Below are positions 1-64,000 of a stretch of 64,000 bases of DNA, in pieces. The stretch is from a virus: IMG/VR virus record IMGVR_UViG_3300044568_003751, positions 1 through 64,000 of that record. One strand, written 5' to 3'. The position numbers and the translations under genes are program-made. Positions within the stretch are counted from its first letter, which is position 1; each line of letters begins with the position of its first letter. Under the pieces are notes generated by a model. That model saw only the letters and a list, made by a program, of their open reading frames with translations. It made no database searches and was not told the origin of the DNA.

Positions 1-2
1 TT

Positions 3-3000
3 GAAGGCTCGCGAGTTATATTTGCTGCGGATGAAGATGCAGATGTACGCAACAAAATTTACGTGGTCAGTTTTGCCACACCTGATACCATTGCACCGTT
101 GATACCACAACCAATTATTGTGTTGACCGAAGCAGCAGATGGTGCAGTTGAGATAGATGAATCAACAGTATGTATCAACGGTGACACCAGTGCTGGATTT
201 ACGTTCTGGTATGATGGAATTGACTGGATTCAAGCACAACAAAAAACTTCAGTACAACAAGCACCGTTGTTCGACATATACGACACAGATGATGTGAGTT
301 TTGGCGATGCAGTCAAGTATCAGTCTACAGATTTTGTTGGTTCCAAATTGTTTAGTTATGCAGTAGGTGATACAACCATACTTGATCCAGTGTTGCAATT
401 CCCATTACAATATTTGAATATCAACAACGTGGGTGACATTGTGTTCAACAACAATCTCTATGTTGACACATTCACTTTTACCACAGACAATGTCAGCACG
501 GTGACAGCTATCAGTTCAGGTTCCGTAAGACAATATCAAACTCGTACCACATATACCAAGCTTCTTGGCTGGCAAACTGCTATCACTGAACAACAAATTT
601 ATCAACAATTTAAATTTACATACACCCAACAAACTCTTTTGCTGGACATCGCGGTCACTGCTCAAACATCAATTGCGGTGCCAGTAATAAAAATATATGT
701 TGGCAGTCAATTTATTCAACCCAGCAAGTATACCTATACTGTGGGAACGGACAGTACGACCATTGTGTTGAACGACACTTATGTGCCTACTGACATCATT
801 GAAGTGCTTGTGATCAGTGATCAAACCAGCAAAGTTGCATTCTATCAGGTGCCTGATAATTTACAAAATAATCCTCTCAACGAAAACAGTCCAGCATTTA
901 CACTGGGCACAATTCGCACACATTATCAAAGCATTTGCGAAAATCTTTTGGAGTTGACTGGCCCAATCAACGGTGCAAATAACAGTAGAGATCTTGGTAA
1001 TATTATTCCTTACGGTCAAGAGATCCTGCAACAGAGTTCTCCATTGACCTTGGCTGGCTATTTCATGCGCAGTGACAGTTACAATATATTTGCATCATTA
1101 CAATACAACAGTAGAGAATATATCAAATTCAAAGCTCAAATGTTGGACGCAGTGTTGACTCAAAATAACATTGCATTCAAAACCACAGCCACTATTCTTG
1201 ATCAGGCCATTCAAGACATCACGTTGGGCAAATTGGAAAGTCAACCGTTTTACTGGAGTGACATGTTGCCACAAGGTATCACTGCGTACAGCAACAGTTA
1301 CACTGTGGGATTTACCACAATAGCCACATTTGACACTGTGCAGACATACAATTACGCATCAGCAAATTATCTTGGACTTTGTGTATATCTGAATAATGAT
1401 ATTTTGGTTAGAGATCGAGATTATGTTGTGGCCACTGACGGCCCACGATTGACCATATTGGACTCGCTTGCCAGTGGCGATGTAGTAACAATCAACGAAT
1501 ACAGTGCCACTTACGGCAATTTTGTGCCCAACACCCCCAGCAAAATGGGACTGTATCCAAAATACGAACCAGAAATCACAATCTTGGTAACTTCAAACGG
1601 AACCGGTGAATTTATTATCGGACATGATGGAAGCCAAACTCCGGTATTTGGAGACATCAGAGATCAAGTGTTGTTGGAGTTTGAAACAAGAATCTACAAC
1701 AACATCAAACAAGATGATAATCCAGTACCACTCACTATAGAAAATGTTTTGCCAGGACAATTCCGCGACACAGGATATACCTTTGAAGAAATCAATACCA
1801 TCTTTGGTACAGATCTCTTGAGTTATCTTGGCTGGAACAAATTAAACTTCAAAGAACAAACATTCAGTGCCACAAATGAGTTTACCTGGAATTATAGCAA
1901 TACCACCAATCGACTCAACAATGAAAATCTACTGGGTGCCTGGCGCGGCATATATCGCTATTTTTACGACACTCAACAGCCAAGTTATGCTCCTTGGGAA
2001 ATGCTGGGATTCTCCATAGAGCCCACCTGGTGGCAGGATAGCTATGGTCCAGCTCCGTACACTCAAGACAACTTGGTACTATGGGATGATTTAGAAGCCG
2101 GTCTTGTGGCAGATCCTGTGGCTCCTTATTACAAGCCCAACTATGCAAGACCTGGATTGACTTCAGTCATACCCACCGGTGGTGAAGGAGAATTACTCAG
2201 CCCCCAAAACAGTGTGGTGGGCGGTTCTGTGTTGAATCAGAGTCTCAACGCAAAATATCAAAAGAGTTGGGCCATTGGTGATGGTGGACCAGTTGAAGCT
2301 TCCTGGTGGAACAGTTCTTCATATCCGTTTTCTGTCATGCATGTGTTGGCAGTTACTCGTCCTGCCAAGTTCTTTGCACTGTTTGCTGATCGTGATCTTT
2401 ATAAATTCAACGCAGATTACGATCAATACCTTTACAACAATCGCTACCGACTGGATGCCAATGGTATAGAAGTTTATGGTGGAGAATTAAATGCATCAAC
2501 AGGTGTGACAACTCCAGTCAGCAAAGCCAGTTATATCAATTGGATTGTGGACTACAATAGACAAACTGGTGTGGATTCAACCAATCTGTTGACCGCAGAT
2601 CTCAAAAGTTTAGACGTGAGATTGTGTTACAGAATGGCCAGTTATTCTGACAAACAGTATGTGAAATTGGTGACTGAAAAATCCAGTCCCAACAGTGTGA
2701 ACACAACCTTGACCATACCCGATGAAAGTTACAATATATTGTTGTACAAAAATCAACCGTTTGATCAAATCAAGTACAGCAGTGTGGCGGTACAAAAAGT
2801 CAGCGGTGGTGGATATGCAGTGTTTGGATATGGCACCACACAACCCTATTTTGAAATATTACAAAGTCAAGCGGTGGGCAAATTGCAAGAATACAGTTCC
2901 GGCGGCATAACTGTGCGTGTTCCAACTTTCTATACTGACAGTGTGGTGCAGGTTCCTTATGGATTTGTGTTTGTAAATGAAACCGCGGTGAGTGATTTCT

Positions 3001-6000
3001 TGCTTAGCTACGGTAAATTGTTAGAAGATCAAGGATTGACATTCACAGATCAGGTAAATGGATATGTGTTGGACTGGCCACGAATGGTAAATGAATTTTT
3101 ATACTGGAGCCAACAAGGTTGGGGAACCAATTCACTTATCAATTTGAATCCGTTGGCCGGTGGGCTTACTGTGACTCGTGCTGGCGCGGTGGTTGACAGC
3201 ATTGTGACTGAAACAAGTGAAAATTTGTTGTTGGATCAGAACTCAAATGAGATACCAACACGAACACTTAATGTTGTGAGACTTGGAAATACCTTTACTA
3301 TACAACCGTTAAGTACTCAAAGTATCAGTTATGTCAATTTGCGATTTACTAACTTCGAACACATGCTGGTGTTGAGTAATAGGAGCACCTTTGGTGACCT
3401 GATATATGATCCGGTTACTGGTGCACGGCAAAATAGATTGAAGCTGGTGGCGGTGACAACCAATGACTGGAATGGTAGTGTAGATACTCCAGGATTTATT
3501 TTGAATCAAGACAATGTTCAAGAATGGACTGGCCTGCGTGGTTATAGCAAAGGTGAAATTGTCAAGTACAAAAATGTGTATTGGTCAGCATTGACCATAG
3601 TGCAACCCAGTGCTAACTTTGACTTCAACGTTTGGACACAAAGCGACTACAGTCAAATTGAACTTGGACTACTGCCTAATCTGGCCAACAAAGCAGATCA
3701 ACTGGCCAACAGCTACAACATAAATTCAGCCAATATTGAGACAGACAACGATCTTTTGAGTTATGGATTGATTGGATTCAAACCTCGACAGTACCTGGCT
3801 GCATTGAATCTTGATGACGTGAGTCAAGTAAATGTGTATCGACAATTTTTGGGAACCAAAGGTACTCGTCAAGCCACCGATTTATTCAAATCTGCTAATC
3901 TTGGAAAAGAATCTGCAGACTACTCAATCTACGAAAATTGGGCTGTGCAACGGGCTGTGTACGGAGCCAATGCCAACCGTAGTTTCCTTGAACTACGATT
4001 GGATAGAGCATTACTCAGCGCCAACCCAAGCCTGGTTCAAGTGACAGTACCACAACAAGCAAGTGCAGCAGACCAACAGATATTTTTAGAAAATGTATGG
4101 CGCTCAAGCCGTGCTTTGACCAGCACAAGTATTTTACCAACCACAACCGAACTACCCACTGACACAGCCTTACCTGGTGCTGGATATGTGAACCTGGAAG
4201 ACGTTGACATCACGGTGTTCGACATCACAGACACTGCAAGTCTTGCGGCCAACCTTGATTCTATCCAGGTGGGTACCAGTATATGGGTGGCCAAGATCAA
4301 CGACTACGATTGGAACATTTATCGCGCACGATCAGTACCAGGACAAATTCAGCATGTTTGTGACAACTTGAATGGAACCAGCCGGGTAATCTTTAGTGGA
4401 CAGCATGGACTGGTCACTGGTGACAAATTGATTATCAAGGGATTTGATAGCGAAATCAACGGCGTGTATCAAGTGCTTGGTGTTCCCAATCTCAACACTG
4501 TGAACATAGCATTTGCATTTACCAGTGATCGTGCAGTTGCAAATGGCACAGGAATTGGACTTACATTGCAAACCGCGCGGGTAGCACAAGCCAGTGATAT
4601 TGCTCAGTTGCCGTTGGCTCTGGATACATTGCCACTGTCAAAAGTTTGGGTAGATAACAATGGATATTCACTTTGGGAAGTGCTGGAAAAAAACAATGTG
4701 TTCTCAAGTGTGGTAGAATTAAGCCCTGAATTATTGGATGCCAGCGAACAATATGGTGCAAGTGTAGCACAAGCTCAAAACAGATTGGCTGCTTTTGTGG
4801 GTAGTCCGCGTTATGGATTCAGTTCAGGAATTTCAAAAGGCGCTGTTTATGTTTATTTAAAAAGTTTCAGTGATCAATATGTACCGGTAAGCCCACTGGG
4901 CAACGGCGATGCTATACTGACATTGGATGCAACAGGAGTAAGAGGATACGGCAACGCAGTGGATTTTGGCAATCAAAACTGGGCAGTAGCAGGGGCCAGT
5001 GCAAGTTTTGGCGCCGCTGGCCAAGTTGATAATGGATACGCATGTGTGATATTCCGCGACCCAGTGTTGGCAGTTCCTGATTCTATTCCGTTTGCACAAT
5101 GGCAGTTGCTCACACAACCCGCAGGATATGGCACTTTGTTGACTGGCGCAGGTGAATTTGGCTACAGTGTGGCCATGAGTTTGGATGAACGTTGGATGTA
5201 TATCGGAGCTCCAGGTCTAAACAGCGTACATGCCTATGGGTATCATGATTGGCAAAATCAAGTAATCAAAGTCACAGGTGATGGGGTCACTACTGTTTAC
5301 ACCATTGACAACACAATTCAAATCAACAATGACTATCAACTCAAGGTAACCTTGAACGGTCAAGTGCAGACGGTGGTTACTGATTACACTATAGATGCAA
5401 GTTTTAGCACAGTTACCTTTCTTACCACGCCAGGAGTGACTGCAGCAGGCAGTTTTGTTCCTGGACAATCATACTCTATTTTGACTGTGGGAACAACAGA
5501 CTTTGTGGCCATTGGTGCCAGTGCCAACACTGTGGGAGTTGAATTTATAGCTACCGGTACAGGTTCTGGAACTGGCACTGCTCTTGTGCCCACATTGATT
5601 GAATTTTCTCGCTATAACAGTTTTCAAATTCCATACACAGCAGTGACTTACAATCTCGACGATGATATCAACAACGATGGAAACAGAGTTGGATTGTTTA
5701 CTGCTACCAACATATATTCATTTAGTATCACTCTAAATGGTGATTTGTTGCGTCCCAATATTGATTACACGTTTGCAGGAACCACAGTGACATTTATCGT
5801 GGCTCTCACAAGTATTGATATTGTTGTGGTCAACGCCAAGGGATATTTTGAATATGTTGCCACCATTGATTCCAGTTCTGTTACAGGTGGATTAACAGCT
5901 GGTGACAGGTTTGGACAAAGTGTTTCATGTTCTACAGATGGTCGTCAAGTGTTGATTGGCACATCCAATCGCACTATAGATGGAGAAGTTGAAGCAGGCA

Positions 6001-9000
6001 CAGTGTATGTGTTTGATCGCAATGTGCAAAAATTTATTTGTGCAACCACTGCAGCCAACACCAACTTTACAGTGTTGGGTGGCACACCAACTGCTCCAGT
6101 CAGTGTGATAGTGAACAATGAATTTTACATAAATGAAACCGATAGCGTGATTGGAGCTGACAACTCATTCACAACAAATGCAGCCATAGTCACAGTGGCA
6201 GGTACTTTGCAAGTTGGAGATGTGGTTGAAATTGAAACAAATCAATTCCAACAGCAACAGCAAGTTGATCAACATGTGGTTGCAGAATTTTCAAACTTTG
6301 GCCAGGCTGTGGATATGTGCAGTAACAATTGCAGTTTGTATGTGGGTGCGCCACAAAGCAGCCAACAGACTTTTAAAGGTGGTGTGGTTGAACGTTTTGT
6401 TAACCAAAGCCGTGTGTATGGCACCTTGGCCTGCGGCAACCCATTTGGCACATTGACCCCTGGTAATACCCTACGAGTGAACAATCAAGACGTGGTGGTG
6501 CCAGGAGCTTGGTCTTCGGCCACAGCTTATAATGCAAACACAGTGGTTTATAACACCAGCGGCGCCACAACTGTCATTTATGTTTCTCTGCAGTACACTC
6601 CATCTTCTACAATATTAACCAACACAGCCTATTGGTTGCAAGTTGATTCAACCACAGTATCAGCGTCGGTGAGTTATCGTACCTTAGCCGCACAAATCAA
6701 CGCAACTGTTTCTAATGTGATAGCAGTTGTGGATGATCACGGACATCTTACCATATCAACCAAGAACCTAGCTGCGGCGCCTGAATATGACAAATTACAG
6801 ATAGCACCCGGTAGTGTGGGCACTGCATTCCAGACTATTGCATTTGAAACATTTGCATGGACTCAAACAATCACCAGTCCTTATGCTGTGCAATATGCAG
6901 GATTTGGCAGTGCTATCAGTATTGACGACACAGCTATTAATCTTGTGGTCGGAGCACCACGTGGCAGTCTATATCTTGAAACAGAATTTGATGATGGAAC
7001 GACCTTCTTTGATGCTGGTAGTACTATTTTCTTCTCTTTGATAATCCAAAGTGGTGCAATTTATACATTTGACTATTTGCCCAGTAGTTCGTTGGTAGTA
7101 ACTAATCCTGGCCAGTTTGTGTTTGGCCAACAAATCAACAACTCCCAGGTAAGTTCATATGACACGTTTGGTACCTCTGTCAATTACACATCAGGAGTGC
7201 TCATGGCCGGGGCACCCAAAAATGACAACGGCGATAGCGATGCTAATTTTGGTGCTGTGTTTGTGTTTGACAACCCGGACAATTTGCCAGTGTGGACCGT
7301 GATACAGATTCAACAACCCACAGTTGATATACGTCTGTTGAACAGTGTGTTTTTGTATGATAGTATTACCAGCGCAAGAACAAAGTTTTTGGATTTTATC
7401 AACCCATTACAAGGCAAAATACTGGGTGCCGCTCGTGCCAATATTGATTATATTGGTGCAGTGGATCCAGCCGCATACAATGTTGGGGGAGTGAATCTCA
7501 AAGGTACCACGTGGTTTGAGGATCATGTGGGAGAAGTTTGGTGGGACACTAGCACTGTGAGGTTCATTGATCCGAATCAAGATTCAATAGTGTACGCCAG
7601 TCGACGATGGGCTCAGCTGTTCCCAGGAAGTCAAGTGGATGTTTACCAATGGATACGTAGCACAACGCCTCCGTCATTGTACGCAGGCGAAGGCGTTCCA
7701 CAAAACACACTGTCCTACACAGTAAACTCAAATCTGTCCCAAGATGGAACATTTGCCACCTACTATTATTTCTGGGTGCGAGGCATCACAGTCACCGCTA
7801 CACAACTGGGCAAAACATTACCAGCAAGTACAGTGGCATCATATATTGCTGATCCCAAGGCCAGTGGCATTGCTTACCTGGCTCCAATAAATGCCAGTAC
7901 CATTGCACTATACAACAGTGCCGATGACATTGAGGCCAACGACACGGTGATCAGTATTGAGTATGATCGTGAATTGACCACAGACAACGTTCACGTAGAA
8001 TATGAACTAATTCCGCAAGACCGCGCAGATGGATTTTTAAGCGACAGTTTGTATCGTAAACTGCAAGACAGTTTCTGTGGAGTAGACACATTTGGCAATA
8101 AAGTTCCTGATCCCAACCTAGGACCAGCAGAACGTTATGGGGTACAATTCCGGCCGCGCCAGTCTATGTTCATAGACCGTTTCTCAGCATTGGAAAATTA
8201 TTTGGTTCGAGCCAACACCGTGTTGGCCCAATACCCAATTAGCGAAACAAGATCCTTTAGCCTACTAAACAGCAGTGAACCTATTCCAGTTGAGTCAGAA
8301 ACAATCAATGCAGGAAGTTTTGTTGTGGGCAATACCTACACAATTTTCACTGTGGGAACAACAGACTTCACACTTATAGGTGCCGCTTCAAACACTGTGG
8401 GAGTAGAGTTCTTGGCCACCGGTGCAGGCACAGGAACAGGCACGGCTGTGATAACAAATTGGAATCTACAAGTTGCTAACCTAGAACAACTGGGATTCCA
8501 AACTCCAATTTGGTCTAATACCAGTGGACCAATACCATTGGGATACAAATATCTTGTTACCACTGACAGCAGCAATCGTGGTCTATGGACAATTTACACT
8601 GTGCAAAACAGCGATACCTTGGCAAACACAAGAGTATTGACCTTGACAAAACTACAAGGTTTTAACACACCAGATTATTGGAGTTATATCGACTGGTACC
8701 GTCCTGGATACAATTCCAGTACCAAGGTTGTGGCTGAGGTCAACACATATTCAGCTCTGGCAACCTTGACTGTGGCCATTGGCAGCAGCGTCAAAGTCAC
8801 TGCTAACGCACAAGGCAAATTTGAAATTTATTTACTTACCGATCTAGGCTATGAACGAGTGGCACTGGAGGACGGAACAATTGAATTTTCTGAAGAATTA
8901 TGGGACTACGCTGTAGGACGTTTTGGATTTGACGTTGAAGTGTTTGATGCTCAATATTTTGATCAAGAACCAGTAAAAGAAACAAGAAAAATTATTCAAG

Positions 9001-12000
9001 CTATTAATGAAGAATTGTTGATAGACGATCTTGGTGTACAACGCAACAAAGCTCTGGTTTTGATGTTTGACTATGTGTTGAGTGAATCTCTAGCACCAGA
9101 GTGGTTGGTCAAGACCAGTTTGATTGACGTGGATCACAACATAAGACAGTTGATTCCATATCAAAATTACCTGGTTGACAATCAAGAATTTGTAGAAGAT
9201 TATATTCAAGAAGTCAAGCCATATCATGTGAGCGTGAGAGAATTCAATTTGAAATACACTGGATTTGATGAATTTTTTGGAGATATTGCAGATTTTGATG
9301 TGCCGGCCTATTACAACACATCCTTAGAGATACCCAAATTTACCAGTCCAATACTGTTGCCTTATGATCAGGGCACTGCATTTGGTTCGCCAACCAATAT
9401 CGAAAGTGATTTACCAGCAACCAGTGCAGTCTGGACCACCTGGCCCTGGAGTCAGTGGTACAACAATCACCTGTTGCAACTGGACAGTGTCACAGTCATT
9501 TCCGGCGGATCAGGATACACTGAACCACCTGTGGTGATAATCACCGGCGATGCATTGGTACCAGCTCAAGCCACCGCACTGATCAACAGTGCCGGGCAGG
9601 TGGTGTCAGTATCAGTAACCAGTGCAGGTTCTGGATACAGTCAAACACCTGTTGTGACATTTGACGGTGGTAACGGCACGGCTGCTCAAGCCTACGCTCG
9701 AATGACCAATGATCTTGTGAGAAGCATACGCACAGTGATCAAGTACGATCGTTTTCAATATTTTAGTAATGTTCAAACGTGGAGTACAGACGGAACCTAT
9801 CAAGATGGTCAGTTGGTACGCTATGAAAATCGTGTGTGGCAAGCCACATCCGCTGATTCAACAGCAGTGGTTGGCCCGTCGTTTGATCTAGAAGATTGGA
9901 CTGAGATTGCACCTAGTGCACTAACCGGTGTTGATCGTACCATGGGTTATTATCAACCGGGTGTTAATCAACCAGGACTTGAGTTGCCACTCTTGATTGA
10001 CGGAGTTGACTATCCAGGTGTTCAAGTTTATGGAAATTATTTCTCGGGTACCCCATTGGCCTTAGATGCAGTGTACTCCAGTGAATTCACAGACACTGGT
10101 CTAGGAACATTACCCACAGATATCAATGTTGAAGGTGGCGAATTCGTTGGCTTGTATGAAGGTCATGCACCGGAAGAATTAGTGAATGGTGCAGAATTTG
10201 ACACACTTGATTTCCGTGTTTACACACGTCCAGGTGCAGACTGGAACAGAGACGGGCATGGATTCCAATGGAGCACTATTCGTTACACATACGAACCTGC
10301 TATTGCCACTGATTATAGTTGGGCAGGACTTGTAGAAAATCCTGTTCAGGTGCTGGTCAGTAATGTGACCACAGGTCTTGACCTTGCGGTTGATATAGAT
10401 TACACAGTTGATTGGGTCAACCAAACAGTTGCATTGCTCACAGCCGTAGTGGAAGATGTTTTCCAAATCAGCGTGTATGAACTGGGCGGTGGAAGTCAAT
10501 TGTATCGTGAAAATTACATTGGTGGAGACATTGGAGAAACTGTGGTGGTTCCTGTAAACTCGGCAGAAATTACCAGTATTGCTGTGTTTGTTAATGGTGA
10601 GAATGTTGGCAGTGTGACCTGGGAACCCTATGCCGACAGCACTGTCTGGAACACCGCCAACAGTTACAACAAATTAGCGGTGGTGAATAACAATGGTGAT
10701 TATTACCGTGCGTTGCAAGATGTACCGATTGGCACTGCAATCTCCAACACATTGTACTGGTTTGAATTTGTTCCGGCCCAGCAAAGTCTAGTGGATTTTG
10801 GCACAGAGTATGGTGCCACAGACGGCGTGGCCATTGTGGTTTTTGGTACTTATACCGTTGATGCCGGCAACTTTGTGATTGGAAAATCATACACGATTAC
10901 CACTATTGGTACCACTAACTGGGTCTCTATTGGGGCGTCATCTGCCGCAGTAGGTGTGAGTTTTGTGGCCACTGGCACAGGAACTGGCACAGGGCAGGCA
11001 TCTAGTGCATACTCATGGTCAACCCCACAAACACAAATTGTCATAGTGAATGCTGACACAGCTGCATCGAAAAATATCACCATGACCAATAGTGTGCAAG
11101 GATCCAATCCTGCCAATGCTGTGGTCACACGCAATGGTTTGAGATTGAGACCACCGGCTGGAATTGAATGGATTGGAGATGATTCTACTATCGGTAGTTA
11201 CCCATTACCACAACGTCTTGGATTCAGCCAGTCGTTAATTTTTGCCCCCAGTGAAGTTAGTGTGTGGGTAGATAACATTTTGCAAAATCAAATTGTGGGA
11301 CCTAGCCCCGGTACATACACAGTCACTGCCTATGATGGCACCGAAACTCGTGAAGTTTTATTTGTTACACCGCCACCTAGCGGATCAAGAATATTAATTT
11401 CTGTGTCAACTTTGGCAGATTATGTGATTGTGGGTGAGCAATTACAAATCACTGCTACTGTAAACATCAACGATGTGTTTGCAATAACCACCTGGAACGA
11501 TACTGCTCAACAATTTCCTTTGACCTTGGTTTTTGTTGGACCGGTAACTCAAGGATTCACAGTCACAGAAGGATATGACAACACAGTTTATGATCCATTG
11601 TTTGTTGATGGCGCTGGGACAGGAACCTACCCAGCTGGACAATTTATAATAGGTAACACTTATACTATTTTAACTGCTGGAGATACTGACTTTGTTGCCT
11701 TAGGTGCTGCCAATAACATTCCAGGAACTGTGTTTATTACAACCGGTATTGGTTCTGGCACAGGAACTGCCACCGGAACCACCACTGTTAGAAGTTCTGC
11801 AACTGATGCTTTTAATAATACAGCTGGATCATATGATTTTTCAATAGGTGTTTCTGAAAACATCAATGATTTTTATCTGCAAAGAAGTTTCAACAATGCC
11901 AGTCGACTATGGGTAACACTGGATGGAGAAAGACTGTTTGAGGGAGTGGATTACACTGTGCAAGGTGACTATTTGGTCCTAGCCAGTGGTGTAATTGGAC

Positions 12001-12836
12001 CAGCACAGGTCATGGTAATTGAGCAGTACACCAATAGCATAGTCCCAGATGCCATGGCATTTCGTATATTCCAAGACATGCGTGGAGTGCAGGCCACTTA
12101 TAGAATTACCAATGCTACCACAACCACACTGGCACAGGCATTGACCAGCACAGCAAACGTTGCTTATGTGACCAATGCTGAGGCACTAAGTCAACCAGAC
12201 CTTGCGGCAGGCATTTTTGGTGTGATCACCATAGACGGTGAACGCATCATGTATCGTGAAAGAAATACTGCTCTAAACACAATTTCGGGACTCATGCGTG
12301 GCACAGCAGGTACAGGAGCAGATGATCATGACACAGGTGCTGAGGTGTATGACACAGGACGAGGCAATTTGTTGGCTGAACAGTTTCAGGATTATGTTGT
12401 AAGTGATTCTACCCTGGGAGATGACAGCACCACAGTATTCTACGCACCCAGCATAAGAATTGGTAATTTTGAAGATTCTGCTGTTGAAGTGTCTGCCCTT
12501 GAAGTGTATGTGGGCGGCATGCGTCAATACGCTGAAAGCAATGATGGGTCAACCCTGATTACAACACCCAGCCAGTACCGTTGGAATTGCATAGATGGTG
12601 GTGGTCCTGATTACACTGATAACGAAGGTAATATCACGCACAATCCTCTAACAATAGAGTTTGTTGTAGACAACACAGTGTATCCACCTTTACAAGCCCC
12701 TGCTGCAGGATCAGAAGTTACTATTCTGGTAAGGCAAGGAGTTACCTGGTACGCTCCTGGTACAACCACAGCCAGCGACGGAATTGCACTGCAAGACACC
12801 GACACCGTGGCTGCAAGGTTTTTACGCGGTGCGTAA
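3..12836 (+). CDS. Giant modular virion structural protein (baseplate/tail-associated), 5'-truncated by window edge
   Basis: Frame is open from nt 3 (EGSRVIFAAD...), so the GTG at 63 is not the true start. >4270 aa, Thr/Gly/Val-rich, with FG-GAP-like, CBM-like and 46-aa repeat modules. Followed by other structural genes. Confidence 0.75.
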   Translation, partial: EGSRVIFAADEDADVRNKIYVVSFATPDTIAPLIPQPIIVLTEAADGAVEIDESTVCINGDTSAGFTFWYDGIDWIQAQQKTSVQQAPLFDIYDTDDVSFGDAVKYQSTDFVGSKLFSYAVGDTTILDPVLQFPLQYLNINNVGDIVFNNNLYVDTFTFTTDNVSTVTAISSGSVRQYQTRTTYTKLLGWQTAITEQQIYQQFKFTYTQQTLLLDIAVTAQTSIAVPVIKIYVGSQFIQPSKYTYTVGTDSTTIVLNDTYVPTDIIEVLVISDQTSKVAFYQVPDNLQNNPLNENSPAFTLGTIRTHYQSICENLLELTGPINGANNSRDLGNIIPYGQEILQQSSPLTLAGYFMRSDSYNIFASLQYNSREYIKFKAQMLDAVLTQNNIAFKTTATILDQAIQDITLGKLESQPFYWSDMLPQGITAYSNSYTVGFTTIATFDTVQTYNYASANYLGLCVYLNNDILVRDRDYVVATDGPRLTILDSLASGDVVTINEYSATYGNFVPNTPSKMGLYPKYEPEITILVTSNGTGEFIIGHDGSQTPVFGDIRDQVLLEFETRIYNNIKQDDNPVPLTIENVLPGQFRDTGYTFEEINTIFGTDLLSYLGWNKLNFKEQTFSATNEFTWNYSNTTNRLNNENLLGAWRGIYRYFYDTQQPSYAPWEMLGFSIEPTWWQDSYGPAPYTQDNLVLWDDLEAGLVADPVAPYYKPNYARPGLTSVIPTGGEGELLSPQNSVVGGSVLNQSLNAKYQKSWAIGDGGPVEASWWNSSSYPFSVMHVLAVTRPAKFFALFADRDLYKFNADYDQYLYNNRYRLDANGIEVYGGELNASTGVTTPVSKASYINWIVDYNRQTGVDSTNLLTADLKSLDVRLCYRMASYSDKQYVKLVTEKSSPNSVNTTLTIPDESYNILLYKNQPFDQIKYSSVAVQKVSGGGYAVFGYGTTQPYFEILQSQAVGKLQEYSSGGITVRVPTFYTDSVVQVPYGFVFVNETAVSDFLLSYGKLLEDQGLTFTDQVNGYVLDWPRMVNEFLYWSQQGWGTNSLINLNPLAGGLTVTRAGAVVDSIVTETSENLLLDQNSNEIPTRTLNVVRLGNTFTIQPLSTQSISYVNLRFTNFEHMLVLSNRSTFGDLIYDPVTGARQNRLKLVAVTTNDWNGSVDTPGFILNQDNVQEWTGLRGYSKGEIVKYKNVYWSALTIVQPSANFDFNVWTQSDYSQIELGLLPNLANKADQLANSYNINSANIETDNDLLSYGLIGFKPRQYLAALNLDDVSQVNVYRQFLGTKGTRQATDLFKSANLGKESADYSIYENWAVQRAVYGANANRSFLELRLDRALLSANPSLVQVTVPQQASAADQQIFLENVWRSSRALTSTSILPTTTELPTDTALPGAGYVNLEDVDITVFDITDTASLAANLDSIQVGTSIWVAKINDYDWNIYRARSVPGQIQHVCDNLNGTSRVIFSGQHGLVTGDKLIIKGFDSEINGVYQVLGVPNLNTVNIAFAFTSDRAVANGTGIGLTLQTARVAQASDIAQLPLALDTLPLSKVWVDNNGYSLWEVLEKNNVFSSVVELSPELLDASEQYGASVAQAQNRLAAFVGSPRYGFSSGISKGAVYVYLKSFSDQYVPVSPLGNGDAILTLDATGVRGYGNAVDFGNQNWAVAGASASFGAAGQVDNGYACVIFRDPVLAVPDSIPFAQWQLLTQPAGYGTLLTGAGEFGYSVAMSLDERWMYIGAPGLNSVHAYGYHDWQNQVIKVTGDGVTTVYTIDNTIQINNDYQLKVTLNGQVQTVVTDYTIDASFSTVTFLTTPGVTAAGSFVPGQSYSILTVGTTDFVAIGASANTVGVEFIATGTGSGTGTALVPTLIEFSRYNSFQIPYTAVTYNLDDDINNDGNRVGLFTATNIYSFSITLNGDLLRPNIDYTFAGTTVTFIVALTSIDIVVVNAKGYFEYVATIDSSSVTGGLTAGDRFGQSVSCSTDGRQVLIGTSNRTIDGEVEAGTVYVFDRNVQKFICATTAANTNFTVLGGTPTAPVSVIVNNEFYINETDSVIGADNSFTTNAAIVTVAGTLQVGDVVEIETNQFQQQQQVDQHVVAEFSNFGQAVDMCSNNCSLYVGAPQSSQQTFKGGVVERFVNQSRVYGTLACGNPFGTLTPGNTLRVNNQDVVVPGAWSSATAYNANTVVYNTSGATTVIYVSLQYTPSSTILTNTAYWLQVDSTTVSASVSYRTLAAQINATVSNVIAVVDDHGHLTISTKNLAAAPEYDKLQIAPGSVGTAFQTIAFETFAWTQTITSPYAVQYAGFGSAISIDDTAINLVVGAPRGSLYLETEFDDGTTFFDAGSTIFFSLIIQSGAIYTFDYLPSSSLVVTNPGQFVFGQQINNSQVSSYDTFGTSVNYTSGVLMAGAPKNDNGDSDANFGAVFVFDNPDNLPVWTVIQIQQPTVDIRLLNSVFLYDSITSARTKFLDFINPLQGKILGAARANIDYIGAVDPAAYNVGGVNLKGTTWFEDHVGEVWWDTSTVRFIDPNQDSIVYASRRWAQLFPGSQVDVYQWIRSTTPPSLYAGEGVPQNTLSYTVNSNLSQDGTFATYYYFWVRGITVTATQLGKTLPASTVASYIADPKASGIAYLAPINASTIALYNSADDIEANDTVISIEYDRELTTDNVHVEYELIPQDRADGFLSDSLYRKLQDSFCGVDTFGNKVPDPNLGPAERYGVQFRPRQSMFIDRFSALENYLVRANTVLAQYPISETRSFSLLNSSEPIPVESETINAGSFVVGNTYTIFTVGTTDFTLIGAASNTVGVEFLATGAGTGTGTAVITNWNLQVANLEQLGFQTPIWSNTSGPIPLGYKYLVTTDSSNRGLWTIYTVQNSDTLANTRVLTLTKLQGFNTPDYWSYIDWYRPGYNSSTKVVAEVNTYSALATLTVAIGSSVKVTANAQGKFEIYLLTDLGYERVALEDGTIEFSEELWDYAVGRFGFDVEVFDAQYFDQEPVKETRKIIQAINEELLIDDLGVQRNKALVLMFDYVLSESLAPEWLVKTSLIDVDHNIRQLIPYQNYLVDNQEFVEDYIQEVKPYHVSVREFNLKYTGFDEFFGDIADFDVPAYYNTSLEIPKFTSPILLPYDQGTAFGSPTNIESDLPATSAVWTTWPWSQWYNNHLLQLDSVTVISGGSGYTEPPVVIITGDALVPAQATALINSAGQVVSVSVTSAGSGYSQTPVVTFDGGNGTAAQAYARMTNDLVRSIRTVIKYDRFQYFSNVQTWSTDGTYQDGQLVRYENRVWQATSADSTAVVGPSFDLEDWTEIAPSALTGVDRTMGYYQPGVNQPGLELPLLIDGVDYPGVQVYGNYFSGTPLALDAVYSSEFTDTGLGTLPTDINVEGGEFVGLYEGHAPEELVNGAEFDTLDFRVYTRPGADWNRDGHGFQWSTIRYTYEPAIATDYSWAGLVENPVQVLVSNVTTGLDLAVDIDYTVDWVNQTVALLTAVVEDVFQISVYELGGGSQLYRENYIGGDIGETVVVPVNSAEITSIAVFVNGENVGSVTWEPYADSTVWNTANSYNKLAVVNNNGDYYRALQDVPIGTAISNTLYWFEFVPAQQSLVDFGTEYGATDGVAIVVFGTYTVDAGNFVIGKSYTITTIGTTNWVSIGASSAAVGVSFVATGTGTGTGQASSAYSWSTPQTQIVIVNADTAASKNITMTNSVQGSNPANAVVTRNGLRLRPPAGIEWIGDDSTIGSYPLPQRLGFSQSLIFAPSEVSVWVDNILQNQIVGPSPGTYTVTAYDGTETREVLFVTPPPSGSRILISVSTLADYVIVGEQLQITATVNINDVFAITTWNDTAQQFPLTLVFVGPVTQGFTVTEGYDNTVYDPLFVDGAGTGTYPAGQFIIGNTYTILTAGDTDFVALGAANNIPGTVFITTGIGSGTGTATGTTTVRSSATDAFNNTAGSYDFSIGVSENINDFYLQRSFNNASRLWVTLDGERLFEGVDYTVQGDYLVLASGVIGPAQVMVIEQYTNSIVPDAMAFRIFQDMRGVQATYRITNATTTTLAQALTSTANVAYVTNAEALSQPDLAAGIFGVITIDGERIMYRERNTALNTISGLMRGTAGTGADDHDTGAEVYDTGRGNLLAEQFQDYVVSDSTLGDDSTTVFYAPSIRIGNFEDSAVEVSALEVYVGGMRQYAESNDGSTLITTPSQYRWNCIDGGGPDYTDNEGNITHNPLTIEFVVDNTVYPPLQAPAAGSEVTILVRQGVTWYAPGTTTASDGIALQDTDTVAARFLRGA
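5445..11771 (+). repeat. Four dispersed copies of a ~46-aa module (AGxFxxGxxYTIxTxGTTDFxxIGAxxNTVGxxFxATGxGxGTGxA)
   Basis: Copies at ~5445-5582, 8310-8447, 10863-11000 and 11634-11771, visible in the translation. Confidence 0.9.
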
Positions 12837-12840
12837 ACAA

Positions 12841-12848
12841 CATAAATA
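12841..12848 (+). promoter_or_regulatory. T4-like late promoter (CATAAATA)
   Basis: TAAATA core 7 nt before the ATG at 12856. The same core recurs before many genes. Confidence 0.6.
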
Positions 12849-12855
12849 ACATATC

Positions 12856-13005
12856 ATGCCAAATACACAACCAACCAAAACAGTTGACCCAAAACAGCAG
12901 ACAATGCCCGCCAAACCCAACGAGACTGGAACCATCAATGTGCAAGGATATTTTAGAGTGTTTGATCCAAACACACAGAAAACCATTGTGGAGGGACGAG
13001 CATGA
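12856..13005 (+). CDS. Small 49-aa protein, not in ORF track (MPNTQPTK...TIVEGRA)
   Basis: ATG follows the late promoter and the stop overlaps the next ATG (ATGA). C-terminus resembles the N-terminus of the next gene. Confidence 0.7.
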   Translation: MPNTQPTKTVDPKQQTMPAKPNETGTINVQGYFRVFDPNTQKTIVEGRA

Positions 13006-13607
13006 TCGAAACTGGACCAGCCAAAATTACCGGGCATGTCAAAATTTATGATCCCACAAGTGGTGAAATATTTTATAACGACCATAATGCAATTAACTAT
13101 GAAAATATTTCAGTAGCAATGGCGCAGACACTGAGTGACAGGAATTTAGGATACATCTATCAAATGGCGTTTGGCAACGGTGGTAGCTCAGTAGATCCCA
13201 CTGGTGTGATAACTTATTTGCCGCCCAATACCACAGGACAAAATGCCAGTTTGTACAATCAAACCTATCAAAAAGTAGTGAACGACAATTCAGCAGCTGA
13301 CACTGATCCAATCAACAACAACATGACTGTGTTGCACACAGCAGGCGCTTTTTACAGTGATATTCTGGTGAGTTGTTTGTTGGACTACGGCGAACCAGCA
13401 CAACAACAGGCTTTTGACAATTCAACCAACTTCAATGGCGAATTTGTGTTTGACGAGCTGGGACTCAAGGTGTGGAACGGCGCGGCGGACAATTTGCGTC
13501 TGATAACACATGTGATTTTTCACCCTGTACAAAAAAGTTTAAATCGTCAAATTCAAATTGATTACACATTGAGAATTCAAACTTTAAGCAATATCAATGC
13601 GGTATAA
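13002..13607 (+). CDS. Putative virion structural protein (baseplate/tail)
   Basis: 201 aa in the structural operon, beta-rich (FDELGL...LITHVIFHPVQKSLNRQIQIDYTLRI). Confidence 0.55.
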   Translation: MIETGPAKITGHVKIYDPTSGEIFYNDHNAINYENISVAMAQTLSDRNLGYIYQMAFGNGGSSVDPTGVITYLPPNTTGQNASLYNQTYQKVVNDNSAADTDPINNNMTVLHTAGAFYSDILVSCLLDYGEPAQQQAFDNSTNFNGEFVFDELGLKVWNGAADNLRLITHVIFHPVQKSLNRQIQIDYTLRIQTLSNINAV

Positions 13608-13610
13608 ATA
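13603..13610 (+). promoter_or_regulatory. T4-like late promoter TATAAATA
   Basis: Exact TATAAATA upstream of the SD (AGGA) and the ATG at 13629. Confidence 0.7.
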
Positions 13611-13628
13611 TTGAAATAGGAAACTGAC

Positions 13629-15698
13629 ATGGCATATACAATTAATCTTACTGATGGAACCGTTTTTGCCACAGTCAACGACGGCACAGTGAACACTTCT
13701 AGCAGTGTGACTTTGGTGGGAAAAAACTACGCCGGTTATGGTGAATTTTTAGATGAAAATTTTATCCAGATGCTGGAAAATTTTGCAAAAACCACAGCCC
13801 CTGCAGCTCCGTTGACTGGACAGCTTTGGTTCAACAAAACCAACAACCTGATGAACGTGTACAATGGCACAGCGTTCAAAACACTGTCAATCACAACTGC
13901 CAGTGCTTCTGCTCCCGCGTCCAATGTCCAAGGCGATTTATGGTATGACACTACCAATCAACAGTTGAATGTATACACAGGTTCAGCCTTTTTAGTAGTT
14001 GGACCTGCCTATACCAGCGCAAGTGGCACAGCCGGGGCTATTCCTGAAACTGTAAACGATTCTGGTGGAACTCCATTTTTTGTAACGTCAATATATGCTG
14101 AGAATGCGAGAGTGGCAATCTACAGCAATAATGCCACATTTACTGCAGCAGCTCCTACTGCTACTTTGTTCCCCACAGTTTACAAGGGCGTGACCATGAG
14201 CAATGCCACAGGTACCAACATGAGTGGCAACTTGATTGGCGGGGGCAACGTGACCGTTACCACAAACATCAGTACCGTGATGGCAACATTTACCGGCACT
14301 GGTGCTAACATTGCCGGATATGGTAATATTACAGGCAACATCACCGGTGGCAACATCCTCACTGCTGGCTTGATTTCGGCAACAGGTAATATCGCCGGCG
14401 GCAATGTGCTAGGCGGAGCCAATGTAAATGCCACGTTGTTTACAGGTACCACAATAAGTGTTAGTGGCAACATCACAGGTGGCAATGTGTTAGGTGGGGC
14501 CAATGTCAATGCTACCACTCACACAGGTACTACAGTATCGGTCACTGGCAACATCACAGGTGGCAATGTGCTAGGTGGAGCCAATGTCAATGCTACCACT
14601 CACACAGGAACCACTGTTAGTGTAAGTGGCAATATCACAGGTGGCAACATCCTGACTGCGGGTGCAATCTCGGCCACTGCCAATGTGTCAGGCAATTTCT
14701 TCCTGGGCAACGGATCTCAACTGACAGGCGTTGCTGCAGCAGCATCGGCTGCCCAGATAGAACTTGGTACATCAAATATTAAATTTGCTGGTTCTGGCAA
14801 TGCCGCTACCATAAACATTGGCGGCACTTCAAATGTGGTTGTGATTGACACCACCACGTTGTTTGCCAATGTTGCCAACGTTCAAAGCATCGTAAAAAGC
14901 AGCGCAAATGCAATAGGTAATGTTGGTAGCACAACAAATTATTTCAATCAGATATTTGTGGATAGAGTGAATGCTACCACTGTTTCTGCCTCCGGCAACG
15001 TCACCGGCGGTAATGTGCTAGGTGGAGCCAATGTCAATGCCACGTTGTTTACAGGTACCACAGTAAGTGTCACTGGCAACATCACCGGTGGCAATGTGCT
15101 AGGTGGAGCCAATGTCAACGCAACTACACACACAGGTACCACAGTGAGTGTGAGTGGCAACATCACTGCTGGCAACTTGATTACTTCGGGTACCACAGGC
15201 GTTTTGAGTGTGAACAGTATCACACACACTGGCACCAATGCAATAGGTAACATTGGCAGCTCCAGCAGCTATTTCAATCAAGTGTTTGCCACAGCAACCA
15301 CAGCACTGTATGCTGACGTTGCGGAACGTTTTTGGGCGGATGAAATACTGGAACCAGGCACTGTGGTTGAATTAGGCGGGGTCGCAGAAATCACTAGATC
15401 TGTCACAGAATTAAGTGAAAATGTGTTTGGTGTGATAAGTACTAGAGCAGCATATTTGATGAACGGTGGTGCAGGCGAAAACGACACACATCCTCCAGTT
15501 GCAATGACCGGACGTGTGCCAGTCAAAGTTGTAGGCACAGTACGCAAAGGTGACAGATTAGTTTCAGCAGGCGCAGGCATTGCCAGAGCGGCCCAAGCAG
15601 GAGAAGTCACCGCATTCAATGTAATTGGACGAAGTCTGGTTGACAAACCCACCCTAGAATCAGGTACAATTGAAGCAATTGTGACCATCAAGAACTAA
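13629..15698 (+). CDS. Tail fibre/spike-like protein with 26-aa repeats and C-terminal intramolecular-chaperone (peptidase G2-like) domain
   Basis: GNITGGNVLGGANVNAT repeats. C-terminal YADVAERF...GVIST..AYLMN...GRVPVKV.G...KGD.LVS motif. Confidence 0.7.
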   Translation: MAYTINLTDGTVFATVNDGTVNTSSSVTLVGKNYAGYGEFLDENFIQMLENFAKTTAPAAPLTGQLWFNKTNNLMNVYNGTAFKTLSITTASASAPASNVQGDLWYDTTNQQLNVYTGSAFLVVGPAYTSASGTAGAIPETVNDSGGTPFFVTSIYAENARVAIYSNNATFTAAAPTATLFPTVYKGVTMSNATGTNMSGNLIGGGNVTVTTNISTVMATFTGTGANIAGYGNITGNITGGNILTAGLISATGNIAGGNVLGGANVNATLFTGTTISVSGNITGGNVLGGANVNATTHTGTTVSVTGNITGGNVLGGANVNATTHTGTTVSVSGNITGGNILTAGAISATANVSGNFFLGNGSQLTGVAAAASAAQIELGTSNIKFAGSGNAATINIGGTSNVVVIDTTTLFANVANVQSIVKSSANAIGNVGSTTNYFNQIFVDRVNATTVSASGNVTGGNVLGGANVNATLFTGTTVSVTGNITGGNVLGGANVNATTHTGTTVSVSGNITAGNLITSGTTGVLSVNSITHTGTNAIGNIGSSSSYFNQVFATATTALYADVAERFWADEILEPGTVVELGGVAEITRSVTELSENVFGVISTRAAYLMNGGAGENDTHPPVAMTGRVPVKVVGTVRKGDRLVSAGAGIARAAQAGEVTAFNVIGRSLVDKPTLESGTIEAIVTIKN
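14383..15180 (+). repeat. 78-nt/26-aa tandem repeats in two blocks (~14383-14660, ~14993-15180)
   Basis: ggcaatgtgctaggtggagccaatgtcaatgc recurs with a 78-nt period. Confidence 0.9.
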
Positions 15699-15710
15699 CA
15701 GGGAATAGAA

Positions 15711-16730
15711 ATGACATATTCAAGTCAAGGACTAATACAAGCGGTAGACTATAATGGTTTTGTTGGACCCACTGCCAATGGCGGCACTGCCGGAGCCAAC
15801 TTAAATGATATTTGGGCCACAGGTGCCACCGACAAAGGTTGGGGACAAACCGCAGTAACAAATCCCGTAGCTGCTGATACAGTCACAGCCACACAATGGG
15901 CCAGCCTGGTCAACAACCTGGCCAGTGCAGGGAATCAAACCAGCAGCACACTCACAGCAAGATCAGCACCCACAGTAGGCGAAACCATCAGCATTTTGGC
16001 TGCACTTAACACTGATTTAACCACTGTCACAACCAATCGTGGCAATGCAGCCGACTCGGGCACTGAGTACGGTGTATTTACTACTGCTACTGGTACTTCA
16101 AAGACCAGTGCCACAGGCTCAGGACAAAGTGCCTGGACTATCACATTTACACACACAGTAACATTCCCGTCGGCTGATCAGGCACGTTATTTCTGGAACG
16201 CCGGAGGCATTGTACGCCTCAAGTATGGTAAGTCAAGCACAGGCCAAGATGCTGATGCTGACTGGAATAACTTGGCTGGACAGTGCGGTAGTATAAATCT
16301 CACAGGCCGTGTAAACGGAACCACCCAAACTATCGCGGCGCAGGCCTACACTGGAACCACTCGACTCAGCGGCACCGGCGGCACACAAACCACTCTGGCA
16401 ACCACAACAGGCTGGTACAATCTCACAGGCTCACCCACCACCATATTCCAACTGAATGATGCAGTTGCGCCTTACTCAACCAATTTCATCCGCACTCAAG
16501 CCACAGCCACCAGTTCCACAGTGCTGACCTTGGTCACTGTGTGGAGTGATGACGGCACATCAGGTGCAGGCACCACTGCCAACATCACGGGTGGTACCGG
16601 AGTGACCAGCCCTGCCACTTCAATTGGTGCAGCCACTGCCCCGACCACATTGGTCACTTATATTCCACCAAGCACAACATATCTTTCCAACTCGTGGGGC
16701 ACACCCGCTATTAACGCTGAAGTAGCGTAA
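15711..16730 (+). CDS. Thr/Gly/Ala-rich putative virion protein
   Basis: 339 aa. Composition and position at the end of the structural block. Confidence 0.55.
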   Translation: MTYSSQGLIQAVDYNGFVGPTANGGTAGANLNDIWATGATDKGWGQTAVTNPVAADTVTATQWASLVNNLASAGNQTSSTLTARSAPTVGETISILAALNTDLTTVTTNRGNAADSGTEYGVFTTATGTSKTSATGSGQSAWTITFTHTVTFPSADQARYFWNAGGIVRLKYGKSSTGQDADADWNNLAGQCGSINLTGRVNGTTQTIAAQAYTGTTRLSGTGGTQTTLATTTGWYNLTGSPTTIFQLNDAVAPYSTNFIRTQATATSSTVLTLVTVWSDDGTSGAGTTANITGGTGVTSPATSIGAATAPTTLVTYIPPSTTYLSNSWGTPAINAEVA

Positions 16731-16746
16731 TCGGCTAAAATCTTAC

Positions 16747-16783
16747 AAAAGAGGTAGACTTTGACCTCTTTTTCTTGTACAAT
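16747..16783 (+). terminator. Intrinsic terminator hairpin overlapping a sigma70-like promoter (TAGACT-17-TACAAT)
   Basis: aaaagaggt/acctctttt stem plus T tract. The -10 lies 7 nt before the ATG at 16790. Confidence 0.55.
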
Positions 16784-16789
16784 AAATCT

Positions 16790-17098
16790 ATGGAAACTGA
16801 AAAACTTGTGGCCCATGCACGGGCTCGATTCGATCACGCCACCGCACGTCGCACTCTTAAAGAAAAATACGAGGCCCGAATGTTGTTTGCTCATGACGGC
16901 GGTATGTGGTGTGCCGGACCTAAACTGCAATGTGTGTTGTTGGCCTGTGCTCAAGACAAGGATGTGGTGTTGTTAGACCTGTATGAAACTCCTGTGCGTG
17001 TGAACGTTCCCGAATTGTTTGCTCTATCACATGCTCGTTGGCAAGAGCAAATGAATGCCTGGCATGTGGAACACCAAAATCTCAACAACAACCGATGA
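16790..17098 (+). CDS. Hypothetical protein, first gene of the modification operon
   Basis: ATG directly after the promoter. Stop overlaps the next ATG. Confidence 0.6.
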   Translation: METEKLVAHARARFDHATARRTLKEKYEARMLFAHDGGMWCAGPKLQCVLLACAQDKDVVLLDLYETPVRVNVPELFALSHARWQEQMNAWHVEHQNLNNNR

Positions 17099-17901
17099 CC
17101 ACTGGCGCACTGATATTTGCTTTTGACAATGAATCAACCGACTACGTTACTATGGCTTCATGGAGTGCTAGAAATATTCGTAGGCACCTCAACATACCTA
17201 CCGCCGTGATCACTGATACCCGACCCGAAGATCCGCGACTTCGGGGCTTTGATCAAGTCATCAGGGCCGTTCCTCAATCGGGAGGAACACGTTGGTTTGA
17301 GGATTATCAAGCGACTGTTACATGGCACAACGCAGGTAGAACTGATGCCTATACTCTTTCCCCTTGGGATCAAACCCTAATACTCGATGCTGACTATGTG
17401 GTGGCCAGTGATCAATTGAAGATCTTGCTCAACAGCAATCAAGAGTTTTTGGCACATGCTCATGCATATGACATTACTGGACAAGACAACTTTGTGGGTC
17501 TCAATAAGTACGGAGAGTACAACATTCCCATGTCATGGGCCACAGTGATAATGTTTCAGAAGAGCACTCATGCTCGATTGATATTTGAGTGCATGCAAAT
17601 GATTCGAGACAACTGGCGACACTACAAAGATTTGTATCGAATCGCCAGTTCTACCTATCGCAATGACCATGCACTAAGCGTAGCATTAAATATTGTAAAT
17701 GGACAAACGCTAGAATACACCAGCATACCCTGGGACCTGGCCAGTGTCACTCCCGAGCACACTGTAACTAGGACCAGCAAAGATTGCTACAGAATAGATT
17801 ATATGGATCGAGACAAACGACCACGTTGGACCACCATACGCAATCAAGATTTTCATGCCATGGGCAAACAACATTTGGAGAAAATAATTGAAACCCGTTG
17901 A
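17095..17901 (+). CDS. GT-A fold glycosyltransferase-like protein
   Basis: TLILDADY DxD motif, RNDHALS motif, C-terminal HAMGK. Start revised to the ATGA overlap. Confidence 0.6.
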   Translation: MTTGALIFAFDNESTDYVTMASWSARNIRRHLNIPTAVITDTRPEDPRLRGFDQVIRAVPQSGGTRWFEDYQATVTWHNAGRTDAYTLSPWDQTLILDADYVVASDQLKILLNSNQEFLAHAHAYDITGQDNFVGLNKYGEYNIPMSWATVIMFQKSTHARLIFECMQMIRDNWRHYKDLYRIASSTYRNDHALSVALNIVNGQTLEYTSIPWDLASVTPEHTVTRTSKDCYRIDYMDRDKRPRWTTIRNQDFHAMGKQHLEKIIETR

Positions 17902-18673
17902 GGAGCAAGGCTATCTAATAGTAGCAACCAACACTGCCAACACAGACTATGTGAATTGCAGTGAAACCTTGGCCAAGACCATCAAGTACTGGCACCCTAA
18001 TGCCAGAATCTGCCTGCTTACCAACCATGCCCGTGAGCCGGACCATTTGTTTGATCATGTGCGTGAATTTCCTTTTCCCATTGATGAGGCAAATCCTTAC
18101 GCCAATGACTGGCAAGTGTTCTACGCTACACCATTTCGTGAAACAATCAAACTAGAAGCAGACATGTTGATCACCAGCCCTGTTGATCACTGGTGGACTA
18201 TGTTACGTCATCGTGACGTTGTGGTATCAACCGGCTGTAGAGACTGGAAAGATCAGCGGGCCAAGTCCAGACACTATCGCCAAGTGTTTGATGCCAACAA
18301 TCTGCCTGATGTGTACAATGCCATAACCTACTGGCGTTTAAGCAAAACTGCACAGGAGTTCTTTGTGACAGTGCGCAACATATTTGAAAACTGGCCGCAG
18401 TATCGTGCCATGTTAAAATTCCCCGAAGCGGCACCGTCAACAGATGTGGTGTATGCCATTGCAGCCACTATCGTTGGTCCAGAAACATGCACCATGCCAT
18501 TTGCCAGTTACCCCACTATTGTACACATGAAGCGTCACATTATTGCTGCCAAGCGAGATCCTTGGGTGGACGAATTGATCACTGAGTATCGTGATTATGA
18601 ACTGCGAGTCAATACTGTAGTGCAACGCGGTGCATTTCACTACAATGTAAAAGATTGGCACCATGAACTCTGA
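17888..18673 (+). CDS. GT-A fold glycosyltransferase-like protein (paralogue of previous gene)
   Basis: TPFRETIKLEADM (ExD), STDVVYAIA and HMK motifs align with the previous gene. Confidence 0.55.
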   Translation: MKPVEEQGYLIVATNTANTDYVNCSETLAKTIKYWHPNARICLLTNHAREPDHLFDHVREFPFPIDEANPYANDWQVFYATPFRETIKLEADMLITSPVDHWWTMLRHRDVVVSTGCRDWKDQRAKSRHYRQVFDANNLPDVYNAITYWRLSKTAQEFFVTVRNIFENWPQYRAMLKFPEAAPSTDVVYAIAATIVGPETCTMPFASYPTIVHMKRHIIAAKRDPWVDELITEYRDYELRVNTVVQRGAFHYNVKDWHHEL

Positions 18674-18995
18674 AGAATTCTGGGCAATCTTGCATGCCAT
18701 GCCTGAACCACAACCAGTGTCGTGGCGTTTGTATTACGACCAATCAGGTGAGCCAATAACCTACAGCATGGAACACATGCCTGGTACATACATTGACGTT
18801 GATGCTGAAACCTATGCTCGGGCACCCATGCACGTGAGAGTACAAGACGGTCGTTTAATAGAACTGAAATCAGCTGTGCGCAAACTGGCACCCTCAGACA
18901 CAGGTACCGCTTGCCATCCCGACAATGTGGCCATAGTGGTTGCCGAAACAGAACCACACCAAAGATGGAGTATGAAAACTTATGAATCCAATTGA
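18663..18995 (+). CDS. Hypothetical protein
   Basis: 110 aa, overlapping both neighbours in the operon. Confidence 0.6.
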   Translation: MNSEEFWAILHAMPEPQPVSWRLYYDQSGEPITYSMEHMPGTYIDVDAETYARAPMHVRVQDGRLIELKSAVRKLAPSDTGTACHPDNVAIVVAETEPHQRWSMKTYESN

Positions 18996-19905
18996 CATAG
19001 CAGATCTAGACTGCATTTATCTATCATATGATGAGCCGGAAAAAGAACAGTATTGGATCCGCATTCGTAACATGGTGCCTTGGGCCAAGCGTGTGGATGG
19101 TGTACTGGGAAGCGATGCGGCACACAAAGCCGCGGCCCTGGCGTCTGAAACAGAACGATTTATCCTTGTGGATGGGGACAATATACCCGACCCAGCGTTT
19201 TTTAATCAAACGCTTGATTTTGCCACACCTGAACATGAGCGGGCTGTGTTCCGCTGGCGAGCTCGTAATCATGTGAACGGACTCATGTACGGCAACGGCG
19301 GCTTGAGTTCGTGGACACGTGAGCATGTGATGAACATGAAGTCTCACGAGAACACCGACGGTCGTGACGAAACTGTGGTGGAGTTTTGTTTTGATCCGCT
19401 ATACTGGCCCATGCACGACTGCTATTCTACTACCTATCCCAATCAATCACCGTTCCATGCTTGGCGTGCCGGATTTCGTGAAGGTGTCAAAATGTGTCTA
19501 CAGCGTGGTCGTAGACCCACACTGGATGAATTTAAAAAACAGGTCTTACGAAATCTTGATCATTTGACCATATGGCATAATGTGGGTGCAGATGCAGAAC
19601 ATGGAGAGTGGTGCATTGCCGGCGCACGTCAAGGAACTTACATGACCATGCTCACTGCCTGGGATTACAAACTGGTTCAAGATTTTTCAGCTCTGGCAGA
19701 ATTATGGTCAACTGTGAAAGATTCACAACCAAGACTTTTAAGCAACCAATTGGGACCAGAATTGGGCACCCAATTAGATCTGCCCATGGCCATATTAGAG
19801 TCGGAACAAAGTAGTTTTTTCAAGTATCACTATCGTAGTAACTGGCACAATCGTGGCGTTATGACACGTGAGATAGATGTCATCCGCCAACAAGAAGGCT
19901 GGTAA
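18982..19905 (+). CDS. Glycosyltransferase-like protein (GT-A)
   Basis: IYLSYDEP, FILVDGDN (DxD), NGLMYGNGG and AWRAGFREGVK motifs. Confidence 0.55.
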   Translation: MNPIDIADLDCIYLSYDEPEKEQYWIRIRNMVPWAKRVDGVLGSDAAHKAAALASETERFILVDGDNIPDPAFFNQTLDFATPEHERAVFRWRARNHVNGLMYGNGGLSSWTREHVMNMKSHENTDGRDETVVEFCFDPLYWPMHDCYSTTYPNQSPFHAWRAGFREGVKMCLQRGRRPTLDEFKKQVLRNLDHLTIWHNVGADAEHGEWCIAGARQGTYMTMLTAWDYKLVQDFSALAELWSTVKDSQPRLLSNQLGPELGTQLDLPMAILESEQSSFFKYHYRSNWHNRGVMTREIDVIRQQEGW

Positions 19906-20590
19906 TTTTGTTTGCTAATTCTAAATGAGTTCTTGGACCATAATGGAATCCGTCTCGTGCAAAGTCCAATTGAGTCATTGGTGGAATTAGATCTGCACCC
20001 AACTCTGCATAGTCAACAGGTTGATCGTGCCAGTTGGTTATAAAACTATGCACCAATTTGGTATCACCTGCCAGGGCCTGTATTGTTTGGAAGTTTGTGA
20101 ACCAATTTTGATAATTCTCTTCGGAAGAGTATAATGGTTCGCACTCGGTACGTTCATCATCGTGCCAGTCTGGTTGAGGTCGCTCTCTGCGATGACTGAA
20201 TGTATAATGTATTACAATGGCCTTTGGTTGAAACAGTTGCAGTAGTTGTTGAAGTTTTCTTGCTATCCAATCGTTACTGGCACCGTTTAGACTGAAGTTG
20301 AGCACCTGGTGCAATAGTTGTTGCTCCAATAGATCTGTATATCGTTCTTGTGTGTTGTTTCCTAGTCCCAGAGTAAAACTATCTCCTAACACCAGAATTG
20401 CATTGTGTTCGAATTTGTCAACCGAGTGTGTTCTAAATCCAACTTGGTTGAACTGATAACTCACTGGAGGGTGCTGATCAAACCGTCGGTGGTCAAAGCA
20501 ATGCGCTCGGCTGTCCATGCCAAGAGAGTCTGACTGCAAGTTAGCATAAAAAGGAATATGGATATGATGCCGAACAAAATCTATGTACAT
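19880..20590 (-). CDS. SGNH/GDSL-hydrolase-like protein
   Basis: YQFNQVGFR, LGDSFTLG, NFSLNGASND and DGFHYG (DxxH) blocks. Confidence 0.65.
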   Translation of the reverse strand: MYIDFVRHHIHIPFYANLQSDSLGMDSRAHCFDHRRFDQHPPVSYQFNQVGFRTHSVDKFEHNAILVLGDSFTLGLGNNTQERYTDLLEQQLLHQVLNFSLNGASNDWIARKLQQLLQLFQPKAIVIHYTFSHRRERPQPDWHDDERTECEPLYSSEENYQNWFTNFQTIQALAGDTKLVHSFITNWHDQPVDYAELGADLIPPMTQLDFARDGFHYGPRTHLELANKITSLLVGG

Positions 20591-20604
20591 AAATATTTTT
20601 CACA

Positions 20605-20649
20605 ATGAATGTTTTAATACTTACTCCTGATCGTATGAGCGTTAAATGA
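20605..20649 (+). other. 14-codon ORF MNVLILTPDRMSVK (gene remnant or leader peptide)
   Basis: Follows CATAAATA (20588-20595). Stop overlaps the next ATG (ATGA). Confidence 0.4.
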
Positions 20650-21347
20650 TTATTGCATTTTATCCTGGCGCAGGCGGCAATAGATACCTACAAAAGTTGT
20701 TGGGCAACGACTGGTCGCAACCACACACAAGTTATGACCAAATCAACACCAATCAACAGTATGCACATCGGTATCTGCTGGATCATGTGCCACAAACTGA
20801 ATCCCAGTACATATTAACACATTGCATGAACAGCCAAAAGATACAGCAGACATTTCCAGGACATGCTATAATGTTTATCAAAAGCCATCTTCAAATTAGT
20901 CTGCAGAGAGAATGGGCACTGCACGGACATCAACGATTTCAGGACCGAAAGATAAAGAATACAGTGTCAAGACTGGAGCACTACTGGGCTTTCCGAGCGT
21001 CCACCTGGCCCGATATTGAGCATGAAGATCAAATTGATCAATTGCCCGAGAATATTAGACAAGAAGTCCAAATTGATTATGTCAAAGTAGTCAACAGCGT
21101 CATTCATACAGTGCCCGGCAAACTAGCCCAATATACACGCAACACAATTGACAAGATCAATTCAGCATATGAAATCATTAAATGGCATCTGGATTATTAT
21201 GATCAGTATCCTGTGGACTTTGCCGGGGCCGAACAGGTTATTGATATAGATTCCGACAACAATGAGTTTGGTGCGCTGATGCAGGCAGAACTTGATCGAT
21301 ACCAAAGTGAAATATTCAATCAAGTATGGAACGCTGTCAATGAGTAA
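20646..21347 (+). CDS. Hypothetical protein with N-terminal P-loop/sulfotransferase-like start
   Basis: MIIAFYPGAGGNRYL N-terminus. Confidence 0.45.
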   Translation: MIIAFYPGAGGNRYLQKLLGNDWSQPHTSYDQINTNQQYAHRYLLDHVPQTESQYILTHCMNSQKIQQTFPGHAIMFIKSHLQISLQREWALHGHQRFQDRKIKNTVSRLEHYWAFRASTWPDIEHEDQIDQLPENIRQEVQIDYVKVVNSVIHTVPGKLAQYTRNTIDKINSAYEIIKWHLDYYDQYPVDFAGAEQVIDIDSDNNEFGALMQAELDRYQSEIFNQVWNAVNE

Positions 21348-22716
21348 TAAAAGTGTGTTTATGGGCTCAGCAGAGCAAATGAAAGACAAACTGGGCCCTG
21401 CATTGTGCCTGGCCAAATGGAAACAAGTATCATTACACCTGCCCACAGGACTCAACAACTCATGTTACCATCCTCCATTACACGCAATTGATCCTGTGGC
21501 CATTGCTGCCAATCCTGCGGCACTGCACAATACCGAACACAAAAAAGCACAACGACAGTTGATGCTGTCAGGTGAACGTCCTGCAGAATGCTCTTACTGC
21601 TGGAACATGGAAGATCAGGGCAAACTCAGCGACAGACACTATCGTTCAGGAGAACCTTGGGCCGCAGTGGACTTTGAACAAATAAAAAATAGTACAGGAG
21701 CCGAAGATGATATTATCCCTAGTTATGTTGAAGTTAATTTTAATCACGCTTGCAATCTCAAGTGTAGTTATTGTAGTCCTCAATTTAGTAGCAGTTGGCA
21801 CGATGAAGCCCAGAGAATGGGGCCTTATGCTACCAGTACTCCGCACAACAGCCTGGACCATTTTACCGGGAATAGGCGCATTATTCCTGCCCGAGAGCAT
21901 AACCCTTATGTAGAAGCATTTTGGGCATGGTGGCCCCGACTATATCCCACACTGGAACACTTCCGCATGACCGGTGGCGAACCGCTAATGGATCGCAATA
22001 CCTATCGAGTGTTTGACCATGTGATTGAGAACCCGTCAAAGAAACTGCATCTAAATGTCACATCAAACTTCTCAGTAGATGAAGTGTTGTTTCAAAAGTA
22101 TCTGGCCGCTGTCAAAACCATTTGTGATGGCCGCATAGAACATTTCATGCAGTATGTAAGTTTAGATGGCTGGGGTACTCAAGCAGAATACATGCGACAC
22201 GGCATGAACTTTGATCTAGTGTGGTCACGTGTGGATCAATATCTTACGCAAGTGCCCTCCTACAACAGTCTAACGTTTATTATCACAATGAACAATCTGT
22301 CTGTAAGCAGTCTGCAACAACTGCTGGAAGGCATACTAGAACTACGCCGCAAGCACAGCACCACGTATCAACGTGTGTGGTTCGATACACCTGTGCTACG
22401 TGAGCCTGTGTGGCAAAGCCTGCAGATCTTGCCTGAATCATATGCACAACGACTAGAAAGTGTGCGTGACTGGATGAGTCAACATTTAACCACCGAATCA
22501 GATCCTTACAACGGATTCAAAGACTACGAAGTGGCAAGATTAGACAGGGACATTGCTTGGATGCGCAGTGCCCAGACACAAGATCATAGCCTGGCACGTG
22601 CAGACTTTTATCGTTTCTTTAGTGAACACGACCAACGCAGAGGCACTGATTTTTTGCAGACTTTTCCAGAAATGAAATCATGGTGGACTGAATGTGAGTA
22701 CCACACTAGATCATGA
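21340..22716 (+). CDS. Radical SAM enzyme with N-terminal twitch/SPASM-like domain
   Basis: CNLKCSYC and TGGEP. N-terminal CLAKW...SCYHP...CSYCW. Confidence 0.9.
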   Translation: MSNKSVFMGSAEQMKDKLGPALCLAKWKQVSLHLPTGLNNSCYHPPLHAIDPVAIAANPAALHNTEHKKAQRQLMLSGERPAECSYCWNMEDQGKLSDRHYRSGEPWAAVDFEQIKNSTGAEDDIIPSYVEVNFNHACNLKCSYCSPQFSSSWHDEAQRMGPYATSTPHNSLDHFTGNRRIIPAREHNPYVEAFWAWWPRLYPTLEHFRMTGGEPLMDRNTYRVFDHVIENPSKKLHLNVTSNFSVDEVLFQKYLAAVKTICDGRIEHFMQYVSLDGWGTQAEYMRHGMNFDLVWSRVDQYLTQVPSYNSLTFIITMNNLSVSSLQQLLEGILELRRKHSTTYQRVWFDTPVLREPVWQSLQILPESYAQRLESVRDWMSQHLTTESDPYNGFKDYEVARLDRDIAWMRSAQTQDHSLARADFYRFFSEHDQRRGTDFLQTFPEMKSWWTECEYHTRS

Positions 22717-23771
22717 AGTTGTATGTGGATCATTACTGTGAGATTGCTGACATGTTGGCACATTGGACAACAGAACAATTCTATGGGTTTGAACAGTTAA
22801 CAATTGACCCAGGCGCCACCTACGTTGTGGGTCGCATACAACTCAAAAACAATGCAGAACAAATTCGACGCATAGTAACCGAGCGCACAGCCAAAGTGAT
22901 CTTTTCGAACCCTGCTGAAGGGTCAGAAACATTTGTACAGCACCTGCGCCTGTATGGTGTAGAAGATCTAGTATTAGACGGACTGCTACCTGTTGTGGTG
23001 GGCGGCCCAGTACCGGATGCGTACCCACACATGCTGTATGAACATTTTTTGACACAGCCATTTAGATACCAAGAAAATTGTGCGGCTGCAGATCGTGTGA
23101 GTGAGGTGTTTGCTAAAAAACACAAGCCCTACCGGTTCCTTTTCTTGAATGGCCGTTCGAGACCGCATCGCCGTGCATTGATTAATGCCTTTGAACAGCG
23201 CGGATTGTTGGCACAAGCATTATGGACAAATCTAGACTCACATGCAGGCCCTGTTCATTTGTTACCCCCAGAATACGAAGTAGAACAATTTCAACCGCAC
23301 ATGAACACCACTCAGCAGGGTTTTGTCAAAGCAGAGTTGTTTAATAATTTATGGGGCGAAATATACATTCGATCGGAACCCTATATTGACACTTACTTTT
23401 CAGTAGTGACAGAAACAGTATTTGATTATGCCCACAGTTTCAGAACAGAAAAGATAGCCAAGCCCTTGTGTCAAGGGCATCCGTGGATTGCCGCTGCCAA
23501 CGCAGGCTTTTACAGAGACATGCACAATCTGGGATTCCAGACTTTTGGGCACGTGATAGACGAATCATTTGATTCTATAGACAATGCTCAAGATAGGATC
23601 AATCGCATTGTGACCATAGTGGATGACCTTTGTGGCCAAGATCTGCTACAATTACTAGCGGCATGTGAAAGTGTTTGTAAATACAATCAACAACATCTAC
23701 GCACCGTGAGTCAAAAGTGGCAACGGGAATTGCCCTCTCGATTTTTTGACTTTTTATCCCAGCACCCATGA
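22713..23771 (+). CDS. Glycosyltransferase-like protein (GT10-like C-terminus), paralogue 1
   Basis: VVTET...TEKIAKP...GFQTF...IDESFD motif shared with the genes at 34107 and 35254. Confidence 0.5.
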   Translation: MKLYVDHYCEIADMLAHWTTEQFYGFEQLTIDPGATYVVGRIQLKNNAEQIRRIVTERTAKVIFSNPAEGSETFVQHLRLYGVEDLVLDGLLPVVVGGPVPDAYPHMLYEHFLTQPFRYQENCAAADRVSEVFAKKHKPYRFLFLNGRSRPHRRALINAFEQRGLLAQALWTNLDSHAGPVHLLPPEYEVEQFQPHMNTTQQGFVKAELFNNLWGEIYIRSEPYIDTYFSVVTETVFDYAHSFRTEKIAKPLCQGHPWIAAANAGFYRDMHNLGFQTFGHVIDESFDSIDNAQDRINRIVTIVDDLCGQDLLQLLAACESVCKYNQQHLRTVSQKWQRELPSRFFDFLSQHP

Positions 23772-25105
23772 ATGATCTAGAATTTAAACACACAGTATTA
23801 GACCGACTCTCAGCCAGTTTCTGTGCGGCAAAATGGTATAACGCAACCATTTGGTTAGGAAGTGGGCAGACCACAAGTTGCCATCACCCGCCAGCCCATT
23901 TGGTGGACCCGGATCGAGTCCGCGCCAACCCTAGGCTGTTGCACAATACTGATCAAAAGAAAAAGGATCGTCTACAGATGATCCTTGGGGAGCGTCCCCC
24001 TGGCTGCGAGTACTGTTGGAAAATAGAAGACATGGGTCGGGACGCTATTAGTGACCGTGTGTACAAATCGAAGATATATCCTATAGAGGCGCTAGATGAA
24101 GCATTTAATACTGCACCCGATCGAGATGTCAATCTCCGTACCTTGGAAATTGCTTTTGATCGTACTTGTCAATTTGCTTGTTCTTACTGCAACCCTGCTT
24201 TTAGCACAACTTGGGTTAGTGATATTCGACGTAACGGACCCTATCAAGATCTTGTTAGTGACGGGCGCAATCACTTTACCCACACCCATGATAGTGCTCA
24301 ATTGTTTAAGATCACAGAGAGTAATCCCTACGTTGATGCATTTTTTGCATGGTGGGAAACAGATCTACATCGTACCCTTACAGAACTTAGAATCACAGGA
24401 GGAGAGCCCCTTATGTCCGCCCACACCTGGCGGCTCATTGACTGGTTTCGAGAGCACACGGGCAAGAGTACTACACGCTTGGCTATCAATAGTAACCTGG
24501 GCACCGACGTTGACATTGACCGACTGCTTGCCAGCACCAAGGGAATGTCAATCGACCTATACACCAGCAATGAAGCCGTTTCCGTTCAAGCCGAGTACAT
24601 CCGTGATGGGCTTGTATGGGACGACTGGGCTAACAATGTAGAACGCCTGTTGGACTCTGGGCAGTTCCGTGGCATACATGTGATGTGTACCATTAACGCT
24701 CTTTGTTTGAGCACACTGGATCAATTGCTGGAATGCATAATGAATTGGAAAATTAAATACGGACGTGACGCCATATCATTTACATTAAATATCCTACGCT
24801 TTCCTAGTTTTCAGTCGCCTTTGGTTTTACCTGAGGCCCAGCGCACAGTATACAGACAAAGTCTAGTCACATGGCTGGCGCACTGGGCTGATAGTGAATT
24901 CATTCACGAGCATGAAGTAAATCACACACAGCGTCTAATAGATTACTTGGATGTGGTAAAAACTCCCCATTCAGAAGCATTTGATCGACCTAAGTTATTG
25001 AACGATTTTAAACAGTTCTACACACAGTATGATCAACGTAGATCAAAAGACTTTGGTCTAGCGTTCCCTGAACTAAAAGAATGGTATGACTCAATACAAG
25101 TATAA
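23768..25105 (+). CDS. Radical SAM enzyme with N-terminal twitch/SPASM-like domain
   Basis: CQFACSYC and TGGEP. N-terminal CAAKW...SCHHP...CEYCW. Confidence 0.9.
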   Translation: MNDLEFKHTVLDRLSASFCAAKWYNATIWLGSGQTTSCHHPPAHLVDPDRVRANPRLLHNTDQKKKDRLQMILGERPPGCEYCWKIEDMGRDAISDRVYKSKIYPIEALDEAFNTAPDRDVNLRTLEIAFDRTCQFACSYCNPAFSTTWVSDIRRNGPYQDLVSDGRNHFTHTHDSAQLFKITESNPYVDAFFAWWETDLHRTLTELRITGGEPLMSAHTWRLIDWFREHTGKSTTRLAINSNLGTDVDIDRLLASTKGMSIDLYTSNEAVSVQAEYIRDGLVWDDWANNVERLLDSGQFRGIHVMCTINALCLSTLDQLLECIMNWKIKYGRDAISFTLNILRFPSFQSPLVLPEAQRTVYRQSLVTWLAHWADSEFIHEHEVNHTQRLIDYLDVVKTPHSEAFDRPKLLNDFKQFYTQYDQRRSKDFGLAFPELKEWYDSIQV

Positions 25106-26348
25106 TAGCACAGATCTAGTACGCCCAACAGAATTAACTGAGCGTGAGCGTTTCCTATTAGAAGATTCTAAAACATTCTGTATATACCCATGGATCCATT
25201 TACACGCTTATCCTACAGGCGAAGCATATCCCTGTTGCCATGCTGAAATGAAACCAGGTGTTGTGGGCAACTGTAGAACCAATACGCTTGAAGAAATATG
25301 GACAGGCAAACCCATGAAGCAACTACGTGATAGTATGTTGAGTGAAACGCCACATGCGGCTTGCATACGCTGTTATGAACAAGAACAGTCGGGATTCTTT
25401 TCGGGACGTAAATCGGCTAACAAACACCACGGGCATCACATAAAAAAACTGGAAACAAACCCATTTGAAATGACCTACTGGGATATTCGTTTTAGTAACT
25501 TGTGTAACTTGAAATGTAGATCTTGCGGGCATATCTTTAGTTCGCAATGGTATCAGGACCAGGCAAAACTAGCAGGACCAGAATGGAAGGATCGCAATAG
25601 TGTGCTAAACTATGCAGGTCGTACAGAAACAGACATGTGGACACAATTAGAGCCCCATTTGGACTATGTGGAACAGATTTACTTTGCAGGTGGTGAGCCA
25701 TTGTTAATGGAAGAACACTACCGCATTCTGGAAGAACTGGTAAAACGCAAACGTTTTGATGTACGACTAATCTACAACACCAACTTCACGCACACAGACC
25801 TTAAAGGCCGGAGCGTATTTGAGTATTGGCGACAGTTTAACAGTGTAGCAGTGGGTGCCAGCCTAGATGGTATGGGACACCCTGCTGAATATATTAGAAA
25901 AGGCACCCGATGGTATGACGTTGTTCAGAATCGTCATAGAATGATTGCAACATGCCCCGACGTGGACTTTTATATCAGCCCCACACTCAGCATAATGAAT
26001 GCTTGGCACCTGCCAGACTTTCACAAGGAGTGGGTCTCTGCTGGATTAATTCGCGCACAGGATTTAAATGTAAATATACTGCAAGATCCTGCACACTATC
26101 GTATAGACATTGCTCCTGCAGAATATAAACAACGCCTGGAAGAAAAGTATTTGAAACACCTATCCTGGATGAGCGACAGAGATCCGCTACAACGTGCCAC
26201 ACAAGGGTTCCGGAGCGCCATTGCCTTTATGAACGCAACAGATAATACCCAACTAATAGATACATTCTGGCGCAAGACACATGAATTAGATGATATTAGA
26301 AATGAATCGTGGTCACATGCATTACCAGAATTGGCCGCATTAAAATGA
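25086..26348 (+). CDS. Radical SAM enzyme with N-terminal twitch/SPASM domain
   Basis: CNLKCRSC and AGGEP. N-terminal CIYPW...PCC...CIRC. Confidence 0.9.
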   Translation: MTQYKYNSTDLVRPTELTERERFLLEDSKTFCIYPWIHLHAYPTGEAYPCCHAEMKPGVVGNCRTNTLEEIWTGKPMKQLRDSMLSETPHAACIRCYEQEQSGFFSGRKSANKHHGHHIKKLETNPFEMTYWDIRFSNLCNLKCRSCGHIFSSQWYQDQAKLAGPEWKDRNSVLNYAGRTETDMWTQLEPHLDYVEQIYFAGGEPLLMEEHYRILEELVKRKRFDVRLIYNTNFTHTDLKGRSVFEYWRQFNSVAVGASLDGMGHPAEYIRKGTRWYDVVQNRHRMIATCPDVDFYISPTLSIMNAWHLPDFHKEWVSAGLIRAQDLNVNILQDPAHYRIDIAPAEYKQRLEEKYLKHLSWMSDRDPLQRATQGFRSAIAFMNATDNTQLIDTFWRKTHELDDIRNESWSHALPELAALK

Positions 26349-27562
26349 ATTTACCACAAGACAAATTTTGCGTGTTGCCCTGGATCAGCCTAGAAGCCTC
26401 ACCTGTAGGAACTGTGCGTCCATGTTGCTTGGCCGATGACGAGATACTAGATGATGCAGGCCGCAAGTTTGAATTAAGTACGGCTAACTTTCGAGACATA
26501 CAAAACTCCGATCACATGCGTCAACTACGCCAACAGTTCTTGGACAGCGAACAGCCACAAACATGCCGTAAATGCTGGTCAGAAGAACGTGCTGGTCGTA
26601 CTAGCAAACGTATGCACACACTAGACAGACTCAAGCACATGGGCATCGGGTCAGAATTCACAGCAGATGCCAAGCCACTCATGTTCTTGGATCTCAAACT
26701 GGGCAATATATGTAATCTTAAATGTCGCATATGCGGGTCATGGTCATCAAGTCAATTTGCCGCAGAAGATATTGCACAACTACCCCGGGACGAACAGAAA
26801 AAGTCACACGCTTACACAATGCTACGGGCCGGTGCATGGCCCAGAGAAAATGATCAATTCTGGTCGGAAATAGACAATCATTTAAATGACATACGCTATA
26901 TAGAATTCACCGGCGGTGAACCATTCTTGATTGACGAGCATTTTGATATGCTACAGGGCATGGTGGATCGTGGTATTGCTGATCAAGTTGAAATTCATTA
27001 CAACACCAATGGCACACAATATCCCCAACGTGGGGAACAGATTTGGCGTCATTTCCGCAAGGTAGAAATTGCATTCTCTATAGATGACACAGGTGAGCGT
27101 TTTGAATATCAGCGTTCAAATGCTGAGTGGAAGCTGGTATGTGAGAACATGGATCGTTTCCGTGACTTGAAAGAAATACACGCTAATATTCATTTGCAAA
27201 TCTGCACCACAGTAAATGTGTTTAACATTCGCTACATAGATCAATTGGCTGTGTGGCTGGACCGCAATACCAACAGCTTTGAATTTGTGTATTGGAATGT
27301 CATGCATGACGCTTGGTATTTCTCCGTTGCTACCCTGCCTGACACGGCCAAACTAGCACTGACCCAACATTTGTCAACAGCAGCCATTCCCCCGCGTTGG
27401 CAAGGGGAGTTTGCTAGGATTGTGGACTTTATGAATGGCGGCGCAAGCACAGATGGATTTATGTTACGCATGAAAATACAGGATCTAGATCTCAAAAGAA
27501 ATACTGACTTCGCAATTAGTTGTCCTGAAATGGCTGAATTAATTGAATACAGCAGGTGTTAG
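26345..27562 (+). CDS. Radical SAM enzyme with N-terminal twitch/SPASM domain
   Basis: CNLKCRIC and TGGEP. N-terminal CVLPW...PCC...CRKC. Confidence 0.9.
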   Translation: MNLPQDKFCVLPWISLEASPVGTVRPCCLADDEILDDAGRKFELSTANFRDIQNSDHMRQLRQQFLDSEQPQTCRKCWSEERAGRTSKRMHTLDRLKHMGIGSEFTADAKPLMFLDLKLGNICNLKCRICGSWSSSQFAAEDIAQLPRDEQKKSHAYTMLRAGAWPRENDQFWSEIDNHLNDIRYIEFTGGEPFLIDEHFDMLQGMVDRGIADQVEIHYNTNGTQYPQRGEQIWRHFRKVEIAFSIDDTGERFEYQRSNAEWKLVCENMDRFRDLKEIHANIHLQICTTVNVFNIRYIDQLAVWLDRNTNSFEFVYWNVMHDAWYFSVATLPDTAKLALTQHLSTAAIPPRWQGEFARIVDFMNGGASTDGFMLRMKIQDLDLKRNTDFAISCPEMAELIEYSRC

Positions 27563-27618
27563 ATTAATTTTCGATCCCGATGATCACAAAATTGCTACAT
27601 ATAGAAGGAAAGATTTCA

Positions 27619-28578
27619 ATGAAAAAGATATTGGTATGCGGAGCAGGAGGATTTATTGGCACACACCTTGTGCGCAGCCTACGAGCACAGGGCCATCATG
27701 TGATAGGAGCAGATTTAAAATTTCCTGAGTTTTCAGTCACCGCCGCAAATGAATTCCGTCAAGTGGACCTGCGCAATCAACAGCTGGTTGCACAATTAAT
27801 CACACAAGACATAGATGAAATATATCAACTGGCCGCAGACATGGGCGGTGCTGGGTTTGTTAATACAGGTGATAATGATGCTGACATCATGTACAATTCT
27901 GCAACTATCAATCTCAACGTTCTAAATGAAATGGTCAAGAAAGAAGTTAAAAAAATATTCTATACCAGCAGCGCCTGTGTCTACCCAGAGCACAATCAAC
28001 TTGACCCCGACAATCCCACGTGCTCAGAAGCTAGTGCATATCCTGCTGATCCTGATTCCGAATACGGCTGGGAAAAACTGTTCAGTGAACGTCTTTATGC
28101 CAGCTTTGCCCGAAACTATGGTATTGACACACGCATAGCCAGATTGCACAATGTGTTTGGTCCATTGGGTTCTTGGTCAGACGGCAGAGAAAAAGCGCCA
28201 GCTGCTTTGTGTCGCAAAGTGCTGGCCAGCACAGGCACAGTGGATGTATGGGGGCCAGGGCATCAAACACGAAGTTTTATGTACATAGATGAATGCATTG
28301 AAGGCATCCACAGATTAATGGCCAGTGATTACACTCAACCCTTGAATATAGGTTCAGCCAGACTGATCAGCATCAATGAACTGGTTTACATGATTGGTGA
28401 TCTTTGTGATAAAAAGATCATGATTAACAATGTCACAGGGCCACAAGGTGTAATGGGTCGAGTCAGCGACAACACACAAATTCGGCGTGTGTTGGGCTGG
28501 GAACCTCCGGACAGCCTTGAATCGGGGCTGGAACAAACATTAAAATGGATTGCTCAACAAAGCTATGCGCAAGCCTGA
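27619..28578 (+). CDS. NAD-dependent NDP-sugar epimerase (GDP-mannose 3,5-epimerase-like)
   Basis: GAGGFIG, LAADMGGAGF, SSACVYPE, YGWEK (YxxxK) and GREKAPAALCRK motifs. Confidence 0.85.
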   Translation: MKKILVCGAGGFIGTHLVRSLRAQGHHVIGADLKFPEFSVTAANEFRQVDLRNQQLVAQLITQDIDEIYQLAADMGGAGFVNTGDNDADIMYNSATINLNVLNEMVKKEVKKIFYTSSACVYPEHNQLDPDNPTCSEASAYPADPDSEYGWEKLFSERLYASFARNYGIDTRIARLHNVFGPLGSWSDGREKAPAALCRKVLASTGTVDVWGPGHQTRSFMYIDECIEGIHRLMASDYTQPLNIGSARLISINELVYMIGDLCDKKIMINNVTGPQGVMGRVSDNTQIRRVLGWEPPDSLESGLEQTLKWIAQQSYAQA

Positions 28579-29854
28579 TACCATGTGTCTTGCACCCTGG
28601 GTGCATACCTATCTTTCACCGCAGACTGAGCGCAGAATGTGTTGTGCGTCACGGGAACCTGCGCAGAATTTTGAACAGTACATAGATACTGCCGCAGGCA
28701 CAGGGCGATATATACCCGTGACTCTTGAGGCGCACTGGAATTCAGAACACATGCGATCAGTACGGCGGCGCATGATGGCCGGAGAAACACTACCAGAATG
28801 TGAGGTTTGTAATGACCGGTTACTCAATGTATCCGTATACCGCGATTATTTTTGGCACCTGTTCCAGGGAAGACTTGATCAAATATGGGATAACACTGAA
28901 CCAGATGGATCGACTCATATGCGCCCTGTTTCATGGGATTATAGGTTTTCAAACCTGTGCAATTTCAAATGTAGAACCTGTGGCGACATGCTGTCCAGCG
29001 CCTGGGAGAGTGAACAAAAGCAGAACAACATGGTTGACTGGGCTAATCCTAAAAACAATTGGATGCGAAACGATATACGTGCCGAAATCTCACATTTTCA
29101 GGATAGTCAAATTGAAGCCGAATTCAGTTCAGCTGTTGAGCAACACAGAGTAGAAGAAATATACTGGGTGGGTGGCGAACCCCTGATGTACGAACAGCAC
29201 TGGCGTTACATGAAACGAATCGTAGAACTAGGAGACGGGGGGAAATTATATGCTAGATACAATACTAATCTTAGCCGCGTACACTATCGCGGCATTGATC
29301 TTTTTGACGATATTCTCAGTCATGTTCGGGACTGGCAAATATGTGCTAGCCTGGATGGAACTGACCACATTGGGGAATATATTCGTACAGGATTGGATTA
29401 TGCACAGTTCAAGCGTAATTTTGAACACGGACTACAGTACGCAACAAATGCCAGACAAATGCGTATTGATTTTACACTCACTTTGCCCGGAATGTTCGAA
29501 ACGGATGCAATACAACAATTGGCAAAACAGTTTGGAGTAGAACTGCTGGCCAAGGTTATCTTCAGTTTCTCACCAGATATTATCTTGAGTCCTTTAGCAT
29601 TACCTAGACACATACTAGATTCATGGATCGACGAACTAGCAGGCCGCTCCGCAGGTGCCATGCGTGATGTACTGTTACAATTAAAGACCCGGCCCACATT
29701 TGAGGAACAATGGCCGGATCAATATCGTGCAGGGCTTGCAAAAGGCAAAGCCCGTGTGTTACAACTAGAACAAATAAGAACACAGTCAGTAACAATGACA
29801 GATATCCTGGGCAGCCGTCCAGAAGTACTAGAATGGTGGATGAAAATTGCTTGA
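28565..29854 (+). CDS. Radical SAM enzyme with N-terminal twitch/SPASM domain
   Basis: CNFKCRTC and VGGEP. N-terminal CLAPW...MCC...CEVC. Confidence 0.9.
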   Translation: MRKPDTMCLAPWVHTYLSPQTERRMCCASREPAQNFEQYIDTAAGTGRYIPVTLEAHWNSEHMRSVRRRMMAGETLPECEVCNDRLLNVSVYRDYFWHLFQGRLDQIWDNTEPDGSTHMRPVSWDYRFSNLCNFKCRTCGDMLSSAWESEQKQNNMVDWANPKNNWMRNDIRAEISHFQDSQIEAEFSSAVEQHRVEEIYWVGGEPLMYEQHWRYMKRIVELGDGGKLYARYNTNLSRVHYRGIDLFDDILSHVRDWQICASLDGTDHIGEYIRTGLDYAQFKRNFEHGLQYATNARQMRIDFTLTLPGMFETDAIQQLAKQFGVELLAKVIFSFSPDIILSPLALPRHILDSWIDELAGRSAGAMRDVLLQLKTRPTFEEQWPDQYRAGLAKGKARVLQLEQIRTQSVTMTDILGSRPEVLEWWMKIA

Positions 29855-30884
29855 TACGATTGAAATAGATCTACGCAGTCAAGATAACAAAGTCTTAACT
29901 GTGTACATAGATGTGGAAGACAACAGTTTAAGTCGTAAATGGCTCACAGCATTAAATGATATTGTTCATAATAATCTGCACTTAGAAAAGAACTACTGCT
30001 GGTTAGGCTGGACAGAAAGTGCAAGAAACGCAGAGTATTTGTGTATACAGATCAATAGATCAATTAATGCCATTAATGCCAGCACGTTGGATTATCGCAT
30101 TCAAGACTTCTTTAGCCCTGGCACAGTGATTCAAGCTGATCTAGACATTGATCATGCACGAATGAATCAACTGCACAGATACTTTGAAGATCTTCAGGGC
30201 ACAGCAGGTGCCATGAGCTCGCACTACACAGCCGCAGATGATCACACACGTTGGCACATACGTCAATTGAACCTGTTGTGTCACGAACTAGAAAGTCTTG
30301 TGTTAAGTATGCGTAAGGCCGTGCAGGCACCGGAATGGCGTAGACCGTCGCAATTGATGTGCTGGTTACAGGCGCCACGCTATGAACTGGATGAACAAGA
30401 CTTAGAGTTGTTTGGCATCGATACTATTAATCGTAGTTTGGGCGGTGTGTATGTGGGAGTTAATAAAGCAGTGGGCAAGCATCATTGGGAAGTGTTCTGT
30501 GACGAAGGCAGAGATTCGCGAATTGGCGAACTTGTTACCTCAGGACTACGCACACAGACTCAGGCCGCTGCGGACTTTGACATTGAATGGGCACGTGATC
30601 CCGGCGCATACCCGTGGCAAATCACGCAGTTGGCCGAATTTCGTGAATGGCTTGCCAGGAATGGATTCAACCCAGATGATCCCGGCCTCACAATTGGTCA
30701 CCCGCAGGTGGGGCAGGTTGATCTTGAAAGGTCATTTGGTACAACCAATTACCAAACAATCTGGGCACAACTAGCACAACACATGGATGTGTACTCAATT
30801 CGCACTTCAAGTGCTGGTGCTATATACAACTACAGTTGGAGTGATCCAGACTATGATCTACAACAAATTAAGGAATTAAAATGA
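29847..30884 (+). CDS. Hypothetical protein
   Basis: 345 aa, coupled in the operon. No motif recognised. Confidence 0.6.
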   Translation: MLDTIEIDLRSQDNKVLTVYIDVEDNSLSRKWLTALNDIVHNNLHLEKNYCWLGWTESARNAEYLCIQINRSINAINASTLDYRIQDFFSPGTVIQADLDIDHARMNQLHRYFEDLQGTAGAMSSHYTAADDHTRWHIRQLNLLCHELESLVLSMRKAVQAPEWRRPSQLMCWLQAPRYELDEQDLELFGIDTINRSLGGVYVGVNKAVGKHHWEVFCDEGRDSRIGELVTSGLRTQTQAAADFDIEWARDPGAYPWQITQLAEFREWLARNGFNPDDPGLTIGHPQVGQVDLERSFGTTNYQTIWAQLAQHMDVYSIRTSSAGAIYNYSWSDPDYDLQQIKELK

Positions 30885-30982
30885 AATGGATTCGCAGACT
30901 TTGGGATAGAATTACGCTAGAATATCGTTATCGTAAAAAATTAAAAGAACTACGCAAACGAGATCCTTTTATCTACAAATGA
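30881..30982 (+). CDS. 33-aa basic peptide (MKWIRRLWDRITLEYRYRKKLKELRKRDPFIYK), not in ORF track
   Basis: SD AAGGA upstream. ATGA overlaps on both sides fill the gap exactly. Confidence 0.75.
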   Translation: MKWIRRLWDRITLEYRYRKKLKELRKRDPFIYK

Positions 30983-32457
30983 ATATTCTTGGTATCTCTG
31001 CAGGCTTTCATGATGCCGCTGCCACAGTTGTCTCACCTGACGGGGAGATACTGTTTGCTGCACATTCTGAGCGTTATAGCAAAAAGAAAAACGACGCTGA
31101 CTTTTGTCAGGGCTTGCTAGACGAAATTCTTGAATATGGTCCTGAAACAGTTGCGTACTATGAACGCCCTTGGGCAAAACAAGCAAGACAATGGTACGCA
31201 GGCCAAGGCGTTGAATGGGACAAACTAACAACAAAACAAATATTACGTAAACAGTTGGGCGGACAAATTGAACCTGAGCGGGTACACAGTTACAATCACC
31301 ATTTATCGCATGCGGCCGCGGGCTTTCAAACCAGCCCGTTTGAACGTGCCACAGTGGTGGTAATAGATGCAATAGGTGAATGGGATACCGTCAGTATCTG
31401 GGGTGCCGAATATGATTCAAAAGGTCGGGCACAGTACAAGAGATTATGGCGTCAGATTTATCCACACTCAATTGGGCTGTTCTACAGTGCAGTGACCAGC
31501 CGCATTGGCCTACACCCACTGGACGAAGAATACATCACCATGGGCATGGCAGCCTGGGGACGCAACACCTGGTATCATGACATGCGTGAACATGTTATTG
31601 CTAGTGAACGTGATCTTGAACTGCGACACAACTTTCACACAGGCATGAGCGCAGAGTTCTTGGTAGGCGCCAGTAATGAAAACATTGCAGCCGCTGGGCA
31701 GTTGGTAGCAGAAGATCTTATTCGACAAGTAATGATTCGCGCTAGAAACCTAGGTTTTAATTCAAATCTGGTATATATGGGTGGGGTGGCATTGAATTGC
31801 ACAGCCAACCGAATGCTAGGAGATTACTTTGAAAATATATGGATTATGCCTTGTCCCGGTGATGCTGGTAGCAGTCTCGGTTGTGCCGCTTTGGCTCTTG
31901 GGCGTAGAATTAACTGGCGCAACAGTTATCTGGGCCATTGCATTCCAGGTGTTTATCCTGTTAACCAGTTGCTGGATCGGCTTCTTGGTGACAAAATTGT
32001 CGGAGTGGCATCAGGCAGAGCCGAGTTTGGCCCCCGCGCACTCGGAAACCGTAGCCTCCTTGCAGATCCTAGAGGCAGCGAGATCAAGGAGAAAGTAAAT
32101 GCGATCAAACGTAGACAACAGTTTAGGCCGTTTGCCCCGGTCATACTGGCTGAGGTGGCTGATGACTATTTTGATATGCCAGTGGGTTGGCATCATAGTC
32201 CTTATATGCAGTCAGTCGCTAGGTGTCGCCAGCCTAGCCTTACTCCTGCTGTATGTCATGTTGATGGTACCAGCCGAGTACAGACTGTGGCGAAAGATGG
32301 ATCAGGCATAAGAGAACTACTAGAAAAATGGTATGTGCTAACAGGATGCCCTATGTTGTTAAACACGTCATTAAACATACGTGGAGAACCCATGGTCAAT
32401 GATCGAGCAGATGCCGATCGTTTTGAACAGTTATACAGCGTTAAGGTTTGCAGTTAA
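30979..32457 (+). CDS. O-carbamoyltransferase (NodU/CmcH/TobZ family)
   Basis: ILGISAGFHDAAA, HHLSHAA, GGVALNC, EFGPRALGNRS, FRPFAP, HVDGTSRVQTV and LNTSLN motifs. Confidence 0.93.
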   Translation: MNILGISAGFHDAAATVVSPDGEILFAAHSERYSKKKNDADFCQGLLDEILEYGPETVAYYERPWAKQARQWYAGQGVEWDKLTTKQILRKQLGGQIEPERVHSYNHHLSHAAAGFQTSPFERATVVVIDAIGEWDTVSIWGAEYDSKGRAQYKRLWRQIYPHSIGLFYSAVTSRIGLHPLDEEYITMGMAAWGRNTWYHDMREHVIASERDLELRHNFHTGMSAEFLVGASNENIAAAGQLVAEDLIRQVMIRARNLGFNSNLVYMGGVALNCTANRMLGDYFENIWIMPCPGDAGSSLGCAALALGRRINWRNSYLGHCIPGVYPVNQLLDRLLGDKIVGVASGRAEFGPRALGNRSLLADPRGSEIKEKVNAIKRRQQFRPFAPVILAEVADDYFDMPVGWHHSPYMQSVARCRQPSLTPAVCHVDGTSRVQTVAKDGSGIRELLEKWYVLTGCPMLLNTSLNIRGEPMVNDRADADRFEQLYSVKVCS

Positions 32458-33086
32458 TGGATTACAAAAAATTTAAATCATTTGAAAAAAGAGCACTGGA
32501 CACAGTGTACACTGAAGTTCCTGGAGGATTTCATGATGATATTATTCCAGAGATAACTCAAAGATTTTTACTTGAATTCAATCTAGACCCACAATGCAAA
32601 ATTCTTGATATTGGGTGTGGTCCGGGAATTTTTATAAAGTCGGCCCAGTCCATGGGATACAACAACGTGACTGGAGTAACACTAAGCACACAAGATGTTG
32701 ATGCATGTATTTCACAAGGATTTGATGTGATACATGCCAGCATGACTGATTTGCCCATTGAGGATGCCAGTGTTGATTTTATATGGTGTAGGCACGCACT
32801 AGAACACAGTCCGTATCCATTGTTCACCTTGTTTGAATTTCATCGTGTGTTAAAACCCGATGGGCAAGTGTTTATTGAAGTTCCTGCTCCGGGCAACGAA
32901 CGTGTATACATTCATGAGTTCAACCCTAATCATTACAGCATTTTAGGTGATCGAATGTGGCAAGGATTGTTTAACAAAGCCAATTTTGAATTGGTCCAGG
33001 ATTGGGTGTATGATATCAATTTGTCGTTAGCGCACAAGATTGTCAACGAAAAATCTTATATGTTTGCACTTAGATCCAAGGGTTAA
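32457..33086 (+). CDS. Class I SAM-dependent methyltransferase
   Basis: ILDIGCGPG, HALEH and RVLKPDG motifs. Confidence 0.85.
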   Translation: MDYKKFKSFEKRALDTVYTEVPGGFHDDIIPEITQRFLLEFNLDPQCKILDIGCGPGIFIKSAQSMGYNNVTGVTLSTQDVDACISQGFDVIHASMTDLPIEDASVDFIWCRHALEHSPYPLFTLFEFHRVLKPDGQVFIEVPAPGNERVYIHEFNPNHYSILGDRMWQGLFNKANFELVQDWVYDINLSLAHKIVNEKSYMFALRSKG

Positions 33087-34123
33087 AGATATGTTTCTAG
33101 TCCGCCCCGGCGACGGATGTCTTGTGTACAGCATGAGATGCCGCCATCCCAGAAGTAACTGTGACGCAGTTCCGAGATAATGGGTTCAATCCGGTGCCGA
33201 CGACAGTAGTCAAACACTTCTCGGTTGTATGCACTGAAGATAACGTGGCTTTCGTCTAGTACCAAGCAGTTGACATCAAACACAGTTTCAGCCACAAAAC
33301 CAGTCCACTTGCTTAGATATGTGTCTACAAACTGTGTGAACTCAGGTGTGGGTGTTTGTCCTTGCACATACCAAGCACCTGGTGATTGTTCGTACTTGAA
33401 CTTGCCCACTTCCATTGCGGCCCAGATTGAGCTATCCCATATCTTGCATACGTCCCAACCAGGAAAGTCTCGAGCAAGATCCAAGTTAACATCGTGCTTG
33501 GAACTCAGCAACACTCCGGGCTTGAGAATAGCAAACACAGCATCTCCATGGCCATCAGTGATGGCTTCATGGATGCGATATTCAGGACCCAGCACGTTGT
33601 CCACAATCCAGCGGGTCTGCTCGGGCTTTAGGAAGTCCGAATTGTCAAAGAACACATCACGGCCCACACGCACAATACAACTTGCACTCGCTTGGTTAAG
33701 GATACAGTTCTTATCCCAGCCCGTGGGGCCATGTGGATTGATAACAGTACCGCCCTGGGACTCGTACTCATTGCATAGTGAATCCAGTTCCTGCATGGCC
33801 AACACACGTAGCAGTTTGTCGCCTAGTGTGATTTGCCAGTCGCGTGGAGTTAATGGAGGAAGCGGAGCACCATTGCCGTGTATCTGTCCCCGGATAAACC
33901 GATCCCGGTCAGGTAGGTCAGGACGACGTACTCGGGCACCTGACTTTTCTATTGTGCGTTGCAAGTTGGCAAGGTCTTCTTCAGTTTCCAAAAGGATTTG
34001 TTGTAGCTGATTACGCACTTGTGCGTTCTCAATGAAGTCAAAATAATCTGGGCTGTACGCACGGCCGACTATGACTTCTTCAAGCGGTTGCCAACTTGTA
34101 TAACTGTTAATAGGATTCATCAA
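33083..34123 (-). CDS. Amidinotransferase (glycine/inosamine-phosphate amidinotransferase family)
   Basis: SWQPLEEVIVG, PRD, HGD and C-terminal GGISCCTQDIRR with the catalytic Cys. Confidence 0.8.
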   Translation of the reverse strand: MMNPINSYTSWQPLEEVIVGRAYSPDYFDFIENAQVRNQLQQILLETEEDLANLQRTIEKSGARVRRPDLPDRDRFIRGQIHGNGAPLPPLTPRDWQITLGDKLLRVLAMQELDSLCNEYESQGGTVINPHGPTGWDKNCILNQASASCIVRVGRDVFFDNSDFLKPEQTRWIVDNVLGPEYRIHEAITDGHGDAVFAILKPGVLLSSKHDVNLDLARDFPGWDVCKIWDSSIWAAMEVGKFKYEQSPGAWYVQGQTPTPEFTQFVDTYLSKWTGFVAETVFDVNCLVLDESHVIFSAYNREVFDYCRRHRIEPIISELRHSYFWDGGISCCTQDIRRRGGLETYL

Positions 34124-35294
34124 TGTGCTCGAGTAGGATATTTAAGCGAGCAGTCTTGGTCTCAAGAAATAACTGCTGGTTGTGTTCTATGTCTTGTCGG
34201 ACCGTGTCGAATCTATCGGCCAAGCGATGCTGTGATTCTTTAATGGCCGCACAAAGACGCACCCAACGTTCAGTATTGTCTTTGATGCGATCATATGTGT
34301 TATCTAACACCTGGTCAAACACACGATATCCTTGATCTCTCAACAGCTCTAGACTGCCAGCACAGCCAGCAATAAAGAATAGTTGACCATGTTTGATTGG
34401 TTTGAAAGTTTTTTCTGTCAAGAACGCACCACCCGATTGATCAGCGTCCCAGTGCGTTTCAAGCACAATGTTACAATAGCTGTCCATATAATACTTGGGC
34501 ACAATCATGCTGTGGTTGTTGCGGTCACTATCAGATAACTCATCATTCACATAAGGAGTTTGAGATAGAAACAGTTGTGTTGATTCGCGTAGATTTTTTA
34601 TGCTGTCAATCTCAATGGGGCTATCAGCAAAATCCACAGGCTCAGTTACAGTTTCACAATAGCTCCAGTAACTGTTGTCCAGCAGTTTATTTTGCTGCAG
34701 GTTGGCCATGGCCATTGCTCGCCAGGGTTTGTGTAAACGCACAAGAGCAGTGAAGTCTCGGGAGCGAGACCGGTCATGTATTTCCAACGGAGCAACGTTG
34801 TGATTGCGTTGGTAATACCAAAGTTCAAAGTCATTGAAATAAACAAAACCAGGAATGTCACGTGCGGCAGTGTTGGCACTGACAAACACATAGCATTTCG
34901 GGGGCAACTGATGTTGTTTGACCAACGCATCTAGTCTTTGTTTCATGCGCTCAGGATTATCTCCTTCATGGTAATAAAACAATATGCGTATGTGACTGTG
35001 CCCGAGCTCGGTAAACACACGCTCGGGCAACAGTTCAAAGTAGTCTATACCAAAGTCAAAGAAACCTAGACCAATAGGATACACAGCATCTGCTGGCCAT
35101 GTATCATGCAACCCAACAATGTTTAGATTGACCGCGTGGTGATCGCAATACTCTTGCAATCGTAACGGGATGGTATAAGGCCAGTGTGAACCAAACTCAC
35201 GCCAGCTCTGAGTGTATGGTCGCCCTTCATGTGGGGCAAACGCAGGATATATTTTACCCTTGACTATTCGGTCCGCTATCAGTGTCAATGCCAT
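34107..35294 (-). CDS. Glycosyltransferase-like protein (GT10-like C-terminus), paralogue 2
   Basis: IVLET...FLTEKTFKPI...GYRVF...DNTYD. Confidence 0.5.
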   Translation of the reverse strand: MALTLIADRIVKGKIYPAFAPHEGRPYTQSWREFGSHWPYTIPLRLQEYCDHHAVNLNIVGLHDTWPADAVYPIGLGFFDFGIDYFELLPERVFTELGHSHIRILFYYHEGDNPERMKQRLDALVKQHQLPPKCYVFVSANTAARDIPGFVYFNDFELWYYQRNHNVAPLEIHDRSRSRDFTALVRLHKPWRAMAMANLQQNKLLDNSYWSYCETVTEPVDFADSPIEIDSIKNLRESTQLFLSQTPYVNDELSDSDRNNHSMIVPKYYMDSYCNIVLETHWDADQSGGAFLTEKTFKPIKHGQLFFIAGCAGSLELLRDQGYRVFDQVLDNTYDRIKDNTERWVRLCAAIKESQHRLADRFDTVRQDIEHNQQLFLETKTARLNILLEHIDESY

Positions 35295-36375
35295 TCAACA
35301 TCTCCTGTAGTTCTTGCCACAACACAGTTTCAAAGCCGCCGTTGTAAAAATGATTCCAATTGTGTTGGATTACTTCCTGTGCGGCATCAAACAGGTCTTG
35401 TTTTGCTACCGGCGACAATTCGTCTAGGCTACGCAACAGGCTAGCAATACGTGCAATGCGCACATCGTCCTCTGCTGAGTCATAGCTTTCGTCCCAGATA
35501 CCTTCAAATGTGCGGAAACCATAACTGCGCAAGTACGCAAGACTGCCTTGAGTGCCCACAACAACAAACGGCATGCCTAAGGCAATGGGTTTGAATGTTT
35601 TTTCTGTGATGTGATGTCTGCGTCCTGTGGCCACAGTCTCTGTCACTAGATACAACAAACTCTCTGCTGACTCATCAAACAGACTCAGCCAGCATGAATG
35701 CATGGGATGATCTGTTTCACCTGCAAAGTTAATGGGTAGTAATTGTTTGGCAAATACTTCTTGTATGTCAGGATATTTGGTCGCCAAAGGTTTGATGGCG
35801 TCATAGATTGAAATGTCTTCAGCAGGACACACACTCGGACAACTGATGTGATTGTCCGTGAGTTTGTTTTTGAATATGTGATACAACATTTCCAGTCTAT
35901 GTTGACGTTCGCCTGCAATAATGCGATTGGGCGCAATAAAAGTCTTTGTTATCTTACGCTCATCAGGCGGAGTAATCAAAAAGGTCTTATCGTATCCTCG
36001 ATACCAATCTAGTGCTGCCCAGCCGTGAAAGAAGTAATAATAACTTTTCCATCCATACTTGGCGCATAGAGTATCTACATTGTCGCTATCACGCTCACTG
36101 GTACATATAGCACCAATCGGAGGACGTTTATTTTGTAGATCTGCATTGTTTGCTCTAACATGCTCAAATGTTTCGGTGTGTATGTTCAAATGAATAGGCT
36201 CCTGGTCGAAAAAGAATATATAATTGTGTTCGTGCATGTTTTCTCTACCATACCCAATAACACTGTCAGGATCACTGCGCCCAAAAGGATCGCACATCAA
36301 TGCACGTACACCGGGACGATGTTGGCGCAACCAAGGCCAAAAAGTATTGTTGTAAATTTCATCTATTCTAATCAT
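35254..36375 (-). CDS. Glycosyltransferase-like protein (GT10-like C-terminus), paralogue 3
   Basis: LVTET...ITEKTFKPI...LRSYGFRTF...WDESYD. Confidence 0.5.
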   Translation of the reverse strand: MIRIDEIYNNTFWPWLRQHRPGVRALMCDPFGRSDPDSVIGYGRENMHEHNYIFFFDQEPIHLNIHTETFEHVRANNADLQNKRPPIGAICTSERDSDNVDTLCAKYGWKSYYYFFHGWAALDWYRGYDKTFLITPPDERKITKTFIAPNRIIAGERQHRLEMLYHIFKNKLTDNHISCPSVCPAEDISIYDAIKPLATKYPDIQEVFAKQLLPINFAGETDHPMHSCWLSLFDESAESLLYLVTETVATGRRHHITEKTFKPIALGMPFVVVGTQGSLAYLRSYGFRTFEGIWDESYDSAEDDVRIARIASLLRSLDELSPVAKQDLFDAAQEVIQHNWNHFYNGGFETVLWQELQEMLNGIDTDSGPNSQG

Positions 36376-38173
36376 GTATGACGTATTCTATTCGGGTGTA
36401 AAACCCAATCAATTTGCACACGAGCGTGAGGCTGATTCGATTGAGCATGCGCAGACCATGAGCCGCACAAAATATTTTTGGTGGATCACATACTTATGTG
36501 ACTACTCGGAGTGGGATTGGCTTTGGCAGCCCCCACCTTGGCAAGCACATCAACGTCATGCATGGCCCAGCCAATGGCAAAAAGATTCTGGTACATATCT
36601 AGTTCCGCGGTCAGCATACGCTGACACAAATTATCATCCCACACCCAGTATTATACGTGTTCACAGCGACAGTGTCAACTGGTCAATTCCCGACAGTATT
36701 GAATCTTTTGACACCACTTGGCATCCAGATCCAACAGACCCGCCTTACATATATCAGTTTGGTACACAACATCAGCGCACTGGTGGTCCGCAATATTGTG
36801 TGCCCGGTGCTGTTGATCTAAAGTTTGTGGACCAAATGCGTGTGACAACCAGCAGAGTGGCCACTGCTGTATACGAAATTGATCACATGGATGGTAATGC
36901 GGGCAACATCGTCAACACCACTAGGCGTGTTCGTTACTTTGACAACTATCGAGACACACTCATACGCTTGGCTCGAAGCGTAGGCACTGAACATGAGTTT
37001 GTGTGGGTATGTTCCAGCATTTGTGATTATACCAATTTTGACTTTTCGTGGCATCCTGAGCAATGGCAAGCCACAATGTTACACGTATTTGCCAGCGATG
37101 GCGAGAAGTTTGGGGACACATTCTTCATGCATGTGCCCTCATTTGCTCGTCGTGCAGAACGTGCAGAATTGCTAGAATGGTATGACTGTAACTTTGTGAG
37201 TACCAGTGTGCCACGTAGACCCATGCCTGTAATAGAACACAACTACGATAGCCAAGCCCAAGCAGTTCAAGCATTGCCGTTTGATGGACCACTTGCTGTG
37301 TATACCACAACAGATTATGTGCCGGGCAACTTGGCCACAGTTCCACTATGGAGAGAGAATGTCAAAACCATTGTGCCACTCTCAACAGGTGCTACCAGTG
37401 TGATTGTGCCCAAGACAGCGGTTCCCTATATCAAAACGCAGTTGTATGATTATCCTTATATAGACCGAACGCATCGCAAAGATAAAGATCAACCCCTGGA
37501 CATTGTGTTTATTGACAATGGTGAACGTGATGCTGACAGTAATTTTACACATCTTAATAGTGTAACATACAATTTAGAAAATAGATTACATCGAAGTTCC
37601 GGCGTGACGGGTCGTGTGGCCGCATACCAAGCAGCCGCCGACATGTCTAAAACTCCTTGGTTCTTTGCTGTGTTTGCTAAACTACGAGTCAACCAACACT
37701 TTGATTGGTCCTGGCAACCTGACCGCATGCAAGCGGCCAAGCACTATATCTTTCATGCACGAAACACAATCAATGATCTTGAATACGGTCACCAAGGCAT
37801 GATTGCTTATAATCGAAAACTCACACTAGAAAACACAGGTCAGGGCCTGGACTTTACACTGGACCAGCCACACGAAGTGGTGCCTGTACTATCAGGAGAT
37901 GCCATATACTATACCTCAAACTGGGTAGCCTGGCGCACAGCATTTAGAGAATGTCTGAAGTTACGGGCCAGTTTACCTGACGTAGAAAATGAATATAGAT
38001 TAAAGCAATGGCTTGAGGTAGACCACGGTGCAGGCCGGTGGAGTTCAAAAGGTGCTCAAGATGCTGTGGAGTACTATGAAGAAGTTGGCGGCGATTTTGC
38101 AGCACTCAAGAAAAGTTATGAGTGGGCCTGGTTGGCCACTTATGCGTTGATCAAACGCAATATAGTGTCTTAG
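36374..38173 (+). CDS. Multidomain Trp-rich protein with C-terminal domain paralogous to the 18982 glycosyltransferase-like gene
   Basis: Twice-repeated CDY..[FW]D[FW].W.P..WQ....H unit. C-terminal DIVFI...NDLEYGHQG...AWRTAFRECLK. Confidence 0.55.
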   Translation: MYDVFYSGVKPNQFAHEREADSIEHAQTMSRTKYFWWITYLCDYSEWDWLWQPPPWQAHQRHAWPSQWQKDSGTYLVPRSAYADTNYHPTPSIIRVHSDSVNWSIPDSIESFDTTWHPDPTDPPYIYQFGTQHQRTGGPQYCVPGAVDLKFVDQMRVTTSRVATAVYEIDHMDGNAGNIVNTTRRVRYFDNYRDTLIRLARSVGTEHEFVWVCSSICDYTNFDFSWHPEQWQATMLHVFASDGEKFGDTFFMHVPSFARRAERAELLEWYDCNFVSTSVPRRPMPVIEHNYDSQAQAVQALPFDGPLAVYTTTDYVPGNLATVPLWRENVKTIVPLSTGATSVIVPKTAVPYIKTQLYDYPYIDRTHRKDKDQPLDIVFIDNGERDADSNFTHLNSVTYNLENRLHRSSGVTGRVAAYQAAADMSKTPWFFAVFAKLRVNQHFDWSWQPDRMQAAKHYIFHARNTINDLEYGHQGMIAYNRKLTLENTGQGLDFTLDQPHEVVPVLSGDAIYYTSNWVAWRTAFRECLKLRASLPDVENEYRLKQWLEVDHGAGRWSSKGAQDAVEYYEEVGGDFAALKKSYEWAWLATYALIKRNIVS

Positions 38174-38787
38174 TATGGATATTTTATTGGATTAGTACTA
38201 CTACCTTGAGTACGCCTTATATTTACAATTGGAGATGGAATGTAATTCCAGTTTAAAATATTTGAGCCCATTAATTTGTCGGAGTGCCCTGGACCATGTG
38301 TCTTGCAAAATTCTACAAGTTTCTTTGCACCAGTCGGTGATAGCCAATAAGCAGAAGCACCTGCAGACCAAGAGCCTAATTTAGAACTTTGATGCAAAAC
38401 ATACGGGCGTGTTAGTTTTAATAAATCAAAATTAGTCTTGATTTCAATTAACTCCGCTGTAATTTCAGAGTCGTCTTCTAAAACTATAATCGGTTCATCT
38501 AAACTAATGCACCGATTCCATAAAGTAAAATGACTAAAAAAACATCCATGTGCCCCAGGTAAATTTCCAAATTTATCTAAACGTTTGGTTGATCTTTTTG
38601 GCGGTGGTAAATTGTATTCGCTCCAAATATTTTCTGGTAAGTTATACCCATTGACAGCGTTAAAAATTTCAGTTTGCCAATTAAATTCTTGACAGGATCT
38701 TATTGCATTGTTGTACCTGTGAAAAGCCGATTGTGAATGAATACCTGCATTTGAATATAGTAATGAAATAATATAAACTTTGTACAT
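38170..38787 (-). CDS. Glycosyltransferase family 25-like
   Basis: YIISL, FNAVNG, GCFFSHFTLW, IIVLEDD and AYWLSPTGAKKL motifs. AT-rich. Start revised to MYKVY. Confidence 0.8.
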   Translation of the reverse strand: MYKVYIISLLYSNAGIHSQSAFHRYNNAIRSCQEFNWQTEIFNAVNGYNLPENIWSEYNLPPPKRSTKRLDKFGNLPGAHGCFFSHFTLWNRCISLDEPIIVLEDDSEITAELIEIKTNFDLLKLTRPYVLHQSSKLGSWSAGASAYWLSPTGAKKLVEFCKTHGPGHSDKLMGSNILNWNYIPSPIVNIRRTQGSSTNPIKYPY

Positions 38788-39857
38788 TATACGATCTCTA
38801 ACAACTGATCCATGATGTATTCTACTTCTAAGTCTGTTAATTCGGGGTAGATAGGCAGACTTAGACAACGTCTACTGAGTGAGCTGGCAGCACTCAACAT
38901 GTCGGGCCCTTGGTAGTGTTGGTATGCAGGAAGTTCGTGCAAAGGATGCTCGTAGTGAACTCTTGTGTCAATACCTGCCTTTAAGAGCCTGGCTCGAACT
39001 TGATCGCGGTCGTCTATGTCAATAACAAATTTGTGGAAGCAATGAGTATCAAAGTTTGTTTCGTTGATCAAACAACGCACAGGACTATCCTTGAATGCAT
39101 CTATCCACTGTCTAGCAATGTACCTACGGCGTGCTTGCCAGTCGTTTATGTACTTTGTTTTGACTAACATTTGAGCACAGTCAACTTCACTCATACGTGA
39201 GTTTGTACCTACTTCGGCATGCCCGGTGTTCTTGCCATTGTTGACCCAACCACGAGCGTAATTCAACAACTCGTAGTCATCTGTAACAACGGCACCACCA
39301 TTGCCATAGTTGCCCAAGTTTTTCATGGGATCAAAACTAATTGCAGAAGCCATACCATGACGATACCTGCTACCAGCTAGCCAATGTTGTGCAGCATCTT
39401 CGATTAACGATCCTTGCCTGTGCATCCAGTCCGGTAATGCAGCACCGTATAATCCTATGCCAAGTATGCCCTGGATTGATACCTCCTGGTCGATCTTGCT
39501 GTAATCCATGATACCATATGCATCTGTGTCAACAAAATGTATATTCCAACCTGCACGAATAAAAGCATTGGCACTGGCCGGAAATGTCATGGACGGAACA
39601 AGTACAGTGGGAGGATGTATTCCTAGTCTTTGACGAACAAAGCTGGCAATAATTTCTAGTGCTTGTGTGCCTGAATGACAAGTAACAGCATGCTTGATAT
39701 GATTTTCATAGGCCAACCATGACTCAAAGTTAGCAGTGTTTTCTGCATTCATGAGACGACCAGATGTTAGGACTTGATCCGTAACGTCCAGTATCTCTTT
39801 GCGTAGATTGTTATACTGTCTTTGAAGACCAGTAAACTGAATTAGAGAGCCATTCAT
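38787..39857 (-). CDS. DegT/DnrJ/EryC1/StrS PLP-dependent sugar aminotransferase
   Basis: SGTQAL, IEDAAQ, SFDPMKNLGNYGNGGAV, GTNSRMSE and LSLPIYPEL motifs. Confidence 0.9.
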   Translation of the reverse strand: MNGSLIQFTGLQRQYNNLRKEILDVTDQVLTSGRLMNAENTANFESWLAYENHIKHAVTCHSGTQALEIIASFVRQRLGIHPPTVLVPSMTFPASANAFIRAGWNIHFVDTDAYGIMDYSKIDQEVSIQGILGIGLYGAALPDWMHRQGSLIEDAAQHWLAGSRYRHGMASAISFDPMKNLGNYGNGGAVVTDDYELLNYARGWVNNGKNTGHAEVGTNSRMSEVDCAQMLVKTKYINDWQARRRYIARQWIDAFKDSPVRCLINETNFDTHCFHKFVIDIDDRDQVRARLLKAGIDTRVHYEHPLHELPAYQHYQGPDMLSAASSLSRRCLSLPIYPELTDLEVEYIMDQLLEIV

Positions 39858-40782
39858 AGTATTTTTGGAATCCTTCTTCAACGTCTACTTTGGGATCAAA
39901 GCCAAGTATGGTTCTTGCACGATCGATATTTAACGCACCGCGACTTGGGAAGTCTGCGTCTTTGTCACGTGTTTCAATTGTGCCTCGGCCCACAATCTTC
40001 ACAATCATTTCTGCGGCTTCTAGCAAACTTACCGAGTGTGATTTGGTAATGTTGAATGTTTTATTGGCACTCATGATACGTGTAGCCGCCGCAACAACGC
40101 CATCCGCGGCGTCATCCACATAGGTAAAGTCTAACGTCTCCCCTGCACCATTAACATTGAGCACGCCTCCTCGCATGGCTGTGAGCATAAATTTAGCCAC
40201 CACTCGGTCTTCCACGTCCAAGGGTCCGTATACAGCACTAGGGCGAATAATAGCGTAGTCAAAGCAACCACGACGATGATAGTCTTTAACAAGGTCTTCT
40301 CCTGCAAGTTTCATAATTCCATATTGTCCAATTGGACGGCATGGGTCATCTTCTAGCACCTGGTCTTCAAAGTCTCCATACACCATGCTACTAGATATGT
40401 ACACAACACGTTCGACTCGGTGTTTTTTGGCACTCTCGCAAACGTTGATCAATCCCTCCATCATGACTCTAGCACCCCATGCAGGGTTGGCATTCACAAC
40501 TTTTTGTCGAGGAAAGCTGGCCATGTGTATGATTACTTCTGGCCGGTGATTCTCTACCACACGATCAAACGCTTCGGCATCAGAGATATCAGTGCGATAT
40601 ATGTGCTGTGTTTTAATCTTCTTACGTCTCTCATCCAACAAGTACTCTAGTTCGTCTTGCGGAATAATACCATAGTTGGTCATAATGTCCACAATCACAA
40701 CTTCGTGTTCTTTTGCTTCTAATCGTTCGACTACATTGTGTCCAATCAGACCCATGCCCCCGGTTACTAAAAATTTACTCAT
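39811..40782 (-). CDS. NAD-dependent NDP-sugar epimerase/dehydratase
   Basis: VTGGMGLIG, SSSMVYG, YGIMK, RPSAVYGP and DFTYVDD motifs. Confidence 0.9.
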   Translation of the reverse strand: MSKFLVTGGMGLIGHNVVERLEAKEHEVVIVDIMTNYGIIPQDELEYLLDERRKKIKTQHIYRTDISDAEAFDRVVENHRPEVIIHMASFPRQKVVNANPAWGARVMMEGLINVCESAKKHRVERVVYISSSMVYGDFEDQVLEDDPCRPIGQYGIMKLAGEDLVKDYHRRGCFDYAIIRPSAVYGPLDVEDRVVAKFMLTAMRGGVLNVNGAGETLDFTYVDDAADGVVAAATRIMSANKTFNITKSHSVSLLEAAEMIVKIVGRGTIETRDKDADFPSRGALNIDRARTILGFDPKVDVEEGFQKYYEWLSNSVYWSSKTV

Positions 40783-41105
40783 TTATTATTTTCCCATTTG
40801 AGTCGCCAAAAAGTTTCGTTTTGTTCGCTGAGTCTGGCCACAATACGATACATGTGTCCATAACTATGTGGGTCCATGCTACGAGTCCAGTAAGGTTTGT
40901 CCACAGCATTTTCCATTATGAATCGGCCAGCATCTGATTCTTGCCATTTGTATATGGGTTCTGCTACAAATAAGTCCGGATCTTCTACATCGCCCATGCG
41001 TATCTCGTGTACACATACATCACGAAAGCGCACTGCCTTATCGCCGATAATTTTGACTTGTTCAGGTTGCCAGTGGTCTGGTTGTTCCGTGTGTGTTATT
41101 GCCAT
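40779..41105 (-). CDS. Hypothetical protein
   Basis: 108 aa. Promoter TTGCAA-17-TATACT (41139-41111) lies immediately upstream. Confidence 0.6.
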   Translation of the reverse strand: MAITHTEQPDHWQPEQVKIIGDKAVRFRDVCVHEIRMGDVEDPDLFVAEPIYKWQESDAGRFIMENAVDKPYWTRSMDPHSYGHMYRIVARLSEQNETFWRLKWENNK

Positions 41106-41125
41106 ACACTAGTATAGCAGATGGA

Positions 41126-41797
41126 TCAAGTTTTTGCAACTAGATCGGTGGCCATTGGGAAGATTGCAGCAATGGCTCGAGCACACTCAACTGCCACTGC
41201 TTGATGTTCTAGTTGTGTACCATTACCTGAACGTAGTTCAATAAAGTGTATCCATGATCGCAAGGTACCGTTCATGTATAGTCGACTTTGTATCAGGCCT
41301 TCAGGCAGCACAGCACGTGCCTGTTCCTTGGCAATACCGTTAGCAATAGCCCATTCGTACTCGCGTCGGGCTGCATAGATCACACGTTGTTGAGCACGAT
41401 ACCACTCGTTCTCCAACAAGTGATCCGCATGCTCTATGCTGTTTTGTCGATTCTTTGGGTCTTGAAGTCTTCCACTGCGGGTAACAAACTCAAGATCCGT
41501 TGTCGGGTCAGCATATCGTTGACTGAATTCTTGGAAACTGAAACTTCGGTGTCTGAGGATTTGCCGTGCAATATCTCGTGTTGTCGTAATTTCCATGCAA
41601 GCTGAAACCATTTCGAGTGGACTCCAATGCTGGTGTCGCACAAGGTAACGGATGAGTTTTTCGCTGGTTTCGTTGTTGAACTGGTTGGAGGGATTGGATA
41701 CTCGTGCGCAGAAAGCGATAAGTTCTTGAGCATCGTCAATGCCCTGGGTTCTAAAGTCTTCTGTTGGTTGCGAATAGGAGACAAGTCGGACATTCAT
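41126..41797 (-). CDS. thyX: Flavin-dependent thymidylate synthase
   Basis: HWSPLE and RHRSFSFQEFSQRY (RHRx7S ThyX motif), EQARAVLP. Confidence 0.95.
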   Translation of the reverse strand: MNVRLVSYSQPTEDFRTQGIDDAQELIAFCARVSNPSNQFNNETSEKLIRYLVRHQHWSPLEMVSACMEITTTRDIARQILRHRSFSFQEFSQRYADPTTDLEFVTRSGRLQDPKNRQNSIEHADHLLENEWYRAQQRVIYAARREYEWAIANGIAKEQARAVLPEGLIQSRLYMNGTLRSWIHFIELRSGNGTQLEHQAVAVECARAIAAIFPMATDLVAKT

Positions 41798-42108
41798 ATA
41801 TCTTTTAAAAGTCGATCAGTTTCGGGTTGTACAAGTTTGGCAACTTCAGTAACATCAACCACAAAGTCAATGTCACGAACTGTGTCGCCAAGTTCGGTTA
41901 GTGTGCGGGTCAACACCATCTCAAGTTCTTCAAGATCAAGTCCTTGGCGGCGTAACGTAGCCAAGTTCAAAGTTCTTTGTCGCCGACCATCTTGACTACC
42001 GCCCAACTTGATCACAACTTTTTTGATGCATTCAAGTGGAACTTCGGTCTTGGTCACTTCAGAGATTATGTGTTCCCACTGTTGTATAAATTCATCACTG
42101 AACGGCAT
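41794..42108 (-). CDS. Hypothetical protein
   Basis: 104 aa, coupled to thyX. Confidence 0.6.
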   Translation of the reverse strand: MPFSDEFIQQWEHIISEVTKTEVPLECIKKVVIKLGGSQDGRRQRTLNLATLRRQGLDLEELEMVLTRTLTELGDTVRDIDFVVDVTEVAKLVQPETDRLLKDI

Positions 42109-42832
42109 CAGCAGTCGCTAGCTTGGCTTTGGGAGGACGACCTTTTTTAGGTGCAGTTGTGACAACAGGATCAGCCATGGTATAGTCTGATAAGTTCACA
42201 GCAGGATTCAATCCTTGTGCTTGCTTTTTCATTCTGGCAGCTTCGGCAATCATGCCTTTGGCTTCTGATTCCATGCGCTTGGCCTGTGCCAACATGTTGG
42301 CCGCAAGAGTCTTGTCATCCAGGGCACCATCCGGGGATTGTAGTGGTGGAACATAAGGTGTGGCTGTGTCTTGTGATTTGCGTTCTTCTCTACGTTTGTA
42401 TTCTGCTTCGGCCTTGCGCTTTTGTGCAGGATCAACAAAGCCAGCACTGGCGTCAATTTCTTGCAGTCGCTTGAGTGCTTCGCCGCCTTGTTCCATCTCA
42501 CGGATGATCTTGTTCATCTCATCCAGTTTGACTGAACTCTGTGTTGTGGGAGTTACAATTACTTGATTGGTAGGCACCTTCTTGATCATGCCTTCTCGGT
42601 GCAAGGCTTCCAGTTGTGGACGACCATCTGGCAGGAGATTGCGATGCAATACTTCAGACAGATTGGTAGCTGCCTGTCCAGCAGGGCTTTCCAGCGTGGA
42701 CATGATTGAGTTATGAATGTGTGTGGGCAATGTGTCGGGATATACCACAAGGCACATGTGATCCTCGCCTGGTACTTCTCTAAAGAGCAGTGCAACCTTG
42801 CGGTCTCCGTGTCGTCCTATATGTTTAAGCAT
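42095..42832 (-). CDS. Hypothetical protein with coiled-coil C-terminus and KKGRPPK (AT-hook-like) tail
   Basis: SD AAGGAG before the revised ATG (MLKHIG). Confidence 0.6.
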   Translation of the reverse strand: MLKHIGRHGDRKVALLFREVPGEDHMCLVVYPDTLPTHIHNSIMSTLESPAGQAATNLSEVLHRNLLPDGRPQLEALHREGMIKKVPTNQVIVTPTTQSSVKLDEMNKIIREMEQGGEALKRLQEIDASAGFVDPAQKRKAEAEYKRREERKSQDTATPYVPPLQSPDGALDDKTLAANMLAQAKRMESEAKGMIAEAARMKKQAQGLNPAVNLSDYTMADPVVTTAPKKGRPPKAKLATADAVQ

Positions 42833-43025
42833 TGGTATCTCCTTGTGGTGGTGCTTGGTCTGTTTGATCTTGTTGCTTACTGGCCTCAAGGAATCTAGAC
42901 AGTTTGTCGTAAGTTTCTCCTACTCTGGTCATCTCTGCGGCTCGAAAAGCACCTCGAGTGCATGCGGCATCGATAAGAGCATGTAATGATGCTAAATCAG
43001 CAATGGTAAGTTGAGTGTTTTCCAT
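42825..43025 (-). CDS. Small hypothetical protein
   Basis: 66 aa. GTAAATA late promoter 5 nt upstream. Confidence 0.6.
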   Translation of the reverse strand: MENTQLTIADLASLHALIDAACTRGAFRAAEMTRVGETYDKLSRFLEASKQQDQTDQAPPQGDTNA

Positions 43026-43049
43026 ATAGATATTTACTGTCTACATATC

Positions 43050-43934
43050 TCAAGAAATAATTTCAGTCGGTATTTTGGAGAAATTCACTAGTCCCAATTG
43101 CTGTCTAATTAGTTCAATAGGAAGCGTGATTGTAGGCAGAAACGGCATTTGTAATCTTAACTGATTCTGGTAATTATCTTTTACAGGGTGTAATCTTTCA
43201 AAACCATTCATTTTGACTCTACGTTCCATCTCGGGCCAAGCACGTTGAAATTCTAATATTTTTTCAGGACTTACCCCAAGCGGATTCTGCACAAAGTAAT
43301 TAACATCTTGACAAACTATTTTTAGTACTGAACTGTCTAAATACGCCGCTATCAGTTCAGGAGTAGTTTCATAAAAACTAGGATAGTGTCGATTGCCGTG
43401 TGATTTATTCCATTCGTGGGTCATCACATGTGTAGGACTATACTTTATTACTGGTTGTCCTGCATGTTTAGAAATTGCATCTTCGCGACCTCCCATGATT
43501 AAACTATATCCTTGTTGTTCTGCTTGTTCCATTAACCAAAGTTGTAGATATCTAAAAACTTCGTGGCTTTTATATCCTTGATCAATATAAGGTTTTGCAC
43601 CTTGCTCAATGAAATTCAATATGTCAACATTCAATACAATTGGATTAATTTTATGTTGAGTGCAGAATTTAAAAGCCCATTCTATATCTTGTTCATTGTA
43701 CTTGTCATTATATTGCATAATGAATACAACAAAGTCTATTTCTTGTTCAATTAGACTGCGACAAATAACTTCGCTATCAATTCCACCACTGAATGCAACT
43801 GCTAGTGGTGCAGTGGCAGATTTAGCAATAAGTCGAACAGTGGTGTTAACTTCTTCACGTAACGATCCTGCTTGCCTATTAATTGGCTTAAAACTCACAG
43901 TAAAAGGATATAAAGTATAATCAAATGCTAACAT
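43050..43934 (-). CDS. PP-loop adenine nucleotide alpha-hydrolase (asparagine-synthase-like domain)
   Basis: AVAFSGGIDSE motif. AT-rich. Confidence 0.65.
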   Translation of the reverse strand: MLAFDYTLYPFTVSFKPINRQAGSLREEVNTTVRLIAKSATAPLAVAFSGGIDSEVICRSLIEQEIDFVVFIMQYNDKYNEQDIEWAFKFCTQHKINPIVLNVDILNFIEQGAKPYIDQGYKSHEVFRYLQLWLMEQAEQQGYSLIMGGREDAISKHAGQPVIKYSPTHVMTHEWNKSHGNRHYPSFYETTPELIAAYLDSSVLKIVCQDVNYFVQNPLGVSPEKILEFQRAWPEMERRVKMNGFERLHPVKDNYQNQLRLQMPFLPTITLPIELIRQQLGLVNFSKIPTEIIS

Positions 43935-45471
43935 TTTTGAGTCCCTAAAAATTGATTCAATCGATCGACTGCTTCGTTGAAGTCCACTGCCCAAACCCGT
44001 GCTTCTAATATGTTACCTGTGATCTGCATGTCAAACGGTATGACACCGCCGAACGCAAAATCATCTGGAAGTTCTGTAGTTACCACAAATTCCTGCAAAT
44101 TCTTTGCTCTAAAGATCAAGTTAGTGGCCATGTCGACTGAGTTCATTTGTACTCCTTAATATCCTTGTGCTTGACAATGATAAAGTTATATATGCGATTG
44201 TCATGCCGGATGGGTAAATCTAGGTGTATGGTGATCTCAGGACCGTCCCGGTGGTTGAGCAAGCGATCGTTGCCAACCGTGCCCACAAACGGGATCCGGT
44301 TCCACTTACCTGTAACACGATCACCTATGTCCCATACGGCTTGGTAGCCTATACGGTCAAAGTAATCAGTTTGACTGCCCATGCTGACCCATTTTTTTGC
44401 CAGACAGCAACAAGTTTACTACTGAAACAAATAGACTCAAACTGCCATATGCCATGTCGCCTCGAGCAAAGTAATCTGCGGCAACCATCAAACTAACACC
44501 TGACACAAAGCCAGAAATAACATCTTGATGTTTTATTATCCATGCGTACATTATATTAAATCCTTAAACATTTTTTTACGTCCTTCTTCACCAATGTGAT
44601 AGTCGAACAATTCTCTTGTGCGTTGCAACATAGCACAAGCCATCATCAATTGATCCTCACGATCATCGCACATGAGGATCTGTTGCTCTATCGGACGCAT
44701 GAGGTCAGCCATGCGTTTTTGAATCTCGCTCACATCTTTCTTTCGTGAATCATTGATTCGAAAGTTTCCCACAAGAGATTGAACTTGCGCTCGTAGTATT
44801 CGGCTAGTACCTTGAAATCTTCTGTTGCGGCACCTTGATCGACGTACATTTGAATGTCAGATGTGACCTTCCAGCACTCCAAAATCTCCTGCTCAAGATC
44901 AAATCGATCTTTTGTTTTCTCAATCATTTCGATTTCCATCGGGGTTCCTCCATTGGTGTTTGGCCAGTCGGGCCTCTTGATAAATCCTCTTACACAAGGT
45001 CCATACAGGATGCCAAAAGTATCCTAGTACAAAACCCCAGACAAAAGGTCCCAGTGCTTGCAAAAAGTCATGCATGTTGACTCCATTTGATATATCCACC
45101 ATTGGTCTCACTCCACGGACAATATTGTTCCCATAGTACTTTGCTTGTGTCGGGATTTTCTTTGATCAGTTGGTCTATACCGGGTCGAGTAGTATACCCA
45201 TCCAAACTCCAGTCGTGATTTTTTAGTGCAGTTTCAAGTTCGGTCATGGTTCAAGTCCAAAATGTTCTTTTATAAATTCGTGTAATTCTAAATTACCTGT
45301 AAAATCGTATTGATGATGATGGAAAGATTCTGCCATGTGAGTACAGTCCCGGACAATTAACCGGGCAAACTTTTCAATATCAAAGTGTTCGTCAATCATG
45401 AAGTTCCGGTTGCCATACACTTGATTCCAAGCACCGCATTCACGTGCAAATTTTTCTACACGTTCATTCAT
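43928..45471 (-). CDS. Run of eight small overlapping hypothetical genes (43928-44146, 44143-44382, 44366-44551, 44551-44772, 44730-44939, 44920-45075, 45068-45247, 45244-45471)
   Basis: Contiguous ATGA-type overlaps. 45068-45247 (59 aa, MTELETALKNHDW...) is not in the ORF track. Confidence 0.6.
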
Positions 45472-46742
45472 TACTCAGCCTCGTCGTAGTAGGCATATTG
45501 ACCCCAAGGTGGTTCAATGGTTGTGGTACCATGCAAGATCCAAACAGTATCTGCATAATTCTCATCGCCCCAGGAACCAAACGGCAAGCCGTCTGTGAAC
45601 ACCACCAGTCGCTTGGGCTCAATTTCATTGTCCTTCAAGTACTTGAAGATACATGTAAAGTCAGTGCCACCACCACCTGTTACTTCATAGTCACAGATGT
45701 CTTCCAGGTTTTCCGAGTCATATTGTGCAGGGTTGTATGCATCAGTATCAAACGTGATAACGTGAATACGATACGCAGGGAATGAATCCATGATGCCTTG
45801 AATTTCACCCAGGAAGTCTTTCAACATTGTTGTGCTGATACTACCTGAAGCATCCAGTGCAACAGCAATGTCAATCATGGGATCCAGTTTCATACCGGGC
45901 ATGACCGCATCCATGTGCCAACCTTTACGGCTGGCTCGCATCCAAGTGTAATCACTCTTGATGGTGGATTCCAATTGCATACGCAGCAATTCACGCCAGT
46001 TCATCTTGGGCTCAGTCATGTCTTGTATAAGACGCTTGACACCTGCTGGGATATTACCTGCACCGTCCACGGTGGCGGCTGCCGCCAGCATGGCTTCTTT
46101 GATCTCGTCACGGATTTGTTGGCGCTCTTCGGGAGTGAGTTTGGGACGACCTTTGCCTTCTTGATCATCATCACCACCATCATTGGGATCGCCTTCGCCA
46201 TCCATGTGCTCGTCGATCATTTTGTCCAGCAAATCGCTGATGTTGATCTTTTCTGCTTTTTCGTACAAAGCATCATAGATCTCTTCTGAACTCATGCCTT
46301 CATACTTGCGGTCGAACAAGCAAGGCACTGTGGTAATCATCTCACCTACCTTGTGTTTAACCAAGTCGCCATTCACAGCAAAGTCATTGGCAATATTAAA
46401 CAACTGTGGATCGCGACTGCCGCGACGCCCAAAGTGATCATAAACACAATGCAGGACCTCGTGTCCAAACAAGAATTCAATCTCTTTGGGCTTGAGCATT
46501 TTAATAAAGCGACTATTGTAATAGAAGTTTCTGCCGTCTGTTGCGGCAGTGGCACACCACTCATCTGCGTTTACTAGTTTCAAGCGAGTAGCAAGGTTGC
46601 CAAAGAATGACGCTTTAAGCAACAGGCCCACACGGGCAGTGATCAACATTTCACGCACAACTTTGTCAAGTTTAGTATCCATGGGCCCAATAAGATCTTT
46701 AAACTTATCAGACTCTTTTTTGTTTACTGTACTGGTAGTCAT
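45471..46742 (-). CDS. HExxH metallopeptidase-like + VWA domain protein (DUF2201-type), MoxR partner
   Basis: TAATDG, HEVLH, DASGS MIDAS, GGGGTDF and VFTDG motifs. Confidence 0.85.
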   Translation of the reverse strand: MTTSTVNKKESDKFKDLIGPMDTKLDKVVREMLITARVGLLLKASFFGNLATRLKLVNADEWCATAATDGRNFYYNSRFIKMLKPKEIEFLFGHEVLHCVYDHFGRRGSRDPQLFNIANDFAVNGDLVKHKVGEMITTVPCLFDRKYEGMSSEEIYDALYEKAEKINISDLLDKMIDEHMDGEGDPNDGGDDDQEGKGRPKLTPEERQQIRDEIKEAMLAAAATVDGAGNIPAGVKRLIQDMTEPKMNWRELLRMQLESTIKSDYTWMRASRKGWHMDAVMPGMKLDPMIDIAVALDASGSISTTMLKDFLGEIQGIMDSFPAYRIHVITFDTDAYNPAQYDSENLEDICDYEVTGGGGTDFTCIFKYLKDNEIEPKRLVVFTDGLPFGSWGDENYADTVWILHGTTTIEPPWGQYAYYDEAE

Positions 46743-46768
46743 GTGTGTCCTTTGTTGCTTATGTGTAT

Positions 46769-46797
46769 ATTATAGCAGATCACGATTTATTGGTCAA
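46769..46797 (-). promoter_or_regulatory. Early sigma70-type promoter TTGACC-17-TATAAT (extended TG)
   Basis: Near-consensus. Member of a repeated family. Confidence 0.8.
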
Positions 46798-46819
46798 GTA
46801 ATACTGGAGTATTACAAAA

Positions 46820-47362
46820 TCAAGCACCTGCTTGGATTTCTAAAAGTGGAATATTTTCCTCATGGTTTATAACCCATTCAATAGTGTTGGCTAGTCTGTC
46901 TAAACTTAACCATGTGGCATGTTCGGGTTTGCCATCGTTTAACCCGCCGGCAATTATATGAGAAGTCTTAATTCCTTTTTTCTTGTTTAACTGAAGACTG
47001 CGATCTCGCAAAGATCTTTTTTGTATGCTATAAGTTCCGTAGATACTGTCTGAAGGAATACCAGTAACACCCATCCATTCGGCATTGCTTCCGATGTTTA
47101 TAATATGACCGTTGATGTTGTTTTTAGACCACTCATCCCATGTGGCTTCTAGCAATGCTAATTGGCCACCACCACAAATAAAAGAACTATTAATAAAGAT
47201 TTTGTAGTTCTTAATTTCTTTTCTAAAAAAATCTTCACTGCCCGGAGTCCAAAATCTAAGATCGAATTCAGTGGCTCTACTTGCAAATTTTGCATTAGGA
47301 AATTTTCTTCTAATGGCAGACGCAACAGTAATATGTTCCGGATTTCCCGTACAAAGCATCAT
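46820..47362 (-). CDS. Short-chain dehydrogenase/reductase-like protein (truncated N-terminus)
   Basis: IINIGS and YSIQK (YxxxK). AT-rich. Confidence 0.6.
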   Translation of the reverse strand: MMLCTGNPEHITVASAIRRKFPNAKFASRATEFDLRFWTPGSEDFFRKEIKNYKIFINSSFICGGGQLALLEATWDEWSKNNINGHIINIGSNAEWMGVTGIPSDSIYGTYSIQKRSLRDRSLQLNKKKGIKTSHIIAGGLNDGKPEHATWLSLDRLANTIEWVINHEENIPLLEIQAGA

Positions 47363-48498
47363 GATATAAATTTACTCCATTCTGGATTTAGCATTCTAAA
47401 ATTTGTGTTTCTTATTTTATCTAATTTGGATATGTCTGTCCAAAAACTATTATGCGATTGATCACTAATATTTAATAACTTTAACAATGATTGTATATCT
47501 TTGTAGTTGTGAAATTTGTTCTCTAGTGCAGAGTAAGTATCTTGCGACACGTGATTAAGAGCAAAGGGTTTGGTAGCCTTTTGGAAAATTAAATTGGTCG
47601 GATCCTGATATCTGTTGTAAGGAAATTTTTCTTTCCACCAATCATATATTTCATTGAGATAGAAAAAATTAAGATACCCCCAAGTACAATTTATGTTGAA
47701 CATATGATTGTGTGGCATGTTGTTATAGTACCAGTCTAAATTAGATTCTAATTCTTTCCATTGAATCCCGGTTCGTTGATACTCAAAACGTTGCCCAACA
47801 TCATCTATGCTAAAATAAATCTCAATGAGTTTACATTTTTCCCATAATTTTAGAATGTCATCAGAAACAGTTTTTGTGCCGTTGGTGTTATAGAATACTC
47901 TAACGTCTGATAATCCTTTTATCTCGTGTATTTTTGATAGTAGTCTAACATGATTTTCTGACAATAGTGGCTCTCCACCTCCATGAAAATGTAAAGATTT
48001 TAAATTTTTTAATAATTCAACATCATCAATTTCAAGTTGTTCGTATTTTTTATATTGGAACAACTCAATGGAACGATTTGGATGTAATTTTTGATAGTCC
48101 GGGATCCATTGAGAACTGTTATGTGGGCCGCATATAACACATTTTAAGTTACAAAGATTACCAACACTATAGTCAAGTCCTTGTGGACCTTCTAGATCAA
48201 TTTCGGTATCTTTGTGATACTCTTCATAGAGTCGTTTTGCCCCTTGCCTGCGACTTTCTTGTCCATTAGCTTCGGCATTGTAACAGGTTTGACACCCAGA
48301 TATAGGTATGTCGTTTTCGACACATTTTTTTAATTCGGCACGTTCGGGTCCATTCCAAACCTGATCTAAATCAAACTCGGTTGACTCTTTAATATAACCC
48401 TTAAAAAAACTACAAGGATTATATCCTAACTTACCGTTGTGAGACCATATGGCAAGATTTTTATAAATTTCGTAACAAAAGTATTTTTTATTTTTCAT
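47359..48498 (-). CDS. Radical SAM enzyme with N-terminal twitch/SPASM-like domain
   Basis: CNLKCVIC, GGGEP and NTNGT motifs. AT-rich. Confidence 0.9.
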   Translation of the reverse strand: MKNKKYFCYEIYKNLAIWSHNGKLGYNPCSFFKGYIKESTEFDLDQVWNGPERAELKKCVENDIPISGCQTCYNAEANGQESRRQGAKRLYEEYHKDTEIDLEGPQGLDYSVGNLCNLKCVICGPHNSSQWIPDYQKLHPNRSIELFQYKKYEQLEIDDVELLKNLKSLHFHGGGEPLLSENHVRLLSKIHEIKGLSDVRVFYNTNGTKTVSDDILKLWEKCKLIEIYFSIDDVGQRFEYQRTGIQWKELESNLDWYYNNMPHNHMFNINCTWGYLNFFYLNEIYDWWKEKFPYNRYQDPTNLIFQKATKPFALNHVSQDTYSALENKFHNYKDIQSLLKLLNISDQSHNSFWTDISKLDKIRNTNFRMLNPEWSKFIS

Positions 48499-48501
48499 TT
48501 A

Positions 48502-48831
48502 CTATGACATAGGGTGGCTCAACAGGAACCAACTGAGTTCTTTGTCTGTTGCAACATAGATCCGATAGTCGTTGTACTTGGCACTGAAGGACCAAGTGGA
48601 GTTGATATCATCTGGTTCAAATTCTTCCTCGTGGTGTTGCTTTGATCGGAGCAGTTCACTTCGAACTTCAACGTCTTGACCCCATCCATAGGTTGTGGTG
48701 AACCAACGTCGAGCACGATCAAAACTCAACACACCAGTACCAATCCAATGTCCTTTTGAAAACTCAATCATGTACTGGTAGGCAGTGTTATGACTGTACC
48801 TTGCATCTAGTTTTACAACTTTATATTTCAT
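48502..48831 (-). CDS. Hypothetical protein
   Basis: About 109 aa from MKYKVVKL. Confidence 0.55.
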   Translation of the reverse strand: MKYKVVKLDARYSHNTAYQYMIEFSKGHWIGTGVLSFDRARRWFTTTYGWGQDVEVRSELLRSKQHHEEEFEPDDINSTWSFSAKYNDYRIYVATDKELSWFLLSHPMS

Positions 48832-48889
48832 ATAGAAAGGAGGGCAGTGCGACACAGCCCTGTGTATTTAACCACCACCCCCCTTAAAC

Positions 48890-49972
48890 TTAGGCGCTGG
48901 CCTGCAAGATGTACTTGCCAAAGCGTTGGTGGAACTCGTCAAAGTTCTTCAACTTGGTTGGGAGGAACGGCAAGTCGTATGTGGTCAATGCAATACGAGC
49001 ACCCATCACAGTCAACTCGGTCTCAAAGTTCTTCATCATGTAGCCCAGGAAGTTATCGGCCATCTCATGGAATTTTTTGTCTTCCACTTTGTTCTCTACT
49101 GCACCCTTCAACTCATAGCACATGGAGATTACCAGGCTGTACATGGCCGACACTTCTTTAACATTCAAGTCTTTGACTTTGCCGTTCAAGATGTCTGTAG
49201 GGTTGGGCATGCGGCTGGCAACCTTTTTATGGGCCATGAACTTCACTGCCAAACCTTCACCCACAGTACCTGCAATCAGGTTCATTGTGGTGTCGTCGTC
49301 ATCGCCTTCGTCCAACAACTGGCTTACAAATGTCCATGAGCGTGGTGTAGCAAATGCACGGCTGGCACTCTTGGCATCAAAGTCGTACAGGTCCTGCTTG
49401 GCAAAACTCAAGTAACCTACCACGTCCTTGTGGATGCGGTTGTTAACTGCCCACTCTTGCCACGATGCAAAGTCCACCTTCATCTCTTGGTGGATGAAGC
49501 GGTTTGCCAGCGGAGTTGGCATGCGATAGGTCACACCCTTGTCGCTTTCACGGTTACCTGCGGCAACCATCACAACATTGTCGGGTAATTTATACTTGCC
49601 AATGCGTCGATTCAAAATAAGTTGATAAGCGGCACTCTGGACACTAGGTGCGGCACTGTTAAGTTCGTCCAAGAACAAGACCACAATGGGGTAGTCCTTG
49701 GACATTTCTTCATCGGGCAGTTCCACAGGAGGAGCCCAATCCATCTTGCCAATGTCCTTGTTGTAGAACGGGATACCACGAATGTCCGTGGGTTCCATTT
49801 GACCCAGGCGCAGGTCAATCATCAAGCCACCAAGTTCTCGGGCAATGCCTTCAACCAGTTCACTCTTGCCAATGCCGGGAGGACCCCACAAGAACAAAGG
49901 ACGTTTTACTTTGAATGCTTTGAGCAAAGATTTTTTTGCTTGAAGCGCGGTAACTGTGCGGGATTCTGACAT
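48890..49972 (-). CDS. MoxR-like AAA+ ATPase
   Basis: Walker A GPPGIGKS, Walker B LFLDE, AAGN, LANRF and TPRSW motifs. Confidence 0.9.
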   Translation of the reverse strand: MSESRTVTALQAKKSLLKAFKVKRPLFLWGPPGIGKSELVEGIARELGGLMIDLRLGQMEPTDIRGIPFYNKDIGKMDWAPPVELPDEEMSKDYPIVVLFLDELNSAAPSVQSAAYQLILNRRIGKYKLPDNVVMVAAGNRESDKGVTYRMPTPLANRFIHQEMKVDFASWQEWAVNNRIHKDVVGYLSFAKQDLYDFDAKSASRAFATPRSWTFVSQLLDEGDDDDTTMNLIAGTVGEGLAVKFMAHKKVASRMPNPTDILNGKVKDLNVKEVSAMYSLVISMCYELKGAVENKVEDKKFHEMADNFLGYMMKNFETELTVMGARIALTTYDLPFLPTKLKNFDEFHQRFGKYILQASA

Positions 49973-50002
49973 GGGCTGTGCCTTTCAAGTTAATAAGTCT
50001 AT

Positions 50003-50031
50003 ATTGTAGCAGATGTTGATTTTGTGGTCAA
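50003..50031 (-). promoter_or_regulatory. Early promoter TTGACC-17-TACAAT
   Basis: Same family as 46769. Confidence 0.75.
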
Positions 50032-50198
50032 CTGTTTATTGTAGCAAAAGGGCTGAGAACTTCTTCGGGTTCTTGTGCCTCTGGATTCTCGTAGACCCAA
50101 GATACTGGGATCTCCAGTTCACGGGCAATGTCCATTGCAGTCCGACCCTTCTCCAGCAAGGACCGAATGTCAATATCAAGTTCGCTCATACGGCTCAT
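50028..50198 (-). CDS. 56-aa HTH-like protein, not in ORF track
   Basis: LLEKGRTAMDIARELEIPVSWVY helix-turn-helix pattern. SD AAGGAG. Confidence 0.6.
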   Translation of the reverse strand: MSRMSELDIDIRSLLEKGRTAMDIARELEIPVSWVYENPEAQEPEEVLSPFATINS

Positions 50199-50464
50199 GC
50201 TGTCTCCTTGCTCATGTATTCAAACAATGCCCACTTGGCACGGTTCATAAGTTGACGGTGCTCTTCGATGGTATTTGCATCAGGCCGATTGTAGGCGAAC
50301 ATTTCTTGTGCATCGCTCAACATGCCTGCCACAATCATCTCAGCACCTGAAAACTTGAAAGTAGCAGAGCGTTCGATGCTTTCACGCATCCGGGATTCTG
50401 TGGTTCCGTACATACGCACTTGGTTGATTTCCTGAGTGCTAAGTCCTTCAAATGCTTTTCTCAT
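50195..50464 (-). CDS. Hypothetical early protein
   Basis: SD AAGGAG and its own promoter. Confidence 0.65.
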   Translation of the reverse strand: MRKAFEGLSTQEINQVRMYGTTESRMRESIERSATFKFSGAEMIVAGMLSDAQEMFAYNRPDANTIEEHRQLMNRAKWALFEYMSKETA

Positions 50465-50494
50465 TGCTGGCTCCTTTTGTGTGTCTATGTGTAT

Positions 50495-50523
50495 ATTATA
50501 GCAAATGGGTAATTATTGGTCAA
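50495..50523 (-). promoter_or_regulatory. Early promoter TTGACC-17-TATAAT
   Basis: Same family. Confidence 0.8.
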
Positions 50524-50753
50524 CCAAATGCTTTGACTAGTCCTGTAAGCCCAATTGCCAGTGCAACAATGTTCACCAACAACTGTGGCTTATTTGCAAC
50601 ACGAATTGACCATGCCATGAACAGTATAGTACCCAGGAAAAATGCAAGGATATTGTAGGGATAGGCCGCAGGACCCACGGCGTTGAGACTGTGGCCTGCT
50701 ATGATAAACACTGCTCCGGTCCACTGTAGTATTTCGTTGATTTCTAATTTCAT
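50520..50753 (-). CDS. Small membrane protein (3 hydrophobic segments)
   Basis: 77 aa, hydrophobic. Leaderless after promoter 50760-50788. Confidence 0.65.
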   Translation of the reverse strand: MKLEINEILQWTGAVFIIAGHSLNAVGPAAYPYNILAFFLGTILFMAWSIRVANKPQLLVNIVALAIGLTGLVKAFG

Positions 50754-50759
50754 GTTATG

Positions 50760-50788
50760 ATTATAACCGATCTTGAATTATTGGTCAA
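50760..50788 (-). promoter_or_regulatory. Early promoter TTGACC-17-TATAAT
   Basis: Same family. Confidence 0.8.
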
Positions 50789-50791
50789 GTC

Positions 50792-50821
50792 AAAAAAAAG
50801 CCCTACACGGAGTAGGGCTTT
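50792..50821 (-). terminator. Intrinsic terminator
   Basis: AAGCCCTAC/GTAGGGCTT stem plus T run on the - strand. Confidence 0.8.
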
Positions 50822-50859
50822 GTGTCTTTTTCTGCGATATTTTGTCGCAGATTTGGAGT

Positions 50860-51567
50860 TTAGTGCGAGCCTAGAACCACAACTTTATGTCCGTACAAAG
50901 TCACAATTTTAGAACGCAAAGACATGTTCGTAAATTCCCCAAAATACCTGTGTTGCCAACTGATTTTTGAGAGAAACAATTTGTTGTAACCCATGGCAAA
51001 AGGAACCAAGGTTGGGTTAGAATCTAAAAATCTTCCCACACCCTCGGTGACTTCAGGCCAATGGCAGTGGAAAAAGTCATCCAAAATAACCACACCTTCA
51101 TTTGACACCAGATGATTTGCAAGATGTAAATCGGAAACTGTGTGTTGAACTGAATGTCCAGCATCCACAGAAATAAATCTAAAGTATCCTGGCTTGATAT
51201 CAAATTTCTCTACTAGGTGACTGTCAGTAGAATCAGCTTGAACAGTTCTAACATTTGAACCTCGGTGGGCATCAAACTGTTCAATATTTTTCTCAAATGC
51301 GGCCAAATTTTCATTTCCGTATTGATCCAGGCTCAAGAACTGATCACTAAAAATATCCAGAGCAAGGCTTTGGTATTCAGGATCAATCACACTGTTCAGC
51401 AAGATAAAAAACTTGCCTTGATATACACCAATCTCCATGCATCCACCGGATTTGTTAAAATCAAAACTGTCTAAATAATCAACTACATCAAACAATGCAT
51501 GATTACACCAACCACCTACTTCATCAAACCCTGTTTGTTGGTAGTGTTTTAAATTTGAGTTATTCAT
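50860..51567 (-). CDS. Class I SAM methyltransferase (Methyltransf_24-like)
   Basis: MEIGVYQGK, ISVDAGHS, GVVILDD and WPEV motifs. Confidence 0.8.
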   Translation of the reverse strand: MNNSNLKHYQQTGFDEVGGWCNHALFDVVDYLDSFDFNKSGGCMEIGVYQGKFFILLNSVIDPEYQSLALDIFSDQFLSLDQYGNENLAAFEKNIEQFDAHRGSNVRTVQADSTDSHLVEKFDIKPGYFRFISVDAGHSVQHTVSDLHLANHLVSNEGVVILDDFFHCHWPEVTEGVGRFLDSNPTLVPFAMGYNKLFLSKISWQHRYFGEFTNMSLRSKIVTLYGHKVVVLGSH

Positions 51568-51647
51568 TAAAAATTATTCTTTCTTAAAAATTTTATTTAC
51601 TGTACAAAAAGCCCTACAGTATGTAGGATTTTGGTAAAACTAGACTA

Positions 51648-52271
51648 TTACTTATTATCCACATGGTGCTCGGTTTTGAAATTGCCGGATTGAAACCCAA
51701 CTACGCCACCTTCTGCTTCGATGCGTTTGATCACGTCTTCAAACAAGATGGGAGCGAAGTCAGTTTGCTCCACACAAACACAATGGTACCGCGGATCAAT
51801 CTCCTTGCCGTACAATACAGTTCCGGTCTTGGCATCTATGCCACGTGCCTTCTTAACACGACTGGCATGCAAGTGTCCGTGAATGTTCACACCAAAGCGA
51901 CCCAACGAAGCCTCATGCACAGGAATGTGACTCAAGATCATTCCGTTCATCACATGGTACGCCCGCAACTCACGAAAGTACTCGCGGTATTCGTCATCGC
52001 GGAAGATATCATGGTTGCCACGGATCAACACTTTGTCCCCGTTCAAGCGACTCAATGTCTTTAATGCCCGGCGGTTGATCACAACGTCACCCAAGTGGTA
52101 CACCTTGTCATTAGATCTGACTGTGTCGTTCCAGCGTCGGATCATTTCCTCGTCCATCTCATCGGGGTCAGTCCACGGACGCAATTTTACTGTGTCATCA
52201 TCGGGATGTGTAAAGTGACACACACCAGCATGTCCAAAGTGCGTGTCACTGACTAAAAATACTGCTGGCAT
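51648..52271 (-). CDS. Calcineurin-like metallophosphoesterase
   Basis: SDTHFGH, HLGD, GNHD, SHIP and HGHLH motifs. Confidence 0.9.
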   Translation of the reverse strand: MPAVFLVSDTHFGHAGVCHFTHPDDDTVKLRPWTDPDEMDEEMIRRWNDTVRSNDKVYHLGDVVINRRALKTLSRLNGDKVLIRGNHDIFRDDEYREYFRELRAYHVMNGMILSHIPVHEASLGRFGVNIHGHLHASRVKKARGIDAKTGTVLYGKEIDPRYHCVCVEQTDFAPILFEDVIKRIEAEGGVVGFQSGNFKTEHHVDNK

Positions 52272-52296
52272 CTTGTGCTCCTTTCTTGTACTTGTA

Positions 52297-52325
52297 ATTA
52301 TAGCATTTGGACAATATCTGGTCAA
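52297..52325 (-). promoter_or_regulatory. Early promoter TTGACC-17-TATAAT
   Basis: Same family. Confidence 0.8.
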
Positions 52326-52331
52326 GTAGTA

Positions 52332-52835
52332 CTAAGGTATTACTTCTTGCCAGGTGTGATCACCCATGTATTTGACCTGCATTATGTACTGGTAATCTTC
52401 AGGCACGCCAGTGTTCCAGTCTGTGGGTCCAGTAAGCACCAACAGATTTTTCTCATGCCGCTTGTGCCACACCAACCAATAGCAATTGCCCATTACAATT
52501 TGAAAATGGTATTCTGCGGCATATACAGCATCAGTAACATCAAGTCTGCGACGAATGTCTTGTGCTTGTTTTTCTAGCACTGTGACCAGTTCCATGATAC
52601 GATCATACTCCTGCTGGGCATACATCCTGGCATGGTTGATCATGAGATCCTTCTGTCGTTCAACAGGCACTAGATCAAATTGAGGACCTAGGGTGCTTGT
52701 GGCGTAAGGCGTTACATTTCTGTTGAAAAAATGTACCAGTGTGTTGCCAGTATTGACATCAAAACTTTCGCGTCCCTTGGCCGAGTTAGGTGGATCAGTA
52801 TCCGCCATTGTCCCGGTAGCGTCGACGTGGCTCAA
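52332..52835 (-). CDS. DUF2452-like hypothetical protein
   Basis: PYAT....P.F, QA..I..R, G..Y.L and P.DW...DHTW pattern, from recall of the family. Confidence 0.55.
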   Translation of the reverse strand: MSHVDATGTMADTDPPNSAKGRESFDVNTGNTLVHFFNRNVTPYATSTLGPQFDLVPVERQKDLMINHARMYAQQEYDRIMELVTVLEKQAQDIRRRLDVTDAVYAAEYHFQIVMGNCYWLVWHKRHEKNLLVLTGPTDWNTGVPEDYQYIMQVKYMGDHTWQEVIP

Positions 52836-53085
52836 TGTCCAATTGCTTGGTCAAATACTCTCGACCAACAAGACCAAGTTCAATCTCTTTGAGAGCAGTG
52901 ACCACAGCACTGTGCTTGGGCCCTGACACACGAACTAGATCGCCTCGGCCCAGTTCTCTGGCACGGCGAGCACCGATAAGCACTAGGTCATATCGATTCT
53001 CTACTGCGGCAACTGCGGCCTCATTACTAAGCCCCAGGGTTGATTCATATACCAGTTCATCTTGTCTAGTTTGTACGTTATTCAT
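52795..53085 (-). CDS. rpoZ: RNA polymerase omega subunit homologue
   Basis: VENRYDLVLIGARRAREL...VTALKEIELG matches the omega signature. Confidence 0.8.
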   Translation of the reverse strand: MNNVQTRQDELVYESTLGLSNEAAVAAVENRYDLVLIGARRARELGRGDLVRVSGPKHSAVVTALKEIELGLVGREYLTKQLDIEPRRRYRDNGGY

Positions 53086-53386
53086 CTTGGTCCTTTGGTA
53101 ATCCGTTTGAGTGTCGATCTGAAGTTTTTTCTAAGTCTTGAAACAGTCGTTTTTCTTGCTGAGTCAATCTATCCTTGTGTGTCTTGCGTGGATTACCGCA
53201 CAAGAAACAACCGGGATTTCCACAATCCATGGCATGGTGTTTGGCCAATCGATGTGTTTGTTTGATGTTACGTTGGTTATATGTTGCATGGCTTTTGGCA
53301 ATGTTTACTTGCCTGGCTATGGCCACGTCTGTTTTGTGACGTCGTTTTGAGTTTATATATCGGGCTAGATCGTTGCTCATAATCAC
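53078..53386 (-). CDS. Basic hypothetical protein with CGNPGCFLC motif
   Basis: 102 aa. Promoter TTGACA-17-TAAAAT at 53437-53409. Confidence 0.6.
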   Translation of the reverse strand: MIMSNDLARYINSKRRHKTDVAIARQVNIAKSHATYNQRNIKQTHRLAKHHAMDCGNPGCFLCGNPRKTHKDRLTQQEKRLFQDLEKTSDRHSNGLPKDQDE

Positions 53387-53394
53387 CTGTGTAA

Positions 53395-53432
53395 AACAAT
53401 GTAGAACTATTTTAACATAGTTCTACATTGTT
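53395..53432. repeat. Perfect 16-bp inverted repeat overlapping a promoter
   Basis: aacaatgtagaactat-tttaac-atagttctacattgtt. Confidence 0.85.
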
Positions 53433-53438
53433 GTCAAG

Positions 53439-53567
53439 TCATAATGGTTGATATTCTTCTTTACCGCAACCACACTCTGGACAGTTATAGTATTTTGGCA
53501 AATCTTCAAACTTGCCATCTGTCTCTTCATTGTGGACATGGCCACATACAGTGCATACGTATTCCAT
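53439..53567 (-). CDS. Rubredoxin (42 aa, not in ORF track)
   Basis: MEYVCTVCGHVH...FEDLPKYYNCPECGCGKEEY, with two CxxC motifs. Confidence 0.85.
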   Translation of the reverse strand: MEYVCTVCGHVHNEETDGKFEDLPKYYNCPECGCGKEEYQPL

Positions 53568-53576
53568 AGCAGTTCC

Positions 53577-54014
53577 TTACTGGGCGGCCTTGTGAGCTTC
53601 TAACGCTTTGGTAAAGCGGTTGGCATGTGAACGTTCGGCTTTGGCCAGGGTTTCAAACCAGTCAGCAATCTCATCCAGGCCTTCGTCACGAGCAGTTTTT
53701 GCCATGCCCGGATACATGTCAGTGTACTCGTGTGTTTCTCCGTGTATGGCTGATTCCAGTGCTTCGGCAGTGGTCTTCGCTGCCATGCCTGTGGCAGGAT
53801 CTCCTGAACCACCATCGATCAGGTATTCCATGTGACCATGTGCGTGACCTGTTTCGCCTTCGGCTGTGCTACGGAACAGTGCAGAGATATCATTGTCTCC
53901 GGCCACATCGGCCATGTTTGCAAAATACAAATAACGACGATTGGCCTGGCTTTCTCCGGCAAATGCCGCTTTTAAGTTTTGTTCGGTAAGTGTACCTTTT
54001 ACAGATTGTGTCAT
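53577..54014 (-). CDS. Rubrerythrin (ferritin-like domain only)
   Basis: [30 protein letters not shown] and ERSHA motifs. Confidence 0.93.
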
Positions 54015-54058
54015 ATTTCCTCCTTGTTGACAACACTATTATATAGTATAGCAGTTGC

Positions 54059-54631
54059 CTAAGTCAAGGCATTTTGCCATTGTATTTTGTAATGAGGGTA
54101 ATAGTAAGTATTGTCACTTTCATTGGCCAGGAGCCAAGGATAGATCGGGGTAGTAAACTTTAGGCTTTGGTAACCCAGTTGACCCATGTACTCAGATGGC
54201 ACAGCAGGCTCACCGTTTTGTTTACTAGTGCCTGAATTACTCATGGTCGATCGCATACATAAACCTTCAATACTGATACTGCGTATGTGTAACATTGCAC
54301 CTATCGGCCGGCCACTAATTTCTATGCGTAGCTCATGTTCAATTGTTTGGTTGCTATCAGGAATATTGTATTTGAATCTGGTGATCTCGGTTGATAATTG
54401 CTTTGTGGTCACAATCTCGTCATCGATCAAAATGGATACAAACATTGCAGGATCTTCTGCTGTACCAGAAAATTCTATCTCTAATAATGCTGTTTTTACA
54501 TAAGAAATCTTACCATCAGTGATAATTGAATAGATACTCAAGACTGTCTCCGTAGGTATTTTGAAATTCACATTTGCTGAACAACGGCAAATTAGGGGTA
54601 CGTATGCCAGTGCCATCTTCAAGATATGCAA
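54059..54631 (-). CDS. Hypothetical protein (start uncertain)
   Basis: C-terminal G...L.F.TPIY.WLL. The annotated start overlaps the upstream gene. Confidence 0.45.
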   Translation of the reverse strand: MHILKMALAYVPLICRCSANVNFKIPTETVLSIYSIITDGKISYVKTALLEIEFSGTAEDPAMFVSILIDDEIVTTKQLSTEITRFKYNIPDSNQTIEHELRIEISGRPIGAMLHIRSISIEGLCMRSTMSNSGTSKQNGEPAVPSEYMGQLGYQSLKFTTPIYPWLLANESDNTYYYPHYKIQWQNALT

Positions 54632-55634
54632 TCCATTGCTGTGCCAGTAGTTCTGTTTTCTTTTTTGTATACCATATGAACTGCATACTACCTACTTTAC
54701 GAGCAATTTTGAGATATTGCTCATTAGCGTAGAAACAGTTTATGTATTGCTTCATAAATTGTTTATACGATGCATAATTGTCATGGTCGATTACTTGATT
54801 TATATTGTGCCACATGTAGTTTTCAAACCCTGCAAAGTCAAAGAACGCACTGGTTTTTGCGGTTTGTGTGAATGCACTGTCTTTGGGAGAAAAGATTTGA
54901 TTTTTAGTTGCAGCATAAAACCACCAACGTGCCTCTAACACCGTTTCAATAGGTCGTTGAGCTAATGCAAAATATTCTGTGCAAAATTCTTGCAGTGACG
55001 GATCTGTTATTATAATCTGCCAGGGCTTGTGTAGAACTTGGTAACCTAGATTATCAAAGAAACTTTCGTCAAGACTGGCTGTGAACTCGTCGCCACCGTG
55101 GCCGTTAATCATAATACCATCAAAAACTGTTTCTAAATACACATCACCGCTGATGTCTAGCATTTCTAATGTGGGATAATTTTTTTGTAGATATTCAAAG
55201 AATTCGCGATTTTCGTATACACTGAATGGGGAGTATAACACACGCAATTGATCTAGGTGTGTGGCATGTTTTAAGAATCCTGCTACCAAACAGGTTGAGT
55301 CAATGCCGCCACTCCAGCACAGGTTAAGTTTTTCTCCTGTGCCGATGTAGTTGTCGACTCTTTGTGCCATGACTTCATCAAAGGTTTGTTTTGCTACAGG
55401 GGCTTGCCAAGGCCGCTGTACTGCAAACGCAAAAGGTCCAGGAACAGTTTGTGTTCTATCTACAGGCATACCGGCTGGATTGCTTGAAAATATAGAGTTT
55501 AACTCAATCAGATTATTGTAACGATCAAAACCTTCAACCTTGGCAAGACTGCCTATCAACTGATACGGTTTGTTTTGCCAGTCTAGTATTCTATAAAAAA
55601 AACTAGGATTAATTGTTGATAACAATGGTTTCAT
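54516..55634 (-). CDS. PP-loop (asparagine-synthase-like) protein
   Basis: LCWSGGIDST and INGHGGDE motifs. Confidence 0.7.
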   Translation of the reverse strand: MKPLLSTINPSFFYRILDWQNKPYQLIGSLAKVEGFDRYNNLIELNSIFSSNPAGMPVDRTQTVPGPFAFAVQRPWQAPVAKQTFDEVMAQRVDNYIGTGEKLNLCWSGGIDSTCLVAGFLKHATHLDQLRVLYSPFSVYENREFFEYLQKNYPTLEMLDISGDVYLETVFDGIMINGHGGDEFTASLDESFFDNLGYQVLHKPWQIIITDPSLQEFCTEYFALAQRPIETVLEARWWFYAATKNQIFSPKDSAFTQTAKTSAFFDFAGFENYMWHNINQVIDHDNYASYKQFMKQYINCFYANEQYLKIARKVGSMQFIWYTKKKTELLAQQWIAYLEDGTGIRTPNLPLFSKCEFQNTYGDSLEYLFNYH

Positions 55635-55903
55635 GCGCTTCGATTAATTATTATATATATATAGAGATCTATTTGAAAATCGTCAAGGTCACCGGCATCA
55701 TCTGTTTGAAAATTCTGTATCTTGACCAGCAATTGGTTCTCATACAAATTTAGATGTTTCAGCATCCTAATCCTACGTTTAACTATAGTGGGATCTGTAG
55801 CGTTTACCAGCAACTCATCGAGTAACTGTGTTCTAGCTTGATTTGTTTTCGTAATTAATTTTTTTATTATTTTTATTTTGTAATAGTTTATATTGCTGCT
55901 CAT
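55631..55903 (-). CDS. Hypothetical protein (~90 aa)
   Basis: ATG at 55903 after a GTAAATA promoter. The longer ORF-track call runs over tRNAs. Confidence 0.5.
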   Translation of the reverse strand: MSSNINYYKIKIIKKLITKTNQARTQLLDELLVNATDPTIVKRRIRMLKHLNLYENQLLVKIQNFQTDDAGDLDDFQIDLYIYIIINRSA

Positions 55904-55930
55904 GATATATTTACTTGAAAACTTATCAGG

Positions 55931-56007
55931 TGGCCAGGTCCTGTAAGGAATTACCTCCACATTTCCGGGTTCGAAGCCCGGGATTCTATCCATTGAACTA
56001 AAGGCCG
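55931..56007 (-). pseudogene. Degenerate tRNA-Arg(TCG)
   Basis: D arm and anticodon arm (CCGGG-CTTCGAA-CCCGG) intact. T arm and acceptor poorly paired. Confidence 0.55.
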
Positions 56008-56011
56008 AATA

Positions 56012-56085
56012 TGGTGCTCCCACCGGGTAACGATCCTGGGTTTCTACATTACCAATGTAGTGTAATGCCTTTATACTATAGGAGC
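56012..56085 (-). tRNA. tRNA-Thr(GGT)
   Basis: CTACA-TTGGTAA-TGTAG, encoded CCA, T loop ATCGTTA. Confidence 0.85.
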
Positions 56086-56088
56086 AAC

Positions 56089-56124
56089 TGGAGCGGAATA
56101 CCAGAATCGAACTGGTCACCTAAA
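56089..56124 (-). pseudogene. 3' fragment of tRNA-Gly (att-like duplication)
   Basis: GTGACCAGTTCGATTCTGGTATTCCGCTCCA, nearly identical to the 3' end of the tRNA at 57465. Confidence 0.8.
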
Positions 56125-56165
56125 TCAAGTAATTTTGTTATGAATTTTTTCCAACAGGAATAGTA

Positions 56166-57017
56166 TTATGTAACTCTTGAAGTGCTTACAAGACAAGTTC
56201 GATGCATAACACGTGGACAATCATCTGGCGTGCCAGCGGCCAGATGCATCAATGCACGATTATCCCAAAACACAATATCAAACGGTTTCCATTTGTGTCG
56301 GTAAACATATCTGGGGTTGGTAGTGTGCTCAAATAAAAATTGCAGGAGTTCCTGGCCTTCTTTTTCGGGCAACCCGTCGATTCTAGAAGTAAAATGTGGG
56401 TTTACCCATAAAGTTTTGAATCCACCTACTGGATGTTGTTGTACAATAGATTGCAATCTAGGAGGATTCAACTCCCGTTGTTCATCAGAAAGACTTTGTC
56501 GCCAAGGATTCCGAGATTGCAATTCGTCATATTTAAGATAGTACACATGCTCGGCTTGTAGGCATTGCAATTGTTGTTTCATGTCTGCACTGAGATCATC
56601 ATATGCGGCTTGTTGATCAGCAAACAGGGTATCACCACCTTGAGAAGGCAATAACTGTGCATGTAAAAATGTTCCATAGCCAGGATACTCTTTCCAACTG
56701 CTGTCTGCATGCCAGTAGAGACCGGCATCACGCATACCCAGTGGCCGGCCATCTTTGACAATATTGGATAATACCAACACTTCGGGTTGACTTGGCAAAG
56801 GGAAATCAAGCACTGGATGATTGTTAGATGCTAATGTTCCAAAGTTTTTGCAAAAAAAGACAAGTTTATCAGGGGTAATTTGTTGATCCCGGAATATCAA
56901 CAGATGTTCCTTGAGATGCGTTGATTTTAAATCAGCAATTGCTTGACTACTTAGCCGCTGAGAACAATCAAGATCTGTAACTTCTGCGCCAAATGTTGCT
57001 AGTGCCGTAATTTTCAT
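56166..57017 (-). CDS. TauD/TfdA family Fe(II)/2-oxoglutarate dioxygenase
   Basis: WHAD, GGDTLFAD, YRHKW..FD...WDNRALMH and RVMHR motifs. Confidence 0.9.
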   Translation of the reverse strand: MKITALATFGAEVTDLDCSQRLSSQAIADLKSTHLKEHLLIFRDQQITPDKLVFFCKNFGTLASNNHPVLDFPLPSQPEVLVLSNIVKDGRPLGMRDAGLYWHADSSWKEYPGYGTFLHAQLLPSQGGDTLFADQQAAYDDLSADMKQQLQCLQAEHVYYLKYDELQSRNPWRQSLSDEQRELNPPRLQSIVQQHPVGGFKTLWVNPHFTSRIDGLPEKEGQELLQFLFEHTTNPRYVYRHKWKPFDIVFWDNRALMHLAAGTPDDCPRVMHRTCLVSTSRVT

Positions 57018-57056
57018 GGTGCAATTACTTAGTTGACACCAAAGTTAGTCAGATAA

Positions 57057-57380
57057 TTATTCAGGATTAACTTGGGCACTAATAATCATTGGAGGATATT
57101 CGAGTCCTTGACCTAAATTTTCTGATAGAACAACATCAACCCAGGCTTGTGCAGTGGCAAGATCGGGCCAAGTACGACTGATATGTCTTGGTGTGCCTTC
57201 AGTCACACTTTCAACTACAGATTCATTTACAAGGTTATCACTTGAACATCCGTGCGTTTTTGTAAATCTTTCTAAAATTGATTCGAAATTCATTTTGTAA
57301 GCAGACATTGCTGTTACAAATTCGCTTTCAGATAAGCGATGATGGGCAAATCCCCCGAAAACTACAGTAGTTGTAGGCAT
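57057..57380 (-). CDS. Hypothetical protein
   Basis: SD GGAGA. CATAAATA promoter near 57404-57411. Confidence 0.55.
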   Translation of the reverse strand: MPTTTVVFGGFAHHRLSESEFVTAMSAYKMNFESILERFTKTHGCSSDNLVNESVVESVTEGTPRHISRTWPDLATAQAWVDVVLSENLGQGLEYPPMIISAQVNPE

Positions 57381-57464
57381 ATAAATCTCCAATTCACGTC
57401 GAGTATTTATGCTGGACTTGTCAATAATATTCAAGAGTTATTGTAGTATAAAATTACAAATATT

Positions 57465-57538
57465 TGGAGCGGGATACGAGAATCGAACTCGTCACTAAAC
57501 CTTGGCAAGATTTCGAGATACCACTTCACCAATCCCGC
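57465..57538 (-). tRNA. tRNA-Gly(GCC)
   Basis: AAATC-TTGCCAA-GGTTT, CCA end. Confidence 0.88.
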
Positions 57539-57544
57539 ATTTGA

Positions 57545-57606
57545 GAAAAACCCTGTCGTGTGAGCCAACTTCCGGGAGTGGGCAACTCACAGAGGACAGG
57601 GCCGTG
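57545..57606 (-). other. Long bulged hairpin followed by T tract (terminator or small RNA)
   Basis: CCCTGTC/GACAGGG and GTGAG/CTCAC stems. Confidence 0.5.
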
Positions 57607-57619
57607 TTGTTATTACTTG

Positions 57620-58093
57620 TTAGGCTGCACGTAGATCTTTGAATCTATCTGCCGCATATGAAGCCGCAAACGCATCGGGTTTGACAAAAGGTATAACATT
57701 ACACACACCTTTGATGTAGCCTATGGCCTGTGATATTACACAACTTGATCCGTGTATTTCGTCTGGGTTGATGTCCAAGTGAACTTCAACTTCACGTCCT
57801 TCTAGTACTTCGGCCAGTTTCAAGTACAATTCGCTCACTTTGTACACTTCGGTCATCAACCTTAAACTGGGACGACTGGCTCGTTGATCCCAGTCGCGTT
57901 CACGTTGCACTTCACCAAACAGTTTGCAACCGTTGTTGCCATTGATGTGTACCACAATGGCCAACACATAGTCAGCATGCCAGGCACCGTTGATTTTTAC
58001 ACGCTCTGAATCGCAACCAAGATAGATTCGAGTTTCGGGTGTTTGCGCCCGTATAAACTGTGCCACTTGGTCAATGTCTAGTTTTTTCATCAT
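57620..58093 (-). CDS. RNase H-like YkuK family protein
   Basis: IYLGCDS, RLMTEV, EVHLDIN and KPDAFAASYAAD motifs. Confidence 0.8.
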   Translation of the reverse strand: MMKKLDIDQVAQFIRAQTPETRIYLGCDSERVKINGAWHADYVLAIVVHINGNNGCKLFGEVQRERDWDQRASRPSLRLMTEVYKVSELYLKLAEVLEGREVEVHLDINPDEIHGSSCVISQAIGYIKGVCNVIPFVKPDAFAASYAADRFKDLRAA

Positions 58094-58134
58094 CGTCTTT
58101 CTATTTAACTCAAAAACTGTTACAGTTTTATTAA

Positions 58135-58215
58135 TGGTACCCCGGGTGGGAGTTGAACCCACATTTGAATTTCTCCTTTTGAGAGAGATGACTTTGCCAA
58201 TTTGTCTACCGGGGC
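58135..58215 (-). tRNA. tRNA-Leu(CAA)
   Basis: TCTCT-CTCAAAA-GGAGA, CCA end. Confidence 0.82.
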
Positions 58216-58218
58216 AAT

Positions 58219-58301
58219 TGGTACGAGTAGCCGGACTTGAACCGGCAAGCCTAAGCGGAAGATTTTAAATCTTCTGAGTTTACCAATTTCTCCATACTCG
58301 C
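58219..58301 (-). tRNA. tRNA-Leu(TAA)
   Basis: GAAGA-TTTAAAA-TCTTC, variable arm, CCA end. Confidence 0.88.
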
Positions 58302-58305
58302 TGAA

Positions 58306-58382
58306 TGGTGCCCCAAGAGAGACTCGAACTCTCAAAATTTGGCTTCTAAGACCAACACGTATACCAATTCCGTCATCGGGGC
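58306..58382 (-). tRNA. tRNA-Leu(TAG), short variable loop
   Basis: TTGGT-CTTAGAA-GCCAA, 77 nt. Confidence 0.82.
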
Positions 58383-58547
58383 AAATAAATATCATTATGA
58401 TTACAATTGAACATGCTATGCAAACGTTATTCCAAATATCTGGTACACAGCCGTATGTGCCAGAAACTCATGCTACCACCACTAGACAATTCACTGTGAA
58501 TGCCATGCTAGAGCCGCTGAATCTAAAGTTCAAACTAGATCCCTTGT

Positions 58548-58623
58548 TGGTGCCTCCTCCAGGTTCCGACCCTGGTTCCCCGGATTTTCAATCCGGTGCT
58601 ATGACCACATCAGCTAAAGAGGC
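58548..58623 (-). tRNA. tRNA-Phe(GAA)
   Basis: CCGGA-TTGAAAA-TCCGG, atypical T loop GTCGGAA. Confidence 0.85.
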
Positions 58624-58628
58624 GTAAT

Positions 58629-58702
58629 TGGTACCTCGTGACAGAATCGAACTGCCGTAACCGCCGTGTAAAGACGGAGTTCTACCATTAAACTAACGAG
58701 GC
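58629..58702 (-). tRNA. tRNA-Val(TAC)
   Basis: CCGTC-TTTACAC-GGCGG. Confidence 0.88.
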
Positions 58703-58707
58703 GTATT

Positions 58708-58799
58708 TGGCGGAAGACGGAGGAGTCGAACCCCATCCGATTTCTCGGAACCTGGTTTTCAAGGCCAGTCGCGGCACCAACCCCGCTGCATCATCTTCC
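58708..58799 (-). tRNA. tRNA-Ser(TGA), non-canonical 8/4-type cloverleaf
   Basis: Acceptor GGAAGATG/CGTCTTCC (8 bp), T stem 4 bp, long variable arm, G73. Confidence 0.75.
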
Positions 58800-58810
58800 T
58801 TATTGAATTA

Positions 58811-58992
58811 AAAAAAGTACTACCCGATGTTTAAGGGTATAGAACATCCTTTCGGGTAGCCCTTGTCCCTCCAGCAACATAAAACGACTGTGACTAGCAG
58901 TCTACCGCGGCTTTCGCCCGTTCAGCGGCGCTGGATCTAATAAGGTCCCTGGTAGTTGGGCCCATAGTCAATGAGTTTTTAACACACTTTTT
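58811..58992 (-). ncRNA. Candidate structured ncRNA A (~180 nt)
   Basis: Multiple nested helices, GAAA tetraloop and a possible pseudoknot. No ORF. Confidence 0.55.
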
Positions 58993-58999
58993 CTAAACT

Positions 59000-59077
59000 T
59001 GGAGTAGCGGGTGAGATTCGAACTCACGGCTTTACGGATTTGCAATCCGTTCCCTTGGACCACTCGGGCACCGCTAC
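59000..59077 (-). tRNA. tRNA-Cys(GCA)
   Basis: ACGGA-TTGCAAA-TCCGT, U73. Confidence 0.9.
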
Positions 59078-59083
59078 ATAAAT

Positions 59084-59236
59084 TTAACTTGGCACAATAT
59101 GAGGAATGTAAGGAACGGCTCGAGGTCCGCCGTACATCTGCTCAAACAACTTCTTGGCTTCCTGCGGTGTGCCCGCATAGATACGCTTTTTTTCTTCGCC
59201 CTGTGGTGTGCGAACTGTTGTTTCATACATTGGCAT
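59084..59236 (-). CDS. 50-aa protein, not in ORF track (MPMYETTVRTPQGEEKKRIY...)
   Basis: Strong SD AGGAGA. Fills the gap between two tRNAs. Confidence 0.7.
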   Translation of the reverse strand: MPMYETTVRTPQGEEKKRIYAGTPQEAKKLFEQMYGGPRAVPYIPHIVPS

Positions 59237-59250
59237 ATTATTCTCCTAAT

Positions 59251-59327
59251 TGGTCCGAGTAGTAGGATTCAAACCTACGACCCTCTGGTCCCAAACCAGA
59301 TGCGCTATCAGGCTGCGCTATACTCGG
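59251..59327 (-). tRNA. tRNA-Pro(TGG)
   Basis: TCTGG-TTTGGGA-CCAGA. Confidence 0.88.
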
Positions 59328-59333
59328 GTAATT

Positions 59334-59561
59334 TTATTTCTTGGCCGACAACGGCTCTTGTGACTTTTCTATCTCTGATGTCTCGGCAAATCCTGCATTG
59401 CCACCAAAACCTTTCCAGCTGTCTTCTGTAAAAATTCTAACAGGTCGCCAGAAGCGGGCAATGATGTTGTTGATCACCACAATTCCAATTGCCACAGCAA
59501 TAAAGCCTAATGCTGTCAAAACACTACCGGCTAAAAATACCGCCGCTTGATCCATGTCCAT
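59334..59561 (-). CDS. Small single-TM membrane protein
   Basis: Hydrophobic N-terminal helix. SD AAGGA. Confidence 0.65.
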   Translation of the reverse strand: MDMDQAAVFLAGSVLTALGFIAVAIGIVVINNIIARFWRPVRIFTEDSWKGFGGNAGFAETSEIEKSQEPLSAKK

Positions 59562-59578
59562 AAGTTTTTCCTTAATTT

Positions 59579-59652
59579 TGGAGCGGGATGAGAGAATCGA
59601 ACTCTCAACTCTAACTTGGAAGGATAGCGTTTTGCCACTAAACTAATCCCGC
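59579..59652 (-). tRNA. tRNA-Gly(TCC)
   Basis: CTTCCAA loop, GCGGGAT/ATCCCGC acceptor. Confidence 0.87.
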
Positions 59653-59698
59653 GTTGAACATGTAGTATACAATATTTTTTGGATATTGTAAAGACATT

Positions 59699-59772
59699 TG
59701 GTTCCCTGTCGAGGTAACGATCCTCGGTCTCTCGATTATCAGTCGAGTGCTCTACCTTTGAGCTAACGGGGA
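59699..59772 (-). tRNA. tRNA-Ile(GAT)
   Basis: CTCGA-CTGATAA-TCGAG, T loop ATCGTTA. Confidence 0.85.
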
Positions 59773-59778
59773 AAATAC

Positions 59779-59852
59779 TGGCACGGGAACTAGGGCTCGA
59801 ACCTAGAATGACAGAGTCAAAGTCTGTAGTGTTACCATTACACTATTCCCGA
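59779..59852 (-). tRNA. tRNA-Gln(TTG)
   Basis: ACAGA-CTTTGAC-TCTGT. Confidence 0.88.
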
Positions 59853-59864
59853 ACAAAAACTTTA

Positions 59865-59939
59865 TGGTGGATGAGAGTAGAGTCGAACTACCACTTGACT
59901 CCGTATGAAGGAGGCGCACTACCATTATGCTACTCATCC
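59865..59939 (-). tRNA. tRNA with CAT anticodon (elongator Met or Ile2)
   Basis: CTCC-TTCATAC-GGAG, paired G1-C72. Confidence 0.8.
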
Positions 59940-59941
59940 AT

Positions 59942-60018
59942 TGGGGTGCATGATGGGATTCGAACCCACGCATATCGGAATCACAATCCGAGGTCTTGAC
60001 CGCTTGACGACACGCACC
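59942..60018 (-). tRNA. tRNA-His(GTG)
   Basis: TCGGA-TTGTGAT-TCCGA, G-1:C73. Confidence 0.9.
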
Positions 60019-60052
60019 ATATAGAAACACACCAAGCAAATATGTTTTCATA

Positions 60053-60127
60053 TGGTAGGGGCACAGAGAATCGAACTCTGATTTACGGGTTAAAAGCCCG
60101 CTACTTTGGCCGTTAAGTTATACCCCC
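60053..60127 (-). tRNA. tRNA-Lys(TTT)
   Basis: GCGGG-CTTTTAA-CCCGT. Confidence 0.88.
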
Positions 60128-60179
60128 ACTAATCTTATCACTCTTGTCACAGTCTATGGGACTCTCCTTTTAAAATATT

Positions 60180-60254
60180 TGGTACCGCTGGAAGGAATCA
60201 AACCTCCATCCCCACGTTCGTAGCATGGTGTCCTGTTCATTGAACGACAGCGAT
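60180..60254 (-). tRNA. tRNA-Arg(ACG)
   Basis: CCATG-CTACGAA-CGTGG. Confidence 0.85.
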
Positions 60255-60259
60255 ATGAT

Positions 60260-60333
60260 TGGTGCCCCATGAGAGAATCGAACTCCCGTACCCGGATTAC
60301 AAAACCGGTGTAATGCCATTATACTAATAGGGC
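60260..60333 (-). tRNA. tRNA-Thr(TGT)
   Basis: CCGG stem, TTTGTAA loop. Confidence 0.87.
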
Positions 60334-60339
60334 AAATTT

Positions 60340-60427
60340 TGGCGGAGTATGTAGGAATCGAACCTACTCGCCCATTTCTGAACGACAGTTTAGCAAACTG
60401 TTGCCTTAACCGGTCGGCCAATACTCC
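60340..60427 (-). tRNA. tRNA-Ser(GCT)
   Basis: ACAGT-TTGCTAA-ACTGT, long variable arm. Confidence 0.9.
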
Positions 60428-60435
60428 ATACTTAC

Positions 60436-60514
60436 TGGCTCCGCATTTCGGAATCGGACCGAACTAACCAGGGATTAACAGTCCCGCCCATGCACCTTGC
60501 TCGGGTTCTGCGGA
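60436..60514 (-). tRNA. tRNA-Asn(GTT), atypical D arm and T loop
   Basis: GGGA-CTGTTAA-TCCC, TCCGCA/TGCGGA acceptor, G73. Confidence 0.75.
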
Positions 60515-60555
60515 ATAAAACTACTTAGCAGGCACTCATGCCTGCCTTAAAAACA

Positions 60556-60641
60556 TGGTGGAGAGTCAGGGATTCGAACCCCGTATACCGTAAGGTGGAA
60601 GATTTACAGTCTCCTGAAGTCACCAATGCTTCTCACTCTCC
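60556..60641 (-). tRNA. tRNA-Tyr(GTA)
   Basis: GGAGA-CTGTAAA-TCTTC, variable arm. Confidence 0.88.
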
Positions 60642-60645
60642 AATT

Positions 60646-60720
60646 TGGTGGACCGTCCCGGGTTCGAACCGGGGACTGAGGCTTGCAAAGCCACTGTGTT
60701 CCCAACTATACCAACAGCCC
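60646..60720 (-). tRNA. tRNA-Ala(TGC)
   Basis: TTTGCAA loop, G3:U70. Confidence 0.88.
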
Positions 60721-60726
60721 ATAATT

Positions 60727-60800
60727 TGGCGACTCGTGATGGAATCGAACCACCGCTAGAAGTTTTGGAGACTTCCGCACTGCCACTATACTAACGAGCC
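60727..60800 (-). tRNA. tRNA-Trp(CCA)
   Basis: GAAGT-CTCCAAA-ACTTC. Confidence 0.88.
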
Positions 60801-60960
60801 ACGTCACACTGTTGCCAATGTGTGTATCAAAACACACTCTAAGAATATGCTTTGATACGCTCGGATTTTTTTTGTGTACAAGAACACAAGCCATCCCCGA
60901 GGCCGCCCATTTGCAGTTTTGAGTGTTGCAGGCTCGCGTTGCCATTGCACTTGATAACGC

Positions 60961-61008
60961 TTATTGCACGTTATCGTGAATCCACTTCCAGTACTCTTCT
61001 GTTGTCAT
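60961..61008 (-). CDS. 15-aa micro-ORF MTTEEYWKWIHDNVQ
   Basis: Strong SD AAGGAGA 6 nt upstream, directly after the attenuator terminator. Confidence 0.5.
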   Translation of the reverse strand: MTTEEYWKWIHDNVQ

Positions 61009-61021
61009 CGCTGTTCTCCTT

Positions 61022-61235
61022 AAAAAGAAAAACCCTGGAGTTTTTAGTTCCAGGGTCCTTGGCTTAGATACGATTGTATACTACGTTAAGACCCTGTGTC
61101 TCCTAGAATGATTGCTGTTGGGCGACCATAGGCATGTGACCAGGCTGGTGCCTGATTAAACATTGTCTTGGTTAGCAGTGAACAGATTTGTGTTTTCATA
61201 GTATCAATTATAGTTTATTTACCTTTGTGTGTCAA
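61022..61235 (-). promoter_or_regulatory. Putative attenuator 1: promoter, leaderless 37-aa leader ORF (61086-61199), antiterminator, intrinsic terminator
   Basis: TTGACA-17-TATAAT. CAGGGTCTT at the ORF end is complementary to AGGACCCTG in the terminator 5' arm. Terminator ACCCTGGA/TCCAGGGT plus T tract. Confidence 0.65.
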
Positions 61236-61276
61236 TCACTTTGGCAAACTTTTTTGTTGTATTTACGCAACAGATT

Positions 61277-62407
61277 TTATTCACCTATACAGAAGGGTTT
61301 GCTGTAGATTGGTGCACCAACATCTTTTCCAATTATGCTGTTAACGGGATTGGTACTGTTTTCTATCAAATGATTACAAAAGTTTTTTTCTAACAAAAGA
61401 TTTTTTATGCCTTTTACAAAAAGATCGGCCACAACATTGTCCTTCTTTAGCAAGGCATCTAGGCCAGTATCAAATGTTCGGGAAAGATCACCGTCAATGG
61501 TGTCCATTGTTATTACTACTGATTCAAATTTATTTTCTTGTATTTTTTGTGTGAAACTGCCACCTGATACTATCTCTTTTTGTCTAGACAAATTTTTTGC
61601 CCAAGAAATATAAGCGGCATTAGAAGAAATTCTAAATTTTGCGCCAGTAGGATCTAGACTAGCATTGTATGCATTTGCATTCATACGAAGTTTAAGCATT
61701 TTTTTAATCATATGACTTTGTTTGAGTGCCAAGACTGGGGCAGTAAAAAAACATTCAATATTCTCAAAATTCATTGTACTCAGCAAGGTTCTTGCATCAT
61801 GACATGAATAATATTTGTTATCTTTCTTGAATACTCTAGGTTGCTCGTGTCCAGTAATCAAACACCAAGTTGATCCACCAAACTGGTCGGCACAGTAATC
61901 CCACATGACAGAGTCCATGGTTCCCATGGCAAATTTAGGAATCATAGAAATATTTTTAAAAATCCAATCTTCTCCGGTTACAATTTGTTGTTTAGCCGCA
62001 GGATCAAATCGTTCTTTGACAGTGATTTTGGTCAAGGGATCATGATGATTATTTTTCAGCCAATCCACATACTGTGAATTGTACCAGGGCTCGTACTGAT
62101 CATTTACCCAGATAACAATTTCATCAATATGCAAATTATTACGTTTGAACACTTCGTAGATGGTCTGACTGTCAGTGCCACCGCTCCAGGACAGCATAAC
62201 GTGTTGATATTTGTTTCTTAAATTACATGCATGGCGATCCATCAGTTGATCAAGAGACTCGGTGGGTTCTTGCAACCAATTCAGTTGATCATTCTGTTGA
62301 TCATGACAAACAAACTCAATGGGTTTCTTGCTTACAAATGCCTCATATTTGGCAAGCAGGTGATTGAAAATTATTTTATTGTTGACACGAAAGTAGATGG
62401 AAGTCAT
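61277..62407 (-). CDS. PP-loop (adenine nucleotide alpha-hydrolase-like) protein
   Basis: LSWSGGTDSQT motif. AT-rich insert in the tRNA array. Confidence 0.65.
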   Translation of the reverse strand: MTSIYFRVNNKIIFNHLLAKYEAFVSKKPIEFVCHDQQNDQLNWLQEPTESLDQLMDRHACNLRNKYQHVMLSWSGGTDSQTIYEVFKRNNLHIDEIVIWVNDQYEPWYNSQYVDWLKNNHHDPLTKITVKERFDPAAKQQIVTGEDWIFKNISMIPKFAMGTMDSVMWDYCADQFGGSTWCLITGHEQPRVFKKDNKYYSCHDARTLLSTMNFENIECFFTAPVLALKQSHMIKKMLKLRMNANAYNASLDPTGAKFRISSNAAYISWAKNLSRQKEIVSGGSFTQKIQENKFESVVITMDTIDGDLSRTFDTGLDALLKKDNVVADLFVKGIKNLLLEKNFCNHLIENSTNPVNSIIGKDVGAPIYSKPFCIGE

Positions 62408-62416
62408 GTGTATGAT

Positions 62417-62490
62417 TGGATGCGGGGGACAGATTCGAACTGCCGATGCACCTGGCTTATGAGACCGGTGTGGTGACCGCCCTCCCCGCT
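62417..62490 (-). tRNA. Initiator-like tRNA-Met(CAT) with truncated D arm
   Basis: AGCGGGG/CCCCGCA with 1:72 mismatch, CTCATAA loop, normal T arm, CCA end. Confidence 0.6.
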
Positions 62491-62501
62491 GTGTATTTAA
62501 T

Positions 62502-62746
62502 GCTCTGCGTCCCCCGGCGGTAATTATAGTGTATCAGAAATTTGGTCAGCAAGCGATTAACTCACCAATTAGTCTATTCATCACTTACACCCTCCACCCG
62601 CTTCCCGACAGGGACCGTTCTCGTATTGCTAACGCCGGTTAGGTTGGACCGCTGATTGCTCAGTGAAACTTTTCCGTTTCAGAACCACCCGTAGTTGTCA
62701 CACTACTTCTCATCGTCGGGGTCAGACTATCCAGTGACGCTGGAAC
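62502..62746 (-). ncRNA. Candidate large structured ncRNA B (~245 nt)
   Basis: Ends pair (GCGTC/GACGC). Internal helices CCCGAC/GTCGGG, GTAGT/ACTAC, TGAAAC/GTTTCA, CTGA-GCAA-TCAG and GTGTA/TACAC. Confidence 0.6.
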
Positions 62747-62749
62747 GTT

Positions 62750-62815
62750 TGGGAGAGGCCACGGTTGCAGGATCTAGTGCCTTTTGCAAGGGAAGTATCC
62801 AGGCGGTGCGGCCTC
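62750..62815 (-). ncRNA. 66-nt CCA-ending tRNA-like/minihelix element
   Basis: 8-bp terminal stem GAGGCCGC/GTGGCCTC, CCTT-GCAA-AAGG hairpin, no T loop. Confidence 0.4.
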
Positions 62816-62820
62816 AAACT

Positions 62821-62896
62821 TGGCGGTCTTAGGGGGTAACGATCCCCACTCTTACGGCGTGACAAGCCGTCGTGCGTCCATGAACACTTTAAGACC
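62821..62896 (-). tRNA. tRNA-Asp(GTC)
   Basis: ACGGC-TTGTCAC-GCCGT, T loop ATCGTTA. Confidence 0.85.
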
Positions 62897-62899
62897 AAA

Positions 62900-63053
62900 T
62901 TTTTATAGTCAAGCACCGAGAATGCCAATTTAGGAGTCCTGCGCTAACAGTTCCAAAGCCGATGCAGTTATATTAGGATCAGTCGCCGGCCGCTGTGACC
63001 CGAATAGTGTTGGCGTCCCAACACGATACCTTATCGATGCTTGACTATAAAAA
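62900..63053 (-). ncRNA. Candidate ncRNA C closed by a perfect 16-bp terminal inverted repeat
   Basis: tttttatagtcaagca...tgcttgactataaaaa, with internal gtgttgg/ccaacac hairpin. Confidence 0.5.
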
Positions 63054-63056
63054 CAA

Positions 63057-63132
63057 TGGTGCTCCGTGGGGGAATCGAACCCCTCCTTACCCGCGTGAAA
63101 GGCGAGTGTCCTAACCGATAGACGAACGGAGC
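63057..63132 (-). tRNA. tRNA-Glu(TTC)
   Basis: CTTTCAC loop, GCTCCGT/ACGGAGC acceptor. Confidence 0.88.
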
Positions 63133-63144
63133 ATGTGATTTTAC

Positions 63145-63330
63145 ATTGAGGAACCATGTGGATCTTATTCTGCTTGGCTTGCGAGGCCAAGTCACCACGG
63201 TCATTACTGCCAGACGATCCGCCGCTTTTCTGAAACTGCAAGCAGTCTCGGCTTCATGACTGATAGCAAGTGGGCATCCGCCGATGCCAATTCACTTCTA
63301 CCAATGCCACTAACGGGTCTGGTAACCTCT
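63145..63330 (-). ncRNA. Candidate structured RNA D
   Basis: Helices CCAGAC/GTCTGG, GGCATC/GATGCC, AAGTG/CACTT and CTTGGC/GCCAAG. Confidence 0.4.
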
Positions 63331-63392
63331 TTGTATATTTTAAAGATCTGTTGCAAGTAGTCTCGATCGACTTTGTTGCTTTGTTAAGTTCT

Positions 63393-63421
63393 ATTGTAGC
63401 AGAGTTTCAATTTATGGTCTA
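63393..63421 (-). promoter_or_regulatory. Promoter TAGACC-17-TACAAT (early family variant)
   Basis: TGCTACAAT extended -10. Confidence 0.65.
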
Positions 63422-63424
63422 GCA

Positions 63425-63589
63425 CAAAAAAGAAAACCCTCCGAAGTGGAGGGTCTTTGTAAGTAGTACTTTCGTATTACAGGCAAAGTCCCCAATGGCA
63501 ATCCCACTCATGTTCTGAGCGAAGGGTTGTGATGATTGCAGTTGTTTGGTTCATAAGTGTATTATATATGACAAGTGATTGAAAGTCAA
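63425..63589 (-). promoter_or_regulatory. Putative attenuator 2: promoter, leaderless 25-aa leader ORF (63477-63554), antiterminator, terminator
   Basis: TTGACT-17-TATAAT. GGGGACTTTG near the ORF end pairs with CAAAGACCCT. Terminator ACCCTCC/GGAGGGT plus T tract. Confidence 0.6.
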
Positions 63590-63640
63590 GGCTTTTTGGC
63601 TCGATTGCAAGCAGGATCTCAACAAACTGTGTTACTTTGC

Positions 63641-64000
63641 TCATTTCTTAGTCAATAGTTTTACTGCCTGTTGATACTCACGCTCAATATCACGTGCAAA
63701 CTCATCGGGTGTTTGTTTTCGGGGAACTCCAGCATGTACCACAGTAACAATTTGTTTTTGCACTTCTTCGTTGGCTCTAGCACTTTCTAGCACATTGTAC
63801 AAGCGATCACGTGTGTCTTTGGGGGTGCCCGGTGGCGCCCAGAACCCAGTCCAGCCTTCTTGGCTGATATTGTACCCAAGTTCCACAAGACTTTTTATAC
63901 CATTACGTCCCTTTGGGGTTAGTACTGCCAGGCCGTTTAGTTCTCCAGTGGCAACTCGATCCTCCAACAAGAAAGTAACAGTGGTAACTTCGATACTCTT
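63641..64000 (-). CDS. Tripartite tricarboxylate transporter substrate-binding protein (Bug/TctC), C-terminal part
   Basis: G.L..LAV....R......L.ELGY...W.G.WAP.GTP...TPDEFA..I..E pattern. Runs off the window edge. Confidence 0.75.
   Translation of the reverse strand, partial: KSIEVTTVTFLLEDRVATGELNGLAVLTPKGRNGIKSLVELGYNISQEGWTGFWAPPGTPKDTRDRLYNVLESARANEEVQKQIVTVVHAGVPRKQTPDEFARDIEREYQQAVKLLTKK

Follow-up and report, generated by a model that had tools for sequence, protein, structure and literature searches.

Here we report a probable ribosome-mediated transcription attenuator that would gate the main tRNA array of a phage and serve as a gauge of tRNA supply, a reading of the DNA to which we give a probability of roughly 0.7. 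The element occupies 61022..61235 on the minus strand of the window, by which we mean the whole analysed stretch of 64,000 nucleotides (positions 1 to 64,000 of the IMG/VR record IMGVR_UViG_3300044568_003751). It consists of a consensus promoter, a leaderless leader ORF and an intrinsic terminator, and the last codons of the ORF can pair with the 5′ arm region of that terminator. Transcription of the downstream tRNAs probably occurs mainly when decoding by ribosomes is slow.

Phage tRNA genes are usually seen as codon-usage helpers or as spares against the loss of host tRNAs, and to our knowledge the control of their expression has been little described. Leader-peptide control is known for amino-acid genes; a literature search found no publication on leader-peptide attenuation of tRNA genes or on the present family. 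If the proposed reading is true, leader codons that mirror the downstream tRNAs would sense decoding capacity directly and couple it to tRNA output, and classic attenuation would be extended from amino-acid supply to tRNA supply. This bears on why giant phages have near-complete tRNA sets, on how these sets avoid being a constant cost and on whether they respond to tRNA-targeting defences. The switch, with about 215 nt and a consensus sigma-70 promoter, is also a simple portable part that can be tested in laboratory bacteria.

The sigma-70-type promoter (61207..61235, minus strand) matches the consensus at 12 of 12 positions, with TTGACA as the -35 box (61235-61230), a 17-nt spacer and TATAAT as the -10 box (61212-61207), and is the only 12/12 match that a consensus scan returned within 56000-64000. 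The same arrangement of -35 and -10 boxes is kept in relatives, with GATAAATAAA-like spacers. Seven nucleotides 3′ of the -10 box, at 61199, lies the ATG of a leaderless ORF of 37 codons (61086..61199, minus strand), recognised by its open frame and by homologues in relatives. Its product, MKTQICSLLTKTMFNQAPAWSHAYGRPTAIILGDTGS, is 37 aa long and contains 18 different amino acids, E and V being missing; promoter and ORF were both found as the initial annotation of this DNA had described them. With 18 residue types in 37 codons, the leader has no tandem run of one regulatory codon. The diversity of residues had been called weak evidence from the start, rightly, since 18 types against 16.3 expected from random 37-aa pieces of this phage's ORFs is not significant (P = 0.23), and it was dropped as an argument for sensing. 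Leaderless ORFs of normal length are present elsewhere in this genome. Neither a Pfam search with the leader peptide nor a PHROGs search with four leader peptides gave a match.

The last sense codons of the ORF, together with the first base (T) of its TAA stop codon, make up the antiterminator 5′ strand S2 (CAGGGTCTT, 61088..61096, minus strand), assigned from pairing, fold and covariation with S3. The switching strand S3 (AGGACCCTG, 61051..61059, minus strand) is assigned from the covariation of both helices, its partner being alternatively S2 or the terminator 3′ arm (S4). The complementarity over 9 bp that had been noticed earlier was recovered at 61096-61088/61059-61051; one of the pairs is G.U, and the helix shares ACCCTG of the terminator 5′ arm. 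Enclosed in the S2-S3 loop is a small hairpin H (61065..61083, minus strand), which appears in the fold and persists in relatives with varying sequence. The terminator itself (61022..61056, minus strand; fold and relatives) has the stem ACCCTGGA/TCCAGGGT spanning 61056-61032 around the 9-nt loop ACTAAAAAC, with a hairpin energy of -14.3 kcal/mol, and the U-tract TTTTTCTTTTT continues to 61022. It is absent from the list of the consensus scan because the loop limit of that scan is 8 nt. Its 23-nt hairpin recurs unchanged in 21 viral contigs, and in the window its stem begins 28 nt from the stop codon. When the window transcript was folded so as to end before the terminator 3′ arm, S2:S3 was present in both the MFE and the centroid structure (z = -3.08, 1 of 200 shuffles folding as well); with the 3′ arm included, both structures changed to the terminator.

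Downstream of the terminator, on the same strand, follow a 15-codon ORF (MTTEEYWKWIHDNVQ, 60961..61008, minus strand) with an AAGGAG Shine-Dalgarno sequence at 61021-61016, a structured RNA between the switch and the first tRNA that we call RNA X (60801..60952, minus strand), and an array of 22 called tRNA genes (Trp, Ala, Tyr ... Gly, Thr) for 17 amino acids (56012..60800, minus strand), in agreement with the earlier description of a strong terminator followed by more than 20 tRNAs. The 15-codon ORF is kept in three relatives (L002, L018 and L252), where it has changed synonymously and one stop codon has been exchanged for another. RNA X is assigned from covariation, 15 of its 37 predicted pairs being changed on both sides among 11 sequences. 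Searches against Rfam 15 with E up to 1 returned nothing in 60801-61260, hence no T-box riboswitch or other curated RNA leader for either the leader or RNA X, and only tRNA-type matches across 55500-64000. No tRNA repair genes adjoin the array among the 10 neighbouring ORFs.

For comparison across related giant-phage contigs, 29 units of this type (module 1) were obtained with an nhmmer profile from 251 sequences, i.e. 250 loci and the window; the pool screened held loci from 14-nt pattern matches, mostly chance ones, among the matches listed. The geometry of ribosome-mediated attenuation that the initial annotation had recognised is kept in these relatives. An ORF of 33-49 codons covers S2 in 29/29 units, and its stop codon stands between S2 and S3 in all 29, the conserved position that had been looked for, 16-31 nt 5′ of S3 (exactly 23 nt in 13/29) and 17-32 nt from the terminator stem, most commonly 24. 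The ATG lies 6-10 nt 3′ of the -10 box in 23/29 units, while four others have a 5′UTR of about 47 nt carrying an AAGGA or AGGA Shine-Dalgarno sequence.

These data weigh on the possibility that the region is non-coding and its open frame incidental, the element being either a small RNA or a terminator/antiterminator of riboswitch-like or protein-controlled type. The strong RNA structure (z about -3), the several conserved helices and an invariant hairpin loop would all suit such an element, but the ORF frame is open in every unit and, across the span concerned, the two remaining frames in only 0/29 and 4/29. Furthermore, pN/pS over 12 non-overlapping pairs was 0.55 in the ORF frame as against 1.12 and 1.12 in the other two, where the use of peptide-guided alignments somewhat lowers pN and 0.55 stands for only moderate constraint. 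An in-frame 3-nt indel distinguishes the window from L002, a Shine-Dalgarno sequence is present where a 5′UTR exists, the stop codon never leaves the S2-S3 interval, and no Rfam family was recognised up to an E of 1, T-box included. A purely non-coding element is accordingly regarded as very improbable.

Both helices of the proposed attenuator are maintained by compensatory change. With a first MAFFT alignment of whole units (A1), RNAalifold recovered the terminator only, because S2 and S3 were out of register, and the sequences were re-cut for a second alignment (A2). In A2, 84.8% of the antiterminator cells are paired and 5 of the 9 S2:S3 pairs are changed on both sides, figures biased towards structure by a left edge taken from each sequence's own fold, and against it by two sequences (L102 and L050b) that are off by one column and were scored as unpaired. 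The covariation score was reached by 0 of 500 shuffles, and slid controls were 17-60% paired. Compensation is seen between GGGTCT/AGACCC and GGGTCC/GGACCC, the window having the U.G intermediate; further compensated forms are GGGTTCC/GGAACCC (L004), GGGGTCC/GGACCCC (L082) and GAGGG/CCCTC (L119). In the terminator helix 97.7% of cells are paired and 4 of 8 pairs are compensatory, variants keeping the pairing by two-sided changes. The initial annotation had tied its reading to the persistence of both the ORF and the pairing in related phages, and both persist: the frame in every unit, and the pairing with compensatory changes of the kind it had proposed looking for. In folds of single transcripts cut before S4, the S3 core pairs with an upstream site inside the ORF, in terms of two central pairs, in 29/29 units; the site used in L050 is not homologous. 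The full-length MFE structure is the rod, i.e. S2:S3 with the inner hairpin, in 21/29 units and the terminator in 8/29, the window being among these 8.

The leader is also constrained at the level of its peptide. A core AWSHA.GRVNSIPG is conserved in most module-1 units, 5-17 codons before S2, and codon sampling is not a full explanation of this core together with the invariant hairpin loop. Nascent chains of leaders such as SecM and TnaC arrest the ribosome, and the conserved core and the constraint on its amino acids raise the idea of a similar switch, in which a chain ..AWSHA.GRVNSIPG.. would stall the ribosome on a specific signal and the stall, rather than tRNA supply, would set the outcome. 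We consider this unlikely. The switch persists in distant units (L012, L004, L016, L017, L018 and L119) whose leaders have no core or none that can be recognised, and the core is likewise missing from all leaders of the second module described below. Where it is present, its residues change with the tRNA content of the array (Y as against F, S or N). In addition, two codons of the core, those for Gln and Trp, provide the arms of a hairpin P0 (AUCAGGC-ACCA-GCCUGGU, 61139..61156, minus strand; present in MFE and centroid folds, with the conserved Trp codon as its 3′ end), so part of the core conservation is accounted for by P0 and acts at the RNA level, which counts against an arrest peptide. 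In 26 of the 28 Trp-bearing units the Trp codon is paired in an equivalent hairpin, with varied inner pairs. P0 is a candidate pause hairpin, and may be a pause hairpin only; folding of the whole leader still gives S2:S3 despite the conserved P0.

The composition of the leader before S2 follows the tRNA content of the array behind it. Tracking was assessed in 25 units, comprising 16 of module 1 with at least 12 tRNAs each and 9 of module 2, with array contents limited by the ends of the loci. Asp, Glu or Tyr occurs before S2 in 35/35 cases with the corresponding tRNA in the array versus 7/40 cases without it, and residues without a corresponding tRNA in the array account for 6/480 (1.2%) before S2 versus 14/93 (15.1%) after it; the units are related, so that Fisher and binomial figures for this tracking overstate independence. 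Four of the six exceptions before S2 lie at most 3 codons from it, the Asp of the window among them. In the motif SHA-Y-GR, Tyr appears only where tRNA-Tyr is in array 1 and is otherwise F, S or N; in those other cases module 2 has both the tRNA-Tyr and a Tyr in its leader. Of the 35 residues before S2 in the window, 33 are served by a tRNA of the array. The window's leader has an Asn codon, yet an Asn tRNA is absent from the 89 kb examined, and it lacks Val although the array has a Val tRNA. The remaining 13/29 module-1 units were excluded because their locus sequence holds fewer than 12 tRNAs; two of these (L005 and L021) have Asp before S2 with no Asp tRNA among the 6-7 tRNAs present in the locus. 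The initial annotation had suggested that the leader samples the general tRNA pool. The sensing of tRNA supply gains support from codons that follow the array before S2 and do not after it, whereas the general pool does not stand, as the leader samples the amino acids of its own array. The contrast in composition on the two sides of S2 also offers a means, needing nothing beyond the letters themselves, of mapping the sensing window of such switches.

A second leader (module 2, 63426..63589, minus strand) precedes tRNA-Glu and tRNA-Asp with the same layout: a promoter TTGACT-17-TATAAT, a leaderless 25-codon ORF (MNQTTAIITTLRSEHEWDCHWGLCL), then S2/S3 and a terminator. This leader family, seen at 9 loci, has a peptide unrelated to that of module 1 in an identical layout, and the leader at 63589-63426 would gate the Glu/Asp block. 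A broader version of the proposal, which we hold tentatively and at somewhat less than even odds, is that each tRNA block in this lineage of giant freshwater phages lies behind its own codon-matched gauge and that a given set of tRNAs is made on demand, at times when these very tRNAs decode slowly. Each gauge would be a leaderless mini-gene, with a sensor stretch that uses no codons other than those decoded by its block and is bounded by the footprint of the ribosome on the antiterminator strand. If this is true, the demand might follow host tRNA decay or cleavage by anticodon nucleases, and tRNA supply would itself be under feedback control, possibly with a counter-defence built in.

The tRNAs could, on the other hand, be expressed by other means, with the 37-aa peptide as the functional product of an independent small early unit that has a promoter and terminator of its own, and S2:S3 serving only to shape or stabilise the 3′ end of its mRNA. 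Such a micro-gene would agree with the peptide core shared by most relatives, a pN/pS below 1, the strength of both promoter and terminator and the occurrence of normal-length leaderless ORFs elsewhere in the genome. A promoter-like site also follows the terminator in 6/26 units, being a perfect 12/12 in L018; in the other 20/26, the window included, no promoter-like site of at least 9/12 is found between the terminator and the first tRNA (tRNA-Trp in the window), which would make the tRNAs there dependent on read-through. A micro-gene leaves it without a reason that the conserved pairing uses exactly the terminator 5′ arm and that both helices covary, that two unrelated peptides have one layout in common, and that Asp, Glu and Tyr are avoided only before S2 and only when their tRNAs are missing downstream; the peptide, moreover, is recognised by neither Pfam nor PHROGs. 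We judge this explanation improbable.

From these features we infer transcription start, ORF translation, termination, switch polarity and physiological trigger as follows. Host RNA polymerase would start at the consensus promoter, placing the 5′ end of the transcript at or next to the AUG of a leaderless mRNA. If S2 is free of ribosomes, it would pair with S3 once S3 is made, and the resulting rod would hold the terminator 5′ arm, so that polymerase continues into the 15-codon ORF, the structured RNA and the 22 tRNAs. A ribosome keeping pace up to the stop codon, 28 nt before the stem, would occupy S2, leaving S3 to pair with S4 and transcription to end at the U-tract. Stalling at a hungry codon that precedes S2 by more than about 4 codons would leave S2 free and lead to read-through. 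As the tRNAs of the array decode the codons of the sensor stretch, the switch would behave as a demand gauge, yielding more tRNA when decoding is slow.

The polarity could in principle be the reverse, as in pyrBI, where a ribosome close to the polymerase blocks the terminator hairpin; efficient translation would then give read-through and slow translation termination. According to PMC4824070, repression of a terminator in E. coli by a ribosome at the stop codon is lost once the stem is more than 27 nt away, and at 17-18 nt termination is sequence-dependent. The distances of 17-32 nt in the family, most often 24, would leave room for such a mode in relatives, but the 28 nt of the window exceeds the 27-nt limit given there. 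A conserved, covarying antiterminator would moreover be without purpose, tRNA synthesis would be cut exactly when decoding is slow, and the tracking of codons would go unexplained. Reversed polarity is therefore given very little credence, and we keep to the reading in which slow decoding favours read-through.

The proposed attenuator is close in design to the enterobacterial attenuators of amino-acid operons (trpL, hisL, pheL, and the multivalent thr and ilvGMEDA leaders). Like these, it has a short ORF right behind the promoter and a terminator 5′ arm with an alternative upstream partner, the position of the ribosome would select the helix, and the codons of the ORF match what the downstream genes supply. 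Unlike these, the gated genes are tRNAs and not biosynthetic enzymes, the mRNA is leaderless, and the element is borne by a phage, which has two such modules. There is also no run of a single codon, about 16 amino acids being sampled once or a few times each, which makes the multivalent leaders the nearer analogy. As no strand of the 1:2 type appears to compete for S2 in the folds, the predicted default without translation is read-through, again unlike the amino-acid leaders.

Three further systems may be compared. The uORF of whiB7 (wblC) in mycobacteria is of mixed composition, that of M. smegmatis containing every amino acid except Cys; its stalling forms an antiterminator, the residues in the uORF decide which starvations are sensed, and loss of the start codon raises basal expression (PMC10274678). 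The phage leader resembles it in its mixed composition and in the antiterminator proposed here to form on stalling; whiB7 differs in being chromosomal, in controlling a transcription factor of a stress and resistance regulon and in having an Ala-enriched uORF, whereas the phage leader gates tRNAs. The trn array of Anabaena sp. PCC 7120 is an accessory array of many tRNAs, silent by default and induced by impaired translation, and is controlled at its promoter by direct repeats over the -10 box and the repressor TrcR (PMC8421152). In contrast to the phage array it is described without a leader peptide or terminator switch in the available text of PMC8421152, and that of PMC10272220 makes no mention of either. 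In pyrBI and other nearby terminators, the outcome depends on how closely the first ribosome trails the polymerase (PMC4824070), a dependence that the phage unit would share; in pyrBI the ribosome itself blocks the hairpin and an antiterminator helix is not required, whereas the phage unit has a covarying antiterminator and a stop codon 17-32 nt before the stem.

Among 50,697 GenBank phage records no cultured carrier was found: a 501-nt region and the unit of a relative with its RNA X gave no match by blastn, and neither did the neighbouring 376-aa protein by tblastn. At least half of the sampled words were present in 14 DNA runs. In each of six RNA runs 5-10% of them occurred, and the contigs of four of these RNA runs were compared; all were from relatives. 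None reached at least 90% identity over 61074-61700, which settles the matter neither way. One 333-nt contig of an RNA library, from a relative, spans 60718-61051 with 15 other letters and 5 gaps and runs from inside the hairpin through the U-tract, the mini-ORF and RNA X to tRNA-Trp. It fits read-through in that relative, and is not counted as evidence here, as contigs show neither ends nor strand and DNA carry-over is possible. Three look-alike contigs, phage-like and with tRNA arrays, occur in MAGs labelled Haliscomenobacter and Flavobacteriales; since they are phage-like and the binning is weak, no conclusion on the host is drawn. The lineage carrying the switch is one of giant freshwater (lake) phages.

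At a CheckV completeness of 26%, the 89-kb IMG/VR viral contig whose first 64 kb form the window represents only a fragment of a very large phage genome. On its minus strand, a TTGACA-17-TATAAT promoter (61235-61207), scoring 12/12 and the sole perfect match in 56000-64000, is followed by a leader ORF of 37 codons (61199-61086) whose ATG lies 7 nt past the -10 box. The end of the ORF carries S2 (CAGGGTCTT, 61096-61088), followed by a small hairpin (61083-61065), the switching strand S3 (AGGACCCTG, 61059-61051) and a terminator with the stem ACCCTGGA/TCCAGGGT, a 9-nt loop and then TTTTTCTTTTT, reaching 61022. Downstream of the terminator, 22 tRNA genes lie on the same strand. The elements listed in the initial annotation (promoter, ORF, 9-bp complementarity, terminator and more than 20 tRNAs) were all found where it had placed them, and no Rfam family matched the leader stretch at E up to 1. 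The S2:S3 helix comprises 9 bp, including one G.U, and since S3 doubles as the terminator 5' arm, the helix and the terminator are mutually exclusive. When the window transcript was cut before the terminator 3' arm (S4), the S2:S3 helix with its inner hairpin appeared in both the minimum-energy and the centroid fold (z = -3.08; 1 of 200 shuffles equally good), and addition of the 3' arm changed both predictions to the terminator.

The first related contig was reached via the neighbouring 376-aa gene (82% protein identity); in this contig a 3-nt indel leaves the leader ORF in frame, and an A in S3 replaces the window's G, so that G.U becomes A-U. The 23-nt terminator hairpin recurs unchanged, down to its loop, in 21 viral contigs, with a homologous promoter and ORF upstream in 20 of these; at locus L019 the hairpin alone is shared and is located behind an unrelated ORF. 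The loop ACUAAAAAC (61040-61048, minus strand) is invariant in the 21 contigs, and in modelled folds retaining the antiterminator the A-run of the loop is paired to the U-tract at 61022-61031 (AAAAACU/GGUUUUU), which may be the reason for its conservation. Units with different hairpins were added with an nhmmer profile over 251 sequences (250 loci and the window), and after removal of identical copies the working set consisted of 29 units including the window.

Conservation of the ORF and of the pairing, named in the initial annotation as a check on its reading, was found throughout this set: the ORF is open in 29/29 units, and the S3 core pairs inside it in all of them and covaries. The leader ORF has 33-49 codons and starts 6-10 nt past the -10 box in 23 units, while in 4/29 it is preceded by a 5'UTR of about 47 nt with an AAGGA or AGGA Shine-Dalgarno sequence. 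The alternative two frames are open across the same span in 0/29 and 4/29 units. For 12 non-overlapping pairs, pN/pS was 0.55 in the ORF frame versus 1.12 in each other frame, in peptide-guided alignments that somewhat favour the ORF frame and with RNA structure also constraining synonymous sites. The leader peptides had no match in Pfam or PHROGs. Elsewhere, TTGAC.-N17-TATAAT promoters at window position 50788 and at 72059 and 76949 of the phage's own genome (all minus strand) have the ATG of ORFs of at least 77 aa within 5-8 nt downstream; from their sequence, leaderless mRNAs may be a common feature of the phage. The same module, with tRNA arrays, also occurs on contigs binned in Bacteroidota MAGs that look like phage contigs (L251, L252 from a Haliscomenobacter MAG and L253 from a Flavobacteriales MAG). 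Of the relatives, the one nearest to the window in its leader is L252, with a stop codon abutting S2 and a perfect 10-bp S2:S3 helix, and without the window's Asp.

The stop codon lies between S2 and S3 in every unit, 16-31 nt ahead of S3 and at exactly 23 nt in 13 of the 29. Each transcript was folded singly, ending before S4, and the S3 core paired within the ORF at the two central pairs in 29/29 units and at the flanking pairs in 26-28; in the fold of locus L050 the S3 partner was a non-homologous site. S2:S3 forms the basal helix of a rod whose other parts are a middle helix and a sequence-variable small hairpin, inside which the stop codon is usually found. Full-length minimum-energy folds gave the rod in 21 units and the terminator in 8, the window among the latter, which indicates that the two states are near in energy and that the rod is able to form first. 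On the re-cut alignment A2, in which the left edge was placed by each sequence's own fold with a bias toward structure and two rows (L102, L050b) stay misaligned and count against it, 84.8% of antiterminator cells were paired, with both-sided changes in 5 of 9 pairs. None of 500 shuffles matched the antiterminator covariation score, and sliding the partner by 1-3 columns as a control gave 17-60% pairing. The terminator was 97.7% paired, with 4 of 8 pairs compensatory. Compensation is clearest in an inserted pair (L004), an extra G-C (L082), GAGGG/CCCTC (L119) and a recurrent U-A to C-G change, of which the window's U.G is an intermediate. Furthermore, 26 of the 28 Trp-containing units share a conserved hairpin with the likewise conserved Trp codon at the end of its 3' arm; as in the trp leader, it may act as a pause hairpin synchronising polymerase and ribosome.

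A second module at 63589-63426 (minus strand) consists of TTGACT-17-TATAAT, a leaderless 25-codon ORF, S2/S3, a small hairpin and a terminator, and lies upstream of tRNA-Glu and tRNA-Asp. Its S2 (GGGGACTTTG) pairs with CAAAGACCCT at 9 of 10 positions. Homologues occur in nine loci with varying terminator stems (CCCTCC, CCCTGC, CCCGC), and in some (L082, L009, L130) the S2 5' end fits the stem of its own locus. The same wiring around an unrelated peptide argues against a peptide-specific function. Glu and Asp are present in the module-2 leader of every one of the nine loci, and Tyr in 6/6 loci with tRNA-Tyr in the block versus 1/3 without.

The window leader uses 18 kinds of amino acid where 16.3 are expected (P = 0.23), in line with the initial annotation's own caveat that diversity alone is weak evidence. 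The absent residues are nevertheless of a non-random kind: most module-1 leaders lack Asp, Glu or Tyr, and in the carrier phages a separate block behind module 2 holds the tRNAs for Glu, Asp and often Tyr. Codon tracking was assessed in 25 units, comprising 16 of module 1 (at least 12 tRNAs in the locus sequence) and 9 of module 2; 13 module-1 units with too little downstream sequence were excluded. Asp, Glu or Tyr occurred ahead of S2 in 35/35 cases with that tRNA gene in the array versus 7/40 without, counts that are not phylogenetically independent and in which locus ends limit the array contents. The motif SHA-Y-GR in the window, L002, L102 and L006, and H-G-Y-V-R in L010, all have tRNA-Tyr behind module 1; elsewhere the Y is F, S or N, and Tyr is then in the module-2 leader beside tRNA-Tyr. 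Residues without an array tRNA made up 6/480 positions ahead of S2 versus 14/93 after it, the latter agreeing with a background of about 16%. Four of the six exceptions, among them the window's sole Asp, sit at most 3 codons from S2, where the footprint of a stalled ribosome would cover S2 itself. Two excluded units (L005, L021) have Asp and no Asp tRNA among their 6-7 sequenced tRNAs. In the window, 33 of 35 pre-S2 residues have an array tRNA (P = 0.046 against composition), and for its Asn codon no Asn tRNA was found in the 89-kb contig.

Without a ribosome, the rod would form first and sequester S3, giving read-through. A ribosome at the stop codon would already be past S2 and 28 nt from the terminator stem, so that the terminator could form, and one stalled earlier in the leader would leave S2 free. 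The stop-to-stem distance of 28 nt (17-32 nt across the family) compares with E. coli, where terminators more than 27 nt from the stop codon are no longer ribosome-repressed (PMC4824070), which suggests that the window's terminator is able to form. The avoidance of non-array codons only ahead of S2 fits a polarity in which stalling means read-through. Comparative evidence from ORF conservation, helix covariation and codon tracking supports the attenuation reading of the initial annotation, and on these sequence comparisons we consider it probable (about 0.7) that the tRNA array is governed by a translation-controlled attenuator. We are somewhat less confident that its signal would be the supply of the array's own tRNAs, and a link to anticodon-nuclease defence is speculation.

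Leader-peptide attenuators of amino-acid operons have the same working principle, the multivalent ones being nearest, and the whiB7 uORF switch is similar in sensing breadth. For whiB7 (PMC10274678), the range of starvations sensed is set by the residues of the uORF, and expression goes up when the start codon is lost. The Anabaena trn array is likewise an accessory tRNA array inducible by translational stress, but it is controlled through promoter repeats and a repressor (PMC8421152); the terms leader, attenuat, uORF, terminator and stall are absent from the Anabaena trn paper PMC10272220. In keeping with the initial annotation, no description of phage tRNA genes under leader-peptide or attenuator control was found in the open-access literature and bioRxiv.

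In the stretch from the terminator to the first tRNA, a scan covering sigma-70-type sites found none scoring at least 9/12 in 20 of 26 units, the window included, and a perfect promoter-like site only in L018; tRNA expression would be predicted to require read-through past the terminator. Directly after the terminator lies a 15-codon ORF (MTTEEYWKWIHDNVQ; 60961-61021, minus strand) with an AAGGAG Shine-Dalgarno sequence. It is kept in L002, L018 and L252, where its codons show synonymous changes and the stop varies between TAA and TGA, and its place in other relatives is taken by a 50-60-aa ORF or nothing. Downstream of the switch, a conserved structured RNA of four helices (RNA X; 60801-60952, minus strand) precedes the first tRNA. 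In 11 sequences 15 of its 37 predicted pairs are compensatory, it has an invariant single-stranded AAAUGGGCGGCC-like stretch, and it matched nothing in Rfam. One hairpin loop of RNA X, CACUCAAAAC, may bear a faint likeness to a boxA element.

Upstream of the promoter, 61277-62407 (minus strand) encodes the 376-aa protein, which carries a motif of the SGGxDS type and weakly matches PAPS reductase in PHROGs (E = 2e-4), with no Pfam match and no homologue among GenBank phages. ARAGORN detected a permuted tmRNA gene (tag ANDSQFALAA) beyond the window at G000:C1:66475-66840 of the own genome, and also in L021 and L022. A weak tRNA-like match beside tRNA-Thr (55937-56006, minus strand; 26.4 bits against an Rfam threshold of 29) may be a degenerate tRNA. 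Finally, an ORF exceeding 4,250 codons, together with five radical-SAM-like proteins and one Nol-like carbamoyltransferase, forms a large auxiliary-metabolism cluster at 3-12836 (+), 21292-29854 (+), 47359-48498 (-) and 30979-32457 (+).

Follow-up and report, generated by a model that had tools for sequence, protein, structure and literature searches.

Why a phage should place a strong promoter, a very short ORF and an intrinsic terminator directly in front of a tRNA block that already has a promoter of its own is the question raised by positions 63425..63589 of the DNA analyzed here. The window, by which we mean the whole analyzed stretch of 64,000 nucleotides, is the first 64 kb of an IMG/VR virus record of 89,311 bases, and because a record of this length is rated only 26% complete, we take its source to be a jumbo phage. 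Related contigs reach 330-349 kb and originate from lake and other freshwater metagenomes; the phage family is frequent in lake metagenomes. From ~36 kb onward, the minus strand is rich in near-consensus sigma-70-type promoters, and 18 of the 19 promoter sites in the record with at least 11 of 12 consensus matches lie on that strand. The window ends in 24 tRNA genes, all of them on the minus strand, and the two that follow the element under study are the sole tRNA-Glu and tRNA-Asp genes among them. When positions 60800-64000 were compared with GenBank phages by blastn, the matches were confined to the tRNAs.

The first-pass annotation had described the element as a leader-peptide attenuator consisting of a promoter, a leaderless 25-codon ORF and a terminator, and we found all three on the minus strand where it had placed them (Table 1). 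The ATG of the ORF, at 63554, is the seventh base after the -10 box of the promoter P1 and coincides with the predicted start base. The end of the ORF (region 2) pairs with a segment that overlaps the 5' arm of the terminator (region 3) as had been claimed, at nine of ten positions, with one G-U pair and a central A/A mismatch. The two Glu residues and the Asp of the leader ORF are codons 14, 16 and 18, just before the antiterminator, and the next tRNA genes are indeed those for Glu and Asp. The element is real and conserved, as the comparison with its relatives shows.

Table 1. Coordinates of the leader unit and of the RNA/tRNA block behind it.
Feature	Position	Strand	Remarks
Promoter P1	63561..63589	-	TTGACT-17-TATAAT, 11/12 consensus matches
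Leaderless leader ORF, 25 codons, stop included in the coordinates	63477..63554	-	MNQTTAIITTLRSEHEWDCHWGLCL; TAA at 63479-63477
Hairpin inside the ORF	63495..63539	-	Outer stem GCAATC..GATTGC, inner stem CGCTCA-GAACA-TGAGTG
Codons 14-18	63501..63515	-	GAA CAT GAG TGG GAT (E-H-E-W-D); candidate regulatory Glu/Asp codons
Region 2	63484..63493	-	GGGGACTTTG; last ORF codons, 5' strand of the antiterminator
Small hairpin enclosed by the antiterminator	63463..63480	-	Overlaps the stop codon; fold prediction
Region 3	63450..63459	-	CAAAGACCCT; 3' strand of the antiterminator, shared with the terminator 5' arm
Intrinsic terminator	63425..63457	-	Stem AAGACCCTCC / GGAGGGTTTT, 10 pairs, 5-base loop; hairpin 63457-63433, then T-tract sequence TTTTCTTTTTT
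Promoter P2	63393..63421	-	TAGACC-17-TGcTACAAT; drives the structured RNA and tRNA-Glu/Asp block
Downstream block (read-through target)	62821..63392	-	Structured RNA, tRNA-Glu, spacer, tRNA-Asp
Structured RNA, ~260 bases	before tRNA-Glu	-	Part of the downstream block
tRNA-Glu(UUC)	63132-63057	-	tRNA gene search
tRNA-Asp(GUC)	62896-62821	-	Separated from tRNA-Glu by a 160-base spacer

A protein search through the neighboring gene of 376 residues gave one related locus, and therefore DNA patterns were used to collect relatives. A degenerate pattern for the codons of EHEWDCHW found four loci; a pattern taken from the downstream RNA found six, including ones with another leader or with none; and CTACAATAGAACTTAACAAAGCAAC, a pattern covering the P2 -10 box together with the RNA start, found 12 viral and 41 metagenome loci. 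Including the window, the comparison set comprises 54 loci with 42 distinct upstream sequences, and because several contigs occur in both collections, distinct sequences are the fairer count. The leader module is present in 37 of the 54 loci, represented by 30 distinct module sequences, 26 distinct ORFs and 22 distinct peptides; at the other 17 loci, P2 is directly preceded by tRNA genes, by a copy of the sister unit described below or by other sequence. Searching with a pattern for P1 and its ATG returned five viral contigs, all previously collected and all with the module before the same RNA/tRNA block, so that these matches include no natural case of the leader before other tRNAs. The possibility, raised in the first-pass annotation, that the terminator only ends transcription of the upstream gene tctC fails on the genomic contexts: the module is found behind four different upstream sequences, and it is therefore not simply the tctC terminator. 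A 55-codon ORF (63644-63477), the ATG of which overlaps the tctC stop codon (ATGA), was considered as a link between tctC and the unit and was rejected. The same frame ends after 8 codons in the nearest relative, L003, which carries a small Cys-rich gene between tctC and P1, the 3' end of this gene supplying the bases that immediately precede the P1 -35 box. The genome of the window has the Cys-rich gene upstream of tctC (~65452-65290) with its own promoter copy, and a 37-base remnant of it precedes P1. Because the frame is closed in L003 and the Cys-rich gene has moved, we regard the 55-codon ORF as an accident of rearrangement.

The promoter-to-ATG geometry is strictly maintained. The P1 -10 box and the 6-base distance to the ATG are kept in 37/37 module loci, and the spacer between them exists in three versions (ACACTT, AACTTT and AACACT). 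Three other consensus promoters in the record also have an ATG as the seventh base after the -10 box, and these open ORFs of 115, 77 and 328 codons. The 115-residue product matches GIY-YIG homing endonuclease families, and residues 8-74 of the 77-residue product match DUF6552, the profile of which has 78 positions. At 61235, a 37-codon ORF belonging to the sister unit starts with the same geometry. Judged from this geometry heading ORFs with family matches, leaderless translation in this phage is real; for the leader itself, we infer both the translation of the ORF and the start base at 63554.

The leader ORFs of the relatives are 25-29 codons long, with the stop codon 4 bases behind region 2 at 34 loci and 8 bases behind it at the remaining 3. 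This end is fixed across the 26 distinct ORFs; the other two frames hold stops in 26/26 and 23/26 of them. The 22 distinct peptides fall into three types and one hybrid: type A (MKQTTAIITTLRSEHEWDCHWGLCL), type B (MKQTTAIIVNSIAFTSEREDD[PS]PRVFVGK), type C (for example, MITTNAITNTYCSEKEWDCLQGLCV and MMTINAIANTFRSEHERDCLQGLWM) and the hybrid (MKQTTTIIVNITSEREDDLPWGLCR). Among 19 close type-A ORFs, 24 non-synonymous and 11 synonymous events were counted, a crude ratio of 0.58. The N-terminal half of the peptide carries many replacements, and the non-synonymous events in codons 14-25 of type A are all singletons. The motif S-E-x-E-x-D is kept in every peptide type, although its Ser codon is TCA for types A and C but AGC for the hybrid and for type B. 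E-x-E-x-D is present in 35/37 loci, the exceptions being L029 (E14A) and L039 (E16D), and it begins 22-23 bases before region 2 in all 35. At the nucleotide level, G.G.CTTTG of region 2 is invariant in 30/30 distinct module sequences, and the 3' half of the small enclosed hairpin, GTACTAC, is nearly so. Type B (L019, L032 and L056) has a 1-base deletion just before region 2, reads region 2 as R-V-F instead of G-L-C, and continues into a different C-terminus with its TAA 4 bases further on. The bases of region 2 are thus kept across two reading frames, suggesting a constraint on the RNA, and this frame-shift evidence counts as one event because it comes from one lineage.

We then consider the RNA pairing that such a constraint might serve. 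The antiterminator pairing of the window has an energy of -10.2 kcal/mol. Of 2000 dinucleotide-shuffled versions of the ORF, 127 pair at least as well, so that the pairing of the window alone is not beyond chance. In six relatives the pairing does better than shuffling: the corresponding counts, each out of 2000, were 32 (L016), 13 (L019), 3 (L020), 11 (L021), 4 (L066) and 76 (L053), which are not independent trials because the loci are homologous. In each of these relatives, the paired stretch stops at base 72 of 78 or at base 80 of 90. Across the 30 distinct sequences, 100% of the terminator cells are paired, and one terminator pair shows a compensatory change from C-G to G-C in 8 sequences. 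For the antiterminator, 92.3% of the cells are paired: five of its ten pairs never vary, four vary on one side with the pairing kept, and at the central position 8 sequences have U-A and 1 has U-G, with 21, including the window, left unpaired. No antiterminator pair is changed on both sides among the 30 sequences; the changes that do occur in its strands all keep pairing or hit the often-mismatched central position. Region 3 would stay conserved for the sake of the terminator alone. When all 28 structure pairs are taken together, 89.4% of the cells pair, compared with 37-45% after a shift of the partners by 1-3 columns, a control that is biased in favor of the structure because the structure was derived from one of these sequences. 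The hairpin inside the ORF has 93% of its outer-stem cells and 85% of its inner-stem cells paired, and two of its pairs are changed on both sides.

Fold predictions describe two competing states. The ORF hairpin was predicted in 10/10 variants folded; it ends before region 2 and never pairs with it, and because it does not overlap region 2, the 1:2 (anti-antiterminator) pairing is absent. When the RNA was cut before the 3' arm of the terminator, region 2 paired with region 3 in 10/10 variants. The lowest-energy fold of the full transcript was the antiterminator, lacking the terminator, in five of the ten (L019, L066, L020, L040 and L058) and the terminator in the other five (the window, L016, L024, L021 and L053). 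In seven of the ten, masking region 2 gave a state no more stable than the antiterminator state. The antiterminator of the window is the weakest of those folded, at -14.3 kcal/mol vs -18.4 kcal/mol for the terminator state. RNAalifold applied to all 30 sequences returned the terminator and not the antiterminator, together with spurious pairs to promoter columns; this alignment included the untranscribed promoter, and the method cannot show two exclusive folds. Rfam gave no family at gathering score for the leader unit. Its best scores, Phe_leader at 20.1 bits (gathering 55, E 1.7) and rnk_pseudo at 17.6 bits (gathering 55), fall on the terminator part only, and we took both as chance.

The window holds a sister unit (61235-61022), which the first-pass annotation had called the same architecture with unrelated sequence. 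The likeness of architecture was borne out: the sister unit also has a consensus promoter, an ATG at the start base and a short ORF followed by tRNA genes, and the end of its ORF pairs with the 5' arm of its terminator. The claim of unrelatedness was not borne out in full, because this pairing runs through the same GGGTC / GACCC core that is found in the leader unit, and the terminator tails of the two switches are similar. The lowest-energy fold of the sister unit has the pairing CAGGGUC[CU] / GACCCUG in place of the full terminator in 7/9 variants. One lineage has this pairing segment immediately upstream of the stop codon, and another has it five codons upstream. The sister unit differs from the Glu/Asp unit in having an unrelated peptide of 36-47 residues with a Shine-Dalgarno-led 15-codon ORF behind it, and in heading the main array of 22 tRNAs. 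Comparing its peptides with the tRNAs downstream gave no consistent match across the lineages of the sister unit.

A promoter just past the terminator had been noted at first pass as a possible source of basal expression, and this caveat proved well founded: the P2 -10 box is identical in 54/54 loci. Because P2 is conserved throughout, the switch would only add to a basal level, and because 17 loci run the block from P2 without the module, the switch is dispensable. Presence of the module goes with a P2 -35 box of TAGACC (37/37 loci), and its absence with TTGACC or TTGACT (17/17). This pattern fits a weaker P2 that would be topped up by read-through from P1, and the link between the -35 box and the module may reflect a single ancestral event. 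Contigs of relatives from four metatranscriptome runs cover the RNA/tRNA block and the leader, with DNA carry-over being possible. Three of them cross the terminator (X1 record 7, 63372-63474; X5 record 23, 63310-63527; X8 record 32, 63383-63570), and such contigs, which may also derive from DNA carry-over, cannot show transcript ends or levels; X8 record 32 starts upstream of the predicted start base, again with carry-over as a possible origin. The 376-residue gene has no RNA contig cover, which is uninformative since relatives such as L006 are without that gene.

Our favored reading, which we hold to be fairly probable, is that the unit is a leader-peptide attenuator on a leaderless mRNA: a ribosome that reaches the ORF end would bring about termination, and lagging translation would allow read-through. 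We favor it because only a ribosome on the last codons or the stop codon is placed to cover region 2, and because an upstream segment that out-competes its own terminator should give read-through unless that segment is covered. Host RNA polymerase would start at P1 on the A of the ATG, and a ribosome would load on the 5' AUG and translate the 25-codon leader; the ORF hairpin, as a conjecture, may pause the polymerase until the ribosome arrives. A prompt ribosome on the last codons or the stop would cover GGGGACUUUG and leave CAAAGACCCU free, the terminator would form, and the P1 transcript would end at ~63425. If the ribosome were late, absent, or held at Glu codons 14/16 (less so at Asp 18), GGGGACUUUG would pair with CAAAGACCCU as soon as the latter is transcribed and the terminator would be blocked. 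Transcription from P1 would then cross the weaker P2 into the structured RNA, tRNA-Glu and tRNA-Asp, and slow translation would thus raise the output of the block RNAs atop the basal level from P2. In short, the phage probably sends more transcription into tRNA-Glu/Asp when ribosomes lag. The attenuator proposed at first pass is thus partly supported, in that its anatomy was recovered and the conservation and folds of the relatives speak for it.

How specific the response would be depends on where a ribosome leaves region 2 accessible. Ribosomes shield ~12 bases beyond the first base of the A-site codon. Assuming this footprint, a ribosome at Glu-14 or Glu-16 would leave region 2 free, and one at Asp-18 would cover ~3 bases of it; we infer this geometry as well as its effect on read-through. 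The candidate regulatory codons are only three and non-adjacent, and the next tRNA genes are those for Glu and Asp. Given an attenuator, we consider codon-specific Glu/Asp sensing and a response to general ribosome speed to be about equally credible, and the sensing of Glu/Asp-tRNA, which is suggested by three conserved codons, is attractive but unproven. More tentatively still, the unit might close a feedback loop, in which a shortage of charged tRNA-Glu/Asp, for example through host tRNA breakdown or a tRNA-cutting host defense, would make the ribosome wait and let P1 feed the only tRNA-Glu/Asp genes of the phage.

Other explanations share parts of this evidence. The unit could be an independent small gene, that is, a leaderless mRNA for a functional peptide of 25-29 residues that is ended by its own terminator, with the pairing to the terminator arm tuning the stability or termination of this mRNA and not the tRNA block. 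We judge this unlikely, though worth keeping in view. The ORF is open and its start fixed in 37/37 loci, the acidic S-E-x-E-x-D is kept as an amino-acid sequence despite the use of different Ser codons, each non-synonymous change in codons 14-25 is a singleton, and P2 is the downstream block's own promoter in 54/54 loci, all of which would suit a gene made for its peptide. However, the C-terminal residues of type B are replaced wholesale with the nucleotides unchanged, neither Cys is conserved across the types, and the N-terminal half tolerates many replacements. Moreover, it would be surprising for a plain gene to retain a sequence that competes with its terminator and wins in the lowest-energy folds of 5/10 variants, and the sister unit has the same competing fold with an unrelated peptide.

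The amino-acid-level conservation of E-x-E-x-D in 35/37 loci would also suit an attenuator that senses the nascent acidic peptide itself, the ribosome aborting before region 2 according to Mg2+ or the state of the ribosome. Runs of Asp/Glu can reportedly make a ribosome fall off early (intrinsic ribosome destabilization), as is said of the Mg-sensing mgtL leader, and the constant distance of 22-23 bases from the motif to region 2, together with the type B sequence S-E-R-E-D-D-P-P, in which an acidic run is followed by Pro-Pro, is in keeping with such an abort. We nevertheless find this improbable, since the peptide has few acidic residues, with H, W, K or R standing between them, and the identity of the next two tRNA genes, Glu and Asp, would be left unexplained. 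Least probable of all, in our judgment, is that the unit makes a non-coding structured RNA of ~130 bases with an incidental ORF, or acts as an insulator that shields P2 and the tRNA block. An incidental ORF is difficult to reconcile with an ATG exactly on the predicted start base in 37/37 loci across three spacer sequences, with an ORF end that is fixed although the other frames hold stops, and with the same promoter-to-ATG geometry heading real genes in the phage. The strong promoter and strong terminator ~130 bases apart, the conserved RNA structures and the lack of protein or RNA family matches would fit either version, but the unit travels with P1 behind four upstream neighbors, and in L003 the 55-codon ORF that would join it to tctC is cut short at 8 codons.

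Textbooks describe leader-peptide attenuation as a control of amino-acid synthesis genes, and the attenuator that we favor resembles the known systems in part. One such class comprises the trpL, hisL, pheL, thrL, leuL and pheST attenuators (PMC1183508). Like them, the phage unit has a short ORF close to the promoter, with an intrinsic terminator ahead of the genes, one segment that pairs either as antiterminator or as terminator arm, and a fold that would be picked by the position of the ribosome on the leader. Unlike those systems, the phage unit has a leaderless mRNA. It further departs from the amino-acid-operon and pheST attenuators in that it is without a 1:2 pairing and has only three scattered candidate codons, targets tRNA and non-coding RNA genes instead of biosynthetic enzymes, and has a second promoter behind its terminator. 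Because there is no 1:2 pairing, an untranslated leader should read through and not super-attenuate.

The response to general ribosome speed has a counterpart in the bmrB leader of Bacillus subtilis bmrCD, where general slowing of translation leads to read-through via a leader peptide and competing folds (PMC4191407). Attenuators of the bmrB type answer to ribosome-targeting drugs and control bacterial transporters or ABC-F factors, whereas the phage unit would control parts of the translation machinery itself. For the leaderless start, the nearest likeness is to the mycobacterial cysteine-responsive short ORFs, in which an ORF at a 5' AUG regulates the genes behind it by being translated (bioRxiv 10.1101/834739); these ORFs carry runs of Cys codons and their targets are operon mRNAs. 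The phage unit differs from them in reading out through an intrinsic terminator and in targeting RNA genes. Leader peptides and frequent leaderless mRNAs are also reported for Corynebacterium (PMC3890552). Full-text literature searches, going by the titles and the beginnings of abstracts that they returned, yielded no leader-peptide attenuation before tRNA genes or in a phage.

If the attenuator reading is true, giant phages would not merely carry tRNAs but meter them against the translation state of the host, with a sensor that consists of one promoter, 25 codons and ~70 bases of RNA. This would touch on the reasons for phages having tRNA arrays and on their means of coping with the loss of host tRNAs, and it would provide a compact and portable part that reports ribosome speed. 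Should the feedback loop hold as well, it would be a case of leader-peptide attenuation of tRNA genes themselves, in a virus. The natural variants form a ready-made mutant set, in which the antiterminator is strong or weak, the leader is frame-shifted, or the leader is missing altogether.

The ~260-base RNA that lies downstream of P2, the promoter heading the tRNA-Glu and tRNA-Asp block, is highly conserved across the 54 related loci, and compensatory changes are visible in its stems (for example, GGCATC..GATGCC vs GACACC..GGTGTC). The ~320-base RNA on the other side of the tRNA pair accounts for the highest contig depth in the RNA libraries, reaching, for instance, 541 at 62518-62618 in X8, one of the four metatranscriptome runs. 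Neither of the two RNAs matched a family in Rfam. In the tRNA-like element that follows, the T arm is normal and an anticodon-like loop carries CAT, but the D and anticodon region is odd; the element was not called by ARAGORN, and the Rfam tRNA model scored it at 17.3 bits (E 1.9). An ORF of 376 residues starts ~12 bases past its end. The spacer within the tRNA pair is flanked on both sides by a 16-base inverted repeat, TTTTTATAGTCAAGCA / TGCTTGACTATAAAAA. It is missing from one contig of the RNA libraries, in which 62896 is joined to 63065, and so looks like an insertion.

Coordinates of the features in the window and in the whole record (G000:C1)
Feature	Location	Strand	Basis
Structured RNA, ~260 bases, between P2 and tRNA-Glu	window 63392-63133	minus	
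160-base spacer, tRNA-Glu to tRNA-Asp	window 63056-62897	minus	
RNA, ~320 bases, between tRNA-Asp and the tRNA-like element	window 62820-62498	minus	
tRNA-like element	window 62497-62420	minus	
15-codon ORF with Shine-Dalgarno, MTTEEYWKWIHDNVQ	window 61008-60961	minus	
Permuted (two-piece) tmRNA gene	G000:C1 ~66840-66475, outside the window	minus	marked as permuted by ARAGORN

In the loci that lack the leader module (L017, L027, L033 and others), the stretch immediately before the P2 -35 box, where module-bearing loci have the terminator, holds the motif TGTTGT(A/C)AAAA..(G/A)CAACA, which is conserved and makes up a hairpin or inverted repeat. The motif lacks a T tract and could serve as a site for protein binding or for processing. 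Directly 3' of the terminator of the sister unit, the similar leader-ORF element that heads the main tRNA array, lies the 15-codon ORF, which the relatives keep as M[ST]TEEYW[KQR]WI[HRQ]DNVQ and whose stop is contained in a conserved hairpin.

Consensus promoters were also found within the tRNA arrays of L003 (7889-7926 and 8274-8312), the nearest relative, and of L073, L074 and L075. Each is placed so that the predicted start base falls 1-2 bases ahead of the 5' end of a mature tRNA (Ser, Gly, Cys, Met), which puts this start almost at the functional 5' end, as is the case in the leaderless mRNAs of this phage.

Comparison of the gene order in window 63641-64000 and G000:C1 65509-63622 with that in L003 2990-4820 revealed that the gene for the TctC-like binding protein and a small Cys-rich gene (MQHAI[EK]CDS..) are swapped between the two genomes, and a 37-base duplicate of the end of the Cys-rich gene precedes P1, the promoter of the leader module. 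Farther along the record, the permuted tmRNA gene, which is also present in the relatives L010 and L074, has a promoter (TAGACA-17-TATAAT) directly upstream, and its tag was read from the sequence as ANDSQFALAA.
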